This document shows positions 1-64,000 of a stretch of 64,000 nucleotides of DNA, piece after piece; within the stretch, counting starts at the first letter, position 1, and each line of letters begins with the position of its first letter. Source of the stretch: an uncultured delta proteobacterium (GTDB lineage: Bacteria; Desulfobacterota; Desulfomonilia; UBA1062); contig CAWAUM010000010.1 of assembly GCA_963785235.1 (NCBI GenBank), positions 32,001 through 96,000 on the forward strand, given 5' to 3'. The position numbers were made by a program, and so were the translations under genes. The notes below the pieces were generated by a model. That model made no database searches, was not told the DNA's origin, and saw nothing but the letters and a program-made list of their open reading frames with translations.

Positions 1-430
1 AGTCCACCTGGTTCCAGTAAAACCATGAATTGCGTTTCTGATCGAACACGAATAAAGGCTTGTTGCAGAGCTTGGCAAGCTCCGCGCCCCATCCTGTGCC
101 GCCCTTTACGGTCTTGTCATCCAGGATCTCTCCGATCACATAAATCTCCTGTCCGCTGTTCACCTGATACCAGATGCTCTGCAAGACCTTTCGGATAGTC
201 TGGTTTGTCGTGAACCTGCGATTCATCAATCGCGAGATATATTCCAGGCTCACATCGCCATTTTTCATCTCTTCATGATTCAGGACGCGCAGTCCCCTGC
301 CGCGGACTATGCTGTGTCCTTCAAAGGTGAAGTTCACTTCTTCTATTCCATAACGCTCTGCGTTGGCACCAAACTCTGCCTCGGCGCCTTTGATCCCGCC
401 GCTGAAAAGTATTGTCTCTTCTTTCTTCAT
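1..430 (-). CDS. Conserved hypothetical protein, SLOG-like (partial, runs off window start)
   Basis: Not in ORF track. Hand translation from ATG at 430 (RBS AAAGGA): MKKEETILFSGGIKGAEAEFG...KTVKGGTGWGAELAKLCNKPLFVFDQ, open to base 1. SGG..GA and GGTGW motifs resemble the SLOG fold. Confidence 0.75.
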   Translation of the reverse strand, partial: MKKEETILFSGGIKGAEAEFGANAERYGIEEVNFTFEGHSIVRGRGLRVLNHEEMKNGDVSLEYISRLMNRRFTTNQTIRKVLQSIWYQVNSGQEIYVIGEILDDKTVKGGTGWGAELAKLCNKPLFVFDQKRNSWFYWNQVD

Positions 431-630
431 ATTCATTCCTTTCTTCAGGCCCTGTATGTTTTTACCCTGGATGAAGCCCAGGTATAGCTTCAGGCAGGTT
501 TTACGAAGAACTGTTGCCTCTAGCATGCCCATCCATGTTTTAGAAGTATTATTTTCTTAATAGAAGTAATGACCTTTCATTAAATTGCAAGAATTGATAT
601 AAGGGAACGATTGCAATTGAAAGGGCATCC

Positions 631-2975
631 ATGAAAAAGATCGTCCATTTCTGTATTGATCACCCATATTGGGTCCTGGGGATACTAGCGGTCATCACCC
701 TCTTCTTTGCCCTCCAGATACCGAAGATCAAGATGGATTCGCGCGTCGAGGTCATGCTCAGGCATAATCACCCCGCAGTCAAGGTGTTCATCGAGAACAA
801 GGAATCCTTTGACCAGTATTCGAATATCGTTGTGGGCATGCTGCACACCGATATCTATAATCCAAGCTCCCTGGAAAAGCTCCACAAGGTGACCCAGGAG
901 ATAAGGCAGATAAAGGGTATAAAGAAGGTCACGTGCCTCTTGAATGCGAAGTACATCCAGGGCAGCGAATCGGGCCTGAATGTGTCACCCCTTGTCAAGG
1001 AAGGCTCTGTTCCCCAAACACCTGAAGAGATTGCCGCGTTGAAGGCCAAGGTCGACTCGTGGGACGTATACAAGGGTGCGCTCGTTACAAAGGACAACAA
1101 AGGGACAGCCATATCCATCGTGCTCGACAACAACATCGAGACGATCCAGATCATCCCCATGTACTTTACCATGGCAGGTATCCTGAAAAAATACGAAGGC
1201 CCGGAGAAATTCTTCATATCGGGCACCAAGGTCCTGGAGGCGCTCCAGAGCCACTACATGATCAAGGACCTCATCTTCCTGCCCCCCCTGGTGACCGTAG
1301 TCCTCCTCATATGCCTCTTCTTCTTTTTCAGGAATTTCAGCGGCATGCTCCTGCCCCTGCTCTCGGTGGGTATCGCCTGCCTGTGGACCTTCGGCATGAT
1401 GGCCCTGGCGAAGATCCCGCTGACCATGATCTCCACTGCCATGCCCGTGGCGCTCATGGCAGTGGGTGTGGGGTATGGAGTCCATGTGGTGGAGAATGTC
1501 TTTGCCGACTCGTCCGCAGGGAAAAAGGGCAAGTCCGAGATGAAGATCACCCTCATGAGGATAGCCATCCCGGTCGTCATCGCCGGCCTCACCGAGCTCA
1601 CCAGCTTCCTGTCCCTGTGCTCGTGGTGGGTTGTACCCCTGACCCAGTTCGGCATGTCATCCGCCTTCGGGTTCACCTGCGCCATGGTGCTCGTGCTCAC
1701 CTTTATCCCCGCTGATCCTGTCGCTGACCGACCGCGAAGACAAGATATATACCGCCCACCACCACACCAGGACCGACATTGTTGGCCCGATCCTGAAGCG
1801 TCTCTCCTACATAAGCCTCCACAAGAAGGGGTGGGTCTTCGCGATCTCCCTGGTGGTCTTCATTGCATCCTTCATGATGGGCAGGCACGTGAGGAGCGAC
1901 ATGAACCTGGCGGAAAACTTCAAGGAACGCAGCCCCATCAGATACGCGGACAAGATCCTGAACGACAATTTCGGGGGCACATCTCAGTACAACGTGGTCT
2001 TCAAGGGGAAGCAGGCAGACGATATCAAGGACCCTGCGGTGCTGAGGGCCATGGACAAACTCCAGAACGAGCTGAAGGGGATCGACGGGGTCGGCAAGGT
2101 TGTATCCGTTGTGGATTTCATCAAGCGGATGAACCAGTCCATGAATGGCGGCGACCCTGCCTTTTATACCATACCCGACTCCAAGGACCTTGTGGCCCAG
2201 TACCTGCTCCTCTATTCCTTTTCCGGCGGCGGCGATGAACTGGACACCTTTGTCACCTACGATTTCAAGGATGGGCAGATCCTGCTCCAGATGAAGTCCC
2301 AGAGCAGCTATCTGACACAGGATGTAGTTGATACGGTCAAGAGATTCGAAGACAAGGAGCAAGGGGATCCCCCAGGTGTCAGGGATCATTACTACAGGCC
2401 TTGCAATGCTCGCAAAAGAGTTCAACAAGGTTGTTGTTACGAGCCAGATCCAGAGCTTCATCTTCTCCTTCACCCTGTGCTTCTTCGTAACCGTGGGGAT
2501 CTTCCGCTCATTCAGGCTGGGTATCTACAGCATGGTGCCGCTCCTCATCCCCATTACCCTTGATTTCGGGCTCATGGGGTCTACAGGCATAAAGCTCAAT
2601 GCCGCAACCGCGACGGTAGCGAGCATCGATATCGGCCTGGGGATCGACTACTGCATCCATTTCCTTTCCAGATACCGTCATGAGATAAAGCTCGGCCGGT
2701 CAGTGGATGAGGCCATAGATTTCACCATGAACAGTGCAGGCAGGGCCATCATTTACAATGCCCTGGCCATCTCTGCAGGGTTCCTGGTCCTGGTGCCTTC
2801 TCAATTTTCGGTCATCTCCCAGATGGGCATCCTCGTGGCCGTGGATATGCTGACCATCGCCCTGTCTGCCCTTACCTTCCTGCCTGCCTGCATCAAGCTC
2901 TTTCCCCCGAAGATCCTCAAAGACACCTCGGATAAATACGTGGCCATAGACCCCTTGATGGAAGAACCCGGATAG
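631..2975 (+). CDS. MMPL/RND-family exporter (two frameshifts, ~1712 and ~2355)
   Basis: ORFs 631-2238, 1853-2563 and 2328-2975 join into two RND repeats (GVGYGVH; GLGIDYCIHFLSRYR). Likely sequencing indels. Confidence 0.85.
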
Positions 2976-3023
2976 GCTATCAAGGTAAGTATGACTTTAA
3001 CGAGATGGATGGAGGCATGAACC

Positions 3024-4395
3024 GTGAACCTAGATCCGTTAATCCTCTCCCGCATCCAATTCGCCTTTACCGTCTCCTTTCATATAATCTTTCCTTCCAT
3101 AACCATCGGATTATCCATATGGCTGGCGCTGCTTGAAGGGCTGCATCTGTCGACCGGCAACTCTCTCTACCAGAGGCTCTTCGATTTCTGGCTGAAGATC
3201 TTTGCGATCCTGTTCGCCATGGGTGTTGTCACCGGCATAGTCATGGCATTCCAGTTCGGCACCAACTGGAGCGTGATGTCGTCAAAGGCAGGATCCGTCA
3301 TGGGGCCCCTGCTCGGGTATGAGACCTTCACGGCATTCTTGCTCGAGGCGACTTTCCTCGGTGTTGTCCTCTACGGCCGCAACCGCGTGGCGCCGTGGTT
3401 CTATTTCTTTTCGTGCTGCATGCTGGCCTTTGGGGCAGTCCTGTCGTCCTTCTGGATACTGTGCAACAACAGCTGGATGCAGGTGCCGGTAGGTTATGAA
3501 ATCATTGACAGGCAAAATCGTGCCCACCGACTGGAAGGCAATCGTCTTTGGGCCCACCTTCATTGCCCGCTGGATTCACATGCTCCTGGCCTCATTGCTG
3601 ACCACCACCATGTGCATCATCGCTGCCGGGGCGTTCTACCTTCTCCGGGGTGTTCACCGCCAGGAGGCCCGGTTCATGATGAAATGGGGACTGGCTGTTA
3701 CCGCCATCCTCATCGTCACCCAGATCATCATCGGAGACATCAACGGCAAGCACATGTACACCTACCAGCCGGCCAAATTCGCGGCCGTTGAGGCCCGCTG
3801 GCAGCCGGAACACCCGGGCAGGCAACTGTGGTTCGCCATCCCTGACGAAAAGAACGAAAGGAACCTCTTCGAGATCACCACACCTTACCTCGGAAGCTGG
3901 TTCGCCACAGGAAGCTGGAGCGCACCTGTATCCGGGCTCAGCGATTTTCCCAAGCAGGACCACCCCCCGGTGCTCATCGTGTTTTTTGCCTTCCGTGCCA
4001 TGGTGGGCATCGGCCTTTTCATGCTTGGCATCAGCCTGTTGGGCCTGTTCCTGCTCGCCAGGGGGGGGCTTGAAACCTCGCGCTGGTTCCTCTGGGCCTC
4101 GTGCCTGGCCTTCCCGTCCGGATTTCTGGCCGTTCTCCTGGGCTGGTTCACCACAGAAATAGGGCGCCAGCCCTGGGTGGTATACGGCCTTCTGCGCACA
4201 TCCGACACGCTGACCCCGACACTGACCGGGGCAAACGTTCTCACCACCCTCATTGGCTATGCGATTGTATACTCCATGATCTTTTTCCCTGGGGCCTTCT
4301 CTGTTTATGGCCTGCTTCTCCAAGGACCAACTGGAGCTGAAGCTCATATCACGGCTGACGCAGTAACAGCCGGCACCACTAAGGCAAAGGAGTAA
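3024..4395 (+). CDS. cydA: Cytochrome bd quinol oxidase subunit I (frameshift ~3510)
   Basis: SRIQFAFTVSFHIIFP, FQFGTNW, NSWMQ, QPAKFAAVEA, FRAMVG and EIGRQPW motifs; one extra base near 3510 splits it. Confidence 0.95.
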
Positions 4396-4399
4396 TGTG

Positions 4400-5380
4400 A
4401 TGGGCGCAACCTGGCTTCCTGTCTTCTGGGCATCTCTGATTGCCTTTGCCATGCTCTTTTATGTCATTCTTGACGGTTATGACCTTGGAATCGGCATCCT
4501 GTCGGGCACTACCCGGGATGAGGATTTCAAGGATACCATGATGAGCGCCATCGCCCCATTCTGGAACGGAAACGAAGTCTGGTTAGTCCTCATCGGGGCC
4601 GGTCTCTTTGCAGTCTTTCCCATGGTCTATGCAATTTTTCTTCCCGCCTTCTACCTGCCCATGGCCCTTATGCTTATTGGGCTGATCTTCCGAGGTATCT
4701 CATTCGAATTCCGTTATCATGCAGGGCGCTACAGACGTTTCTGGGACTGGGGGTTCTGTTTCGGCTCCTTCATGGTAAGCCTTGTTCAAGGGATAGCCAT
4801 GGGAAGGATGGTCCAGGGGATCAGCGTTGTTAACGGGCAATATGCAGGGGGTGCATTCGACTGGCTGACTCCATTTTCTTTGTTCTGCGGTGTGGGTCTG
4901 GTAATCGGATATACGCTACTTGGTGCGGCCTGGCTGGTCTTCAAGACACAAGGCGATATACGCGATTGGGCCTATGACCAGTTGGGTTGGCTTCTTGCAG
5001 GGGTCCTTCTGGTTCTTGTGGTCGTCTTTGCCTACACCCTTGCCATCCATCCTCGTGTGCGGGATCGCTTTTTTGAAGACATGTGGCTTATGATATTCCC
5101 GCTGATCATAGTCCTTTCATCCATCAGCCTGTGGACAGGGGTAAAGAGAAGGCTTGATTGGGTCCCATACGGGATGGCCGTTGTCATCTTCTTTGCCGCA
5201 TTCCTGGCCCTGGAGGCCAGCTTCTGGCCTTATCTGATTCCATTCACCGTTACGATTGAAACGGCAGCGGCCCCTATAGAGTCGCTTCGATTCCTCTTCT
5301 ATGGGGCAGGGATAGTGCTCTTCCCTGTTATCTTATTCTACACCGGCATGGTTTACTGGATAATGCGGGGAAAGGTTTAA
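4400..5380 (+). CDS. cydB: Cytochrome bd quinol oxidase subunit II
   Basis: YVILDGYDLGIG, PFWNGNEVWL, FRGISFEFR; follows cydA with RBS AAGGAG. Confidence 0.95.
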   Translation: MGATWLPVFWASLIAFAMLFYVILDGYDLGIGILSGTTRDEDFKDTMMSAIAPFWNGNEVWLVLIGAGLFAVFPMVYAIFLPAFYLPMALMLIGLIFRGISFEFRYHAGRYRRFWDWGFCFGSFMVSLVQGIAMGRMVQGISVVNGQYAGGAFDWLTPFSLFCGVGLVIGYTLLGAAWLVFKTQGDIRDWAYDQLGWLLAGVLLVLVVVFAYTLAIHPRVRDRFFEDMWLMIFPLIIVLSSISLWTGVKRRLDWVPYGMAVVIFFAAFLALEASFWPYLIPFTVTIETAAAPIESLRFLFYGAGIVLFPVILFYTGMVYWIMRGKV

Positions 5381-5381
5381 C

Positions 5382-6527
5382 TTGCAAGCGAACCCGCCTC
5401 TTCTTCTTATAGCCGGGGCCGGAGGTGCTACAGGCTCTACCGTTGCCGCCGCCATTGCAGCAATGAAGGAAGACCCTGATAAAATGCTGCCCTGGCTGAC
5501 TACGAGCCACTGGTTTAAGGACCGGGACCTCCTGAGAGGCATGGAACTTGCCGGATGGGATGTAACCCCTCGAACCCTTGGGCAGGCAATCGAGTACCAT
5601 GGGGTTCTCCCCCCTGAGAAATATCTTTCCTGCCTGGAACATCTTGGCAAGTTTCCCATACGCCGCGCACCGGGCAATGATTTACCTCTTCATAAACAGG
5701 TGGAGCACCTCATAAGGGATATCCAAGATTTCAAGGGCCTCTTCCCGGATACCCACCCTGTTCTTGTCAATCTGCTTCCGGCAAGCAGCGTAATGGACCT
5801 TCAGGAATTCAAAGCCATCGATGAAATCTATTCTCAGGCCGATGTGCTGAACTTCCCTGATCTGGCCTATGTCCTTGCTGCCATATCTACAGGCACGCCT
5901 GTCGTGAACTTCACATCAAATTGCATCGAGTTGCCACTGATTGCCCAGGAGGCTCTTAATGCAGGGGTTCCCTTGTGCGGCCGCGACGGGAAGACCGGCC
6001 AGACCTATCTGAAGGTGGTGCTCGCCTCGGCACTGAAGGCACGTGGCCTGCAGGTGGATGGATGGTACAGTCTGAATATCCTTGGTAATGAAGACGGCAG
6101 GAACCTTGCTGACCCCGATAAGGCGGCAGGCAAGATCTCCAATAAAACAGAGCTGCTCGAAGATATTCTGGGATACCGGGTTGGTCATCAATATGGTGCG
6201 CCCTCCCATAAGGTTACAATCGATTATTATCCCCCCCGTGGGGACTGCAAAGAGGCCTGGGATGTCATTGACTTTACCGGGCTGTTCGGCATGCCCATGA
6301 GCCTCAGGTTGAATCTGCAGGCCCGCGACTCTATTCTGGCAGGGCCCATGATCATTGACCTGGCATGGTGGATGGTGGTCGTGCATATGGCCAAACGGCC
6401 CGGCCTGGTGCCGGAGCTGGGATTCTATTTCAAGAAACCCACAGGTGCTAATCCGCCAGTTACCTTTCAGGATCAGCTCGCTGCGCTTCAGAGCCTGGAA
6501 AATGATTGCCGGGAGATAATCCATTGA
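5382..6527 (+). CDS. myo-inositol-1-phosphate synthase family protein
   Basis: Rossmann GAGGATG, GWD, GRDGKTGQT, WYSLNILGNEDG, DYYPPRGDCKEAWD, RDSILAGP, FYFKKP; TTG start 1 nt after the cydB stop. Confidence 0.9.
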   Translation: MQANPPLLLIAGAGGATGSTVAAAIAAMKEDPDKMLPWLTTSHWFKDRDLLRGMELAGWDVTPRTLGQAIEYHGVLPPEKYLSCLEHLGKFPIRRAPGNDLPLHKQVEHLIRDIQDFKGLFPDTHPVLVNLLPASSVMDLQEFKAIDEIYSQADVLNFPDLAYVLAAISTGTPVVNFTSNCIELPLIAQEALNAGVPLCGRDGKTGQTYLKVVLASALKARGLQVDGWYSLNILGNEDGRNLADPDKAAGKISNKTELLEDILGYRVGHQYGAPSHKVTIDYYPPRGDCKEAWDVIDFTGLFGMPMSLRLNLQARDSILAGPMIIDLAWWMVVVHMAKRPGLVPELGFYFKKPTGANPPVTFQDQLAALQSLENDCREIIH

Positions 6528-7396
6528 AACTCGGATACAGCACGAACGCATTCATAAATTATTCATTATTCGATGCAATCGACATGATCGCCAAGCTGGG
6601 TTTCGGCGGGGTAGAAATCATGGCGGACCGCCCCCATCTCTACCCCCAGGACTGGGAGCCGGAAGGCCTCAAACGGCTCAAAAATCTGATTCATGAAAAA
6701 AGACTCCGGATTACCAACCTGAACAGCTTCACCCTGTTCGCCGTGGGCGACACCTACCTTCCCTCCTGGATAGAGCCCATGAAAGAGAGAAGGGAGATCA
6801 GGATCCAACACACCCTTGAATGCCTGAAGCTGGCATCTTATCTGGGGTGCAGCAATATCTCCGTTCCTCCAGGAGGCCCTTTGACCGGCATGTCCCGCAA
6901 GGAGGCCATGACCCTTTTCCATGACGGCATGGAAAGGGTTATACCCCTGGCAGAACAGCTTCAGGTAAAGATCCTTGTGGAACCGGAGCCTGACCTGCTT
7001 CTGGAAAATACCCGGCAGTTCAAGGAATTCATTCAGGAAACAGCATCGAAGTATCTCGGGCTCAATTTCGATATCGGTCATTTCTTCTGCGCCGGTGAAG
7101 ACGTATGCCGGGCCTTTCACGAACTTTTGCCCTGGACGGGGCATGTCCATATTGAAGATATTGCCCATAACCGCCGTCATTACCACCTTATCCCGGGCCT
7201 CGGGGCCATTGATTTTCACAACATCCTCAAGGTCATCCTCAAATCAGGCTATAAGGGTGATATCAGCCTGGAACTCTACACCTATGCGGACATGCCAGTG
7301 GAGGCCGGCCAGGAGAGCCTGAGCTTTCTCCTTCCCCTCTTTCAGGAAGCGGGGTTTGACCTTATGGCCATGCGCAGAGAAAGGCATCAAACATGA
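6524..7396 (+). CDS. Sugar-phosphate isomerase/epimerase (xylose-isomerase-like TIM barrel)
   Basis: TTG start overlaps upstream stop (TTGA), RBS GGAG; metal motifs EPEP, FDIGH, HVHIED, H..PG.G, ISLELY. Confidence 0.88.
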   Translation: MKLGYSTNAFINYSLFDAIDMIAKLGFGGVEIMADRPHLYPQDWEPEGLKRLKNLIHEKRLRITNLNSFTLFAVGDTYLPSWIEPMKERREIRIQHTLECLKLASYLGCSNISVPPGGPLTGMSRKEAMTLFHDGMERVIPLAEQLQVKILVEPEPDLLLENTRQFKEFIQETASKYLGLNFDIGHFFCAGEDVCRAFHELLPWTGHVHIEDIAHNRRHYHLIPGLGAIDFHNILKVILKSGYKGDISLELYTYADMPVEAGQESLSFLLPLFQEAGFDLMAMRRERHQT

Positions 7397-7441
7397 AGAA
7401 CAGGAGAATCGTAGCCTTGAAAATTTCAAACCCTCTCAACA

Positions 7442-8216
7442 ATGATTCAAAACTATCTGGAAATGAACCTGATAAAAGAACGGCCTGTTCCGGTTCGCGC
7501 ACGGTTACCTCTCCAGGATAAGGCCCGATACGTTCTCAGGCACTTCACCACCATAGCCAACAAGTATGATTTCATGAATACCATCCTCAGCCTCGGACTC
7601 CACTACCTCTGGAAACGGCTATCCGTAAAGGCCTTGGGGTTGAAAACCGGCGACCGGGTAATCGACGTGTGCGGGGGTACAGGGGATCTTTCGATACTGG
7701 CGGCAAAGGCCATTGGTCCTCATGGACGGGTGACTCTCTATGACATCAACCGCGCCATGATGGAAGGCGGCAAGCCAAAGGTAGCAAAGGCATCGCTTAC
7801 AGAGCGAATCCACTTTGTCCAGGGAGATGCTGAGTTCATGTCTTTCCCCGAAGGTTCTTTTGATGCAGCCATGGTGGGCTTTGGTGTTCGAAACCTCACA
7901 GACATGGACAAAGGCCTTCAAGAGATGTACCGGGTCCTCAAGCCGGGGGGGAAGATGATGTGCCTGGAATTCTCCATACCCACCTCTTTGTGGTTCCGGT
8001 TCCTCTATGATTTCTATTCTTTTCAACTCATGCCCCTGGCGGGCAAACTCCTGGCGGGAAACAGCGAGGCCTATCTCTATCTTCCCGAGTCCATACGGAA
8101 GTTCCCTGCACCGGATGCTTTCGCAGCCAAGATGACGGATACCGGGTTTTACCCGGGTGACCTTCCGAAGGCTTACCAATGGTATTGCGGTTATCTATAT
8201 CGGGGTTAAACAATGA
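7442..8216 (+). CDS. ubiE: UbiE/MenG-family quinone C-methyltransferase (frameshift at 8147-8150)
   Basis: KYDFMNTILSLGLH..WK, DVCGGTGD, FGVRN, CLEFS, AYLYLPESI. Removing one T restores the end TRVTFRRLTNGIAVIYIGVKQ*, whose stop overlaps the next ATG (ATGA). Confidence 0.9.
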
Positions 8217-8806
8217 AACTCAACTGGGCGGAGCGCATGGCGGTGAACAACCCCCTTCGACCACTGCAGCAGCGCCTGGAGCTCACGCTGCTGAAAAGGC
8301 ACATACCGCTGAAGCCCGGTTTGCGCATTCTGGAAATCGGGTGCGGAAGAGGGGCCGGTGCGCGTCTCATAAGAAACATATTCCATCCATCCCACATCCA
8401 TGCCACAGACCTGGATGTGGAGATGATCCGGATGGCACATACCTACCTTAGCCCTGAAGACCGCACCGGCATCGACTTCTGTGTTGCCGATGCCGCCATG
8501 CTCCCCTTCCCTGAGCGCTCCATGGACGCGGTGTTCGGTTTCGGGGTTCTGCACCATGTCCCTGACTGGCAGTCTGCACTCAGTGAGGTGGTCAGGGTCC
8601 TGAAGCCGGGCGGCATATACTTTTTCGAAGAGCTCTTTCCAACGCTCTACCAGAACTTCATAACAAAGCACATCCTCCTACACCCAAAGGAGAACCGTTT
8701 CAAGAGCCATGAGCTGAAGAAGACGATGAAACGATCAGGTCTTGTGCTTGGAAAATATTTTGAGATACGGCTTATAGAGATATTCGGAGTAGCTCAGAAA
8801 AACTAG
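8213..8806 (+). CDS. Class I SAM-dependent methyltransferase
   Basis: ILEIGCGRG, DAAMLPF, LHHVPDW, RVLKPGG. Confidence 0.9.
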   Translation: MKLNWAERMAVNNPLRPLQQRLELTLLKRHIPLKPGLRILEIGCGRGAGARLIRNIFHPSHIHATDLDVEMIRMAHTYLSPEDRTGIDFCVADAAMLPFPERSMDAVFGFGVLHHVPDWQSALSEVVRVLKPGGIYFFEELFPTLYQNFITKHILLHPKENRFKSHELKKTMKRSGLVLGKYFEIRLIEIFGVAQKN

Positions 8807-8907
8807 CTCTTTTCTGCTTTGTTCATGTTTATCATTGAATATTATCGAAGAGATCAATAGTATTAGAAAATCGAGCCCTGTGATAAGATACCGTTTAAGG
8901 AGGGCAT

Positions 8908-10518
8908 ATGTCCTCGAACAGGGTGCCGCTTGATGAGATCCTTTCTCCCGATGAATGCCGGATTATTGATGCCTACGCATCCGGTAATCAAGGTGAGGAT
9001 GTCTTACCCGGCATAGTTGAATTCCTCAGGATGAACTTTTCAATGAGGATCGATGTCGACCCTGACATCATTGACAGCTACAAGACCGACAGTTCCAACC
9101 TGACCGGGAATGCTTCAGCCCTCGCAAGGCCATCTGATGAACGTGAATGCGCTATTATCCTTCGCATGTGCCAGTCGTCCCGAATGCCAGTCACTCTATC
9201 CGCCGGCCGCTCGAACCTCACGGGTAGCGCCACCCCACCAGATGGGATGATTGTCTCCCTCTCAGAGATGAAAACTCCTGGAATACAGGTCAACAATATC
9301 GCAAAATCGGTTGTCAGCCCTGTAGGAATTATTTTCGAAGACATGAGGAAGTCCGTGCTTGAACAAAGTGAAGGGAAACTCTTCTTTCCCATAGACCCGA
9401 CGAGCCGTTGTGATGCCATGGTCGGTGGCGCCATTGCATGCAATGCCTCCGGGTTCACACCGGGAGAGACCGGTGCCATGCGTTCCTGGGTTCGATCTCT
9501 CCGGATCCTCCTTATGAACGGCATGGGCATTACCGCCAGGCGCGGTCAATATGTCTCCGAGGATGGGATGTTTCTATTCACTCATGGATCACAGGAGCTT
9601 GCTGTTCCCGTTCCCAGGTACTCAAGGCCATCGATAAAAAATGCAAGCGGTCCGTATTCCAACTCGAACGGCAGTGTCGACCTTGTCGATCTGATAATTG
9701 GCAGCGAAGGGATATTTGCACTGGTGACCGAATGCACTCTGGCATTGTCCGATCATCCGCGTGAATATCTCGATCTGTTCCTCTCTCTGCCCGATGAGTC
9801 TGATGCCCTGAATCTTCTGGTTTATCTCTCCGGAAGGCTGCCGGAGGAGTTTTCATTGCTCAGTGCTTTTGAATATTTCGGTCCGAATTGCAGGAGATAT
9901 ATGGACCACGAACACCGGCTTTTTAGGACCGACCATGCTGTTGGTGTCTATATACAGGTCCCCTTGCACAATGAGCCACTGGAGCAATCAGCGGCGAAAT
10001 GGCTTGGGATCCTCCAGGATGCCCCATGCCGGATCCAGGAGGATGCCATCATGATTCTTCTGACGGATCGTGACAGGGCGATCTTTTTCGAAGCCCGCCA
10101 CTCCTTGCCGGCACGTTCGCTTGAAGTAGTAACAAGGCGCGGCACCCATACTATCATGACCGATACGGTTGTCCCGTTGGCGGGGTTTGCAGAGTTCCTT
10201 GAATACACCCATGCCCTCATCCTTTCGGAAGGGTTCGATTACCTCGTCTTCGGTCACCTGGGCGACTGTCATCTCCATTTCATGATCCTCCCGGAAAAAG
10301 ACCAGCTACGCCGTGGGGTGGATGTGTACGACAGAATCATAGAAAAGTCCTCAACCCTGGGAGGTGTCTACTCGGGCGAGCACGGCACGGGTAAGAGGAA
10401 ACGAGGCGATTTCCTGAAATGTTATGGTGCCCAGGCAGCAGAACAGGTCCTGGCAACAAAATGTGTATTCGACCCCCTGCTTCTCCTCAACCGTGGCAAT
10501 GTCATAGCATCTCCTTAA
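8908..10518 (+). CDS. FAD-binding oxidoreductase (GlcD/D-lactate dehydrogenase-like, PCMH fold)
   Basis: SAGRSNLTGSA, DPTS, GGAIACNASG, GSEG, FGHLGDCHLH, SGEHGTG, DP..LLNRG; RBS AAGGAGG. Confidence 0.88.
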   Translation: MSSNRVPLDEILSPDECRIIDAYASGNQGEDVLPGIVEFLRMNFSMRIDVDPDIIDSYKTDSSNLTGNASALARPSDERECAIILRMCQSSRMPVTLSAGRSNLTGSATPPDGMIVSLSEMKTPGIQVNNIAKSVVSPVGIIFEDMRKSVLEQSEGKLFFPIDPTSRCDAMVGGAIACNASGFTPGETGAMRSWVRSLRILLMNGMGITARRGQYVSEDGMFLFTHGSQELAVPVPRYSRPSIKNASGPYSNSNGSVDLVDLIIGSEGIFALVTECTLALSDHPREYLDLFLSLPDESDALNLLVYLSGRLPEEFSLLSAFEYFGPNCRRYMDHEHRLFRTDHAVGVYIQVPLHNEPLEQSAAKWLGILQDAPCRIQEDAIMILLTDRDRAIFFEARHSLPARSLEVVTRRGTHTIMTDTVVPLAGFAEFLEYTHALILSEGFDYLVFGHLGDCHLHFMILPEKDQLRRGVDVYDRIIEKSSTLGGVYSGEHGTGKRKRGDFLKCYGAQAAEQVLATKCVFDPLLLLNRGNVIASP

Positions 10519-10812
10519 GGCACAATACTTCTTAGATCCTCACGTCATTTAACCGCTTTTCACTGGCACAGTCCATCAGATGTCATTATACAAAACCGAT
10601 GATCTCAAATATAATCTATGATGAATCAGGCCAGATCTGAGTATAACACATAGCACGAACTCATCAGTTTCTCCGCACTTGTGGAACCGTTGAGTATGGA
10701 CAGCAATTTATCGGAATAAGCTACTCTTTGACGTAGCAAGGTTAAAAAAATACATTGTCTTATCGAGTAAATAATGAGTTTCAGCCTATCAAAGACTACC
10801 GCCCTTCAAAAC

Positions 10813-12765
10813 TTATTTATCATCGTCAAGCCGGTACCGTTTCTCTCTATAGGAAATAGTCGGCCAGATGGCCTGTGCCAAGGCGTCCCTGATGAGTTCC
10901 GGATCCTTTTCGACCGGCTCCAGCTTGCCTTGCCGGAGAATATACGCGGTTGCAGGCTTATTGGGGGTATGGATTACCACCTGGTCTCCCACCATGTAGG
11001 CCTGGTTGTTGTGGAACTGCATAACAGCCCGGCCAGGATAATTTTTAGGCGTTTGCAAAAGGTCATGACCTTGCATGGGATGACTCGATTCGATCCCCAT
11101 GATAGACAGAAGAGTCGGTGCTAGATCAATCTGGCTGGCCACTTTGTCGTAGCGGCCTGGCTTGACATCAGCCCCTATAATCAGTGCCGGAATATGAAAA
11201 CTCTTGACGGGTACCAGTTCGTCGCCGAAAACCTTTTCTTCATGGTCAGCCACAACCAAGAACAGCGTATTATCCCAGTAAGGGGCCTTTTGAGCACGCT
11301 CAAAGAACTTTCCAAGGGCATAATCAGAGTATTTTACAGCGTTATTGCAGGTATTTTTGGGCTTCTCATAGAGTTCTATGCGCCCATCGGGGTATTTGAA
11401 GGGAGCGTGGTTGGATACGGTGAATACAAAGGTGAAAAAAGACTTATTCCCATGGGCTAGAAGCTTTTGGTGGGTAAGGTTGAAAATATCCTCGTCGGAG
11501 ACCCCCCAGGTGCCATGAAAAACCGATTCGGTAAAGTACTTTTCATCGACCACACGATCGAAACCGTTTCCAAGGAGAAAGCCCTGCATGTTGTCGAATT
11601 TGCTGTCCCCTCCATAGAAAAACTCGGTGGTGTACCCCTGCTTTTTCAAGAGGCGGCCGATGGTAAAAAAGTTATGCTGTGACAGACCCAGTTTAACGAT
11701 ACTGCGCAACGGTGTCGGGGGAAAGCCTGTCACAACAGCCTCGACCCCTCCGGACGAACGTGTCCCAGTGGCATACAGCTGGCTGAACCATAGACCTTTC
11801 TGCGAAAGCTTTTCCAGCTCCGGAGTCAGAGGAAGACCGCCCAAGGATTGAACAAACATACCACCCAGGCTTTCCTCGAGAATAATGACAAGATTGAGTG
11901 GCCGGTCCCGTTTCTGCTTCGGAATTTGCCTGTGTAGCGTCGGGATATCCGGGTTGGTGAATGCAGCCTCGGGAAAGCCCATCGCCTTGTGCACGCGCCG
12001 GATGACCTCATCAGTGTCCATTTTACCGTAAGATCGCATCGAATACGACTCATTATAAATTCCGTAAATTGCATAGCAAAGAGAATAGGCGGAACTGACC
12101 CCCAACTGGTTGACCAGGGGATCGTTGCAAAAAGCTGCCGTATTCAGGTTGGCGGGGCGGCTGCTGAAACTGGATCGGGCGCCGGCAAAAAGAAGAAGCA
12201 GAACCAAGGGCAGAACAACCAGTCTCCGCTTTACCCCCCATGGCTGAGATGCAAGGGTCAGCCTATGAATCAATTTCCAGCTCCCCAAGACCGTCAGGAC
12301 AATCAGGACCCCAGCCAGGATCAGGGGGACTTTGTAAGCGGACCATAAGGTTGAAAAGACCTCCTGTGGATGATCGAGATATTCGAAGAAGAGACGGTTC
12401 GGACGGATGTCGAACTGGTCTATAAATGATGGCGTTGCCACCTCCATAAATACAATAAACACGGCATACCCTGTCAGCCATACTTGCAAAACGCGATGCC
12501 AGATGCGGTGAATCTTGTTACTGGAGGGGAGAAGAAGGCTTATGAGGGTAGGCAGGGCAACGGCGATCGATAACAACAAAACATCCATGCGGATGCCATA
12601 CCCTAAGACTGGCCACAGTCCTTCGATGGCTGTGACCCTGTCCCATTTCCAAGCAATGAAGCATAGTCGGGCCAAGCCCAGAAAAACAAGTGTCACAAGA
12701 AAAAAGCCGAATATCGGTAATAACGGGCCTAAATATTTAGCTAACCAACTTTTTACAGTCATCAT
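10813..12765 (-). CDS. LTA synthase / phosphoglycerol transferase family membrane sulfatase
   Basis: Several N-terminal TM segments, NLVIILEES, catalytic Thr (GTRS), SNHAPF, VADH, ASQIDLAPT. Confidence 0.9.
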   Translation of the reverse strand: MMTVKSWLAKYLGPLLPIFGFFLVTLVFLGLARLCFIAWKWDRVTAIEGLWPVLGYGIRMDVLLLSIAVALPTLISLLLPSSNKIHRIWHRVLQVWLTGYAVFIVFMEVATPSFIDQFDIRPNRLFFEYLDHPQEVFSTLWSAYKVPLILAGVLIVLTVLGSWKLIHRLTLASQPWGVKRRLVVLPLVLLLLFAGARSSFSSRPANLNTAAFCNDPLVNQLGVSSAYSLCYAIYGIYNESYSMRSYGKMDTDEVIRRVHKAMGFPEAAFTNPDIPTLHRQIPKQKRDRPLNLVIILEESLGGMFVQSLGGLPLTPELEKLSQKGLWFSQLYATGTRSSGGVEAVVTGFPPTPLRSIVKLGLSQHNFFTIGRLLKKQGYTTEFFYGGDSKFDNMQGFLLGNGFDRVVDEKYFTESVFHGTWGVSDEDIFNLTHQKLLAHGNKSFFTFVFTVSNHAPFKYPDGRIELYEKPKNTCNNAVKYSDYALGKFFERAQKAPYWDNTLFLVVADHEEKVFGDELVPVKSFHIPALIIGADVKPGRYDKVASQIDLAPTLLSIMGIESSHPMQGHDLLQTPKNYPGRAVMQFHNNQAYMVGDQVVIHTPNKPATAYILRQGKLEPVEKDPELIRDALAQAIWPTISYREKRYRLDDDK

Positions 12766-12943
12766 CAGAGTGATCCTTCCAGTGAATAGGGGAAGTTCGT
12801 CATAGGAGGGAGAGGTTTACAGAGAAAATATATACAACTATCAAAGTATTATATCCCTCTATTCATGAACATCCAACTTACTGAATTTAGTCAAATACTC
12901 AGTTTAAATTAATTACAAATAAATGCAGATTGGTGTTATCATA

Positions 12944-13654
12944 TTACTCCTTCTCCATGGGAAAGGTCAGCCCCGCCCCGAACCAGCCGATGACGCTCAC
13001 CATGGGCACGAGGGATATGACCAGCAGGAGATAGATAAGCCCCTCCGTGCCGAGCGAGGTGAACACGTCCGGAAACATGGCCCGCCAGAGAAACGTGATC
13101 AGTGCCACACAGAAAAGGATAAGAGACAGGTATATCTTGATCCTGATGGGCGTCATGGGCCGGGCTCCGTAGTTGAGCCACCAGGTGAAGAAGCCGCTCA
13201 GGATGGCCGGGACCGAAAAGAGGATGCCTGCGCCCAGGCAGTGGAACGCGGTTGTCTCAAAGGATTTCACATCCGTGATGAGGAACAGGATGCAGAACAG
13301 GGCCGGGGTGATGGAAAAGGCGATGGGGAAGTGTACGAGCATGGGGTGCGGGTGGCGCCGGAAAAACGGGAAGCGCTTCAGCAGCATCTCGAGCGGGTTG
13401 GGCAGTGAGCCTGCATCTCCCTTTTTCTTCAACACGCCCACTTGGGGATATTTATCCAGGACCTCGGGTCCGTGCGGGGCCGCACCGATATCGGTGGTGA
13501 GGTCCTGGCCTGCTGGGTGACGCTTCATGTGGAGCCCGGTCTTCCACAGCCTGCTTTCGCTTAGGTCAAACACCCTGCCCTTGTGGGCCACATATGCGGG
13601 TTTTCCATCCTTTCCGCTGAATTCCGCCAGAGATTCCGGATCGAATTCCTTCAT
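12944..13654 (-). CDS. Cytochrome b5-like heme/steroid-binding domain fused to DUF2231-like membrane domain
   Basis: AYVAHKGRVFDLS..W..G.H..RHPAGQDLT..APHG (b5-like), then HPHPMLVHFPIA and about 4 TM segments. Confidence 0.85.
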   Translation of the reverse strand: MKEFDPESLAEFSGKDGKPAYVAHKGRVFDLSESRLWKTGLHMKRHPAGQDLTTDIGAAPHGPEVLDKYPQVGVLKKKGDAGSLPNPLEMLLKRFPFFRRHPHPMLVHFPIAFSITPALFCILFLITDVKSFETTAFHCLGAGILFSVPAILSGFFTWWLNYGARPMTPIRIKIYLSLILFCVALITFLWRAMFPDVFTSLGTEGLIYLLLVISLVPMVSVIGWFGAGLTFPMEKE

Positions 13655-13696
13655 AGTGTCCTTCCTTGATAGGGCACAGGATAACCCATAATACTA

Positions 13697-14638
13697 TTAA
13701 AAAAACGTCAAGCTCAACACTGTTGTCAGGAGCATGAACAAAGGATAGTAGCTGCACCTGTTAAACAGTTGAAATGCCTCCGCGGCCCCCCTGGTCTTAT
13801 ACAAATGGTAAGCAGGTATCAGGATAAAATACAATCCCGAAAACATCGCCCCCAGGAGATAGACAGGGCTTATGTGGTTTGGCACTATCCAGAACATGGC
13901 CACACTCATGGCAACGGCAAAGGCCAGCGAAGCATAGATGATCTTTATAGACACCTGTGCACCGAAGCGTACAGGGATTGTCCGGGCCTTTATCTGCTGA
14001 TCGGTATCCAGATCGGACAGATCGTTCGGGACATTCTGCCCTCCGATCTCCCAGAAGAAGAGCCAGAGAAAGAGTATTATCAAGAATGGCATGGAAGGTT
14101 GAGGCGTTACTGCAAATACAGCCGCAATGGGGCCCGAGGTTTTGACTATCCCGCTGATGATACTGCGGAGGTGGGTGATCTTTAAGAGATAGCAGTAGAT
14201 GACTTCAAACATACAGGCACCAAGGAAAATGACAATGCATATGGGATTGAGAAAAAAGGCCCCTGTCAGCGCCAGAACCGCCCAGGCAGAGGCCCACAAC
14301 AGGGCATCCCTGTATCTCAACATCCCCTGCGCAAGGGGGTGGCGTACTAATACGCTGTCCAGGTCCGGTTTCGATTCATGGGCTTTGTTTGAGTGAATGA
14401 GTTCCTTGTCAACACGGTAATCTATGATATCGTTCAGTGCATAAACAGCCGTATAACCCGAGAAGGCGGTGATCAGACCCAGGACAATGACACTTGCAGG
14501 GGGAAAGGCACCCAAACAAAGCAGGGCCGCCAACCCGGGGGTTGCCAGATCCAATAGTAAATGGGGCGTGCGGGAAAGTGCGAGAAAAAGGTTCAGTCTC
14601 GTAATTCCTGCCTGCACTGGAAATGATGTGGTCTTCAA
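13697..14638 (-). CDS. UbiA-family prenyltransferase
   Basis: Asp-rich motifs NDIIDYRVD and NDLSDLDTD, RHPL..G, multiple TM segments. Start uncertain. Confidence 0.9.
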   Translation of the reverse strand: MKTTSFPVQAGITRLNLFLALSRTPHLLLDLATPGLAALLCLGAFPPASVIVLGLITAFSGYTAVYALNDIIDYRVDKELIHSNKAHESKPDLDSVLVRHPLAQGMLRYRDALLWASAWAVLALTGAFFLNPICIVIFLGACMFEVIYCYLLKITHLRSIISGIVKTSGPIAAVFAVTPQPSMPFLIILFLWLFFWEIGGQNVPNDLSDLDTDQQIKARTIPVRFGAQVSIKIIYASLAFAVAMSVAMFWIVPNHISPVYLLGAMFSGLYFILIPAYHLYKTRGAAEAFQLFNRCSYYPLFMLLTTVLSLTFF

Positions 14639-14667
14639 TCAGTTTCCTCTTTTATTATAAAGTAGAG

Positions 14668-17259
14668 TTATTTCTTCTTCTTTTTAAATAACCCCTCCAT
14701 CATATTATCAAGGGATTTGCGGGTTCCATCCGTACCGGACGGCAGCGTGCCTTTGTCCTGGAGCTTCTTCAGGCCCTGATCCAAGGCCTTGTTGGCGTAG
14801 TACCTGGTGAAGGCACTGCTCAAAGATTTTACCTCCACCATGGGAAGAGGCTTCTTGACCGAGCCGGTAATGGTGATGGGCAGCACGAGCCGTTTCTGGT
14901 CGTTCATGATGGCCGAAAATGCGTCGGCCCTGGCGCCCATGCGCTGGGAGAACCGCTTGGGCAGCACTACGTTTCCCTTGAGATGCACCTCATTGGTCTC
15001 CATGCTGATGGTGCCCTTCAGGTTGGACTCGGTATCCACATCCTTGCCGCTCGAAATATTCAGGAGCTTCATGGAGTCGACATTGATGACCTTCTTGGCA
15101 AGGTCGATACTCGTATTCAGCGATTCAAAGCGGGTTGCATTGTATTTCTGTACCTCTGCCGGGGCAAAGCCGAAGATCTCCGATGCCCCGGGCACTCCCA
15201 GAATGGAGCTCAGGGCTGTGCCTGCCAGGTCGAAATTCTTCCACTCACCCTTGCTGATGGTCAGATTACCCTTGGCGCCAAGGTTGTTCAGTGCAGGTGA
15301 ACCGGCCACACCGGTGGCCTTGAGGTCGCCCGAGATGGCCCCGGTAAACACCCCCTTGAAATTCGTGAGCACGTCCAGGATACTGCCTGCCTGCACATTG
15401 TTGAACACAGGGGCTGCAGCCCATGCCTTGGTCTTGAGGTTGTACGATGCAGATCCCCTGATGGAACCCTTGAGCGCGTTCAGGTCGAATGAGCTCACCT
15501 TGAACTGGTCATTTTCCAAGGTAAAGGTGCTGACAAGGGTTGAATATGGCACTTCCATGAAAACGCCTCCCTGGGACTTCATGGAACCCCTGGCCGTGAG
15601 CGCCTTATCCTTTTTCAGGGCATCCACCGCAAAGGTAACGGCATTCATATCGGCCTTCATGGGGCCTGCCAGGACCTTGGCCTTGGGCTGCTCACCTTCC
15701 TTGGGCTTGGTGAGTACAAGGCCCATGCGCTCGGATGCGGCCTGTACATTAATGGCCATGGGTCTGCCGGTCCCACCGCTCAGAATGGTCTTCACCACTA
15801 CATTCCCTGTAGGCTTGAATGCCTGCAGCATGGGGATGATAGCCTGGGCAGCCTGCAGCGAGACAGGTCTGGTCTGTATGCTGATCTGGTAGCTTGATTT
15901 GCCGGAAGCCTTTCGTGCCTCGCCTGAACCTTGTGCTGTTATGGCCCCGAGGTTGAGATCAAGGACGTTGATCTGGGTTATCTCGGGTTTCAAGGTTAAC
16001 CTGCTGGAAAAAGTCATGGGGCTGCCTGCAGGCTTGCTTAAGATCTTGCCAAAGGTGATTGCCATGGGTTTCATGTCAACAGCCGTATTCACCTGGAACG
16101 CCTCTTTGGTGCCCGTGGTGATCAGGCTGAATCCGGCAGGTCCGGCAAGGGTTATCTTGGCGGGTATGAGCCCGGCAAACATGGGCAGCTGTTCAAGAAT
16201 GGGACCCGGGGTTAGGCGATCCGACTTGAAGGACATGTTCCAGGCCGGAGCTGTCCTGAAATTTTGGAGTGCTCCCTGGAAAGAACCGCGGTCCTGCCCC
16301 AGTGTAAAGGTGCCGTTGCTGATCATGAGCTGCTGCTTGTCAAACTCCAGGATGAGATCGTTGGTAATTTTGCATGAAATGCCCTTGAGACCTTTTGCAG
16401 GTTGTTTGATGTCAGCGCTGCGCAATACAAGCCCTTCCAGGTCCAGGGCCACCTTGGAGGCGATCTTGTCTTTCAGGATCCCTTTCGCGGTGATGTCGAT
16501 CTTCATGGCACCTGCCTGAATGGGCATCTTCACCGGGAGTGCGGTAAGGGGCAGCGAATCCAGAACAAGATGCACGTCTACCGGCATCCCTGTAAAACCG
16601 CCCGTTTCCGGCATCGGCCCTACCGTGCCTGCCAGGGCAAAATTCTGTCCTTCAGGGCTCATTACCGATGCAGACAGAGAGAATGAAACGGGTTTGAACA
16701 TGGAGATGTCCTGAGATTCCAGTTCGATATCGCTGATGGCAAAGGGCTTGGCCTCAGGCCCCAGTTTTTCATCCCTGTAGGTTATCATACCCTGCTTTAT
16801 CACCACGTTGCTCACCAGCAATGAGGCAAAAGCCCCGGGCTTTGGTTTCTTCGGTTTCTCACCCGGCTTAGGCGTGACCAGGGTTGCGAAGTTGAACACG
16901 CCTTGAGCATTCTTCACAATATGAATCTGCGGCTCCTTGAGTACAACTGTGTTGATCTTTATCTGCCTTGCCAGCAGGGGCAGAATGGCAACCCTGACCT
17001 TTGCCGCCTTGAGGGTAAGGAAGTCGTCCTTTGAGAATGCCGCGTCATCAAAGATGCGCAGGTCTTTTATCTCAGCACCCAGACCAGTCAGGATCGTGAG
17101 CTTGATTTCCCTGAAATCCACCTGCCTGTTCGTGTAGGTCTTGATCTGGGCAAGGATAGTGTCCTTGTGCTTGTTCAGGTCTATGGCAAAAGGCAATATG
17201 GCAAGGATTACAACAATCAATCCAACAACAGCAGCAACGCCGATTGCAAACTTTTTCAT
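14668..17259 (-). CDS. AsmA-family protein
   Basis: N-terminal TM anchor, AsmA-like N-terminus (DLNKHKDTI..., LPLLARQIKI), beta-rich body, C-terminal LPITITGS..KP; RBS AAGGAGG. Confidence 0.85.
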   Translation of the reverse strand: MKKFAIGVAAVVGLIVVILAILPFAIDLNKHKDTILAQIKTYTNRQVDFREIKLTILTGLGAEIKDLRIFDDAAFSKDDFLTLKAAKVRVAILPLLARQIKINTVVLKEPQIHIVKNAQGVFNFATLVTPKPGEKPKKPKPGAFASLLVSNVVIKQGMITYRDEKLGPEAKPFAISDIELESQDISMFKPVSFSLSASVMSPEGQNFALAGTVGPMPETGGFTGMPVDVHLVLDSLPLTALPVKMPIQAGAMKIDITAKGILKDKIASKVALDLEGLVLRSADIKQPAKGLKGISCKITNDLILEFDKQQLMISNGTFTLGQDRGSFQGALQNFRTAPAWNMSFKSDRLTPGPILEQLPMFAGLIPAKITLAGPAGFSLITTGTKEAFQVNTAVDMKPMAITFGKILSKPAGSPMTFSSRLTLKPEITQINVLDLNLGAITAQGSGEARKASGKSSYQISIQTRPVSLQAAQAIIPMLQAFKPTGNVVVKTILSGGTGRPMAINVQAASERMGLVLTKPKEGEQPKAKVLAGPMKADMNAVTFAVDALKKDKALTARGSMKSQGGVFMEVPYSTLVSTFTLENDQFKVSSFDLNALKGSIRGSASYNLKTKAWAAAPVFNNVQAGSILDVLTNFKGVFTGAISGDLKATGVAGSPALNNLGAKGNLTISKGEWKNFDLAGTALSSILGVPGASEIFGFAPAEVQKYNATRFESLNTSIDLAKKVINVDSMKLLNISSGKDVDTESNLKGTISMETNEVHLKGNVVLPKRFSQRMGARADAFSAIMNDQKRLVLPITITGSVKKPLPMVEVKSLSSAFTRYYANKALDQGLKKLQDKGTLPSGTDGTRKSLDNMMEGLFKKKKK

Positions 17260-17435
17260 GTAAAAAACCTCCTTTGTGAGAACAACTGCGAACATCCCCA
17301 CACCTGGAGGTTATATAACATGCACTAGCTGGACAGACAACGGGTGACTCCGAATAACCGGGGGACGGATTCCTGTTCACATTTTAATCCCAGGCACCAA
17401 TCGCTATTCACTATTTCTGATCACTGATCACAATG

Positions 17436-17473
17436 AAAAGAGCCCTTCGCTTTATGAACGAAAGGGCTCTTTT
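17436..17473 (-). terminator. Rho-independent terminator after the asnA-like gene
   Basis: AAAAGAGCCCTTCG...CGAAAGGGCTCTTTT inverted repeat with A/T tails on both sides. Confidence 0.8.
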
Positions 17474-17494
17474 ATTAGAAATCTTACTATGACT

Positions 17495-18718
17495 CTAGAA
17501 AAGGAATATGGGGTACGTGTCAGGGTTCTTTCCGAAGCAGGTGATGTCGTCGATCTTTTCGATGTTGGCGCCCTTGAGCATCGCATAGAGCGACCTTTCC
17601 ACACCTATGCCTGCACCCATGGTATCAGGGAAATACGGCTGACCCTTTTTATTGAGCATATGGACTGCGGTGAGGAAGGGTCCATACCCGTCAAGGACAG
17701 CAATATTCCTCAGCACCCCGTCTTCAAAAACCGGCTCTTCAGGGATAATCCGGTTATCGAGAAGCCTCTTGATAATCGGCTCATACAGCCATTCTCTGAT
17801 GGCGCCTGAGAGTATTTCCAGTGCCGGCGTGGTCTTATTGGTCTTTCTGATGATGGACTTTGCGCAGATATCGTAGTTGTAGATCATGTCCGATGTAAAA
17901 GAAGACAGCGGTGACTTGCTCCCATCTGAGAGCAGATACGGATAGATAAGATCATAGTTTTCCCTCATGAGCCCGGTAACCCAGAAGAACTGGCCTTTGA
18001 TATCCTCGCCTGCCTTTGCATCGAGATCCACCTTTCCATGCTTCTTTAACGCATGGTCGTGTCTGACCCTGGGGAATGGCTGCTTGGGCACTTCAAGGGC
18101 AACTCCCAAGGCCTTGAGGTTGTCTTCATTCTTGTCTACAATGGCGGATATGGCGGTAATGATCATCCTCTCGAAGAAATCCATGATCCTTTCCATATCT
18201 TCCTTCAGGATCTTCTTCACCTTTTCGGGCTGGTTTTTGTACTGGTCGAAATCAATACCCCTGTTTCTCCTGAGCTCTATATCAATCTGGGAGAAGTCGA
18301 TGAGATATTTCCCCCTCTGTTTTCTCTGAGGGCTTTCGATCTCCAGGCGGATGTTGGGCGAGTCGATAAATATGCCTTTCAGCTTCGGGTTGAAGCATGC
18401 AAGGAACTTCATATAGATCATGGAGTGTGTGACCACATAGGGCATACCCTTGTAATGTATGGTCGGGACGTGCTCCACGTCATGGGCCAACGGGTCAGTC
18501 ACAGGGCTCATCTCCACACGCTCAAGATTAAGAAGGCCTTCATTCACGAGAAAATTATTGATGGCGGTCACAAAGGTGGTGCGGATGCTCATAGCGTTGA
18601 AGATGTCATCGTTCACCCACTTATTTACATAGTTCTCACGAACGAAATCTTCAAAAGTGGATCCTGATTCATTGAGCATAGCCTGAAAATGAAATAGATC
18701 TTCACCAATAAACGCCAT
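17495..18718 (-). CDS. Archaeal-type asparagine synthetase A (class II aaRS catalytic core, no anticodon domain)
   Basis: SPVTDPL, THSMIYMK, SPNIRLE, FSQIDIE, EILSGAIRE, GAGIGVER resemble the archaeal AsnRS-like asparagine synthetase as I recall it. Confidence 0.8.
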   Translation of the reverse strand: MAFIGEDLFHFQAMLNESGSTFEDFVRENYVNKWVNDDIFNAMSIRTTFVTAINNFLVNEGLLNLERVEMSPVTDPLAHDVEHVPTIHYKGMPYVVTHSMIYMKFLACFNPKLKGIFIDSPNIRLEIESPQRKQRGKYLIDFSQIDIELRRNRGIDFDQYKNQPEKVKKILKEDMERIMDFFERMIITAISAIVDKNEDNLKALGVALEVPKQPFPRVRHDHALKKHGKVDLDAKAGEDIKGQFFWVTGLMRENYDLIYPYLLSDGSKSPLSSFTSDMIYNYDICAKSIIRKTNKTTPALEILSGAIREWLYEPIIKRLLDNRIIPEEPVFEDGVLRNIAVLDGYGPFLTAVHMLNKKGQPYFPDTMGAGIGVERSLYAMLKGANIEKIDDITCFGKNPDTYPIFLF

Positions 18719-18778
18719 CTTATAATCCTCCTTGTAGATATATATTGGCCCTAAAGGGCCTCTTGTGAATTAACACCT

Positions 18779-20182
18779 TTAAAAACAGAATTTATCAAAC
18801 TCATCTGGTATGGGCGTGGGATAACTTCCGTCAAAGCAGGCGGTACAGTAATGAGAACTGCATTCCACAGCACTGAGCATGCCTGGGATAGAAAGATAGG
18901 CGAGAGAGTCGGCCTCGAGATAGCACCTGATCTGCTCTATGGTCTTTTCACTGGCAATGAGCTCGGAATGCCTCGATATATCAATGCCGTAATAGCAAGG
19001 GTTCATTATGGGAGGCGAACTGATCCTCACATGTATTTCTTTTGCGCCTTTGTCCCGGAGCATCCTCACGATCTGGCGCATGGTGGTTCCCCTCACGATG
19101 GAATCATCCACCAATACGACGCGTCTGTCCTTGAGAACACCCGTGACCGGGTTGAGCTTGACCTTTACATCGAGGTTCCGCTTGTCCTGGTGCGGTGCTA
19201 TAAAGGTCCTTCCAACATAGTGGTTCCTGATGAGGCCGATCTCATAGCGAAGCCCCGATACCCGTGCATAGCCCAAGGCAGCGGTGTTTCCCGAGTCAGG
19301 TACGGCGATCACGATATCCGCATCAGCCGGGGCCTCTTGTGCCAGTCTTTTTCCCAGGCTCCTGCGGATCTTGTCCACCTTCTCACCGAAGATAAGACTG
19401 TCCGGGCGCGCAAAATAGATATGCTCAAATATGCAGTAGCTTCTGCGAGGCGCCTCAGGCAAACGGCTGCACCTGATACCGGCATTATCAATAACCACTA
19501 TTTCACCCGGCTCCAGGGACCTGATATACTCGGCGCCTACGATGTCAAAGGCACAGGTCTCTGAAGCCACCATATATACCCCATTAATCGTTCCCAGGCT
19601 CAAGGGCCTGAAGCCATACGGGTCCCGCGCGGCAATCAGTTTATCCGGCGTCAGAAATACAAAGCAGTAGGCGCCTATAAGATTTTTCAAGGCATCTGTT
19701 ATTGCATCGACAATATCGGTTTGACTGGATCGGGCTATGAGATGCAGCACAATCTCACTGTCGGATGTGGTCTGAAAAATAGATCCGCTTTCCTGCATGC
19801 CTTTGCGCAGCTGTGAAGCATTGGTGATTGTGCCGTTGTGCCCCACTGCAATCCGGCCTGATTTGCACTCAATTACAATGGGCTGGGCATTAATGATGTT
19901 TGTGGTACCTCTGGTGGAATAACGGTTGTGGCCGATTGCCGCATGTCCTGTAAGCTTGGGCATTGCAGCAGGGTCGGAGAACACCGCCCACACAAGTCCC
20001 AATCCCTTGTGAAGGGCTATGTCGCAGCCATCGGTTGATGCGATGCCTGCACTCTCCTGTCCTCGATGTTGCAGTGCGTAGAGGCCGAGATATATCTTCT
20101 CTGCGGCCTTTTCATCACCATAGATCCCTGCTATGCCGCATTCTTCGTGCCAGTGATCGTCAAGCTGATTCATATCGTTCAT
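18779..20182 (-). CDS. purF: Amidophosphoribosyltransferase
   Basis: Propeptide then CGIAG, LQHRGQESAG, GHNRYST, VDDSIVRGTT, Fe-S cysteines (CIFE, PCYYG, CTAC). Confidence 0.95.
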   Translation of the reverse strand: MNDMNQLDDHWHEECGIAGIYGDEKAAEKIYLGLYALQHRGQESAGIASTDGCDIALHKGLGLVWAVFSDPAAMPKLTGHAAIGHNRYSTRGTTNIINAQPIVIECKSGRIAVGHNGTITNASQLRKGMQESGSIFQTTSDSEIVLHLIARSSQTDIVDAITDALKNLIGAYCFVFLTPDKLIAARDPYGFRPLSLGTINGVYMVASETCAFDIVGAEYIRSLEPGEIVVIDNAGIRCSRLPEAPRRSYCIFEHIYFARPDSLIFGEKVDKIRRSLGKRLAQEAPADADIVIAVPDSGNTAALGYARVSGLRYEIGLIRNHYVGRTFIAPHQDKRNLDVKVKLNPVTGVLKDRRVVLVDDSIVRGTTMRQIVRMLRDKGAKEIHVRISSPPIMNPCYYGIDISRHSELIASEKTIEQIRCYLEADSLAYLSIPGMLSAVECSSHYCTACFDGSYPTPIPDEFDKFCF

Positions 20183-20322
20183 GTATTTCCAGCCTTGCAG
20201 TACCAATGCCTGTTGTAATATGCCTTCAACCACAGTTACCTTCAGAGGATGGCTGGTTCTTATCATCCATCTTTCAGGAGAACAAGGGCAACCAGAAATA
20301 TTGCTCTACGGTCTTATCCTTT

Positions 20323-20339
20323 TGCAAGCACGGAGCCAA
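20323..20339 (-). promoter_or_regulatory. Possible sigma-54 promoter upstream of purF
   Basis: Minus strand TTGGCTCCGTGCTTGCA: GG-N10-GC with TTGCA -12 element. Confidence 0.45.
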
Positions 20340-20473
20340 ATTATTTATATGCCTCCAATTACCAGTAAAAGTGCACCTGTGCATGCGCAGCGTTCATTGA
20401 AGATTGTTTGGCAAATAACACAATTTCGTTTAAATTTTTTTCGATAGTGCTTTTTTGTGTAAAATTAATTGTT

Positions 20474-23023
20474 TTACTTGGCAACAATGCCCTTCACACC
20501 CCCGGATGTAAGGGTGGCGATATTGGTAAGAACCACAGGAAGGGACAAGGTCGTGGGAGAGGCCAGGTAACGTGGCCGCCACTGGGGCTGGAATTTTTCC
20601 TTGTACTGACGAAGACCCTGGAAATTGTAAAAATTCTCCACATGCTTGAAGAGAAACCCGCCAATGCGGTTCCACAGGGATGCAAGCGACTTGTCGGAAA
20701 GACCTGCCAGTGGGGCCATGCCGAAATTAAACCAATGATACCCATTGGCTTTGCCCCACAGCATGAGATGTATGAACAGGTAATCCATAGTTCCACTTGG
20801 TGCATCAGGGGTATATCTCATAAGATCAACCGACATCTCTTCCACCCTTCCCGAAGACCAGATATTTGCAAAGGCCAGGATTTCATCCCCTTTGCGAATC
20901 AGCCCAATGGGGAATTGTGCAATGTAGTCCTCCCTGAAATACCCGAGAGAAAAGCCCTTCTCCCTGGTATTCTTTTCTTCTAGCCAGGCATCCGATATCC
21001 TTCGAAGGTCACCCATGATCTGAGATACGCCGCCACGCTGAACCACCTCAAAGGTATATCCCTCTTTGCTCAGCTTGTTGTATGTATGCCTCAGCTCTTT
21101 TCTGGGGCCTCCTTCCAGGCTGAAGGATTCCAGTTCAACCCTGCCTTCTTCCCCAAGCTTAACCAGTGTCATACCGAGGTCGATATACACATGAAGGTTT
21201 TCTGATCCAACCTCATAGAAAACAGGCCAGCCGCCGAAACGGTCACATAGTTCACAAAATTGCCAGGCCAGTTCCTGCCACTGGGATTTCGGACCTATGG
21301 GATCACCCATGGCAATCCAGCTTCTGCCGCTGACCGTGTACATAATGAAGGCCTTGCCGTTTTCGCTGAACAGAAGAGTCTTGTCATTAAGCAGTGCAAG
21401 ATTTGCATGAGAATCAAGTGATTCCCTTATTATCGGCAAGGCCCTTTCAAGATCGTTTCCGGTTCCTGCTATGGGTGGCCTGGAGTAAGGATGAAGGATC
21501 TTTGCAAATGCATACGTAAGGGCTGCAACAAGCGCACCTACAGCTGCCCTTAAAGACCGTGGCGCATCGGCCTGGAACGCAAACACCCACCACAGATCCG
21601 TTGAATATTCCACATGCTTGTAGGAAAAATAGGTGAGCCATGCAGTTGAGATAAACACGATCCCCATAACAAAAAGCCAACCCGCGGTGAACCTTCCGCC
21701 CAGAAGGGAACCTTTCCTGTAGAAACTGGGTCTTGATGGTATCAGGATCAGGAGCAAGATGAGCAGGACAGATGCCTGCTCATATTCAAGCCCCCTCAAA
21801 AGGGAGAGGACAATGCCGCCGATAACAAGTGCAACGCTCAGGTAATAAGCAGTATCGAGTCTTCTCTGAAGTCCCCGGGCAAGGATAAGAAGCCCTACAC
21901 CGAAAATGCTTCCGAGAAAGTGTGAAACCTCGATCACGGGCAGAGGCACATATGAACTCATTTGAGCAAGCCTGTCGCTGATATCCGGGGTAGCGCCGGA
22001 GAAGAGCAGGATAACACCGCCCAGGAAGGCAATAACGGTAAGGACCGGAGGGACCATATAAGGAAGCCACCGCGTAATTGCCTGTGCGCCCCACTGCAGG
22101 ATCTGCTTGCGCTGAAAAACTTCTTCTATCCCAAGGATTATGGCGGCAAACAGCAACGGAAAGATATAATAGGTCAGCCGGTAAATAACCAGTGAGCCGA
22201 TGATCGAAGAAGCAGGCATAATAGGTGAGAGAAAAACCAGGATTACAGCCTCGAATATCCCCAGCCCGCCGGGGATCTGACTAACCAACCCTGCGAACTG
22301 CCCGATCAGGTATATTCCGATAAAGCTCGGCAATGGAAGACCTGGGGGTAAAAGTACATACAGGATACTACCGGCCAGAGCCCAATCGAGCGTTGCTATT
22401 GCTACCTGGGGGAGGAACAGTCTGGCCGGCGGGATAGCGATCTCAATCTCACGGAATCTGAGCGCCCTCTTCTTTGTCATAACCATTGCGGCATAAATGA
22501 GTATTGGGAAAAGAAAGAGAAATCCCAGCGGTCGATCGGTTGCGAAGGGCATATGGAGTGCCTTGGGTATAACGAGAGGCTCTGTCAGGAATACCCCTGC
22601 ACCAAGGGTTAAAAAACCCATCCAGATACTTATGGTGTTAAAAAAGATAACCTTGGTGATCTCGAGGGCTGACAGACCCCAGGAGGAATAGAGCCGGTAT
22701 CTTATGGAGGCCCCGGCAACCATGGAAAAGCCGATATTGTTACTGAAGGCATACCCGATAAAGGAGGCAGTGGCTATCTTTCTGAAACCCAGCGGCTTGT
22801 TTATAAACCGTAAAGCAAGAAAATCATAGCCGGTCATGATCAGATAACTGAATATGGTAAGTGTAACGGCTATCAAGACCTGCTTGGAGGGTATCCCGTG
22901 GAGGTATTGGAGGATTTCGTGAAGCCGGTATCTTTCAAGCTCCTTATGAAGGACCCATAAGGCTGCACCGAAGAGAATGAGCCCGATGGATGCCCCTAAG
23001 GCCTTCAGTATACGTCCCCTCAA
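20474..23023 (-). CDS. mprF: Bifunctional aminoacyl-phosphatidylglycerol flippase/synthetase
   Basis: PGGLGIFE flippase motif, many TM segments, GDPIG, EKGFSLG, VDLMR, GMAPL, YNFQGLRQYKEKF. Confidence 0.95.
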   Translation of the reverse strand: MRGRILKALGASIGLILFGAALWVLHKELERYRLHEILQYLHGIPSKQVLIAVTLTIFSYLIMTGYDFLALRFINKPLGFRKIATASFIGYAFSNNIGFSMVAGASIRYRLYSSWGLSALEITKVIFFNTISIWMGFLTLGAGVFLTEPLVIPKALHMPFATDRPLGFLFLFPILIYAAMVMTKKRALRFREIEIAIPPARLFLPQVAIATLDWALAGSILYVLLPPGLPLPSFIGIYLIGQFAGLVSQIPGGLGIFEAVILVFLSPIMPASSIIGSLVIYRLTYYIFPLLFAAIILGIEEVFQRKQILQWGAQAITRWLPYMVPPVLTVIAFLGGVILLFSGATPDISDRLAQMSSYVPLPVIEVSHFLGSIFGVGLLILARGLQRRLDTAYYLSVALVIGGIVLSLLRGLEYEQASVLLILLLILIPSRPSFYRKGSLLGGRFTAGWLFVMGIVFISTAWLTYFSYKHVEYSTDLWWVFAFQADAPRSLRAAVGALVAALTYAFAKILHPYSRPPIAGTGNDLERALPIIRESLDSHANLALLNDKTLLFSENGKAFIMYTVSGRSWIAMGDPIGPKSQWQELAWQFCELCDRFGGWPVFYEVGSENLHVYIDLGMTLVKLGEEGRVELESFSLEGGPRKELRHTYNKLSKEGYTFEVVQRGGVSQIMGDLRRISDAWLEEKNTREKGFSLGYFREDYIAQFPIGLIRKGDEILAFANIWSSGRVEEMSVDLMRYTPDAPSGTMDYLFIHLMLWGKANGYHWFNFGMAPLAGLSDKSLASLWNRIGGFLFKHVENFYNFQGLRQYKEKFQPQWRPRYLASPTTLSLPVVLTNIATLTSGGVKGIVAK

Positions 23024-23100
23024 GGCATGCCCCCGTAAGCCTCACTCATAAAGAAAAATACCTATCATTATATATGATCACACGATCATCTAATAACTCG

Positions 23101-23397
23101 TCACTCCAAGAATAACTCAGGCACCCTGCACGGTTTAACATCGACAGTCTGCCAGACCTTACCGGTTATATACGGCTCTGTTGCAAGGTAATGTTCCAGC
23201 TCATCCTGGGATTCAAAATTCATGATAAGCATGGAACCCTTCATGATACCATTATCATCAATGAGCGCGGCGCCATACAGCGCCTTTCCCTCTTCCTTGA
23301 GCTTCGTGATGGATCCGAGATGCCGCTCACGGGCAGCAAGTCTTCGTTCCAGAGCTTTCTCATCAGATCCGTCATATGCGATGATGAGATAGTGCAT
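23101..23397 (-). CDS. YciI-family protein
   Basis: YLIIAYDG, RRLAARERHL, GSMLIM, EPYITG.VW. Confidence 0.9.
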   Translation of the reverse strand: MHYLIIAYDGSDEKALERRLAARERHLGSITKLKEEGKALYGAALIDDNGIMKGSMLIMNFESQDELEHYLATEPYITGKVWQTVDVKPCRVPELFLE

Positions 23398-23480
23398 AAT
23401 CATTCCCCCCAGTCCTGGAGTGAACCTTAAAACATACCACCGGATCTTCAGAATGAACAGCGGCATTATCAGGTTATGCC

Positions 23481-24392
23481 TTATGTCTCTGCCCCCCGCG
23501 ATAAAAACTTTTGAGCTTCATGGCAGATTGCTGCAGCAGCCGGATTCATGACCCGCCTTTCTACTGTTACGGCATAGAAGCGTTGTCTCACATCCGGAAG
23601 TCGGCCTACAGTCTCCACCATGAACTGGCGTTTTACCTCCTCCACAATAATGGAAGGCGCAGGGAAAAGCCCGATTCCCATCTGACCAAAGGCATTTAAA
23701 AGGGCATTGTCATCGAACTCACCCATGATCTGCGGACGGATGTCATTTTCTTCAAACCAGTGATCGAGTGCCCTCCTGAGAGCTGTGTTTTCACTTGGCA
23801 GGAGCATGGGAGCACCATTCAATGAAGATGGGAACTTACTGTGATACCTTGAGACGAATTTCTTTTTGGCAAGAAAGGAGATATCGCTTTCGCCAAGCAG
23901 GTGGTTGAATGCCTTCACCTTTATATGAGAACTTGCCGGGGCATCCATCAGGATCACATCAAGCTCATGCAAGGCCAATTCAGCAAGAAGTCGCTCAGGT
24001 TTGTCCTCCCTGCAGACTAACTGCACGGAGCCGGAAAGACGAAGTGCGGGTTCAAGCAGTTCCCGGGCAATGAGTTTGGGTATGATATCCGCCACACCGA
24101 CAGTCACCCTCAAGGGCCTTCCTATGGGTCTGTCATTCAGTGTGTCCTGGAGCTCTTTCCCTAACCTGAAGATTTCATCAGCATAGCGATAGACCATGCG
24201 TCCTGTCTCGGAGAGCATGAGCCTTCTCCCGCTTTTTACAAACAGCTTTTCCCCAAGCGAGTTTTCAAGAACCCTGATCTGTCCGCTGATTGCCGATGGA
24301 GACAGGCTCAGTTCCGTACTGGCTCGCGCAAGGCTTCCTTCACGGGCAACGGTCCAGAAATAAAGGAGATGATGGTAGTTCAGCCATTCCAT
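23481..24392 (-). CDS. nhaR: NhaR-like LysR transcriptional activator
   Basis: MEWLNYHHLLYFWTVAREGS HTH, LAELALHELD, GEFDD.AL; divergent from the 24571 operon. Confidence 0.88.
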   Translation of the reverse strand: MEWLNYHHLLYFWTVAREGSLARASTELSLSPSAISGQIRVLENSLGEKLFVKSGRRLMLSETGRMVYRYADEIFRLGKELQDTLNDRPIGRPLRVTVGVADIIPKLIARELLEPALRLSGSVQLVCREDKPERLLAELALHELDVILMDAPASSHIKVKAFNHLLGESDISFLAKKKFVSRYHSKFPSSLNGAPMLLPSENTALRRALDHWFEENDIRPQIMGEFDDNALLNAFGQMGIGLFPAPSIIVEEVKRQFMVETVGRLPDVRQRFYAVTVERRVMNPAAAAICHEAQKFLSRGAET

Positions 24393-24570
24393 AAACTTAT
24401 TGTTACTTCGTTTTATTGGAACTATCAATACCGAATTACATTATTGTGGAAACATGCTTTATTGGATACACTCTTTTGTTAGGGAAAGAGACCGGACAAT
24501 ACTCTCAACCCTCCCCCACTCCGGGCATCACTCGCTGATGCCCGGAGAATTAAATAAAAAAGGAGTCCAC

Positions 24571-24870
24571 ATGATTTGCCCACGATGCAACAAACCAACT
24601 CTGGAAGAAAAGGACCGCGATGGTATCACCATAGATGTTTGCCAGGTGTGCCGAGGGATCTGGCTCGACCGCGGAGAGCTTGAAAGGCTCATGGCCAGGG
24701 TCGATCAGGAGCAGGAAATAAATACTATGGGATATGGCAGGGAGAAGGAAAACATTGGTCACCATGAACGCCACGATAGCCACCATAGAGATTATTCACA
24801 TGGCGATAAGCATGGGCACGAAGGCGGCCATCACAGGAAAAAACATTGGCTGTCTGAAATATTTGATTAA
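24571..24870 (+). CDS. zf-TFIIB zinc-ribbon protein with His-rich tail
   Basis: CPRC..IDVCQVCRGIWLDRGEL, His-rich linker, KKHWLSEIFD; RBS AAGGAG. Confidence 0.88.
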   Translation: MICPRCNKPTLEEKDRDGITIDVCQVCRGIWLDRGELERLMARVDQEQEINTMGYGREKENIGHHERHDSHHRDYSHGDKHGHEGGHHRKKHWLSEIFD

Positions 24871-24912
24871 TTAACCGTGTCTCTTGACCGAGAATAGTAC
24901 AAGCAGAACAAC

Positions 24913-25836
24913 ATGCAATTGAACACCATGGAGATGACAAAAACCCAGGCAACCACTGAGAAAAAAAGGGTGGCCCTGACATCCGTCTTGGCAGCGGTTT
25001 TATTGACCGGGTCCAAGCTGATCGTCGGCATACTCAGTGGTAGCCTTGGTATTCTCTCCGAGGCGGCCCATTCCGGCCTGGACCTTTTGGCTGCCGGCAT
25101 GACATATCTATCTGTGAGGGTATCTGGCAAGGAGGCTGACCGCAAGCACACCTATGGCCACGGGAAGATCGAAAATCTTTCAGCCTTTTTTGAAACCCTG
25201 CTTCTGCTTGTGACCTGCGCTTGGATATTTTATGAGGCAGGAGAAAGGATTCTTGGATCCAAGCAGATCCATGTAGATGCAACCATCTGGACATTCCTGG
25301 TCATGATTCTCTCCATCATTGTAGATTTCGGGCGTTCTCGTGCGCTTATGCGTGCAGCAAAGAAACATAACAGCCAGGCCCTTGAAGCAGATGCCGTGCA
25401 TTTTTCAACCGACATCTGGTCTTCTTGTGTAGTTCTGTTGGGGCTTGGATGTGTGTGGCTGTCCTACAAACTGGGTTTGCCCTGGCTTGAAAAAGCGGAT
25501 TCCATTGCTGCCCTGGGTGTCGCTGTTATCGTAGTCGGGGTTTGCTTCAGGCTGGGCATGAAATCCATTAATGTCCTCCTTGACGGCGTAACCCCGGGCT
25601 TACAAGAGAAGATCGAATCAGCCACATTGAATATACCAGGAATCCTTGCGGTAAAAAGGGTGCGGGTGAGAAGCAGTGGCCCGGAACTCTTTGCTGACAT
25701 TACCGTAACCATGGAGAAAAATATAAGCATTGAGGAAAGTCATAAAACTGCTGATGAAGTTGAACTTCAGATTAAGTCTGAATTCCCTAATATGGATATC
25801 GTAGTGCATGTGGAACCTGAGGCAGGAACAGCATGA
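24913..25836 (+). CDS. Cation diffusion facilitator transporter (FieF-like)
   Basis: SEAAHSGLD, HTYGHGKIE, ADAVHFSTD, C-terminal VHVEP. Start may be a few codons later. Confidence 0.92.
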   Translation: MQLNTMEMTKTQATTEKKRVALTSVLAAVLLTGSKLIVGILSGSLGILSEAAHSGLDLLAAGMTYLSVRVSGKEADRKHTYGHGKIENLSAFFETLLLLVTCAWIFYEAGERILGSKQIHVDATIWTFLVMILSIIVDFGRSRALMRAAKKHNSQALEADAVHFSTDIWSSCVVLLGLGCVWLSYKLGLPWLEKADSIAALGVAVIVVGVCFRLGMKSINVLLDGVTPGLQEKIESATLNIPGILAVKRVRVRSSGPELFADITVTMEKNISIEESHKTADEVELQIKSEFPNMDIVVHVEPEAGTA

Positions 25837-25935
25837 CGCGCATTAGTGATAAAATGAATCGGTCAAAGGCACTTATGTACCCAGCTTCATCAATCTCTAG
25901 GCATACAGGAGATATTTTAAATACAGGAGGTTCAC

Positions 25936-26315
25936 ATGGGTTTAGATGACCTTATCAAGCAAAAATATCACCGCAAGTCTTCTCACCACGATCATGATGA
26001 AAACCACTATGAAGGCCATCATGACCGCTATGATCATCACGATGATCATAGCGGTATTATCATGGAGGACATCATAAAGGTCATCACAAACTAGAGCTAA
26101 TCCGCTCGATTTTAAACTCTCTCCCGCATAAAAAGGCACTGTTGGCAGGAGCTCTCATTATTGGTATCATAATGATTATCGCAGGGATCGCCCTGCTCTG
26201 GGCTTTATTCCCACTTATAATCCAGGCAGTCGGGTATGTGGAGGCAAACGGTATCAAGAGTATTGTAGATAGTGTATTGCCGTATGCAGAAAAACTCTGG
26301 AAAGGTAATGGATAG
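25936..26315 (+). CDS. His-rich membrane protein (frameshift ~26054; absent from ORF track)
   Basis: RBS AGGAGG, MGLDDLIKQKYHRKSSHHDHDENHYEGHHDRYDHHDDHS, then in another frame YYHGGHHKGHHKLELIRS...hydrophobic segment...EKLWKGNG*. Confidence 0.75.
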
Positions 26316-26412
26316 ATCCTCTCATGGGGAATCATCTTTTTGTCTTGTCTTGAACAATGCCCAATACTACAGAGTAGGTAAGAAATTCATTTTGAAGAGA
26401 TGGAATAGGTAA

Positions 26413-27027
26413 ATGGAAGAGATAATCCTTTGGCTTGTAAAGGTAATCGGGGACATGGGATATGTGGGCATTCTCCTGCTCATGGCCATGGAAAGCTCCC
26501 TGTTCCCGGTGCCGAGTGAGTTAGTCGTCCCTCCTGCAGGATATCTTGCTTCACAGGGACAGATGAATATCTGGCTGGTCATCTTCTTTTCTACACTCGG
26601 CAGCCTTATTGGCGCCCTGTTCAATTATGCCATTGCCTATTATCTCGGCAGGCCGTGGATACTCAGGTATGGCAAATACTTCCTGATCCCTGCCGAGAAA
26701 TTTGCCAAGGTGGAAACATTCTTCCTGAAGCATGGCGAGATAAGCACCTTCACCGGCAGGCTCATCATTGTTGTACGTCACCTCATTTCGTTGCCTGCAG
26801 GCCTTTCAAGAATGGACCTCAAACGTTTTATCATTTTCACCCTTGTGGGGTCCTTTATCTGGGTTTCCATACTTGCCTATATTGGTTACATCGTGGGCAA
26901 CAACATGGACCTGGTGAAATCGTACTATAAGCAGGCTGTCATGGGTCTTGTTGTTATAATGGCGATTGTATTGGCAGTGTACATAGTCTGGCAAAAGAAA
27001 AGGGTAAGAATAAAAGCGGAAGATTAA
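26413..27027 (+). CDS. DedA-family membrane protein
   Basis: ESSLFPVPSE, GRPWI, GRLI..VRHLISLPAG. Confidence 0.92.
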   Translation: MEEIILWLVKVIGDMGYVGILLLMAMESSLFPVPSELVVPPAGYLASQGQMNIWLVIFFSTLGSLIGALFNYAIAYYLGRPWILRYGKYFLIPAEKFAKVETFFLKHGEISTFTGRLIIVVRHLISLPAGLSRMDLKRFIIFTLVGSFIWVSILAYIGYIVGNNMDLVKSYYKQAVMGLVVIMAIVLAVYIVWQKKRVRIKAED

Positions 27028-27044
27028 TATACAAGGAGCAGAAA

Positions 27045-27908
27045 ATGACCAAAAGAATTTTACTCTTCATTATGACGAATGTCCTCGTAATGGTAACCGT
27101 CTCGCTGATCATCAACGTGCTGGGCTTGGGTCATTACCTGACACCCTATGGAATAAACTGGGTGGCCCTTGCTGCCTTCTGCGGCATCTGGGGCATGACT
27201 GGGGCCTTTATATCATTGGCATTGTCTCGGTTTATTGCAAAAAAGGCCATGGGCGTTCAGATAATCGATTCAAACCCCAACCATCCGCTCGTGATGATGG
27301 TTGATCTTTTACGCCAGAGGGCAGGACTCCCAATGCCTGAGGTCGGGATCTATGACTCGCCCGAAATGAATGCATTCGCCACCGGACCAACGAAAAAGAG
27401 AAGCCTCATAGCCGTTTCATCAGGCCTGCTCAACAAAATGAGCAAAAACGAGATTGAAGGCGTACTTGCCCATGAAATAAGCCACATTGCCAATGGAGAC
27501 ATGATCACCATGACGTTGATTGCCGGCGTGGTCAACTCCTTTGCCATGTTCCTGTCAAGGATCGTCAGTTACTTCGTCAGTCTGAGTGTCAAGGAGGATA
27601 TGGCATACATCGTGAGGTTCGCCCTGACAATTGCACTGGATATTCTCTTCAGCATCCTTGGGTCTATTGTCGTTGCCTTCTTCTCCAGATCAAGGGAATT
27701 CAAGGCGGATATGGGCGCTGCCACGATTGCAGGCAAGGATAAGATGATTGCAGCGCTTGAAAACCTTCAGCGGAACTTTGAGCCTATCGACAGGAGGGCC
27801 GCTTCTCTGGATACTCTCAAGATTTCAGGCAAAAGCGGATTTCTTGCATTGTTTTCAACACATCCGCCCCTTGAAAAGCGAATCGAGGTGTTAAGAAATT
27901 CACATTAA
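27045..27908 (+). CDS. htpX: Membrane zinc protease HtpX
   Basis: NAFATG, AHEISHIANGDM, SRSREFKAD, FSTHPPL. Confidence 0.93.
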   Translation: MTKRILLFIMTNVLVMVTVSLIINVLGLGHYLTPYGINWVALAAFCGIWGMTGAFISLALSRFIAKKAMGVQIIDSNPNHPLVMMVDLLRQRAGLPMPEVGIYDSPEMNAFATGPTKKRSLIAVSSGLLNKMSKNEIEGVLAHEISHIANGDMITMTLIAGVVNSFAMFLSRIVSYFVSLSVKEDMAYIVRFALTIALDILFSILGSIVVAFFSRSREFKADMGAATIAGKDKMIAALENLQRNFEPIDRRAASLDTLKISGKSGFLALFSTHPPLEKRIEVLRNSH

Positions 27909-27962
27909 TCCGGATTTTGCGTTTAAGCCCAGATTCTATATGTAAGAGGTGTAAAACAACTT

Positions 27963-28658
27963 TTAGGGATAATCAGACAAATGCTGGCTGAGATATCCCT
28001 TGATATAGCGTTCCACCCGCTCTTTTGGTTTGTAGATGCCGAAATGGCCCTCACAGAGTATGTCGGCCCTGAGTTCTAAAAGCTTATTCATGGATTCCCT
28101 CCATTGGCTGATGTCCGACTTGAATTCCCGTGTGAAGGGGCCGTGGATATCCTGCCCGAAGAGTACTCTGCTTCCCTGTCTGTCCATGTAAACCGATATG
28201 GACCCCGGTGTATGCCCCGGGGTGTGAATGCAGTGGAGAACATCTGCTCCGCAGGCAATGATCTCCTGATCCCCCTTTAACCGCCTATCCACTGATGTCT
28301 TTGGCAGCCTGGTGTTGTACCAGTGAGCAGCCGTGAGCATGGGGTCGCCCGACTCAATGGCATCCGCATCAAGCTCATGGGCAACAACAGTACAGTTATA
28401 TTTTTCCTTGAAATATGACACGGAACCGATATGGTCCACATGACAGTGGGTCAGAACCAGCGTGGTAATCCTTTGGGGGTCAAGGCCCGCATCTACGATA
28501 TTCTCAACTATGGCATCAGGGTCCTTGCCTGCACCGCAGTCTATCATCACAAGGTCCTGCCCGCAGGTAATGACAAACACGGAAGCATCATAGGGGTCGG
28601 AGAGATCTGAACCGCCTACCTGATAGATGCCCTCTACAATGACTTCATATTCACCCAT
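27963..28658 (-). CDS. MBL-fold metallo-hydrolase
   Basis: THCHVDH, TPGHTPGS, CEGH. Confidence 0.9.
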   Translation of the reverse strand: MGEYEVIVEGIYQVGGSDLSDPYDASVFVITCGQDLVMIDCGAGKDPDAIVENIVDAGLDPQRITTLVLTHCHVDHIGSVSYFKEKYNCTVVAHELDADAIESGDPMLTAAHWYNTRLPKTSVDRRLKGDQEIIACGADVLHCIHTPGHTPGSISVYMDRQGSRVLFGQDIHGPFTREFKSDISQWRESMNKLLELRADILCEGHFGIYKPKERVERYIKGYLSQHLSDYP

Positions 28659-28694
28659 ATCTTACCTCCCTAATAAGGGGTAACATAGAGTTTA

Positions 28695-30075
28695 CTACCT
28701 TGATTTTAACCTGCGGTCGAGAAGGACTTTAAGGGTGAAGATGGCTCCCGGATCGGCCTGGCGCACCACATCGATCTCGCCATGGATCTTCACCATGGCT
28801 ATACGGGCCTCGGTCAGGCCAAGTCCGGTCTTCATGGGGTCTGTTGAATAGAAAGGGGCATAGATGGTCTGAACCTTGTCTTTGATACCCGGGCCAAAAT
28901 CACGTATTGAGATCATTGCGTAATTTATATCACGTGATATATCGATTATTACCTCGGGAGTGCCGGTCTCGATGGCGTTCTCCAATATCCTGTTGAAGGC
29001 CACTCGCACATGTTCGGGGTCACAGAAGGCATTGATGTTCTTCGGGGCATTCACCCGTACAGGGATAAGCGGCTCAAACATGGACACACATTGGCGAATG
29101 AGCCCGCATACCTCTACCTGGGAGCATGAAGGCTCCATCTTCATGAGCATCTCATAGCGCTCAATGCGGGTAATCATGTCTTCTATTCGTTTAATGGAAG
29201 AATAGATGCCTGACAGCGCCTGTTCCCACTTTCTAGTCTTTTCACCCTTTTCGCGTTCCAATCTCCTGATATAGGCACCGATGATGGTAAGAGGATTTCG
29301 CAGTTCATGGGACAGCCCGTTGATCATCTGGCTCAGATCATTGGCCTGGATGGTAAGCCTTCGCTGCATGGCCCTGATATCGGTGATATCCCTGCCGATG
29401 ATGGAAAGTGAATAGATGCGGCCTTCTTCTTCCAGGGGCGTGCTCAAGAGCGAAAAGATGCCGATCCTCCCGCCCAGGAGGGACATTCTCACCTCAGCTC
29501 GAATAGGCACCCCTTTGTTAAATCCCTTGTCAAGCATGGCATCAAGGTTTGAGCGATCCTCCTCAACAACGAATTCAACAAATGATCTGCCAAGGATAGA
29601 AGTTTCCTTTTCTTCAAGGTAATTCTTGAACGTATCATTGCAGAACATGATCTTGCCGGAAGGACCTAGGATAAAGATGAGATCATTGGCGTTCTTGATG
29701 ATGGCTTTGTGCCGTCTGCTGTCGCGCAGGATCACCCTCTGCTTTTCCTTTATGGTAAGATCCTTTTCGCCCAATGACCTGATGAGCATGTCTCCTACCT
29801 CGAAAGATTCCCTCATCTCGTTGTACAGCATGGCCATGGCATTAATAACCGCCCCATCCTTCGGGATAACCCCCATGACTGAAGAAGGCGTCCTTTTAGG
29901 GGCCATGCCTTCATGCACCAGGTAGATGCGGCGGGAGCCCGATGTCTCTCCCCTTCAATGCCTTTGGGTTATCGATAAAAAGAAGACAACTGTCCTCGGT
30001 CTCTTCGAGGGAATGAACATGCTTGAGAACGACCCCCTTTGGTGGATTTATTGTACCCATCCAGTATACATCCAT
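28695..30075 (-). CDS. PAS-domain sensor histidine kinase (frameshift ~29950)
   Basis: PAS, H-box SHELRNPL, N-box ENAIE, DFGPG, GLGL. N-terminus MDVYWMG... joins by removing one G. Confidence 0.85.
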
Positions 30076-30161
30076 AGGCACTCATTCGGGAAAATGACCT
30101 GATTTCTTTACTAATTATAGGGAATATTGCTTATACCACTAGTTTCGGGTACAAAAACTCC

Positions 30162-31265
30162 ATGGCATCAAAAAGACCCCATGTAGGTATTGCTCTCGAT
30201 AGTGGCGGGGCCATGGGTGGGGCCCATATCGGAGTGCTGGAAGTGCTTGCCGAGAACTCAATCCCGCTTGATATTATCGTCGGCTCCAGCGCAGGGGCGG
30301 CAGTAGGCGCCTTTTTCGCTGCAGGAAAGCTTCAGGATTTTAAAAAACTCATAACAGACCTCTCCTTCGTCCACTCCTTGAGTTACTACGTTGATCCGGT
30401 TTTTCCTACATCCGGCCTGCTCGCAGGCATCCGGGCACATAACTTCATCCGATCCCTGGTGGGCGATGTGCTTATTGAGGACCTCTCAATCACCTTTATC
30501 GCAGTGGCTACAGACCTGCTTACCGGAGAGACGGTTGCCATAGATAAGGGCCCTTTGGCGGATGCGGTAATGGCCAGCATGGCCATACCCGGGATATTCA
30601 GACCCGTGGTCCATATGGGCCGTCTGCTCGCCGATGGCGGTGTTTCAGACCCATTGCCGCTGGATATCCTTATGACTCACAACCCGGATATAACAATTGC
30701 CTGCAATCTCCATCCGCGTATGCCCAGGCGATTCTCATCGAGCAAGAGGCAGGATATCATCAAGGCTGAGCAAAAGGCATCAGCCAGGGAAGAAGACCTT
30801 GCATCAGGTATAATCGAACGGGTCGCCGGACTTATGAGTTCCCAGGCGATGTTTGAAAGTTTAAAACCTATGGCTGCCTCCATACTTAAAAAAATGAGCG
30901 AATCTCGATCGAAAAAGTTCCCTGAAATAGATCTTGGTCAGACGATTAAAGACCATCTCATTGCAAGCAGGCAGAAGCTCTATGAAATTATATCAAGGCC
31001 GTTTTCGGCTATGGGAGCTCAGCAGAGGCTTAACATCATCGAAATACTGTTGAGCGCCACCAATATTCAGCAGTACCAGAAAAACCGGCTTATGCTCAGG
31101 TATGAACCCCCTGACATCCTTATCGAACCGGATGTAATAGACATTGGTGCCTTGGAGTTCACCAAGGGAGAATCGGCCATAGGGGAAGGGAGAATTAAGG
31201 CTGAGAATGCAATCCCTGAACTTCGCAGGATGATCGATGCTAAAAGAAAGTCTACTTCACGATAA
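30162..31265 (+). CDS. Patatin-like phospholipase (RssA/NTE type)
   Basis: GSSAG nucleophile, ASMAIPG, DGG; variant oxyanion motif DSGGAMG. Confidence 0.9.
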   Translation: MASKRPHVGIALDSGGAMGGAHIGVLEVLAENSIPLDIIVGSSAGAAVGAFFAAGKLQDFKKLITDLSFVHSLSYYVDPVFPTSGLLAGIRAHNFIRSLVGDVLIEDLSITFIAVATDLLTGETVAIDKGPLADAVMASMAIPGIFRPVVHMGRLLADGGVSDPLPLDILMTHNPDITIACNLHPRMPRRFSSSKRQDIIKAEQKASAREEDLASGIIERVAGLMSSQAMFESLKPMAASILKKMSESRSKKFPEIDLGQTIKDHLIASRQKLYEIISRPFSAMGAQQRLNIIEILLSATNIQQYQKNRLMLRYEPPDILIEPDVIDIGALEFTKGESAIGEGRIKAENAIPELRRMIDAKRKSTSR

Positions 31266-31983
31266 GCAAGTTAGCTTGTTTGAGTCTTTGGGCCAGCGCG
31301 GTTATGATCTTGTTGGCCACATCAGGGTTATCATTGATGATGCGTTCCAGCCCGCCTTCCTGGACAGGGATGACTTCGACTACGCTCTTGCCTATTGATC
31401 TGATGGTGGCACTTCTGGGCTCATTAAGGATGAAGCTCATCTCCCCGAAATATTCACCAGGCTTGGTAATCACACCTATACGGACATCCTTCTTCAGCAC
31501 CTCGAGCCCGCTTTCAGTCTGCAACAGCTTGTAGATCTCGGTGCCATCCGTACCCTCTTCGATGATTATCTGGCCGTCATTGTATTCCTTCAGATCAAGA
31601 TTTATGGTTTCGCTATAAGGAATATTCGCCTCTGCAATGGAGGTGGTCTGTTCAAGCTGCAGGAAAGCCGACCGCATAACCATGGTGGCCAGCGCCGGTT
31701 TGGAGTAAGCGATCTCATCAATAAGCTCCGCTTCGTATGTGGCAATCCGGGATGTCTTGGTGGCCTTGGCAGTAGTGGTGTATGGGATGCCCCTGTAGAA
31801 ATTTTCCAGACCGAAGACGTCTCTTTCTGTCAAGATGCGGATAGGTTTATCGAGCTGGTAGATCTGAACCTCTCCTTGCAGGATGGCATAGAAATACCGG
31901 CATGGATCGCCTTCGCGCACCACGCTCTCGCCCGGCCTGTATTCCCGGACCTCAACAGATTCAATGGGACTTGAATCCAGCAT
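31252..31983 (-). CDS. Tandem cyclic-nucleotide-binding domain protein
   Basis: Two cNMP domains (VFGLENF; YFGEMS..EPRSAT), no HTH. Confidence 0.88.
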   Translation of the reverse strand: MLDSSPIESVEVREYRPGESVVREGDPCRYFYAILQGEVQIYQLDKPIRILTERDVFGLENFYRGIPYTTTAKATKTSRIATYEAELIDEIAYSKPALATMVMRSAFLQLEQTTSIAEANIPYSETINLDLKEYNDGQIIIEEGTDGTEIYKLLQTESGLEVLKKDVRIGVITKPGEYFGEMSFILNEPRSATIRSIGKSVVEVIPVQEGGLERIINDNPDVANKIITALAQRLKQANLLIVK

Positions 31984-32031
31984 ATGAGCCCTTTCGGTAT
32001 GAATGTGGGCAAACTTAACAAATTACATAAA

Positions 32032-33039
32032 CTACAATGACCAGAACCGTGAATGCGTCTTTATAATCTCATCGATCTCAGGAGTAGATCTCTCCTCAAT
32101 CTTTGGTGCAGATGCGCCCTTCATGACATGGATCACGGCCTTGACGGAATCGCGCAATGCGTCTAAATTATACCCGCCCTCCAATGAATAGACAACAGGT
32201 GCATTGATCTTTGCAGCCGCATCATGGATCAACCCTGCAAGTCCACCGAACCCCGCCGAACTGATCTCCATACCGCCTATAGGGTCCATAGCATGGGCGT
32301 CAAACCCCGCGGATACAAGGATAAGCCCGGGATTGAAAGCCTGGATCATCGGCACCATTACACACCTGTACAGGGCAATCATCTCAGAGTCTGTCGTGCC
32401 GCCCCTTAATGGGCAATTTATAGTATAACCCTGTGCGCCTTTGGCCCCTGCCTCATTGATTCTGCCCGTGCCGGGATAGAAGGGATACTGATGAGAGGAA
32501 AAATACAGGACATCTTTGCTCTGATAAAAACTGTCCTGTGTACCGTTGCCATGGTGTACGTCGAAGTCGATTATCATAACCCTTTGAATCCCGAATGCCT
32601 TGATAGCCTTCCTTGCTGCAATAGCCACGTTGTTGAATAGGCAGAAACCCATGGACTCAGAAGGTGTTGCATGGTGACCCGGCGGTCGGACGCTGGCAAA
32701 ACCGGAATCGATCTCGCCTTTAAGCGCCAAATCAACGAGCTTTATGAGCGATCCGGCTGCACGGAGTGCAACCTCGTAGGATTCTTCGGAGCATACCGTG
32801 TCAGGATCAAGATCAACATACTTATTTGCAATACAAGAGCGCTTTACTCGATCGATATGGAAGCGCTCGTGGTTGAGCATAATATCTTCAATGTCGGCAG
32901 GAACAGGATCGATAATTTTAATATCCGGGTCTTCTCGGGAAAAAAGAGTATGGATATAATGCACTCTCATAGGGGTCTCAGGGTGATAGCCCCCTGTGTC
33001 ATGGTTCATGAAAAGTGGGTCGGATACAACTCCTATCAT
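32032..33039 (-). CDS. Histone deacetylase family protein
   Basis: HPE, RPPGHH, GFC, DFDVHHGNGTQ, SAGFD, LEGGY. Confidence 0.92.
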   Translation of the reverse strand: MIGVVSDPLFMNHDTGGYHPETPMRVHYIHTLFSREDPDIKIIDPVPADIEDIMLNHERFHIDRVKRSCIANKYVDLDPDTVCSEESYEVALRAAGSLIKLVDLALKGEIDSGFASVRPPGHHATPSESMGFCLFNNVAIAARKAIKAFGIQRVMIIDFDVHHGNGTQDSFYQSKDVLYFSSHQYPFYPGTGRINEAGAKGAQGYTINCPLRGGTTDSEMIALYRCVMVPMIQAFNPGLILVSAGFDAHAMDPIGGMEISSAGFGGLAGLIHDAAAKINAPVVYSLEGGYNLDALRDSVKAVIHVMKGASAPKIEERSTPEIDEIIKTHSRFWSL

Positions 33040-33046
33040 AGAGTTC

Positions 33047-33413
33047 TTAGATGAAGATATCGAGTGAATGAGGTGAGGGTTCAAATACGGCAGGATATGA
33101 CGATGTCAGCTGCGTGTAGACCTGTTGATCTTCAATACGGCCATAGGCCAACTCGTGAATAACAGATGCATTGAGAAACCATGGGGTCTATGCCTAATGT
33201 GGTGATCTCGGCTTGCCTTGTTACGATCACCCGGGAAGTGGTTGTGGGAGTTCTTTCTTCGCTCGGAACAGTGAGATCGATTGTCCTGGCGGATTTGGAC
33301 CTTGCAGTATCCCCCCCGTCTACCTTGACATACTTGAACTTAACGAAGGGGAGTTCAACCGCAATCCCTTTCACGCTGGGATATCGAGAGAAGTCATTCT
33401 CATACGGCATCAT
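33047..33413 (-). CDS. Small hypothetical protein (frameshift ~33185)
   Basis: Removing one C from CCCC extends the 93-aa ORF to ...DPWFLNASVIHELAYG...HSLDIFI*, ending 7 nt before the HDAC start. Confidence 0.55.
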
Positions 33414-33537
33414 CCTTTTATATAAGCTCCATGAAACGGTTTTGCAAGAGCAAATCTAACATTGAGAATTCCTATTGGACACAGATGCGCCTAAGGTGTT
33501 ACGATTATGTATAACCCACCCTGAAGGAGGAATTGAT

Positions 33538-34275
33538 ATGAGGAGATTTCTTAAGCAGATTTTATGCCTTTGTGTATTTTTCGTGCTACCCCTGGCCCTG
33601 CTCGCAGAGGATTTCATGACCCAGGGAAATGCCCTGTACGACAAGGGCAAGGCGACCAGTTATGAAAGCTACAAAACATCGGGAGATATGTTCGTAAAGG
33701 CCCTTGATGCAACTCCGAACAATTATGAAGCAGCCTGGAAGGCAGCACGCTCATACCGAGAATTTGCTGATCAATCAAAAAAGAAGAACGCCCCAAATTG
33801 GAAGACCACCTGTAAGGACTATGGGAAACTTGGAATGAAATATGGGGAAAAGGCCATGGCCCTGAATCCGAATGGTGTAGAAGGAAATTTCTGGTATGGG
33901 TGCTCGGTAGGCAATTACTCAGACGGAGTCAGCATCCTCACAGCTTTGAAGGAAGGACTCAAGGGCAAAACCCAGAGCAGCTTCGAATTGTCCTACAAGA
34001 GCAATAAGATGTATATGGATGGTGGACCAATCAAGGCCTTGGGCCGTTTCTGGTTCGTCCTTCCCTGGCCTCTCCAGGACAAGGATTTATCCCTGAAATA
34101 TCTAAAGGAATTCAGTAAGTTATTCCCTAATGATGCTGAGGGCCAGGTATTCCTTGCCGAGACCCTCATGAAAACGGGCGGCAAGGATGAGGCAAAGGTC
34201 CTCCTCCAGAAGGCAGAAACCGCCAGCGACAAGTACTGGGCAGACTGGGCAAAGCGGCTCCTTGCTGAAATGTAA
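33538..34275 (+). CDS. Secreted TPR-like helical protein
   Basis: RBS AAGGAGG, signal peptide, TPR-like helices (NYEAAWKAAR, ALNPNGVEGNFW, ALGRFWFVLPWP). Confidence 0.75.
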   Translation: MRRFLKQILCLCVFFVLPLALLAEDFMTQGNALYDKGKATSYESYKTSGDMFVKALDATPNNYEAAWKAARSYREFADQSKKKNAPNWKTTCKDYGKLGMKYGEKAMALNPNGVEGNFWYGCSVGNYSDGVSILTALKEGLKGKTQSSFELSYKSNKMYMDGGPIKALGRFWFVLPWPLQDKDLSLKYLKEFSKLFPNDAEGQVFLAETLMKTGGKDEAKVLLQKAETASDKYWADWAKRLLAEM

Positions 34276-34291
34276 CCTTTCCTAATATACG

Positions 34292-34336
34292 AGAAATGGC
34301 GCTCTCACTTTCCGTTAGAGCGCCATTTCTTTATTT
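34292..34336 (+). terminator. Rho-independent terminator
   Basis: AGAAATGGCGCTCT...AGAGCGCCATTTCT followed by TTATTT, between convergent genes. Confidence 0.8.
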
Positions 34337-34360
34337 GTCGGTTTGGTTGATCAATAAAAA

Positions 34361-34726
34361 TCAATAATCAGTATCAAAGGCTGACCTGCTCAGGGCGAGC
34401 ATGCAAGCCTGATCGAGCTTCCTCATGGTGCTGATAAGCTTCTTTACCTCGCGGTTGTCCTGATCTATAAACTCTACGCCCATACCTTTTTCAGGCTCAC
34501 AACGGACAACCTTGCCTTCAATATCAATAACCCTCCCCACATCAACGGCGTCCAGGGTCATATGGAAGGACTCGCCACGATCCAGGGGATGGGGGGTTTC
34601 GATGAAGACCCCACCGATGCTGATATTTCTTACTGTGCCCTTCAGGACCTTTCCTTTATTGTCCTGATACCTGGCCTCGATCTTCAATGGCTTTCTGGTA
34701 TAACGTCTTTTATCTTTCAGTTTCAT
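34361..34726 (-). CDS. Single-domain PilZ protein
   Basis: RRYTR and NISIGG c-di-GMP motifs, GMGVEF. Confidence 0.9.
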   Translation of the reverse strand: MKLKDKRRYTRKPLKIEARYQDNKGKVLKGTVRNISIGGVFIETPHPLDRGESFHMTLDAVDVGRVIDIEGKVVRCEPEKGMGVEFIDQDNREVKKLISTMRKLDQACMLALSRSAFDTDY

Positions 34727-34870
34727 GTATTCACCTTGACATGAAATAAATTCATTACCGTGCTCTTCGTCATAACCATTCCCATTCTTTAGAGGCATTT
34801 TTCATAAACATGCACATGCCTAACGCGTACAACTCTTTTGATATAAACCTATGATCTCTGATTCTCGAAA

Positions 34871-35230
34871 TCATTTAAGGACCTGGGTGTCTTGATGATC
34901 ATAGGGAGGATGACAACAGCAGAGTATCTTCAAGGGTCGCGTGCCGATGTTCTCAATGCAATGCTGCATGCCCGGCATGATGAGAACGCTATCACCCGGC
35001 TTAACCTCAAACCTCTCAACGCCGAGGGCCATCATGCCTTTTCCTTGTATTATGTGATAAATTTCCTGACTTTTCATATGGATATGCAATAAGGTTGTAC
35101 TTCCTTGCCTGACAATTGCCTCTGCAAGACTCATCAATGCCCCTTCCTGGCATGTGGGATGAATGAGCTCACGAATTCGAGAACCGTCTTTTGTGATGAA
35201 GGGTTTGATATTGTTTATAGATGTCTTCAT
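34871..35230 (-). CDS. Cupin-domain protein
   Basis: TKDGS.IREL, HIH..SQEIY, PG..H.I.N, CCCHPPY. Confidence 0.88.
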   Translation of the reverse strand: MKTSINNIKPFITKDGSRIRELIHPTCQEGALMSLAEAIVRQGSTTLLHIHMKSQEIYHIIQGKGMMALGVERFEVKPGDSVLIMPGMQHCIENIGTRPLKILCCCHPPYDHQDTQVLK

Positions 35231-35406
35231 ATTTAAAACAATACAGACTTCCCTCTCCGGTAGCCATAATAAAAAAATAACTCCTATAATTTTGAATTTA
35301 AAAAAACTATACCTGAATCCTCAATATCTTTCTAACCCCTTGACTCTGCTGGAATCAGACGTACCATGTTAATGAGTACTGATTCTTACATGGGGGTAGT
35401 AATGCT

Positions 35407-35856
35407 ATGAAAGCCAAAGACATCATGACAATGAAAGTGATCATATTAACCCCGGAAATGGGAATTGTTGAAGCTGCAAAAATCCTCATGGAAAACCATA
35501 TCAACGGTGCCCCTGTTCTGGACAAAGAGGGTAAGCTTGTGGGTATCCTGTGTCGCGATGACCTCATATCTCAGCAGAAAAAATTGCCCCTGCCCTCTTA
35601 TTTCGTGGTACTCGACGGTATTATCCCACTTATCTCTCCAATGCACATTGAAAAGGAGATGGACAAGATCGCAGCCACAAACGTGGAACATGCCATGACG
35701 ACAAAGCCCATCACCGTTACACCCGAAACCGATATCGAGGTAGTTGCAAGCCTTATGGTCGACAAAAAGATCCACACGCTCCCTGTCATAGATTCTAACG
35801 GCTCCCTGGTGGGCATAGTGGGGAAAGAAGATGTCCTGAAAACACTGATCCGTTAA
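35407..35856 (+). CDS. CBS-pair protein
   Basis: Two CBS repeats (GAPVLD..GKLVGI; TLPVID..LVGIV). Confidence 0.92.
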   Translation: MKAKDIMTMKVIILTPEMGIVEAAKILMENHINGAPVLDKEGKLVGILCRDDLISQQKKLPLPSYFVVLDGIIPLISPMHIEKEMDKIAATNVEHAMTTKPITVTPETDIEVVASLMVDKKIHTLPVIDSNGSLVGIVGKEDVLKTLIR

Positions 35857-35924
35857 AACAATAATCACTGTTCTCTTGTCACTTCACATTGCCTTTCCCT
35901 TTTAATCCCGGTACAATAGAGCCC

Positions 35925-36515
35925 ATGAGCGCCTTATTCATTGGTGACAATCCCAGTCTTGAAGCAGTCTTTGAAGACAAGGGATCTGACATGTGCGTTG
36001 TTATCACCCACCCGCACTCGCTCATGGGCGGTAACATGCACAACAATGTAGTCATGGCTGCCTGGAGGGCATCACTGGAAAAAGGCCTGTCAGCAGTGCG
36101 CTTCAACTTCCGGGGCGTGGGCAGAAGCAGCGGTTCTTTCGACAATGGCAACGGCGAGATGAACGACCTGGCATCTGTCATCAGTTATGTTCATAAGCCT
36201 GTTATCATTATCGGGTATTCCTTTGGCGCATGGGTTGCCGCTAACTATTTGAAACAACTCGATACACCCCTACCCTGCATCTTCATCTCACCGCCTACCG
36301 GCATGTTCACATTTCCCGACATGAAACAGGACAGAATCTGGACAATCACCGGCCAGGCGGACCAGTTCTGCAGCATACCAACCCTGGAAGGCCTGCTGGA
36401 AAAGGACCGCATTGAGATAGTGCGTCACGCGGACCACTTCTGGTTCGGGGAAGAAGATCAGCTTGCGTCTTATCTCAATGAGAAGCTGAATCTCATAACC
36501 CAAGGTGGTATATAA
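35925..36515 (+). CDS. Alpha/beta hydrolase
   Basis: HPHSLMGGNM.NNVV, RFNFRGVG.S.G, GYSFG, ADHFW. Confidence 0.9.
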   Translation: MSALFIGDNPSLEAVFEDKGSDMCVVITHPHSLMGGNMHNNVVMAAWRASLEKGLSAVRFNFRGVGRSSGSFDNGNGEMNDLASVISYVHKPVIIIGYSFGAWVAANYLKQLDTPLPCIFISPPTGMFTFPDMKQDRIWTITGQADQFCSIPTLEGLLEKDRIEIVRHADHFWFGEEDQLASYLNEKLNLITQGGI

Positions 36516-36552
36516 TCATCTTTTTCATTTGCAGCATTGTGGAGGCCAAGGG

Positions 36553-38401
36553 ATGAATGTAGCGGACATCATTGTACATAACGGGACAGACCCAGCTTTT
36601 AAGGATCATGTCTTCATCCAGTTCAGGGATGATTCAGAGGTGCTCCAGGCCATAACCTATTCCGATTTCTATAAGCGCTCCCTTGCCTACGGCAACATGC
36701 TTTCCGACATGAAGCAGTCCTTGCGGATCAGCGGCTATGAACGTTTCCATGTGGGCGTGTTCATGCAGAACATCCCTGAATTCTTCTTCCTCCTCGGTGG
36801 GTGTGCCTTTACCAATTCCACCTTAGTAGGTGTGAACAACGCCCAGGTGGGAGAAAAGCTCTCATTCGACATCAATAACATCGATATGCACGTGCTCTTT
36901 GTAGACCATGCCCGGCAGCCCGGAACAGAAGGCACCTTCCTGGACACGGTACTCAAAGCCAAAGGAGATTTCGGTTTCACAAGTTTGACCGAGGACTTCA
37001 TCTTTGTGACTGAAAACCCCCAAGGAAATATACCCGGTTCCATCAAAACAATCTCACAGAGATTGCATGAATCCGCACATTCGCTTGCAGCATTCACCCC
37101 TGTCAGCCTTGATTCTTCCCGGGCCGCAGTGATCATATTCACCTCAGGCACCACGGGTTCACCCAAGGGCATAGAGGTAACCTGGCAGAAGCTCTACGAT
37201 ACGGGGGTTACCGGGACCACGATCCTGAGCTATACAAAGGACGACGTCGGCTACGTGTGCATGCCCGTCAACCACTCCAATTCGCTCTACCTCAACATCA
37301 TGCCTGCCTTGCTGAACGGCTCAAAGATTATGCTCCGCAGGCGATTTTCCGTGCGCAATTTTGTCAAGGACATCGAAGATTCCGGCGCCACGGTATGGAA
37401 CTGTGTAGGCGACCCGGTGCAGTATGTCATCAATCACGTTCACAGCACCATAGGGATCCATGCTGACTTTTCCGGACTCCCTTTGCGTACGGTCATCAGC
37501 ACCGGCACCAATGCCTTGAATCGTGCCCTCTTCACCAAGATGTTCGGCCTGGACATTTTCACCGAGGTGTACGGATCCACCGAGGCAGGGGCCATCACGG
37601 CCGTTGATGCAGGTACGCCGGAATACTCAGTGGGCAGGCTCCTGAAGGATATCCGCATCATCAGCGAGCGCTCGGGCATGGAATGCGACCCGGCACGGGT
37701 GGATGACAGCGGCAAAATCCTGAACCTTGAAGCCTCTGCAGGCGAGATCGTAGTGAGCCAGCATTCTTTAGGGGCATCTGCCTTCTCCGGCTACTACCGT
37801 CTGGCAGAAGAGAGCGCCAAGAAGATCATATCCATAGGTGGCGATGAATTTTACCGCATGGGCGATCTTGGGGCCATTGTGGAGCGTGATGGGGTGAAAT
37901 ATCTCGTATTTCTCGGCCGCACCGGGGACTGGATCCGCTTCAAGGGCGAAAACTGGACGCCTGTTGATGCAGAGAAGGTCATCAGCAAGTACGAGGGCAT
38001 CACCAATGCAGGCATTATCGGCGTGCCTCAGTCCAAGGGACGTGAGGACGACCCCATGTACATCATCGAGGTTCAAGATCCTTGCGCCTTCGAGATGAAG
38101 CCATTTCTGTCCTTCTGCAAGGAACGCCTGCCCCACTACATGCAGCCGCGCTTTATTCGTATTGTGAAGAGCGTGCCTTTGACCGAGACCATGAAACTCA
38201 AAAAATCCGTTCTCAAGGACGAGTTCTACTACCGCGCACCCGACACCGACGGTCTTGATGACGACATCATCTACCTCATAGAAGGCAAACGCCCGCGCCG
38301 GTTCTTTTCGTGCAGACTACCTTGCAGAGATGTCATTGTTCACGGATTCCACCAACCAGGATACGCTCCAGGCTTTTACCAAGCGCTCAGACCTGTTCTG
38401 A
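36553..38401 (+). CDS. AMP-binding acyl-CoA synthetase (frameshift 38305-38308)
   Basis: FTSGTTGSPKG, YGSTE, YRMGDL, RFKGEN. Removing one T gives the end RADYLAEMSLFTD...RSDLF* at 38401. Confidence 0.88.
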
Positions 38402-38421
38402 TACAAAAGGAGACCAGATCC

Positions 38422-39663
38422 ATGGCAACCAAGAGCCCAACGAGCCTACTCCAGAAACAACTGATGACGCGGCATTACAACAATGCCCTTCATGCAAGAC
38501 AGCAAGGTAAAAAAGTGGTGTATGTAACCGCCACGTTCCCGGTGGAGATCGTCAGGGCCTTTGAGCCCCATGTAGCCATAGTTTATCCGGAAAACCATGC
38601 AGTAAACATCATTGTGGCCGGCCTGGCCGAGGAACTGTCATCCCTAGCTGTAGCCAGAGGGCACCTGGATACTTTTGGCTGCTCGTATGAACTTGCCAAT
38701 ACAGGCTATCTTCTGGCTATGCAGAACTCAGGGTCTTCGGGGGTATCCGATGCAATCAGGGCACTGCCTGGCCTGCCGGAGCCGGATGTCCTGCTGGCAT
38801 GCAACAACCAGTGCGATGTAGTGGCCGAGTGGTACCAAAACCTGAGCGGCCTGTTCGGCAGTGTACCCTTGGGGGTAATCAATGTGGGCAACCGCTATGA
38901 CGGCACAATAGACACCTTGCGTGTTCATTATGTGAGGGAGCAGCTGCTGGATGTCATCTCCCTGCTGGAGGAACAGACGGGAACCACCCTTGACCGGGAC
39001 CTGCTGCTGGAGACAGCCCATAGGGCAAACCAGGCTGTAGGCCTGTGGAAGAAATATCTTGATTTCGGGAAGTTGAAACCCTCGCCCATGACTGCCTTTG
39101 ACGGCTTCTTCCACATGGCGCTGATCGTATCCGAGCGGGGCACACAAGAGGCCATTGACTACTACCAGGGATTAGTGGAAGAGACAAAGGCCCGCGTGGA
39201 TGCAAACGAAGCTGCTGTTAACCCCGAGCGTCACCGGGTGCTGTGGGACAACCTGGCCACGTGGTTCAATTTCGGCGAGCTTAAACGCACTCTGGGCGGT
39301 CGGGGTGTGGCAGTGGTAGGCTCGACCTATCTTGATGTCTGGAAAAAGGCGCTGGACACATCGAGCTTTGATGCCCTGCTCACCAGCATGGCCCAGGCAT
39401 ATTGCGTCATGTACACCAACCTCACCCTTAATGAACGTATTGCATTATGGAAACAGATGGTGCGTGATTATCAGGCCCAAGGCGTGCTCTTCCACAACAA
39501 CCGGAGCTGCCACACGTTCTCACGACTGCAGGGCCAGATAGCCAAATCATTGAAGGAGGAATTCGGCGAAGGCTTCAAGACCATTGTGTTCGACGGCGAC
39601 ATGGGACTTGAGGAACGCTTCCAGAAACACCGGTTCTTTACTGCAATTGAAACATACTTCTAG
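38422..39663 (+). CDS. 2-hydroxyacyl-CoA dehydratase family subunit (HgdA/FldB-like)
   Basis: Own RBS AAGGAG; YPENH, CSY, CNNQC, NNRSC cluster cysteines, DGDM. Confidence 0.85.
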   Translation: MATKSPTSLLQKQLMTRHYNNALHARQQGKKVVYVTATFPVEIVRAFEPHVAIVYPENHAVNIIVAGLAEELSSLAVARGHLDTFGCSYELANTGYLLAMQNSGSSGVSDAIRALPGLPEPDVLLACNNQCDVVAEWYQNLSGLFGSVPLGVINVGNRYDGTIDTLRVHYVREQLLDVISLLEEQTGTTLDRDLLLETAHRANQAVGLWKKYLDFGKLKPSPMTAFDGFFHMALIVSERGTQEAIDYYQGLVEETKARVDANEAAVNPERHRVLWDNLATWFNFGELKRTLGGRGVAVVGSTYLDVWKKALDTSSFDALLTSMAQAYCVMYTNLTLNERIALWKQMVRDYQAQGVLFHNNRSCHTFSRLQGQIAKSLKEEFGEGFKTIVFDGDMGLEERFQKHRFFTAIETYF

Positions 39664-39990
39664 TATGATAGAATATATGGTATTTTTCTTTTGATATTAA
39701 ATGACTAAGAGAGGATTCAGCGATGAGAAACAGGTCTGCTATGAAGCATACACCCATGATTCGGCCTTTGAAGCTTCAGAGCTCTTTGTTATCAACCGTA
39801 ACGGTACAGGCGAGGCACGTGTTATGAATCCCATGAAAACGAAACTCGATAGGTGGCCCACGGACAGTAAACCCAATTGGGTGAAAGATTAGCGCCAAAG
39901 TTAAACACCTACTTTTCCTGATAACAAAGTTAGTTTATAGTCCCTGCGTTCGACATTATTTCATTTTATTGACTGAGAGGAATAGTAACC

Positions 39991-41352
39991 ATGGGCAGAA
40001 TTATTGTAAGCAAATTCGGAGGCAGCTCCGTTGCAAATGCGAAACAGATTGAAAAGGTCAGGCAGATCGTCTTAGCGGATAAGGAAAGGCGCATCATCGT
40101 TGTCTCTGCCCCGGGCAAGGATGCCGGCGACCCGGAAAAGATCACGGATCACCTGTTTAATATCGCCACAGAAGGTGAGCACTTCAAGGTGCGGGGCAAG
40201 GGCATCAGTTCAAAAGAAAGCCATGACAGGGTAGTGGGTAAGTATAAAAGCCTCATCGGTGATCTGGCAATTGAGGGCAATGACATCATAGAAGACCTTG
40301 AGGCCGACTTGAACAGCACCATTAAAGGACGCAAGCGTATCGACTTCTTCGCCTCTCGGGGCGAGCACTACAGCGCCAAGGTCATTGACCGTTACTTCAG
40401 AAGCAAGGGCATGCCTACCGTGGTGAAACTGCCTGAAGATATAGGTTTTCTTGTATCAGACCGTTTCGGAAACGCAAAGGTGCTTTCCGCCACCCATATC
40501 AACCTGAAGGAAAACCTTACAGATGATTGTATAGCGATTATTCCAGGTTATTACGGCATCACCTTGAAAGGTGATATTGCAGTCTTTTCCCGGGGCGGTT
40601 CCGACCTTACCGGCGGAGATATAGCCTATGCAGTGGATGCAGCCCTCTATGAGAACTGGACAGACACCGATGGCGTCTTTCAGGTGGACCCGCGCATCAT
40701 ACCTGAGGCAAGGGTGATCCCTGAACTGACGTATAAAGAGATACGCCTTCTGTCTTCCCGCGGGTTCAATGTCTTCCACTTTGATGCCATGATAAACTGC
40801 AAGCACAAGAACATCCCTATCAATATCCGCAACACAAATAATCCAGGCGCACCGGGCACCATGATTGTTGGTTCCCGCATCCCTGAAGAAACGGTGGTGG
40901 GAATCGCCCGCATGGACGGCCTCGCCTATGTCTATCTGGAAAAAGACATGATCGGCGAGACCATAGGATTCACCATGGAACTGCTCGATATCTTCAAGGA
41001 CTTCAACATCAATACCCACCACTATCCATCAGACATGGACGATATAGCGGTTATTGTGGACCAGGTTGACCTTGTCGGCAAGATCGATGACATTACTGCA
41101 CTGATCAAACAGCAGCTCAATCCGGATTTTATTGATATACAGTCGAACTTGAGCCTCCTTTCACCTGTGGGCTCGGGCATGAAGGATACCCCCGGCGTGC
41201 TGGCCAAGGCCGCCGATGCCCTTTATCGGCAGGGCATCAATATCGAGGTGGTGGACCAGGGCCCTTCACAGATGAGCTTCCATTTCGGGATCAACCAGGC
41301 ACACGGTGATGCCGGCATCAGAGCGCTCTACAAAGACCTGCTGAAGAGATGA
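39991..41352 (+). CDS. lysC: Aspartate kinase
   Basis: KFGGSS, VVSAPGK, SRGE, FSRGGSD, WTDTDG..DPRI, ACT domains. Confidence 0.92.
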   Translation: MGRIIVSKFGGSSVANAKQIEKVRQIVLADKERRIIVVSAPGKDAGDPEKITDHLFNIATEGEHFKVRGKGISSKESHDRVVGKYKSLIGDLAIEGNDIIEDLEADLNSTIKGRKRIDFFASRGEHYSAKVIDRYFRSKGMPTVVKLPEDIGFLVSDRFGNAKVLSATHINLKENLTDDCIAIIPGYYGITLKGDIAVFSRGGSDLTGGDIAYAVDAALYENWTDTDGVFQVDPRIIPEARVIPELTYKEIRLLSSRGFNVFHFDAMINCKHKNIPINIRNTNNPGAPGTMIVGSRIPEETVVGIARMDGLAYVYLEKDMIGETIGFTMELLDIFKDFNINTHHYPSDMDDIAVIVDQVDLVGKIDDITALIKQQLNPDFIDIQSNLSLLSPVGSGMKDTPGVLAKAADALYRQGINIEVVDQGPSQMSFHFGINQAHGDAGIRALYKDLLKR

Positions 41353-41451
41353 AAAGGTATTCACCAAGCCTTCACAGGTCATTATTTTCAAGACAAATGT
41401 TCCTAATGAGTGATACCATATCATGTAAAGAATACACAAGGTGGGGGTTCT

Positions 41452-41769
41452 ATGCTCGTTGTCGTTGCAAAAATGAAGGCCAAACAAGGGAGAGAACAGG
41501 AGATGGAAGAAGCCCTGAGATGGATTATCCCACAGGTGGAATCCGAGGAAGGCACCTTGCAGTATATCCTCCACCGGGCAAAAAGAGAACCGGGAACGTT
41601 TCTCTTTTACGAGAAATACCGCGACAAGGCTGCCCTTACTACCCATGGCTCCACCCCCTACTTCGCAGAGCTCTTCGGGAAGATCGGACCCTTGCTCGAT
41701 GGTGATCCTTCAATAGAGATCTACGAGGATATCGCTTCGATCCAGGAGAAGATCTACCAGGCACCATAA
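41452..41769 (+). CDS. Putative quinol monooxygenase (ABM domain)
   Basis: EEGTLQYILH, FLFYEKY, HGSTPYF. Confidence 0.85.
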   Translation: MLVVVAKMKAKQGREQEMEEALRWIIPQVESEEGTLQYILHRAKREPGTFLFYEKYRDKAALTTHGSTPYFAELFGKIGPLLDGDPSIEIYEDIASIQEKIYQAP

Positions 41770-41904
41770 TGCCTTTTTAGAAGACCCTTCGAACGATTTT
41801 CTTGAATATCTGATCCTGATGAGGTTGAGAAATACCTGAGTCCTTTCTTCTTCCAGACGCACTCACTTAATTTTTTTCTGTAAAAGGTCGATGGAAGAAT
41901 AAGT

Positions 41905-42762
41905 ATGAACGTAATCATAGGAATAATTACAGTTCTTGGGTGTGTTTTCGGCGGATTCATGCTGGAACATGGTAATTTACATACACTTTTCCAGCCCGTT
42001 GAACTCCTTATTATCTTCGGCGCAGCTTTCGGCGCTATGATTATATCCTCTCCCATCAAGCTTCTCAAAGAGGTAGCCGTCTGCTTTAAGGGCATGTTTG
42101 CCCCAACGCATTACGATTCGAAAAAATTCATTGAGGTGCTCTCGCTCCTCTTTGAGATCTTCAACAAGATGCGCAAAGAAGGCATTATCGCCATAGAGGC
42201 CCATGTGGAAGAACCGAAAAAAAGCGAAATCTTCAAACGATATCCTGCAATCCTGAAGAATCAGCGTACTGTTGACTTTATCTGCGACAGCCTCAAGATC
42301 CTTCTCTCCATAGACATACCGCCGCATGAGTTCGACAACCTCCTGGAAGTGGACATCGAGGCCAACACCGAAGAAAAAAGCCACCCTCTTCACCGTATTG
42401 AGAAGATGGCCGATGCACTCCCGGGACTCGGTATCGTAGCTGCCGTACTCGGGGTTGTGCTCACCATGGGTAAAATGAGCGAGCCACCCGAGGTCCTTGG
42501 TGAGAGCGTCGGCGCTGCGCTTGTAGGGACCTTCCTCGGTGTTCTGCTGTGCTATGGTATTGTAGGACCTATGGCAACACTTATAGAGCACCACATCAAA
42601 GAGGAGGAAGCATATTATCAGGTAATCCGCATTGCCATAGTATCATATGTGGCACGCTCCATCCCGCAGATAGCTATAGAATTCGCCCGCAGGGCCATAC
42701 CCGAGAGCGTGAGGCCCGGATTCAGTGAACTCGAGAAGATCATGAAGGGCAAAGGCAAGTAA
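41905..42762 (+). CDS. motA: Flagellar motor stator A
   Basis: QPVELLIIFGAA, RKEGIIAIE, LPGLGIVAAVLG, GAALVGTFLG. Confidence 0.93.
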   Translation: MNVIIGIITVLGCVFGGFMLEHGNLHTLFQPVELLIIFGAAFGAMIISSPIKLLKEVAVCFKGMFAPTHYDSKKFIEVLSLLFEIFNKMRKEGIIAIEAHVEEPKKSEIFKRYPAILKNQRTVDFICDSLKILLSIDIPPHEFDNLLEVDIEANTEEKSHPLHRIEKMADALPGLGIVAAVLGVVLTMGKMSEPPEVLGESVGAALVGTFLGVLLCYGIVGPMATLIEHHIKEEEAYYQVIRIAIVSYVARSIPQIAIEFARRAIPESVRPGFSELEKIMKGKGK

Positions 42763-43595
42763 TGTCTGACGGCAAAGAACAGCCAGTCATCATTAAAAAA
42801 AATAAAAAAAAGGGGGCTGCTGCCCATGGCGGTTCGTGGAAGGTCGCCTATGCGGACTTCGTCACTGCCATGATGGCCTTCTTCCTGCTCATGTGGCTCC
42901 TGAACATGACCTCTGCACAGAAAAAGATCCAGCTCTCCCAATACTTCCAGAACTACTCCATCTTTGAAAAGGGCGGTGGCAGCGCCGTAGCCACACAACA
43001 GGACATGCCCGGCAAAGGCATGCTTGATATGGGAAAGGTCGTCAAACCCGCGCCTCAAACTACCATCAAGGCAAGCGAGCTTGCTGATAAGGTCAAGAAG
43101 CAGGTTCAAGAAAAGCTGACAGAATATCAGGACCGGGTGCTTGCCTTTGACGATAACGGCAATCTACGCATCGAGATCATCGACACCGGAGGAACATCGT
43201 TCTTCAATGTCGGCGGAACCGACCTCTCCGAGAGCGGAAAGACTCTCATCAAGGGGCTGGCTCCGGTGCTGAAAACCTTTGATAAGAAGATCATCATCGA
43301 GGGGCATACCGACTCTCTCGGATATACGGGAAAGGCCTTTACCAACTGGGAGCTTTCCACTCAGCGGGCCTCATCTGCCCGTGTTGAGCTTGAAAGGAAT
43401 GGGATACCTCAAAAGCAGATAGAGATGGTGGCCGGTTATGCCGACAGCAAACCATTCATTAAAAATAACCCGGCAGATCCTAAGAACCGCCGCATAAGCA
43501 TCGTAGTCGATTACAAGACATCAACAAAACAGCCCACCCCGGCCGAAAGCATGAAGAAACCAAAGCTCCCCGATTCACCACCCGGTCTGCAGTAA
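42762..43595 (+). CDS. motB: Flagellar motor stator B
   Basis: WKVAYADFVTAMMAFF, OmpA domain GHTD..NWELS..RA, NRRI. Confidence 0.93.
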   Translation: MSDGKEQPVIIKKNKKKGAAAHGGSWKVAYADFVTAMMAFFLLMWLLNMTSAQKKIQLSQYFQNYSIFEKGGGSAVATQQDMPGKGMLDMGKVVKPAPQTTIKASELADKVKKQVQEKLTEYQDRVLAFDDNGNLRIEIIDTGGTSFFNVGGTDLSESGKTLIKGLAPVLKTFDKKIIIEGHTDSLGYTGKAFTNWELSTQRASSARVELERNGIPQKQIEMVAGYADSKPFIKNNPADPKNRRISIVVDYKTSTKQPTPAESMKKPKLPDSPPGLQ

Positions 43596-43783
43596 ATATC
43601 CGCAAAGGCCCTGGCCAGGATCCAGACCACCAAGGATCATCCAGCAAGAAACAGGACTCCCTGCCCGGTAAATGGCGGCCTGTGAGAATAAAGCAAATTC
43701 AGGATATGTTTTTATCTTGGCTCTTTACAAAGCTCACATCTTTAAGTGATCATGTCCCCATGTCAAAAAAGGATGGTGCGGTC

Positions 43784-44305
43784 ATGGAAGGATGGACTGA
43801 TAAAGAGATCAGAGACAAGAATCTCATGGCCCCCTGCGGCCTCTATTGCGGTGTCTGCGGTGTATATATCGCCACACGCGATAACAATGAAAAGTTCAAG
43901 ACCGTCATGGGGAACCTCTATGGGACCAAGCCCGAAGAGACACAGTGTCTGGGGTGCATGCAGCCTGATCCGCCCAGGAAGCTCTATGGCTATTGCTCCA
44001 TGTGCACTATCCGGGATTGTGTCAGATCCAAAGGTTTCTACTCATGCCACCAGTGCACGGACTGGCCATGCTCCCGAATATCCGGCTTCGGACTTGAAAC
44101 GGGTAAACGGGTGATGATGAAAACCATCCCCATCTGGCGCGAAAAGGTTGCCCTGCTTGGCGACGAGGAAGGCAGTGTGGAATGGTCCCGTTCGGTTTGT
44201 GAGCGCTACCATTGCCCTACGTGCAAAAAGCCCCTCTTCAGGGGGGCGCAGCGTTGCCGTGAATGCAAATCTCAAGTTGCCGACGACCTAGACGGATCAT
44301 TATAA
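43784..44305 (+). CDS. Cys-rich DUF3795-like protein
   Basis: APCGLYCGVC, CLGC, C.IRDC, CHQC..WPC, C-terminal zinc ribbon. Confidence 0.8.
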   Translation: MEGWTDKEIRDKNLMAPCGLYCGVCGVYIATRDNNEKFKTVMGNLYGTKPEETQCLGCMQPDPPRKLYGYCSMCTIRDCVRSKGFYSCHQCTDWPCSRISGFGLETGKRVMMKTIPIWREKVALLGDEEGSVEWSRSVCERYHCPTCKKPLFRGAQRCRECKSQVADDLDGSL

Positions 44306-44326
44306 AAAAAGAGCTGTTGAGGGATT

Positions 44327-44833
44327 ATGGCAGAAATAATCCGCAGGTGTACTGATATGGATCTTCATGCAATCTTCGAGATCATCAACGACGCAGCATC
44401 CGCATATAAAGGTGTTATCCCGCCGGACCGGTGGCACGACCCATACATGAGCCAGGATCAGCTTCGCCATGAAATAGATGCCGGGGTCAGGTTCTGGGGT
44501 CTTGATAATGATAATGAGCTTGCCGGGGTTATGGGCATCCAGGACAAGGGTGAGGTAACTCTTTTGCGGCATGCATACGTGAGAACGGCCTTGAGGAATA
44601 AGGGCATTGGCACCAGGCTCTTGAAGCACCTGGAACCCATGAGCGACAAACCGATACTCATAGGCACCTGGGCTGCAGCGGACTGGGCTGTGCAATTCTA
44701 CCAGAAAAACGGCTACTGCCTGGTGAGCATTGAAGAGAAGAACAGGTTGCTCCGGCAATACTGGTCCATACCCGAGCGGCAGGTGGAGACATCCGTAGTG
44801 CTTGCAAACAGACCCTTTCCCGTTCTTTCTTGA
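44327..44833 (+). CDS. GNAT N-acetyltransferase
   Basis: RHAYV, RNKGIG, AVQFYQKNG. Confidence 0.9.
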   Translation: MAEIIRRCTDMDLHAIFEIINDAASAYKGVIPPDRWHDPYMSQDQLRHEIDAGVRFWGLDNDNELAGVMGIQDKGEVTLLRHAYVRTALRNKGIGTRLLKHLEPMSDKPILIGTWAAADWAVQFYQKNGYCLVSIEEKNRLLRQYWSIPERQVETSVVLANRPFPVLS

Positions 44834-44858
44834 AAAATTTGAAAGGAGAAATCCAACA

Positions 44859-45248
44859 GTGGACATCCCTACGATCATCATACTGCTCACCATAGGATCA
44901 GCTGCCGGTATCCTGGCCGGTCTCTTCGGTGTCGGAGGCGGTGTCATCATAGTGCCTGCGCTGATCCTTGTACTGGGCTTTTCCGAGCATAAGGCCACAG
45001 GGACAAGTCTGGCAGTTCTCCTCCCGCCCATAGGCATTGCCGCATTCCTGGAATATTACCGCCACCAGAATGTGGACATACCCGCCGCCCTGATCATAGC
45101 CGCTGCCGCCATCATCGGTGCCTGGCTTGGGGCGCTCATGGCGAACCGTCTCTCTGCGCCATTGCTGAGGCTTACCTTTGGGCTCTTTATCATGGGCATG
45201 GGGATATACCTGGTGTACGGTGCCATTAAAAGGCTGGGGTGGGTATAA
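44859..45248 (+). CDS. TauE/SafE (TSUP) family membrane protein, single repeat
   Basis: GTG start with RBS AAGGAG; GLFGVGGGVIIVP, ATGTSL. Confidence 0.85.
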   Translation: MDIPTIIILLTIGSAAGILAGLFGVGGGVIIVPALILVLGFSEHKATGTSLAVLLPPIGIAAFLEYYRHQNVDIPAALIIAAAAIIGAWLGALMANRLSAPLLRLTFGLFIMGMGIYLVYGAIKRLGWV

Positions 45249-45344
45249 GGCATATCACAAGAAATACCACCTTTATCATACAGATGAATAAAGTTTGTTT
45301 TGGACCGATGCAGCTTATTCCGATACGCCATGTAAGGAGCTACC

Positions 45345-46241
45345 ATGGATAAGGTTTCCCACGAGATTCTTTTAGACAGCCTGTTCGATGGCGTTTATTT
45401 CGTTGACCCGGACAAGAGAATCACCTTCTGGAACAAGGCAGCCGAGAGGATAACGGGCTACAGCAAGGAAGAGGTCATCGGGTCGCGCTGCTCGGACAAC
45501 CTTTTGCGTCATGTTGACGAGAAGGGTCATGAACTCTGTCTTGCAGGTTGCCCCCTTGCTGCAACAATTCAGGACAGCGGCATTCGGGAGGCCCATGTCT
45601 ATCTTCACCACAAACAGGGGCACCGTGTACCGGTTTCTGTCAGAACGTCCCCGGTCAGGGATGAAGATGGTATGGTCATAGGCGGTGTTGAGATATTTTC
45701 AGACAATTCGAACCTCCTCCAGATCCTGCGCGATATGGAGCGTCTCAAAAAAGAGGCCTATGTTGATGAACTCACAAACGTTGGAAACCGAAGATTCTGC
45801 GAAATGACCCTCCAGACAAGGATATTTGAGCTGAAGAACTTCGGAATTCCCTTGGGTATCATCTTCCTGGATCTGGATAACTTCAAGCAATGCAATGATG
45901 TTCATGGACATGTTACAGGCGATGAAATGCTTATCATGACGGGCAGGACCATCACCAACATCCTTCGGAGGATGGACTCCATCTCCCGCTGGGGAGGAGA
46001 GGAATTCGTAGTCATCCTGCCGCATATCGATGTTGGGATCTTACAGGAAGTCTCAGAGAGGATGAGGGCATTCATCGAAAGCGGCTATCTCGTCTCCGGC
46101 GGTAAGAGGCTTAACATAACAGCCTCCATCGGGGCCACCATGGCCTTGCTCGAAGATACCCCCTCATCCATTATCCAGCGGGCCGACCGGTTGATGTATG
46201 AGAGCAAGGCATCAGGTAAAAACCGGGTGACCCTGGGATAG
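45345..46241 (+). CDS. PAS-GGDEF diguanylate cyclase
   Basis: PAS domain, DLDNFK..ND..GH..GD, RxxD I-site then WGGEEF. Confidence 0.93.
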   Translation: MDKVSHEILLDSLFDGVYFVDPDKRITFWNKAAERITGYSKEEVIGSRCSDNLLRHVDEKGHELCLAGCPLAATIQDSGIREAHVYLHHKQGHRVPVSVRTSPVRDEDGMVIGGVEIFSDNSNLLQILRDMERLKKEAYVDELTNVGNRRFCEMTLQTRIFELKNFGIPLGIIFLDLDNFKQCNDVHGHVTGDEMLIMTGRTITNILRRMDSISRWGGEEFVVILPHIDVGILQEVSERMRAFIESGYLVSGGKRLNITASIGATMALLEDTPSSIIQRADRLMYESKASGKNRVTLG

Positions 46242-46358
46242 AACAAGGATATATTTAAAGCTTCATACCTCAATGTACAACAATTTGCCTATCCATAATC
46301 TTGACTCACCTGGGGAATTGGGGCACAACCAATAAAACAATTCGCAAGGAGATCAGCC

Positions 46359-47657
46359 ATGGCGCGTGTACTGTTCGAAGACACTGCTCAAGGATTGGAT
46401 AAAGCGGTCGCTCTTCTCTTTGATGCCTTCGGGGGGGCAAACAGACTGTTGAAGCCCTCCAGAGATGTCTATCTCAAGGTAAACGGCATCGACTTCAAAC
46501 CGCACGTGTACACCTCCCCCCAGGTGGTTGCAGCAGCGGTGAGCTACTTCAGGGCTCATGGCGCCCGGAACGTCTATGTAATGGAAAACAGCACACAGGG
46601 CAACTTCACCAGGCTCGTCTACGAGATAACAGGCATGAAACGGATGTGTGAAGAAACAGGGGCCACGCCCATCTACCTTGACGAAACGGCTGAGATGCCG
46701 CTCTACCTGGAAAAGTTACAGACCTTCATCAATATTCCGGACTTCATCCATGAGAACCTCATCAGGAAAAGGGCGGAAAACCTCTATATATCCATACCCA
46801 AGCTCAAAAGTCATTCCATGACCACAGTAACGCTCGGCATCAAGAACCAGTTCGGGCTTGTCCACCAGAAGAGCCGCATTGCCGACCACAACTTCAAGCT
46901 TCACCAGAAGATCGCAGACATCTACGCCAACATCAGGCCCGACTTCACCCTCATCGATGGCATTGAGGCAACCAACTACGGGCACTATCCGCCCCTGAAA
47001 CAGGAGGGAATTTGCGTAATTCCGCTGAATGTACTTATCGGGGGTGACGATCCCATGGCCGTGGATGTCGCAGCTGCTAAATTCATCGGTTTCAGCTTAG
47101 AAGAGGTTCAGCATCTGAAGCTCGCTGCCGAATACGGATTCGGCGAGTCGAACTTTGAGAAGATAACCATCGAAAACCGTGACATCTTCGAGACCCGCAA
47201 ACAGCATTTCTCCTGGGACCTCCTGGAAAAGTTCCCGGAAGGGGTTAGGATTATCCGCGGCAAGACCATGTGCTGCAGGGAAGGATGCAAGCGGAACACA
47301 GAAGCGGTCCTCGAGGTGTTCGGGCAGGACTATGCCGGCAAGGGAGGATTCACTATCCTCATGGGCAAGGGGATTGACAAGGCGGAAGCTGCAGGCATAA
47401 CCGGAGCGGTGCACATTGCAGGCGACTGCGCCATGGCAGAGTGCTATCAGGAGCTGAAAGGCAGACTCGGCACGCGCAAGGTCACGGTTTCGCCCGGGTG
47501 CAACAACCTGGCAAAAACCATCGATGGCCTGGGAAAGCTGATGAAGATCCCTCCATTACGGTTCGTGCCCATCAACCCGCTCAAATCCCTGGCCCTGCTC
47601 CTGGAGGCGCACCTGCACGGTACCAAGGCGAATATTACGGATGTGTTCAGGTTATAG
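46359..47657 (+). CDS. DUF362-family protein
   Basis: VYLKVN, PKLKSH, TLGIKNQFG, DPMAVD, Cys-containing C-terminus. Confidence 0.8.
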   Translation: MARVLFEDTAQGLDKAVALLFDAFGGANRLLKPSRDVYLKVNGIDFKPHVYTSPQVVAAAVSYFRAHGARNVYVMENSTQGNFTRLVYEITGMKRMCEETGATPIYLDETAEMPLYLEKLQTFINIPDFIHENLIRKRAENLYISIPKLKSHSMTTVTLGIKNQFGLVHQKSRIADHNFKLHQKIADIYANIRPDFTLIDGIEATNYGHYPPLKQEGICVIPLNVLIGGDDPMAVDVAAAKFIGFSLEEVQHLKLAAEYGFGESNFEKITIENRDIFETRKQHFSWDLLEKFPEGVRIIRGKTMCCREGCKRNTEAVLEVFGQDYAGKGGFTILMGKGIDKAEAAGITGAVHIAGDCAMAECYQELKGRLGTRKVTVSPGCNNLAKTIDGLGKLMKIPPLRFVPINPLKSLALLLEAHLHGTKANITDVFRL

Positions 47658-47748
47658 GAGCACTCCCGGCAAGAGAGCTCCCAACAGCTAAAGATTCTTC
47701 TCAGAACTCCGGAACCTTTTCATACACCTCGCACCACAGCGGATACTC

Positions 47749-47803
47749 TCAACCTTAAAGGTTGAATTTAACCTTTGACAAGAGCACGAGAACCATCTAA
47801 CCT
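47749..47803 (+). promoter_or_regulatory. Sigma-70 promoter with upstream palindromic operator
   Basis: TCAACCTT-A-AAGGTTGA (47749-47765); TTGACA (47775) -17 nt- TAACCT (47798). Confidence 0.65.
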
Positions 47804-47828
47804 TTGGGGACCAAGGAGGATGCAAGCC

Positions 47829-48653
47829 ATGACAACCAGCTATAAGTTTTATAAAGTGGAGAAGAAAGACACCATCGCATGGGTCTTCCTGAACAGGCCT
47901 GAAAAGAAAAACGCCATGGGACCGGACGCATGGAAAGAGATCATCCCCATCTTTGCAGACATCGATTCCGATGATGACATCCGGGTGGCCATCATCGCAG
48001 GCGAGGGCAAAGACTTCAGCACAGGAATCGACATCATGGGAATGGCCCCCATGATTCCTACCATGAAGAACTGGGACATGAGCGCCAAGGGAAAGGTAAA
48101 GCTGTTTCATGACATCTTCCCGCTGCAGGAGGCCATGACCTGCGTGGAGAAATGCTCGAAACCCGTCATATGCTGCTTCCACGGGTACTGTATAGGTGCG
48201 GCCCTTGATCTGGGAAGCGCCTGCGATATCCGCCTTGCAGCCGTCGATGCCAAGATCTCTCTGCGCGAGGCCGCGGTGTCTTTCATCGCCGATGTGGGAG
48301 TACTCCAGCGCCTGCCGCACATCGTGGGCCAGGGCATCACCCGTGAGATGGCCTTTACGGCAAAGTTCATGGATTCAAAACGTGCCAGGGAAGTGAACCT
48401 GGTCAATGAAGTATATCCTGATAAGGAAGCGCTTCTAAAGGGCGCGCAGTCACTTGCCCTTGAGATAGCCCAGCAGGCCCCGCTTGCCGTGCAGGGGGCC
48501 AAAGAGGTACTGAATTTCTGCCGAGGCAAGGGCATGGCGGATGGACTCGAGTATGTGGCAGCACGAAGCGCCATGATTCTCCCTTCCGAGGATATGGCAG
48601 AGACAATGACTGCATTCATGGAAAAGAGACCCCCGGTATACAAGGGGAAATAA
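47829..48653 (+). CDS. Crotonase / enoyl-CoA hydratase family protein
   Basis: LNRPEKKNAM, FSTGID, KPVI...HGYCIG, ADVGVLQRLP; RBS AAGGAGG. Confidence 0.92.
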   Translation: MTTSYKFYKVEKKDTIAWVFLNRPEKKNAMGPDAWKEIIPIFADIDSDDDIRVAIIAGEGKDFSTGIDIMGMAPMIPTMKNWDMSAKGKVKLFHDIFPLQEAMTCVEKCSKPVICCFHGYCIGAALDLGSACDIRLAAVDAKISLREAAVSFIADVGVLQRLPHIVGQGITREMAFTAKFMDSKRAREVNLVNEVYPDKEALLKGAQSLALEIAQQAPLAVQGAKEVLNFCRGKGMADGLEYVAARSAMILPSEDMAETMTAFMEKRPPVYKGK

Positions 48654-48700
48654 TCATATAAATTATTTTTCCCTATAAAACGCCTCTCATAGTGACACGC

Positions 48701-48738
48701 AAGAACCCCCGAACCTCAGCCGGGGGTTCTTCTTTTTA
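48701..48738 (+). terminator. Rho-independent terminator
   Basis: AAGAACCCCCG...CGGGGGTTCTT then T-run. Confidence 0.85.
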
Positions 48739-48896
48739 TTAATGATCTGTAAGGATATCAGGCATCAAGCTGATGAATTTCAAAACCGTACTTAGTAACT
48801 GATTGTTATCAGTATGATTTTAACTCCACAAATGTCGTAGTCAGTTGAGTACAAACCCTAAAGTTTATCATCTAGGATATCCGATGAGAACTTTAG

Positions 48897-49942
48897 ATGG
48901 AAAAGAGAGAGAGCAAAAGAAAAAGAACCCATGAACTGGGAAGAACTCCATGCCAAAACAAGGATAGGAGATCAATCCTTTCTGTTCCCGGTGGTTGATA
49001 TCTCCATCGGTGGTATCGGGTTACTCGTGGCCGACGGGTATTCGCTGCTTCATGTGGGCACCCGCATCGAGATCGAATCCCTTGAGAAAAAGGGCACAAC
49101 CATCGCCACAAAAATTTCCGGTCGTGTCGCATACCTGGGCATGGGTGTACCATCACGCGTGGGAATTGATTTTTCCCCGGCCGATACCCCTATCGAGGCA
49201 TTTGCGCAACTGAACGAAGCCGTCCCGGATACGGGAAGGATTATAACCGACAAGGACAAGATTCTGCATATCTTCGAGAATATCAAGACCTTCTCCCGGG
49301 GCTTCGGCGATATGCTCATGATCCATCGCCACAAGGCAATCCCTGCAGAATTCTTCTATCTAAGGCCCGAGCAGGAAAACATGGTGTTGCGCATTGTAAG
49401 GGTTTCGGAACTCAAGCTCCCCTATGAACCCCAGGTGGATATGGTTTACCCATTCTATATCTTCAAGGGCGTGGATGTCATGCTGTTCACTGCCAAGGTC
49501 CAGGATATCATCAAGAATATCATGGAGACAACGTGGCCCGATACCCTGAGGTACATCAGCAGGCGCAGCGTTCTCAGATACTTCGTAACCGGTCAGGAAC
49601 CGATCACCGCCACTATCATCCATCCCTTAAATGCTGAAAAGATCAAGGTCCTCATCTGGGATATCAGCATAGAAGGAATGGGGGTGGAGATATTGAACGA
49701 CAAGACCCCGCTTATTGAGGGCATGAACCTGTCCACCATCTGGATCGATCTTCCCAAAGGGCCGGTGAAGACCATGGGCGTTGTGCGGTCGGTCAGGATG
49801 TGAGGGTCTGCTTGACAAGACACAGGTCGGTATCGAATTCCTGGGTGGTACGGACCATTACCAGGACAATATCCTGAAGTTCATCCTGGAAGCGGATCTG
49901 CCTTCAGAGGTCATCCTGAAGCAGGCGAATCACACCCGGTAA
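48897..49942 (+). CDS. Double PilZ-domain protein (frameshifts ~48922 and ~49800)
   Basis: Reconstructed MEKRESKRK (RxxxR) + DISIGG; second RRSVLR + DISIEG; C-terminus continues ...TQVGIEF...NHTR* at 49942. Confidence 0.75.
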
Positions 49943-50940
49943 TATTCCCGGTACCACTGAACAAACCGTTTGATTCCCTGTCTCCACCGTGATCTGCGGC
50001 CTGAAATGTACCGCCGCCTCGAGATCCAATGCATCGGCAACAGTGTCCTTCACGTCCCCCTTCTGGAGAGGGAGCATATTCTTCTTTGCCTTTTTGCCCA
50101 ACTCATTCTCCAACAGGCCTATGAAGTGCATAAGCTCAACTGGCTGTGAACCTCCAATATTATAGACCTTATAAGGGGCAAAACTACTGCCCGGGTCCGG
50201 GTGCCGGCCATCCCACCCCTCATTGGGTTTCGGGATCACGCTTATCACCCTCACAATACCTTCTATAATGTCATCTACATACGTGAAGTCGCGTCTCATT
50301 TCCCCAAAATTGTAGATATCGATTGGCATCATCTTCCAAGATGGCCTTGGTGAACTTGAACAGCGCCATGTCGGGCCTGCCCCAGGGTCCGTAGACCGTA
50401 AAGAACCTGAGTCCTGTACAGGCAAGACCATACAGGCCCGCATACGTGTGGGCCATGAGCTCATTGGCCTTTTTTGTTGCAGCATAGAGTGATATGGGGT
50501 GATCCACATTGTCGTGCACTGAAAAGGGCATCTTCGAGTTGGCCCCATAGACCGATGAAGAAGATGCATAGATGAGGTGAGGAACAGCGGCATGCCTGCA
50601 TCCTTCCAGGATGTGAAGAAAGCCCACCAGATTGGAATCCACATAGACATGAGGGTTTTCAATGCTGTGACGCACACCTGCCTGGGCCGCCAGGTGTACC
50701 ACAACATCAAATTGTTCGTCCTGAAAAACCTTCTCCATGCCGGACCGGTTCGTAAGATCCATTTTCTCAAACCTGAAGCCTTGATTGGGCTCGAGAATGG
50801 CCAATCTGTCGTGCTTGAGCGTAGGGTCGTAATACGGATTCAGGTTGTCTATGCCGAATACGCTTGCCCCATCTGTCGAGCAGCCGCCTGGCAAGGTGAA
50901 AACCGATAAATCCTGCAACCCCGGTTACAAATACCTTCAT
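49930..50940 (-). CDS. NAD-dependent epimerase, UDP-glucuronate 4-epimerase-like (several frameshifts)
   Basis: [43 protein letters not shown] spread over three ORF fragments. Confidence 0.88.
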
Positions 50941-50965
50941 TGACTTTCCTCCTGTTACCACACCA

Positions 50966-51601
50966 TCAGAATTCACCGGCCAAGAGCCGGGGCATATCAT
51001 AAATGTCCGGTATGCTCAAACATAACCCTTCAGGATCCGAGGCGCTGACAAGCACGGCCGCCATACCAACATTCAGGGCTGTGCGGACATTGGCAATGCT
51101 GTCATCCACCACGAGGTAATCCTGTGCCACCCCGCCATACTGCTGGATAACCTTGTAGTATGGCCAGGGCAATGGCTTGGGGACAAAGTCCATGTATTCG
51201 ATGGTAAACAGGTCAGACACCATGTCATCGATCCCCAGAACACGCAAGATGCGGCAGGCATACTCATATGAGCCGTTGGTGAAGACCACCAGTTTGCACT
51301 TGAGCGCGAAAAGGGCATCATGAAGTCTTATATCACGCTGAAGAATCTCTTCCACCGGCACATCATGGACATCCTTCAAATAGTGGCCGGGGTCGATGCC
51401 ATAATCACGCATGAGCCCCTGCAGCGTTGACCCAAATTCCTTGATATAGGTCTTCCTGAGGCTGCGGGCGTTGTCCTGGTCGATATTGCACAGCGTCATC
51501 ACATACCTGTCGATCCTGTGGTTGACATGGGCAAAGGGCCCTGTGCCCTTGGGGTAGAGCGTGTCATCCACATCGAGCAGGATTGTCTTCACCACTGACA
51601 C
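50966..51601 (-). CDS. HAD hydrolase, pyrimidine 5'-nucleotidase-like
   Basis: DVDDTLY, FTNG, PKP, VDDS. Confidence 0.88.
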   Translation of the reverse strand: MSVVKTILLDVDDTLYPKGTGPFAHVNHRIDRYVMTLCNIDQDNARSLRKTYIKEFGSTLQGLMRDYGIDPGHYLKDVHDVPVEEILQRDIRLHDALFALKCKLVVFTNGSYEYACRILRVLGIDDMVSDLFTIEYMDFVPKPLPWPYYKVIQQYGGVAQDYLVVDDSIANVRTALNVGMAAVLVSASDPEGLCLSIPDIYDMPRLLAGEF

Positions 51602-51650
51602 ACCTTAATAACCGCACTCCGAATATGCCTGACCAAGCAAGGGAATGCAG

Positions 51651-52676
51651 TTACTCCTCATCATATATATCCATCTGCTTGCCCTGGGGCTCCAGGTTGA
51701 CGGCTTTGTATCCCATGGTGCATACCTGACGCCCCCGTGGGGTGCGCCTGACATAACCCTTCTGGATGAGAAAGGGCTCATAGACATCCTCAATGGTGTC
51801 TTTGTCCTCGCCCAAGGATGCAGCCAGCGATTCAATACCCACAGGCCCTCCGGAAAAGGAGTTCACCATGATCTCGATGATCTTCCGATCCATCCGGTCA
51901 AGACCTGTCTTGTCGATGTCAAGCCGGGTAAGGGCCGAATCGGCAATACCATGTTTGATCGTGCCGTCACCCAGGACATCCGCAAAATCCCTCACCCGTC
52001 TCAGCAGCCTGTTTGCAATCCTGGGGGTGCCCCTGGACCTTCGTGCTATCTCGTAAAGGCCCTCTTCATCCGCGCCGATGCCCAGGATGCGTGCCGAGCG
52101 CCTGATTATCGTGGCAAGCTCGTCGGTGGAATAGAATTCGAGATGGCCGATAATGCCGAAACGGTCGCGCAGAGGCGAGGTGATCATCCCTGCCCGTGTG
52201 GTGGCGCCCACCAGGGTGAAGGGGTTAAGGTCAATACGGATGGAACGCGCAGACGGCCCCTGGCCGATAATGATGTCAAGCTTGAACTCCTCCATGGCAG
52301 GGTACAGGATCTCTTCAATGGCGCTGCCCAGCCTGTGGATCTCGTCGATGAAGAGCACATCCCGGGGCTCAAGGTTTGTCAGTATTGCAGCCAGGTCACC
52401 GGATTTCTCGATGGCCGGCCCGCTTGTTACCCGCAATCCCACCTGCAGTTCATGGGCGATGATGTGGGCCAGCGTGGTCTTGCCCAGGCCTGGAGGGCCG
52501 TAGAAAAGGCAGTGATCGAGCGCCTCCCCCCTCCCCTTTGCCGCCTTGATGAAGATCTCCAGGTTATCCTTGAGGGCATCCTGCCCAACATATTCCTTGA
52601 GGCTTTCGGGACGGATGCGGGCCTCAAGCTCACATTCCTGGCCGCCAAGCGCGGTGCCTGCAAGATCGTCTCTCAT
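51651..52676 (-). CDS. ruvB: Holliday junction helicase RuvB
   Basis: [32 protein letters not shown]. Confidence 0.98.
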
Positions 52677-53239
52677 AGCAGTTCCTTTAATGCCTTCCTC
52701 ACCAGATCCTCCACCGTATCTGCCTTGACCGAACCCACGGACTTCCGGGCCTGGTTCTCAGAATACCCCAGCGTGACAAGGGCGGAAACTGCATCCTCGC
52801 CCATGTCCCTTGAAGTTCCCCGGGCAATGGTCTTATAATTCCTGGCAATGCGCTCCTTGAGCTCGAGGACAATGCGCTGGGCGCCCTTGTTGCCGATGCC
52901 CGGCAGCCCCATGAGATAGGATATGTTCTCGCTCACAACCTCCTCGAGGAACCTGTTGGGATCCACAGACGAGACGATGTTCATGGCCGTCTTGGGGCCT
53001 ATCCCGGATACGCCGAGCAGGAGTGCGAAGATCTCGCGCTGTCGCTGGTCGAGGAAACCATACAGATCCATGGAGTCCTGGCGAACGATGAGCATGGTAA
53101 ACAGGGTCACATCGTGGTTGTCTCCATGTGATAACTGTGTCCCGGCAGGGACGTTTACCAGGTAACCCACACCTCCTACCATGAGGACCGCCTGGTTGCC
53201 CGAGAACTGGGCCACCTGCCCTTTCAGCATGCTGATCAT
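52673..53239 (-). CDS. ruvA: Holliday junction DNA-binding protein RuvA
   Basis: [30 protein letters not shown]; start overlaps ruvC stop. Confidence 0.96.
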
Positions 53240-53730
53240 TGCATGAGCCTCCTCATACGCCGCGTGGAAGAATGACACACACCTATGGCCAGCGCATCCG
53301 AAGCATCCAGAGAGGTGACCGTTGTCTTTGGGAGGTGGAGAATAGTGCTCACCATGGCATGTATCTGGACCTTGCCGGCATGGCCGTAACCGCAGGTGGC
53401 CTTCTTGACCTCGGTGGGTGTATATTCAAACACCGGTATCTCGAGCATGGCGGCGGCGAGCAGGATGGCCCCCCTCGCCTGTCCGAGCTTGAGGGCTGTC
53501 TGGGAATTCAAGGCATGAAAGGAACTCTCCACCGCCACCTCTTCGGGGTTAAACTGGCGGAATATGTCCGTTAATCCGTCAAAGATCTCTTTGAGCCGTC
53601 CTGCCGTGTCATCGGAGATGGGTTTGATTGTCCCATGCGCCACATGGACCAGGCTCGAAGACGATGAATTCATGTCAAGGATGCCGTATCCCGTGGCCTT
53701 GTTTCCCGGATCTATTCCACAGATTATCAT
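53236..53730 (-). CDS. ruvC: Crossover junction endodeoxyribonuclease RuvC
   Basis: GIDPG, AVE, LGQARG, DASDALA. Confidence 0.96.
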   Translation of the reverse strand: MIICGIDPGNKATGYGILDMNSSSSSLVHVAHGTIKPISDDTAGRLKEIFDGLTDIFRQFNPEEVAVESSFHALNSQTALKLGQARGAILLAAAMLEIPVFEYTPTEVKKATCGYGHAGKVQIHAMVSTILHLPKTTVTSLDASDALAIGVCHSSTRRMRRLMQ

Positions 53731-54479
53731 TATCCCTGGAGCTGGGCCATCTCCTCATCGTCGATATCGAAGTTCGAGGATACCGCCTGGACGTCGTCAA
53801 GGTCTTCCAGGGCATCCAGCAGCTTCAAGGCCTGTTGGGCAGGCTTTCCGGTAAGCCTTACATTGGTCTGGGGGATCATCTGGACTTCCAGCGAGTTGTA
53901 CTTGATGCCCTTGGTTTCCAGGGCTGTACGTAATGCTTCAAGGTCTTCGGGGACCGTAAGGATCTCAAAGCTCTCCCCTGCATCCGTTACGTCATCCGCA
54001 CCTGCACTTAAGGCCACGTCGTAAAGGGTCTCCTCGTCAACGGTTTGCTTATCGATTGATGCATAGCCTTTCTTATCGAACATCCAGTTCACGCAGCCCG
54101 TCTCGCCGAGGTTGCCGTTATACTTTGAAAACAGGTGCCGGATATCAGCCACTGCACGGTTCTTATTGTCCGTAAGCACCTTGACGAGCACTGCCACACC
54201 GCCCGGACCATAGCCCTCATAGGTGATTTCCTCGAAGGAAACCCCGTCGAGCCCTCCTGATCCTTTCTTAATGGCACGATCGATATTGTCCTTGGGCATA
54301 TTGGAGGCCTTAGCCGAGCTTATCGCAGCCCTCAGCCTTGCATTGCCTTCGATATCACCGCCTCCCATGCGTGCTGCGACTGTGATCTCCTTGATGATCT
54401 TGGAGAAAACCTTTCCCCGCTTGGCGTCTGCAGCGCCCTTCTTATGCTTGATAGTAGACCATTTATTGTGACCGGACAT
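53730..54479 (-). CDS. yebC: YebC/PmpR-family protein
   Basis: [36 protein letters not shown]. Confidence 0.96.
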
Positions 54480-54654
54480 ACACGATCCTCCCCTTTCTCG
54501 CTTGAAACCTTCTCGGTAACCAGTATTTATCACAGTGAATCCATAATGACAAGCAGGCCTTAAGCTCTGCTGCAAGCGCAGGAACAGCTTGCAGGGGAAT
54601 TAACCGGTTATTTGTGGCTGGTGATTGATACACCAAGCTTTGACTGTAGCGTTA

Positions 54655-55554
54655 TCAGCTGCTTTTTACCTCATTATTATTGATCTCCTGGCTCATAACC
54701 ACACCGACTATAACCACTGCTGACGCCACATACTGCATAGCCGTGAAGCGTTCACCCAGAATAATCCAGCTGAAAAGGACCGTGAGAACAGGGATGAGAT
54801 TTACAAATGCCGATGCCTTGCTTGCAGGCACCTTGCTTACCGCATAGTTATACAGACCATAGGCACCCATGGTGACAAAGATCCCGAGGTAGACAATACT
54901 GAATGCAGGGAGCGCCTCGAACCTGACCGGCAGGGTAGTCCTTTGCAGAAAGAGAAAGGGCAGGAAAAAGATGCTCCCGGCAAAGGCCTGAAGTGCAGTG
55001 AGAAACAACGGGGTGTACATTGCAGACAGACGTTTGAGAGAGATCGTGTAGCCCGTTGCGCACACCATTGCCAGGAATTCGTAGAAATTACCAAGTTCCG
55101 GGTTAGGGGCCGAATCATTGGACAGTGCAGCCAGACTCAACAGGCATACACCTAGAATAGCAAGGAGAAACCCAAGGACGGTTTTTATGCTTATTGATTC
55201 CTTGAGGTAAAAGCCTGCCGAGATGGCTACCATGAGAGGGAGTATGGCCGTGATCATGCCTGCCTGTGAGGCCGTGGTGTTCTTCAGTGCCGCCGCCTCG
55301 AACAGAAAGTAGAGGCACGGCTCGCAGGCGAGCATAAAGATAAGCGTTGGGATGTCTTTGCCCATGAGACGGTTCTTTTTCAGAACTCCTGAAAAAGGGA
55401 TGAAACAGATGCTCGCCGTGGCCATCCTGCCAAAGATGACAACCATGGGGTCATAGGCCATGAAGGCAAGTTTCAGGGCAATAAACGAGCTCGCCCAGAG
55501 CACCATGGCACCAAGCAGACACACTATGGGGACAATAAAGTCTCTTTGCAGCAT
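54655..55554 (-). CDS. DMT/EamA-family transporter
   Basis: About 10 TM segments in two EamA repeats, NLIPV..ILGE. Start uncertain. Confidence 0.9.
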   Translation of the reverse strand: MLQRDFIVPIVCLLGAMVLWASSFIALKLAFMAYDPMVVIFGRMATASICFIPFSGVLKKNRLMGKDIPTLIFMLACEPCLYFLFEAAALKNTTASQAGMITAILPLMVAISAGFYLKESISIKTVLGFLLAILGVCLLSLAALSNDSAPNPELGNFYEFLAMVCATGYTISLKRLSAMYTPLFLTALQAFAGSIFFLPFLFLQRTTLPVRFEALPAFSIVYLGIFVTMGAYGLYNYAVSKVPASKASAFVNLIPVLTVLFSWIILGERFTAMQYVASAVVIVGVVMSQEINNNEVKSS

Positions 55555-55733
55555 CCGTCTTTCCCGATCAGGCACGTGTCATCACACATGGCCGGTCTCA
55601 ACCCATAACACGAGCAGTGTTTTCATAGAATCGGAATCTGTATGAAATGATTTCATTGCAGCATGACAAAACCCATTGTATACAAAAATCGAACATTATA
55701 ATCCGCATTGTTCTTAGACAAGGAGAGCCGACC

Positions 55734-56213
55734 ATGAAGTTCTGCCCACATTGCGGACAGGGGCTTATGAAAAAACAGGTCGAGGGGAAAGACCGGCTTG
55801 CGTGCCCATCATCCTCATGCACCTACGTGTTCTGGGACAACCCCACACCTGTAGTGGCAGCCATTGTGGAACTGGATGGCAGTGTTATCCTGGCGCGGAA
55901 CAAGCTCTGGCCCGAAAAGATGTTCGGCCTGGTGACAGGGTTCCTTGAAAAGGGAGAGACACCGGCGTCGGCAGTACTGCGCGAGGTGAAGGAGGAACTC
56001 GGGCTCACAGGGACTGTTGCCGACTTCATTGGCATCTACAGCTTCTTGGAACAAAACCAGCTCATAATCGCCTATCATGTGGGCGCACACGGTACGGTGA
56101 CCCTGGGAGAAGAAATTGCAGAGGTCAGGTATGTGAGCCCGGAACGCCTCAAGCCATGGCCATTCGGCACCGGTTATGCGGTGAAAGACTGGCTTGAGGG
56201 GAGAAATACGTAA
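55734..56213 (+). CDS. NUDIX hydrolase with zinc ribbon
   Basis: [26 protein letters not shown] Nudix box. Confidence 0.92.
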
Positions 56214-56271
56214 ATCTAAAAATGCAGCTCATGCTGCACAAGATATTTTATCAATAACCAAGGAGTTAACT

Positions 56272-56865
56272 ATGGAAAGGAGAATGTTTATTATTATGAT
56301 GATCTTGTTCAGTTTGCTCAGTACAACAGTGGAAGCCGCCAAAAACCCGAAGGTAGTCCTTGAGACAAGCATGGGGGACATCACCCTTGAGCTTTACCCT
56401 GACAAAGCGCCTGCAACGGTCAAGAACTTCCTTACCTATGTGGATGAGAAATTCTATGATGGCACCATCTTCCACAGGGTCATCAGCGGCTTCATGATCC
56501 AGGGCGGAGGCATGACCGCTGACATGAATGAAAAATCCACCCACAGCCCGATTAAAAACGAGGCTGACAACGGCTTGAAGAATGACCGCGGCACCATCGC
56601 CATGGCCCGCACGAATGACCCGAATTCCGCCAGCTCCCAGTTCTTCATCAATGCAAAGGACAACACGTTCCTGAACTTCAAGAGCAAGTCCATTGAAGGA
56701 TACGGGTACTGTGTGTTTGGTAAGGTGACAAAAGGCCTGGATATTGTTGAAGCCATTGAAAAGACGCCCACGACATCCAAGGGCTTCTTTCAGGATGTGC
56801 CGGCCAAGCAGGTAGTAATTAAAAAGGCATACCGCTTCACAGAGAAGAAAGACGCTGCCCAATAA
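56272..56865 (+). CDS. ppiA: Periplasmic cyclophilin peptidyl-prolyl isomerase
   Basis: Signal peptide, [25 protein letters not shown]. Confidence 0.93.
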
Positions 56866-56973
56866 CACCACGTTCTTTCTCTAGACGACCAAAGGCTCTG
56901 TCCCTACTTTGGCAAAAGGGGTCAGGGCCTCTTTCGTCTTAAGAACGAACATCAAGGATTGAGGAAAGAAACA

Positions 56974-58281
56974 ATGGGACAGGGTTCCAAAAAAGCGGTC
57001 CTTGCCTGGGCTATGTATGACTGGGCAAACTCGGCCTTTGCCACAACGGTAATGGCTGGTTTTTTCCCCATATTCTTCAAACAGTTCTGGAGTGCCGGGA
57101 CAGACACTGCCCTGAGCACGGCAAGGCTGGGCCTTGCCAACTCTGTGGCAGGGATTACCGTAGCCCTTGCCGCACCCTTCCTTGGTGCCATTGCAGACCA
57201 GAGCGCTGCCAAGAAAACCTTCCTTTTTACCTTTGCTGCAATGGGGATTACGGCAACGATGAGCCTCTTTTTTGTTGCCAAGGGGCAGTGGCTGGTGGCG
57301 ACAATGCTCTATGTCTTTGCCCTGATGGGCTTCTCATGCGGCAATGTCTTCTATGACTCCCTGATAAAGACCGTATCGGATGAACCGAGGATGGACAGCG
57401 TCTCAACCCTTGGCTATGCCTTGGGCTACCTGGGCGGTGGGCTGCTCTTTGCGCTCAATGTGTTCATGGTGCTCAGACCTTCTGTGTTCGGTATGGGGCA
57501 TGCATCCCAGGCAGTGAGGCTGTCGTTCATTACCGTGGGTATCTGGTGGGCCGTCTTTGCCATACCCCTTGCAATCTTTGTACATGAGGCACGAACCGGG
57601 GATAATGAACGATCCGCACAGTTGGTGAGCAAAGGATTTCATCAGCTTTGCCAGACATTTTCAGAGGTCCGGAAACTGAAGACCATCTCCTTGTTCCTCA
57701 TAGCCTACTGGCTTTATATCGATGGTGTGGATACCATTATCGTGATGGCAGTGGACTATGGACTCTCTTTAGGCTTTCGACAGGAGGATCTGATCCTGGC
57801 GCTGCTGCTGGTCCAGTTTGTAGGCTTCCCCTGTGCCATTGCCTTCGGCCGCATTGCAGACCGCATTGGCACAAAGCCATCAATCCTGCTTGGTATTTGC
57901 GTCTATCTGTTCGTGACCGTCTGGGGCGCCTTAATCCAGAACCGCACCGAATTCTATATCATGGCCGTGCTCATCGGTTTGGTCCAGGGCGGGGTCCAGG
58001 CCCTGTCACGCTCATTTTTCGCAAAGATAATCCCACAGGACAAGACTGCTCAATACTTCGGGTTCTACAACATGCTCGGCAAGTTCGCGGCCATAATCGG
58101 CCCCCTACTCGTAGGGACAACAGTCATGCTGGCCCGATCACTGGGTGCAAGCCCCGATCTCTCACCTCGTATCAGTATCTCATCCATTGCAATCCTCTTC
58201 ATTGCAGGTGGTATGGTGCTCCTGTTCGTTGATGAAGAGAAAGGAAAGCAGGAAGCAAAGGACGTATCACAATTATTCTAA
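56974..58281 (+). CDS. MFS transporter (UMF1/ATG22-like)
   Basis: WAMYDWANSAF, GYALGYLGG, QALSRS, GPLL. Confidence 0.92.
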   Translation: MGQGSKKAVLAWAMYDWANSAFATTVMAGFFPIFFKQFWSAGTDTALSTARLGLANSVAGITVALAAPFLGAIADQSAAKKTFLFTFAAMGITATMSLFFVAKGQWLVATMLYVFALMGFSCGNVFYDSLIKTVSDEPRMDSVSTLGYALGYLGGGLLFALNVFMVLRPSVFGMGHASQAVRLSFITVGIWWAVFAIPLAIFVHEARTGDNERSAQLVSKGFHQLCQTFSEVRKLKTISLFLIAYWLYIDGVDTIIVMAVDYGLSLGFRQEDLILALLLVQFVGFPCAIAFGRIADRIGTKPSILLGICVYLFVTVWGALIQNRTEFYIMAVLIGLVQGGVQALSRSFFAKIIPQDKTAQYFGFYNMLGKFAAIIGPLLVGTTVMLARSLGASPDLSPRISISSIAILFIAGGMVLLFVDEEKGKQEAKDVSQLF

Positions 58282-58473
58282 AACTTTTTTGTCGGCTGAT
58301 GGGTATTTTCCCCTAGTATGTGACATTTGAGGAAATTCATTTCCCACACCGTAAATATCTTCCATCAAACTGGGTTATAACTACCTGTTTTTCATCATTT
58401 ATTGTAATACTTGATTTTTGCATAATTTTTGCATATAGTTTTAGATTGCTCATGGGAAATTTATGGGGAAAGA

Positions 58474-59061
58474 ATGAAGAGGTTGTCAGCATTACTCATA
58501 ACAATACTATTATTGCCATTGGCTCTATTCGCCATGAGTACGCTCTCAGATTCTGATCTTTCAGATGTAAGCAACCCGCTGAGCCTGAGCATCAATCCTG
58601 ATCAGATAATGGAATCCGACACTACCTATCTTGAAGCTTTAGATTATAGCGGTATAAGCAAATTCTTGTTCAACACGATCAAACGTGGGATCGTTTTCAA
58701 TCCCGATACACATGAAGACAATAATAGAATTTGGGAAACACAAGAAATGGATACTCCGCTCTTCTTTGCACTATGGGATAACAATGATAGTCAGATCATC
58801 ATTAAAAACTTCCTAATTGATCCAATCACATTAAAAGATATCACTGCAACGGACTATGATGAAGTTATCTACATTAATGTGCGTTCACCTCAAGCCGGGA
58901 ACACGTACTCCATAGAATATCCCCATGGTGCCATAAATAACTCAAACACCTCTGGCACATACACGATAACATCCGGCAATATTGAAATGCGGGACACCTT
59001 TATCAACCAGACAAGGTCCACCATTCAACCGAACAGTTGGGTGGATATTAAAACACGCTGA
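58474..59061 (+). CDS. Secreted hypothetical protein with FilA/DUF6160-like N-terminal motif
   Basis: Signal peptide then MSTLSDSDLSDVS; rest unrecognised; AT-rich. Confidence 0.55.
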   Translation: MKRLSALLITILLLPLALFAMSTLSDSDLSDVSNPLSLSINPDQIMESDTTYLEALDYSGISKFLFNTIKRGIVFNPDTHEDNNRIWETQEMDTPLFFALWDNNDSQIIIKNFLIDPITLKDITATDYDEVIYINVRSPQAGNTYSIEYPHGAINNSNTSGTYTITSGNIEMRDTFINQTRSTIQPNSWVDIKTR

Positions 59062-59127
59062 TTCGTATGATATTACACGGATCGGGACTCAGAGCTGAAA
59101 ACATACTCAATGCACCGGAGGCGAACC

Positions 59128-59439
59128 ATGCGACATAAACCGTTTAACCTTTTTATTATACTTTTGGTTTCCTTGTTTTTTTCAGGATGTGCCGCCCTCT
59201 ATACCGACATCAAGACGCCAATGCCTTCGCTAGGCCTGAACACTGACGCCCAGGGAACCACCCATGTTGGAAAGGCCTCCTGTGCTTCCTATGTGTGGAT
59301 TGTAGCATTAGGAGACTGCAGTGTCCAAGCAGCCATGCAAAACGGCAGCATATCCAAGGTTCACCATATGGACACAGAAATAAACAGTTATTTCTTAGGG
59401 ATATATACCAAGTTCACTACCGTGGTGTACGGGGAATAG
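59128..59439 (+). CDS. TRL-like family lipoprotein
   Basis: Lipobox FSGC, GKASC..YVWIVALGDCSVQAA, GIY....TVVYGE. Confidence 0.8.
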   Translation: MRHKPFNLFIILLVSLFFSGCAALYTDIKTPMPSLGLNTDAQGTTHVGKASCASYVWIVALGDCSVQAAMQNGSISKVHHMDTEINSYFLGIYTKFTTVVYGE

Positions 59440-59551
59440 CGAACAATCTTTAAGTTTAAAACGTTACGTGCCAGGTGGATGTCTCAGGGAGAAGGAAATC
59501 CTGACCAATCTCTCCTCGTAAGATTAAAGCCTAGCATCTGAAACATTTGTA

Positions 59552-60649
59552 TTACAGTATCGTCCTCTTCCCGTTATAACGATCCGTATCGTAGTACTTG
59601 TCCACATCCACTATCCTGAGCCTGTCGATTACCTCTTTCATGGGCACCGAGGTGATCTCGCCGTGGAGGTAACTCACCATCCTCCCATAATCCTCGTTCA
59701 ATATCATGTCTATGGCCGCGATCCCGAACCATCTGGCCATGAGCCTGTCCCGGGCGGAAGGCGATCCACCCCTCTGGAGGTGGCTCAGCGTGACATAGCG
59801 GGCCTCAAAACCTGTTCTCTTCTGAATCTCCTCAGCAATATAAGCCGAAATTCCTCCCAGTGACCTGTGGCCGAACTCGTCAAGCTTGTCGTCCTTGTAG
59901 AACTCCTTGTCGCCGCCCAGCTTGGCGCCTTCAGACACGACAATGATGCTGTACTGTATTTCACGGCCCCTGCGTCCCTGGAGGAGCTCACAGATCCGTT
60001 CGATGCTGAAGGGGTACTCGGGGATCAGGATGATATAAGCCCCGCTGCATTCACCGCCGTGAAGCGCCAGCCATCCGGCATGCCTGCCCATGGTCTCCAC
60101 CACGAAGATCCTGTTGTGGGACCCGGCGGTGGTACGAAGGCGGTCAATCTCCTCCATGATGATGTTCACGGCTGAGTCGAAACCCAAAGAATACTCGGTC
60201 CCGATGAGGTCGCCATCGATGGTCTTGGGGATCCCGATGGTCTTGAGGCCTTGCTTGTAGAGCTTGTAGGCCACGCCTAGCGTGTCCTCGCCGCCTACGG
60301 CAACGATGACATCGATCCCGAGCTTATTGATATTTTCAATGACCTTCTCTGAGCGGTTCTTCTTCGGGTTGAATGGGTTGGTACGCGACGTGCCGAGGTT
60401 TGTCCCCCCATAGCGGTCCCAGGTCCTGACAACCTCCTCATCGAGGTTCATGATATGCTGGGCCATGCTTTCGGGATTATCCGGGTCCACCTCCACGAGG
60501 CCTTTCCACCCATCCCTGATGCCGAGCACATCAAACTTGATGGATCTCTTCTCTTCAAGAAGGGGGTCGAGCGCTGTCTTGGTTACCCATTTAACCGCAC
60601 CATTCAATCCGGGACAATCTCCTCCACCTGTCAGGACAGCTATTCTCAT
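59552..60649 (-). CDS. pfkA: 6-phosphofructokinase, PPi-type signature
   Basis: TGGGDCPGLN, LGTSR, GGEDT, PKTIDGD, MGRHAGW, HLQRGG. Confidence 0.93.
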   Translation of the reverse strand: MRIAVLTGGGDCPGLNGAVKWVTKTALDPLLEEKRSIKFDVLGIRDGWKGLVEVDPDNPESMAQHIMNLDEEVVRTWDRYGGTNLGTSRTNPFNPKKNRSEKVIENINKLGIDVIVAVGGEDTLGVAYKLYKQGLKTIGIPKTIDGDLIGTEYSLGFDSAVNIIMEEIDRLRTTAGSHNRIFVVETMGRHAGWLALHGGECSGAYIILIPEYPFSIERICELLQGRRGREIQYSIIVVSEGAKLGGDKEFYKDDKLDEFGHRSLGGISAYIAEEIQKRTGFEARYVTLSHLQRGGSPSARDRLMARWFGIAAIDMILNEDYGRMVSYLHGEITSVPMKEVIDRLRIVDVDKYYDTDRYNGKRTIL

Positions 60650-60821
60650 TTTACCCTTCCCTCCTGTTCTCAGTCCAAAACTGTTCTCTTCACGAACGGC
60701 CTTTTCACCATTATAATCCTCAAATACACCTCGGCAAGATACGTTTAAAAAATGAGTATCTTTGGTGTGTGTTTGCATGAAGGCACATACTTCGGATACA
60801 ATATGATAAAAGGAGGGACAT

Positions 60822-61568
60822 ATGAAAGTCATATTCCATGAGGACTTCTACAAGGAGTACACCTCCGACCCGGCAGCTGAGGAAGGAAGAATTGAGGCGG
60901 TCATGGAGGTGATCAGCGGCAAGATTGAGCTTATCACGGCCCAGAATGCCCTTCTTGAAGACATCGAAGCAGTGCACACACCGGCACATATGGAACGGGT
61001 GAAAAACATGGGCCTCCATGAGATAGCATCCCTGGCAGCAGGCGGTGCCATCCAGGCTGCAGAAATAGGCATGAAGGAGCCATGCTTCGCCCTCATCCGG
61101 CCGCCTGGACACCATGCCTCTTCAGACTCTGCCTGGGGTTTCTGCTTCTACAGCAACATGGCTATCGCCATTGAGCACATGAAGCGAACCGGGGCCATTG
61201 AGAACGCCTATGTGCTTGACTTCGATCTCCACTACGGTGACGGCACGGTAAACATCCTGGGCAAGAAGGGTTATGTGAAGATCCACAATCCCAACTCCGC
61301 CGAACGTGTCTCATACCTCAAAGAGGTTGCCGGTGAGCTTGAGCATGTCAAGGCCGATATCATAGGCATCTCGGCAGGATTCGACAACCATGAGGAGGAC
61401 TGGGGCGGGGTTTTGAGCACGGATGATTACCTGCAGATGGGCAGGCTTGTCAGGGAGACGGCCAGACGCATCGGTGCGGGATACTTCGCCATACTCGAAG
61501 GTGGTTATAATCACCGGGTCCTCGGACATAATGTCCTTGCCCTGATCCAGGGTATGGCAGGGGTATAA
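60822..61568 (+). CDS. Short histone deacetylase family protein
   Basis: RPPGHH, WGFC, DFDLHYGDGT, SAGFD, LEGGY. Confidence 0.9.
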   Translation: MKVIFHEDFYKEYTSDPAAEEGRIEAVMEVISGKIELITAQNALLEDIEAVHTPAHMERVKNMGLHEIASLAAGGAIQAAEIGMKEPCFALIRPPGHHASSDSAWGFCFYSNMAIAIEHMKRTGAIENAYVLDFDLHYGDGTVNILGKKGYVKIHNPNSAERVSYLKEVAGELEHVKADIIGISAGFDNHEEDWGGVLSTDDYLQMGRLVRETARRIGAGYFAILEGGYNHRVLGHNVLALIQGMAGV

Positions 61569-61699
61569 TGAGTGGTGAAAGGAAGATATGCAGGATATCA
61601 GGGTAAAATTATCGGATGTTCTTTAAACTCTGGGATGAATACCTACGATAAGGTTATGAAAGAATGTCTTGCAGAGATGGTTATACGAGGAGGCACTTG

Positions 61700-63267
61700 A
61701 TGAAGGTCAGTACCGTTTCCGAGATGAGGGCTTTTGACAAGGCTGCTCTTGTTCAGTTCGGCATCCCGGAGGTGTTGCTCATGGAGAATGCCGGCCTTGC
61801 CTCCTACGACGTCCTGATGAGCCGGTGCGGTATTGCGGGCAAGTCCTTTGTCGTCCTGGCCGGCATGGGAAACAACGGTGGTGACGGGTTTGTGGTGGCG
61901 CGCAAGATACTTTCCGGAGGCGGCAGCGTAAAGGTCTTCATCCTGGGTGATGCAGAAAAATACACAGGCCCTGCCCTGATCAACCTTGAGATTATCCGGA
62001 AGATGCCCATGGAGATTATCGAAGTCTCCACAGCAAGGACACTCAGAAGGGATATTGCAGGCTGCGACGTGATTATCGATGCCATCTTCGGCACCGGACT
62101 GGCCCGAGAAGTTGAGGGGCTCCACAAGAAAATCATCGAATCAGTAAATTCGAGCAAGAAGATCATTGTCAGCCTGGATATCCCTTCAGGCATAAACGGT
62201 GACACAGGCCAGGTAATGGGCTGTGCCGTGCGGGCCGACTATACCGTGACCTTCGGGCTGCCCAAGATCGGAAACCTCCTTATGCCTGGATTTCATCACT
62301 GCGGAAGGCTCTTTATCTCCCATATCTCCTTTCCGCCAAGCCTGTACGACTCCGATAAACTCAAGATCGCACTCAATGACCCCCCTTCCTCTCCCGCCAA
62401 GGGATCCTGCCGGCCACAAGGGTGACTTCGGAGAGGCGCTCTTCATTGCAGGGGCAAAGGGATACTATGGCGCACCGCATTTTGCAGCCCTGTCCTTCAT
62501 GAAGGCAGGCGGCGGGTATTCGCGTCTCGCTACACCGGAATCCATAACGCCCTTCATCGCATCCATGGGCAGCGAGATCGTCTTCCTTCCCCAGGAGGAA
62601 ACCGCATCAGGGAGCATCTCCCTTACGAACAAAGCCAGGCTTCTTGAAATCTCCGACAAGATGGACTTCGTGGTTTTGGGCCCTGGACTTTCACTCAATG
62701 AGGAGACCTCCACGCTCATGCCGCGAACTGGCACTCAGGATAAAAAAGCCCCTGCTCATTGACGGTGACGGCATAACCGCCATCAGTAAAGACCTCACCT
62801 GCATTAAAAAAAGGAAGGCACCCACCATCCTCACCCCGCACCTGGGCGAGATGGCCAGGATAACAGGTATACCGGTCAAGGATATTGACCATGACAGGAT
62901 CGGGACTCTCAGGAAAACCGCAGGTCAACTCGGCGCCATCATCGTGATCAAGGGCGCCCATACTCTCATCGGGTGTCCTGATGGGAGGGTATTCGTGAAC
63001 ATGAGCGGCAACCCGGGTATGGCCACTGCAGGCTCAGGCGATGTACTCACCGGGACCATTGCCGCCATGTATGGACTTGGCCTTTCCCTTGAGGATGCGG
63101 TGCGTAAAGGGGTCTTCATACACGGGGCCTCGGGCGACCTGGCAGCACAAGAAATAGGTGAAGACGGCATCACGGCCCAGGACATCCTCAATTATCTCCC
63201 TCACACAATGGTGCTGGACAGGAAGGGGGTGCTGGCAGGAGATTATGCCTTACCGGTAATTCTCTGA
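61700..63267 (+). CDS. nnr: Bifunctional NAD(P)HX epimerase/dehydratase (frameshifts ~62390 and ~62720)
   Basis: [45 protein letters not shown] across three ORFs. Confidence 0.92.
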
Positions 63268-63306
63268 CAGGTTAATCCTATCTTTTGCATGAAAAAACTG
63301 TCCTTT

Positions 63307-63346
63307 ACAAGATGGTCATCTCGCCATGGCGAGATGACCATCTTGT
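63307..63346. repeat. Perfect 40-bp palindrome without spacer
   Basis: ACAAGATGGTCATCTCGCCA directly followed by its reverse complement TGGCGAGATGACCATCTTGT. Confidence 0.95.
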
Positions 63347-63583
63347 TAAGGCTAATTAAGAAAGCCTGACATCATGCCCTGGGGAACGGGAGATCTTATC
63401 TAGACCTGTTGCCCTGCGACTATGACACCTGGATAAAATTATTTTCATTTCTCCTGTTAAGTAATCTCATGACCGTGTCGATAGAGTTACTAGCCAGAAA
63501 GAGTCAAAACTCTCTTCATAACTGCCAGGCCTCGATAGCTTGGCTTTTTTTTTACAAAATGTATGTCAACGCTTTTCAGCCTA

Positions 63584-64000
63584 TCAATAAGCACTGAGCA
63601 TGGTGACAAAATCCACCCATGTCACTGAATAACCCTGATTGCAGGAAAGGGTAGAATACTTCAGAAGATCCCGTGAGATGTTCAATCCCGGCGCAGGCAA
63701 GTAGATTGCCATACCGTGGGACCGGGCAACTGGGCTGTCTGTGTTGGGACAAAAGCTCTGGTCATCAATGACCAGATTATTGAGAATACCATCAAGCGCT
63801 GTGATTGAACTCAGGAGCTGTTCATTCGTAGTCTGCATTTTCAGCTGATCAAGAAAATCTCCCAGATCCCGGTAGATATAGGAATAGTACTCTTCCGTAT
63901 TTCCTATGGCAGTCCGGATATGTTCACCCTCGCTTGCCATAGTATTGATGAGGATGTTCGCAAGTTCATTCACCCCGAGATACACCTTTTCCAGCTCAGA
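63584..64000 (-). CDS. Clostripain-related peptidase, C-terminal part (partial)
   Basis: YRDLGDFL and SHGMAIYLP...W.DF resemble the C11 peptidase C-terminus; gene enters from the window edge. Confidence 0.65.
   Translation of the reverse strand, partial: SELEKVYLGVNELANILINTMASEGEHIRTAIGNTEEYYSYIYRDLGDFLDQLKMQTTNEQLLSSITALDGILNNLVIDDQSFCPNTDSPVARSHGMAIYLPAPGLNISRDLLKYSTLSCNQGYSVTWVDFVTMLSAY

Follow-up and report, generated by a model that had tools for sequence, protein, structure and literature searches.

Gene content and reading frames of the locus

The window, which is the whole 64,000-nt stretch of DNA from an uncultured member of the Desulfomonilia analyzed here, contains the following genes at and around a cytochrome bd operon, given with the family models that they match.

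631..2975, plus strand: MMPL/RND-type lipid transporter gene, in two open reading frames (631-2238 and 2328-2975), both hit by PF03176
3024..4395, plus strand: cydA, cytochrome bd subunit I (PF01654), frame broken
4397..5380, plus strand: cydB, cytochrome bd subunit II (PF02322, 278 bits; TIGR00203, 141.9 against a cut-off of 117.3)
5382..6527, plus strand: MIPS-like cyclitol-phosphate synthase of the myo-inositol-1-phosphate synthase family (PF01658, 106 bits; PF07994)
6524..7396, plus strand: xylose-isomerase-like TIM barrel (PF01261, 131 bits)
7442..8209, plus strand: UbiE-type quinol C-methyltransferase (TIGR01934, 230.6 bits, cut-off 158)
8213..8806, plus strand: MT2, a second class-I SAM methyltransferase (PF08241, 85 bits)
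8908..10518, plus strand: GlcD-like FAD-linked oxidase (PF01565, PF02913)
10813..12765, minus strand: LtaS/sulfatase-family membrane protein (PF00884, 171 bits)
12944..13654, minus strand: cytochrome b5 domain fused to a DUF2231 membrane domain (PF00173, PF09990)
13697..14638, minus strand: UbiA-superfamily prenyltransferase (PF01040, 107 bits)
14668..17301, minus strand: AsmA-like/DUF748 envelope protein (PF05170, PF05359)

The genes that the sequence-only reading had assigned to this cluster are all present, and most of the junctions it described are as stated. The cydB stop (TAA, 5378-5380) lies 1 nt from the TTG start of the MIPS-like gene at 5382, the MIPS stop (TGA, 6525-6527) forms a TTGA overlap with the TIM-barrel start at 6524, which agrees with the N-terminus of the orthologues, and 45 nt separate the TIM barrel from UbiE. 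The ATGA overlap proposed for UbiE and MT2 does not exist: UbiE ends with TAA at 8207-8209 and MT2 begins with ATG at 8213, leaving a 3-nt gap, and the TGA within the ATGA string near the UbiE end is out of the UbiE frame.

The same reading had overlooked that cydA is broken. The gene is split over two frames, with PF01654 positions 1-158 on the open reading frame 3024-3791 and positions 157-413 on 3496-4395; alignment with three relatives carrying an intact cydA placed one extra A within the A-run at about 3513-3516, and the gene occupies a single frame in the relatives at loci L001, L002, L004, L005, and L037. This 1-base frameshift is probably an assembly error. The MMPL gene is likewise broken: two runs each yielded one near-identical contig that lacks one base at 1713, beside a C-run, and the contigs without it account for all of the local depth in one run and about half in the other; indel errors in the assembly of the window are therefore likely.

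Conservation of the cyclase and TIM-barrel pair

The gene order MIPS-TIM-UbiE-MT2 is kept in all five Desulfomonilia loci compared, which is more than chance, and the sequence-only grouping of a cyclitol synthase, a TIM barrel, and quinone-type methyltransferases holds as synteny across several families; related genomes are non-independent observations. Among 80 MIPS loci of the Desulfobacterota, MIPS and the TIM barrel are adjacent in 75, and UbiE lies directly 3' of the pair in 22, with MT2 in 11 and UbiA in 8. The same pattern was found in 10 loci drawn from a sample of the phylum. The TIM barrel is thus the constant partner of the cyclase. Recurring with the pair are MT2 or a true UbiG, a distinct UbiA subfamily, and the cytochrome b5-DUF2231 protein; in genome G236, MIPS, TIM barrel, UbiG, and UbiE follow one another on one strand. 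The FAD oxidoreductase noted after MT2 is present in the window but is not a member of the conserved set, since no homologue occurs in any of the 5 Desulfomonilia loci or the 80 MIPS loci. The LtaS-like gene is likewise found in none of these loci, is missing between MT2 and cytochrome b5-DUF2231 in L001 and L003, and is an insert specific to the window. Besides the LtaS-like gene, the window carries MprF as a further envelope-lipid gene near the cluster.

The MIPS-like protein, the sole MIPS in its genome, aligns to the solved MIPS structures 7nwr and 1u1i with the Lys/Asp positions retained, and full-length orthologues, distinct from canonical MIPS, occur in 11 of 301 genomes of the phylum. 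For the TIM barrel (predicted model with pLDDT 86.5), the nearest folds in Foldseek are keto-sugar(-phosphate) epimerases. Epimerases and isomerases come first and the dehydratase AsbF only at rank 32, an order that counts against the candidate pathway described below. The protein also matches CbiR phosphodiesterase weakly (E 1.7e-8).

In the Desulfobacteraceae and Desulfococcaceae, the TIM barrel adjoins an EboD-type DHQS-like cyclase in place of MIPS, so that two unrelated cyclases interchange beside the same TIM barrel. Among 80 loci of this cyclase, 23, all from Desulfobacterales, have an adjacent window-type TIM barrel (52-63% identity), and the accompanying genes are UbiG (16 loci), the cluster-type UbiA (13), UbiB (4), and again cydAB (5); here the TIM barrel is wedged between cydAB and UbiG-UbiA-UbiB. 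A separate canonical AroB is retained in G206 and G264. The DHQS-like loci of other phyla show an ebo context, with EboF-like genes in 36 and EboC-like genes in 26, and contain no window-type TIM barrel, UbiG, cluster-type UbiA, UbiB, or cydAB.

Cytochrome bd genes lie upstream of the cluster in four of the five Desulfomonilia loci. They were found in 4/80 MIPS, 3/80 UbiA, and 5/80 DHQS-like loci, and adjoin cluster genes in Desulfomonilia, the Desulfobacterium group, and L201, L224, and L277; cbb3-type oxidase genes stand upstream on the same strand in 8/80 MIPS loci. The cluster-adjacent CydA proteins fall into three groups with a mutual identity of only 35-44%, and do not represent a single dedicated oxidase lineage. 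Linkage to cytochrome bd is recurrent, though lineage-specific and not universal.

Quinone-type enzymes and standard quinone routes

UbiE is the only enzyme of its kind in the window's genome, the next-best match being MT2 at 51.7 bits, and its score against the MpqE model (259.9 bits) is under the cut-off of 335. In a 60-row tree, all 21 cluster-linked UbiE proteins, including that of the window, form one subclade (support 100/100) beside the ubiquinone-type UbiE of genomes with canonical UbiA-UbiG loci. The menaquinone-type clade, which includes second copies from G209, G169, G236, and G206, lies across a long branch. The cluster-linked proteins thus belong to the benzoquinone-type clade, away from the menaquinone type. 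MT2 scored 39.5 bits against the UbiG model (cut-off 103), is located beside the cluster-type UbiA in 19/80 loci, and was found together with UbiG in no locus examined.

The UbiA protein scored under the cut-offs of all NCBIfam models compared, with DGGGP-synthase scores similar to those for 4-hydroxybenzoate transferase. Its subfamily is a clade of its own (13 rows, SH-aLRT 100), separate from UQ-type UbiA, MqnP-like, MenA, and EboC-like proteins; the backbone of the tree is unresolved, and therefore the acceptor is not readable from it. Orthologues occur in 35/301 genomes, in 15 of the 19 that carry the TIM barrel compared with 20 of the 282 others. The adjoining cytochrome b5-DUF2231 gene, whose cytochrome b5 domain matches PDB 6nzx (E 8e-21), is next to the cluster-type UbiA in 26/80 loci and in 11/20 loci of another set.

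The window's genome (93% complete) and that of its congener G209 (100% complete) have no MqnA/D, MenD, UbiD, or UbiC, and the window's genome, the only one searched for MenB, has none above the cut-off. The lack of men, mqn, and ubiC/D genes first noticed in the window therefore extends, for these genes, to the window's genome. That carriers in general would do without ring-synthesis genes fits this genome, albeit with MenA present elsewhere in it, but fails for 5 of the 11 MIPS-carrier genomes, which possess the futalosine genes MqnA/D. Three of these have no UbiE besides the cluster-linked one, which must therefore at minimum serve menaquinone as well. The window's organism could, in principle, live on a salvaged naphthoquinone precursor; Desulfomonile tiedjei requires a naphthoquinone supplement.

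A candidate cyclitol-fed pathway and its alternatives

Our preferred reading, held with slightly more confidence than doubt, is an undescribed modular, chorismate-independent pathway in which a cyclitol made from sugar phosphate would become the ring of a polyhydroxybenzene or benzoquinone that carries prenyl and methyl groups. The MIPS-like enzyme, judging by its family and its conserved active-site residues, would cyclize glucose-6-phosphate, yielding inositol phosphate or inosose phosphate, with the EboD-type cyclase as a putative equivalent in other lineages. The TIM barrel may then carry the cyclitol towards aromaticity by isomerizing or dehydrating it, through the metal-assisted enolization of keto-sugars by which its fold family works. 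The net conversion of inositol phosphate to trihydroxybenzene, phosphate, and 2 water would be redox-neutral and so would require no dehydrogenase. Trihydroxybenzene is a more economical putative intermediate than the tetrahydroxybenzene suggested earlier; both remain candidates. The distinct UbiA-subfamily enzyme would prenylate the ring, benzoquinone-type UbiE, by its family membership, would C-methylate it, and MT2, or a true UbiG in other lineages, may methylate it further. Prenylated, O-methylated, and C-methylated once each, hydroxyquinol would become a demethoxy-ubiquinone-like quinol, and the cytochrome b5-DUF2231 membrane protein is a putative contributor of redox function. Translational coupling of the biosynthetic genes to cydAB in Desulfomonilia suggests that the product serves the quinol oxidase or is made together with it.

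The same genes may also be read as two unrelated units that are often neighbors, which we regard as rather unlikely: in one, MIPS and the TIM barrel (conceivably even an endonuclease IV/CbiR-type phosphatase or phosphodiesterase) would supply inositol or an altered cyclitol that ends up in a stress solute or a lipid head group, and in the other, UbiE, MT2, UbiA, and cytochrome b5-DUF2231 would complete a quinone whose ring is conventional or salvaged. Such a division is consistent with the 58/80 MIPS-TIM loci without adjacent UbiE, where neighbors include stress genes (Hsp20-Lon, Nudix-cupin) or ABC genes, with the 20/35 cluster-type UbiA genomes that have no close TIM orthologue, and with the CbiR match, MenA, and the supplement needed by D. 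tiedjei. It is at odds with the pairing of one TIM-barrel type with two unrelated cyclases, the position of the TIM barrel between cydAB and UbiG-UbiA-UbiB, the consecutive genes of G236, the high frequency of the UbiA subfamily among TIM carriers, and the finding that neither the window's genome nor G209 has a UbiC or UbiD with which to make a conventional benzoquinone ring. Moreover, EboD, according to a review, forms deoxy-inosose, a product without phosphate, and on that account a phosphatase role for the TIM barrel makes no sense beside it.

The closest precedent is the ebo/thallusin pathway, where a UbiA enzyme prenylates an aromatic ring that originates from a cyclitol; in Actinomycetota, according to a preprint, ino1 and two isomerases/dehydratases take the place of eboD. 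The shared logic of cyclase, TIM barrel, and UbiA, the 41-50% identity of the DHQS-like partner to homologues beside EboC-/EboF-like genes in other phyla, and the true ebo-like sets of the same phylum (MIPS-TIM-TIM-UbiA-phosphodiesterase in L149 and L153) would suit a prenylated cyclitol-derived meroterpenoid, a thallusin-like signal or protectant and not an electron carrier. We consider this improbable: the window's UbiA falls outside the EboC-like branch, the TIM barrel scores 30.9 bits against the EboE cut-off of 250, the 23 TIM and DHQS loci have no EboC-/EboF-like genes (EboB was outside the query set), the accompanying families belong to quinone pathways (UbiE, which exceeds its cut-off, UbiG at 261 bits, and UbiB), and terminal oxidases are recurrently adjacent. 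Least probable is a prenyl-cyclitol ether lipid that stays non-aromatic, in which UbiA would O-prenylate inositol phosphate, much as archaeal DGGGP synthase acts on glycerol phosphate, before methylation and outer-membrane export by the MMPL and AsmA-like proteins. The comparable UbiA model scores and the nearby LtaS-like and MprF genes are compatible with it, as are the MMPL gene that adjoins the cluster in L003 and L037, both from Desulfomonilia relatives, and the AsmA-like gene beside UbiA in L003, L005/L208, and L203; however, these adjacencies are confined to Desulfomonilia (MMPL 2/80 and AsmA 1/80 MIPS loci). To our knowledge, UbiE, UbiG, and UbiB act on aromatic quinols in every characterized case, and the cluster UbiE, alone in three menaquinone-pathway genomes, must act on quinols there.

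The cyclitol-derived quinone first suggested for this locus thus gains from the synteny, the missing ring-synthesis genes, the cyclase exchange, the UbiE clade, and the ebo/thallusin precedent, and loses from the patchy cydAB link, MqnA/D in other carriers, MenA, and the non-conserved FAD oxidase. A new cyclitol-fed route to a benzoquinone-like lipid is plausible and chemically unproven, and the cluster points to the synthesis of an undescribed respiratory-quinone-like lipid in relatives of sulfate-reducing bacteria.

Gene content of the window cluster and breaks in its reading frames

The cluster and its flanking genes, including a myo-inositol-1-phosphate-synthase-like (MIPS) gene, a xylose-isomerase-like TIM-barrel (TIM) gene and a second methyltransferase (MT2), occupy the following positions in the window.

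631-2238 and 2328-2975, plus strand: MMPL-type transporter gene, as two ORFs
3024-4395, plus strand: cydA (PF01654)
4397-5380, plus strand: cydB (PF02322)
5382-6527, plus strand: MIPS-family gene (PF01658, 106 bits; PF07994, 54 bits)
6524-7396, plus strand: xylose-isomerase-like TIM-barrel gene
7442-8209, plus strand: UbiE-type methyltransferase gene (TIGR01934, 230.6 bits; cut-off, 158)
8213-8806, plus strand: MT2, class-I methyltransferase gene
8908-10518, plus strand: GlcD-like FAD-linked oxidase gene
10813-12765, minus strand, convergent: LtaS/sulfatase-family gene
12944-13654, minus strand, convergent: cytochrome b5-DUF2231 fusion gene
13697-14638, minus strand, convergent: UbiA-superfamily prenyltransferase gene
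14668-17301, minus strand, convergent: AsmA-like gene

The cydB-MIPS spacing of 1 nt, the TTGA at which MIPS and TIM overlap, and the spacer of 45 nt ahead of ubiE agree with the sequence-only reading of this DNA. The ATGA overlap that it placed between ubiE and MT2 does not exist: the UbiE stop codon is a TAA at 8207-8209, and MT2 starts at 8213.

The CydA and CydB families are represented full length at this locus, with cydA requiring a -1 correction at approximately 3513-3516. Alignment with three relatives located one surplus A in the A-run at this site, which splits cydA into two frames; the gene is in a single frame in five relatives. Among contigs from four DNA runs, one divergent contig showed a net -1 at the cydA site and two others had no indel. 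The break in the MMPL gene lies at 1713, where two runs each yielded a single near-identical contig that lacks a base. The cydA frameshift is likely an assembly indel, judged by the cydA genes of the relatives and by the MMPL indel; both breaks look like assembly errors rather than pseudogenes. The MMPL (631-2975) and cydA (3024-4395) genes each contain a single-base indel at or beside a homopolymer; homopolymer indel errors are probably present in this assembly, which calls for caution over other "pseudogenes" of the same genome.

Candidates from a promoter and terminator scan of the window were about as numerous as expected from shuffled sequence, and all of them fell inside genes. No Rfam RNA elements were found in positions 1-24000, and no tRNAs in the window. 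Further along, a 1052-residue ORF (36505-39663, plus strand) shows an unusual fusion of AMP-binding (acyl-CoA synthetase-like) and 2-hydroxyglutaryl-CoA dehydratase D-component (HGD-D) domains. In the minus-strand group at 17495-23023, an MprF-type lysyl-phosphatidylglycerol synthase is encoded at 20474-23023; nearby are a truncated gene of the class-II aminoacyl-tRNA-synthetase-like kind (17495-18718) and one for a PurF-like amidotransferase. With its MprF, LtaS-like, MMPL and AsmA-like genes, the neighborhood is rich in envelope-lipid functions.

Conservation of the cyclase-TIM unit and its two cyclase versions

The closest relatives of the genome holding the window are MAGs labeled Desulfomonilia, and the gene order MIPS-TIM-UbiE-MT2 was kept in all five Desulfomonilia loci, which bears out the synteny expected of the cyclitol synthase, the TIM barrel and the two methyltransferases. 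The cydAB genes lie directly upstream of the cluster in four of these loci, and an MMPL gene takes that position in the fifth. In two of the loci, the genes for UbiA and the cytochrome b5-DUF2231 protein run convergently straight onto MT2, indicating that the FAD oxidase and LtaS-like genes are inserts specific to the window; the FAD oxidase, previously counted as an operon member, is thus outside the conserved set.

Across the phylum sample, full-length MIPS orthologues (E-value of 1e-116 or better, 51-63% identity) were present in 11 of 301 genomes, and canonical MIPS alone, matching near 1e-45, in 40 further genomes. Among the best 80 of 527 relatives in a species-level genome collection, TIM directly followed MIPS in 75 loci, and four of the five exceptions had too little downstream sequence to tell. 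UbiE followed in 22 of these best 80 loci, MT2 in 11, UbiA in 8 and cydAB in 4; no neighbor other than TIM reached a majority. In 10 of the 80, the gene immediately preceding the pair, in the same orientation, encodes a P-type ATPase, and in 8 of these 10 it is itself preceded by cbb3-type oxidase genes. Other recurrent contexts of the MIPS-TIM pair were Hsp20-Lon, PilZ-Nudix-cupin and an ABC transporter. The proposed module, defined as a MIPS-like or EboD-type cyclase beside a window-type TIM, with the cluster-type UbiA subfamily typified by the window gene, a clade-B UbiE and either UbiG or MT2, has all of its parts in the window. Its four plus-strand genes were found in all five Desulfomonilia loci, and a variant form in genomes G206, G264 and G236, the last with the single-strand order MIPS-TIM-UbiG-UbiE.

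Several related arrangements were observed alongside. In one group of Desulfobacterales MAGs (loci L061, L066, L074, L078, L096, L103, L113 and L119), MIPS-TIM ends a same-strand row of genes for a multiheme cytochrome c, a COX1-family subunit, a FixO/cytochrome c subunit, a small cytochrome c and a P-type (CcoI-like) ATPase. Family f2 and others (L151, L152 and L150 in genomes G081, G295 and G222) have a MIPS of greater divergence (30-37% identity) and, after it, two tandem TIM paralogues (35-45% identity), and the f2 genomes with the tandem arrangement also encode cytochrome b5-DUF2231, cluster-type UbiA and MT2 elsewhere. In the f46 loci, upstream ORFs were considered as a third cyclase and rejected, as they represent metV-metF and a spurious overlapping ORF.

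A second version of the unit carries an EboD-type cyclase. In G206, cydBA (minus strand) are followed by a TIM orthologue (55% identity), a dehydroquinate synthase-like (DHQS-like) gene, UbiG, cluster-type UbiA and UbiB. The DHQS-like protein scored 552 bits against NF004852 and 224 bits against the aroB model TIGR01357 (cut-off, 305); UbiG scored 261 bits against TIGR01983 (cut-off, 103), and UbiB scored 401 bits against TIGR01982, under the cut-off of 487.55. In G264, TIM stands beside the DHQS-like gene at one site and UbiG-UbiA-UbiE at another. Both genomes keep a separate canonical AroB. Window-type TIM genes (52-63% identity) were located directly upstream of the DHQS-like gene in 23 of 80 loci with its relatives, all 23 labeled Desulfobacterales or genera of Desulfobacteraceae/Desulfococcaceae. 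The same 80 loci contained UbiG in 16 cases (14 of them with TIM), cluster-type UbiA in 13, UbiB in 4 and cydAB in 5. The DHQS-like loci from Planctomycetota, Verrucomicrobiota, Bacteroidota, Cyanobacteria, Gammaproteobacteria and Actinomycetota contained EboF-like genes (36) and EboC-like genes (26) and no quinone-type genes. The swap of the cyclase beside TIM implies that the same TIM operates next to two unrelated carbocycle-forming enzymes, and both versions are joined to UbiA-, UbiE-, UbiG- and UbiB-type genes. MT2 and UbiG occurred together in none of the loci examined, which suggests that they are alternatives.

Predicted enzymes and the quinone gene complement

The window MIPS aligns with solved MIPS structures over both Pfam domains and retains an N-terminal glycine-rich NAD-binding motif. 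Its residues K251, K255, K290, K351, D202 and D316 align with K274, K278, K306, K367, D225 and D332 of 1u1i; these positions, which we take to be the MIPS catalytic residues, are invariant in 11 orthologues. The MIPS family also includes a synthase of a five-membered cyclitol phosphate (PDB 6k96). For the TIM barrel, a confident structural model was obtained (pLDDT 86.5, pTM 0.88), and the nearest solved folds in Foldseek were the L-xylulose-5-phosphate 3-epimerase UlaE, MJ1311, YcjR and Art22. The aromatizing dehydratase AsbF ranked 32nd by fold and was the second-best PDB match by sequence (E-value of 1e-7). As modeled, the TIM barrel resembles enzymes that act beside a carbonyl via a metal-stabilized enolate; this chemistry would suit an inosose and is compatible with both an epimerase and a dehydratase. 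Foldseek, protein atlas and PDB sequence searches with TIM, MT2, UbiA and cytochrome b5-DUF2231 otherwise returned generic family labels only.

Orthologues of the cluster-type UbiA (at least 44% identity) were found in 35 of the 301 phylum genomes: 15 of the 19 that have a closely related TIM (50% identity or more) versus 20 of the 282 others. The neighbors in 80 UbiA loci of the genome collection were cytochrome b5-DUF2231 (26), UbiE (22), MT2 (19), TIM (9), MIPS (6) and cydAB (3; L201, L224 and L277). In a tree of 52 UbiA-family sequences, where two long-branch and probably wrong-frame ORFs were kept but disregarded, the cluster type formed a clade of its own (13 sequences, SH-aLRT 100), apart from UbiG-adjacent UbiA, MqnP-like proteins, MenA and the EboC-like protein of locus L149. 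The backbone of this tree is poorly resolved, so it does not indicate the acceptor substrate. An identity of cluster UbiA with MqnP was rejected, since the g31 genomes have a separate 180-bit UbiA and the tree clades are distinct. Against the ubiquinone-type UbiA model TIGR01474, the window protein scored 38.8 bits (cut-off, 275).

UbiE was found in 266 of the 301 genomes. A tree was built from 60 sequences, a selected and not a random subset of these matches and of the loci described above: besides the window UbiE it comprises 20 cluster-linked copies, 6 second copies, 10 copies from UbiG-bearing genomes and another 23 drawn from the high-scoring matches. It consists of two clades divided by a long branch with 100/100 support. 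The first contains UbiE from genomes that have MqnA/D but not the cluster, together with one of the pair of f2 copies and, for each of G209 (a congener of the window's organism), G169, G236 and G206, one of its two copies. The second includes UbiE of genomes with a high-scoring UbiA near UbiG, the canonical ubiquinone arrangement, and within it a 100/100 subclade of 28 sequences holds every cluster-linked UbiE including that of the window. Window UbiE resembles canonical ubiquinone UbiE both in its TIGR01934 score above cut-off and in the clade that it shares with UbiA-UbiG genomes. That the cluster UbiE is simply a housekeeping MenG was rejected as a full account, given the separate clade and the four two-copy genomes with one copy per clade. 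In seven genomes, three of them with MqnA/D, no UbiE other than the cluster copy nevertheless exceeds the cut-off. The three g31 genomes have MqnA/D, a separate MqnP-like UbiA and no other UbiE above cut-off, so their cluster UbiE must serve menaquinone as well, just as the single UbiE of E. coli serves both of its quinones.

The genome holding the window (G000, with the window at C10:32001-96000; 3.91 Mb, 13 contigs, 93% complete) has one true UbiE, the cluster gene, and one MIPS. The absence of ring-forming genes noted for the window extends genome-wide: MqnA/D and UbiD had no matches, MenD reached 44 bits (cut-off, 244) and MenB 148 bits (cut-off, 343). UbiC (chorismate lyase) also had no matches in the genome, which is weak evidence because the control was positive in E. 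coli only, and UbiG was not found. The UbiA family has two members in the genome, one in the cluster and one of MenA type, the latter on contig C1 (239642-240532; TIGR00751, 119.3 bits; cut-off, 102), and a UbiB-like kinase is encoded elsewhere. Two further cydAB loci (C1:393561-395943 and C3:504832-506522) make the cluster-linked oxidase one of three bd oxidases. In the congener G209 (100% complete), MqnA/D, MenD, MenA and UbiD are all missing. As a general rule, however, the expectation that carriers of the cluster lack menaquinone pathways failed, as MqnA/D were present in 5 of 11 carriers. A 2026 survey of bacterial quinones reports genomes with neither menaquinone pathway, and within Desulfobacterota it places the canonical O2-independent ubiquinone pathway, a UbiT/U/V route, in class GWC2-55-46 only (PMC13386864).

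Comparison with known pathways and the proposed route

The closest precedent is the ebo/thallusin system. As described (10.64898/2026.05.21.724671; PMC12904256), its sugar-phosphate cyclase acts together with a TIM barrel of the xylose-isomerase-like type and a prenyltransferase of the UbiA family, and it derives an aromatic scaffold from a cyclitol, as proposed here for the cluster. The DHQS-like cyclase beside window-type TIM is itself an EboD homologue. According to the 2026 preprint, EboC prenylates a hydroxylated aromatic, and Actinomycetota use ino1 (inositol-3-phosphate synthase) and two putative isomerases/dehydratases in place of eboD (10.64898/2026.05.21.724671). Ebo-like sets were also observed in Desulfobacterota, at L149 (G220:C22:404000-420000) and L153 (G212:C213); they contain a canonical-type MIPS in place of EboD, a protein that faintly matches squalene cyclases, two TIM barrels, UbiA and a type-I phosphodiesterase, and mirror the Actinomycetota-type arrangement of the preprint. 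The cluster differs from ebo in several respects. The window TIM fails the EboE model NF035939 (30.9 bits; cut-off, 250), the cluster UbiA forms a clade separate from the EboC-like protein of L149, and EboC- and EboF-like genes are absent from the 23 TIM-DHQS loci. No aspartate-condensing logic is evident in the cluster, the sulfatase-family gene of the window is not conserved, and the cluster has UbiE, UbiG or MT2, UbiB, cytochrome b5-DUF2231 and adjoining terminal oxidases.

With the ubiquinone pathway, the cluster shares a benzoquinone-clade UbiE and a UbiA-superfamily member, along with UbiG and UbiB in its sister versions. In contrast to that pathway, neither UbiC nor UbiD was found in the window's genome, the cluster UbiA lies outside the ubiquinone-type clade, MT2 is not UbiG (39.5 bits; cut-off, 103), and the ring, taken from a cyclitol, would be oxygenated from the outset, sparing the decarboxylase and hydroxylases. 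The methyl-plastoquinone (mpq) pathway of Nitrospirota is, as proposed for the cluster, a recently recognized and lineage-restricted benzoquinone pathway assembled from UbiA/UbiE-type parts, and its MpqE is the best NCBIfam match of the window UbiE (259.9 bits, not reaching the cut-off of 335). It has, however, neither a cyclase nor a TIM barrel, and its ring comes from chorismate via 4-hydroxybenzoate with UbiD/X-type decarboxylation (PMC11874023).

At the level of single enzymes, the TIM barrel shares its fold and a Glu-Asp-His-Glu type metal-site pattern with AsbF (3-dehydroshikimate dehydratase, PDB 3dx5) and IolE (myo-inosose-2 dehydratase). The relationship is distant (E-values of 1e-7 and, for the IolE model, 3e-11, far under family cut-offs), and its closest structures are instead keto-sugar(-phosphate) 3-epimerases (UlaE) and MJ1311. 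The cluster MIPS has both Pfam domains and the NAD motif of canonical MIPS (1u1i, 7nwr) and 6k96, with Lys and Asp positions as in 1u1i, but belongs to a separate subfamily (orthologues at 1e-116 or better versus same-phylum canonical proteins near 1e-45) that is paired with a TIM barrel. Our searches found no paper linking MIPS or a sugar-phosphate cyclase to quinone genes (UbiA, UbiE or a prenyltransferase), and none on Desulfomonile with quinone and naphthoquinone.

On balance, these comparisons favor a modular pathway in the order cyclase, TIM barrel, UbiA and methyltransferases, which probably builds a prenylated and methylated quinone-type benzenoid from a sugar phosphate. The main rival holds that there are two separate units that are often neighbors. 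We consider it unlikely, although three observations keep it in contention: MIPS-TIM pairs are mostly found on their own, the UbiA module is also present where a closely related TIM is lacking, and with its MenA the window's genome might salvage a naphthoquinone precursor. The sequence-only reading was largely right in what it observed; its bold pathway interpretation, although unproven, now has a biochemical precedent and independent evidence from genome comparison behind it.

A more specific form of the modular pathway is possible, if doubtful: a third route to a benzoquinone ring, independent of chorismate and O2, that would supply a demethoxy-ubiquinone-like quinone to the bd and cbb3 oxygen reductases of supposed strict anaerobes. 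In this scheme, glucose-6-phosphate would give an inositol or inosose phosphate or, with the EboD-type cyclase, mannose-6-phosphate would give a deoxy-inosose; the TIM barrel would act as a dehydratase to yield hydroxyquinol, followed by prenylation, O-methylation and C-methylation.

For the favored modular pathway itself, the stoichiometry would be favorable. Loss of phosphate and two water molecules from inositol phosphate would give trihydroxybenzene with no net redox change, as would loss of two water molecules from deoxy-inosose, and this redox-neutral stoichiometry would answer the earlier concern over a missing inositol dehydrogenase. Hydroxyquinol that is prenylated, O-methylated and C-methylated once each would become a demethoxy-ubiquinone-like quinol, exactly matching the gene content. 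That terminal oxidases are repeatedly found next to the cluster is consistent with a function in reducing oxygen: cydAB adjoin cluster genes in three or more unrelated arrangements, and cbb3 genes do so in a further one, while most loci have no oxidase gene nearby. A single dedicated lineage of bd oxidase was rejected, as the adjacent CydA proteins fall into three groups with 35-44% mutual identity, no closer than one unlinked paralogue in the genome.

To our knowledge, all known isoprenoid quinone rings (menaquinone, ubiquinone, plastoquinone and methyl-plastoquinone) derive from chorismate, and the benzoquinones, with their higher potential, are linked to the history of oxygen. A ring made from a sugar would already be oxygenated and thus need neither a decarboxylase nor hydroxylases. 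The proposed reading is directly testable by heterologous expression of the cluster. If true, it would account for genomes with quinol oxidases yet no recognizable quinone ring pathway, would alter the prediction of quinone capacity from genomes, and would equip Desulfobacterota with an electron carrier dedicated to reducing oxygen. Should the product prove non-respiratory, the newly recognized ebo logic of cyclitol, aromatic ring and prenylation would still be extended to a second product family.
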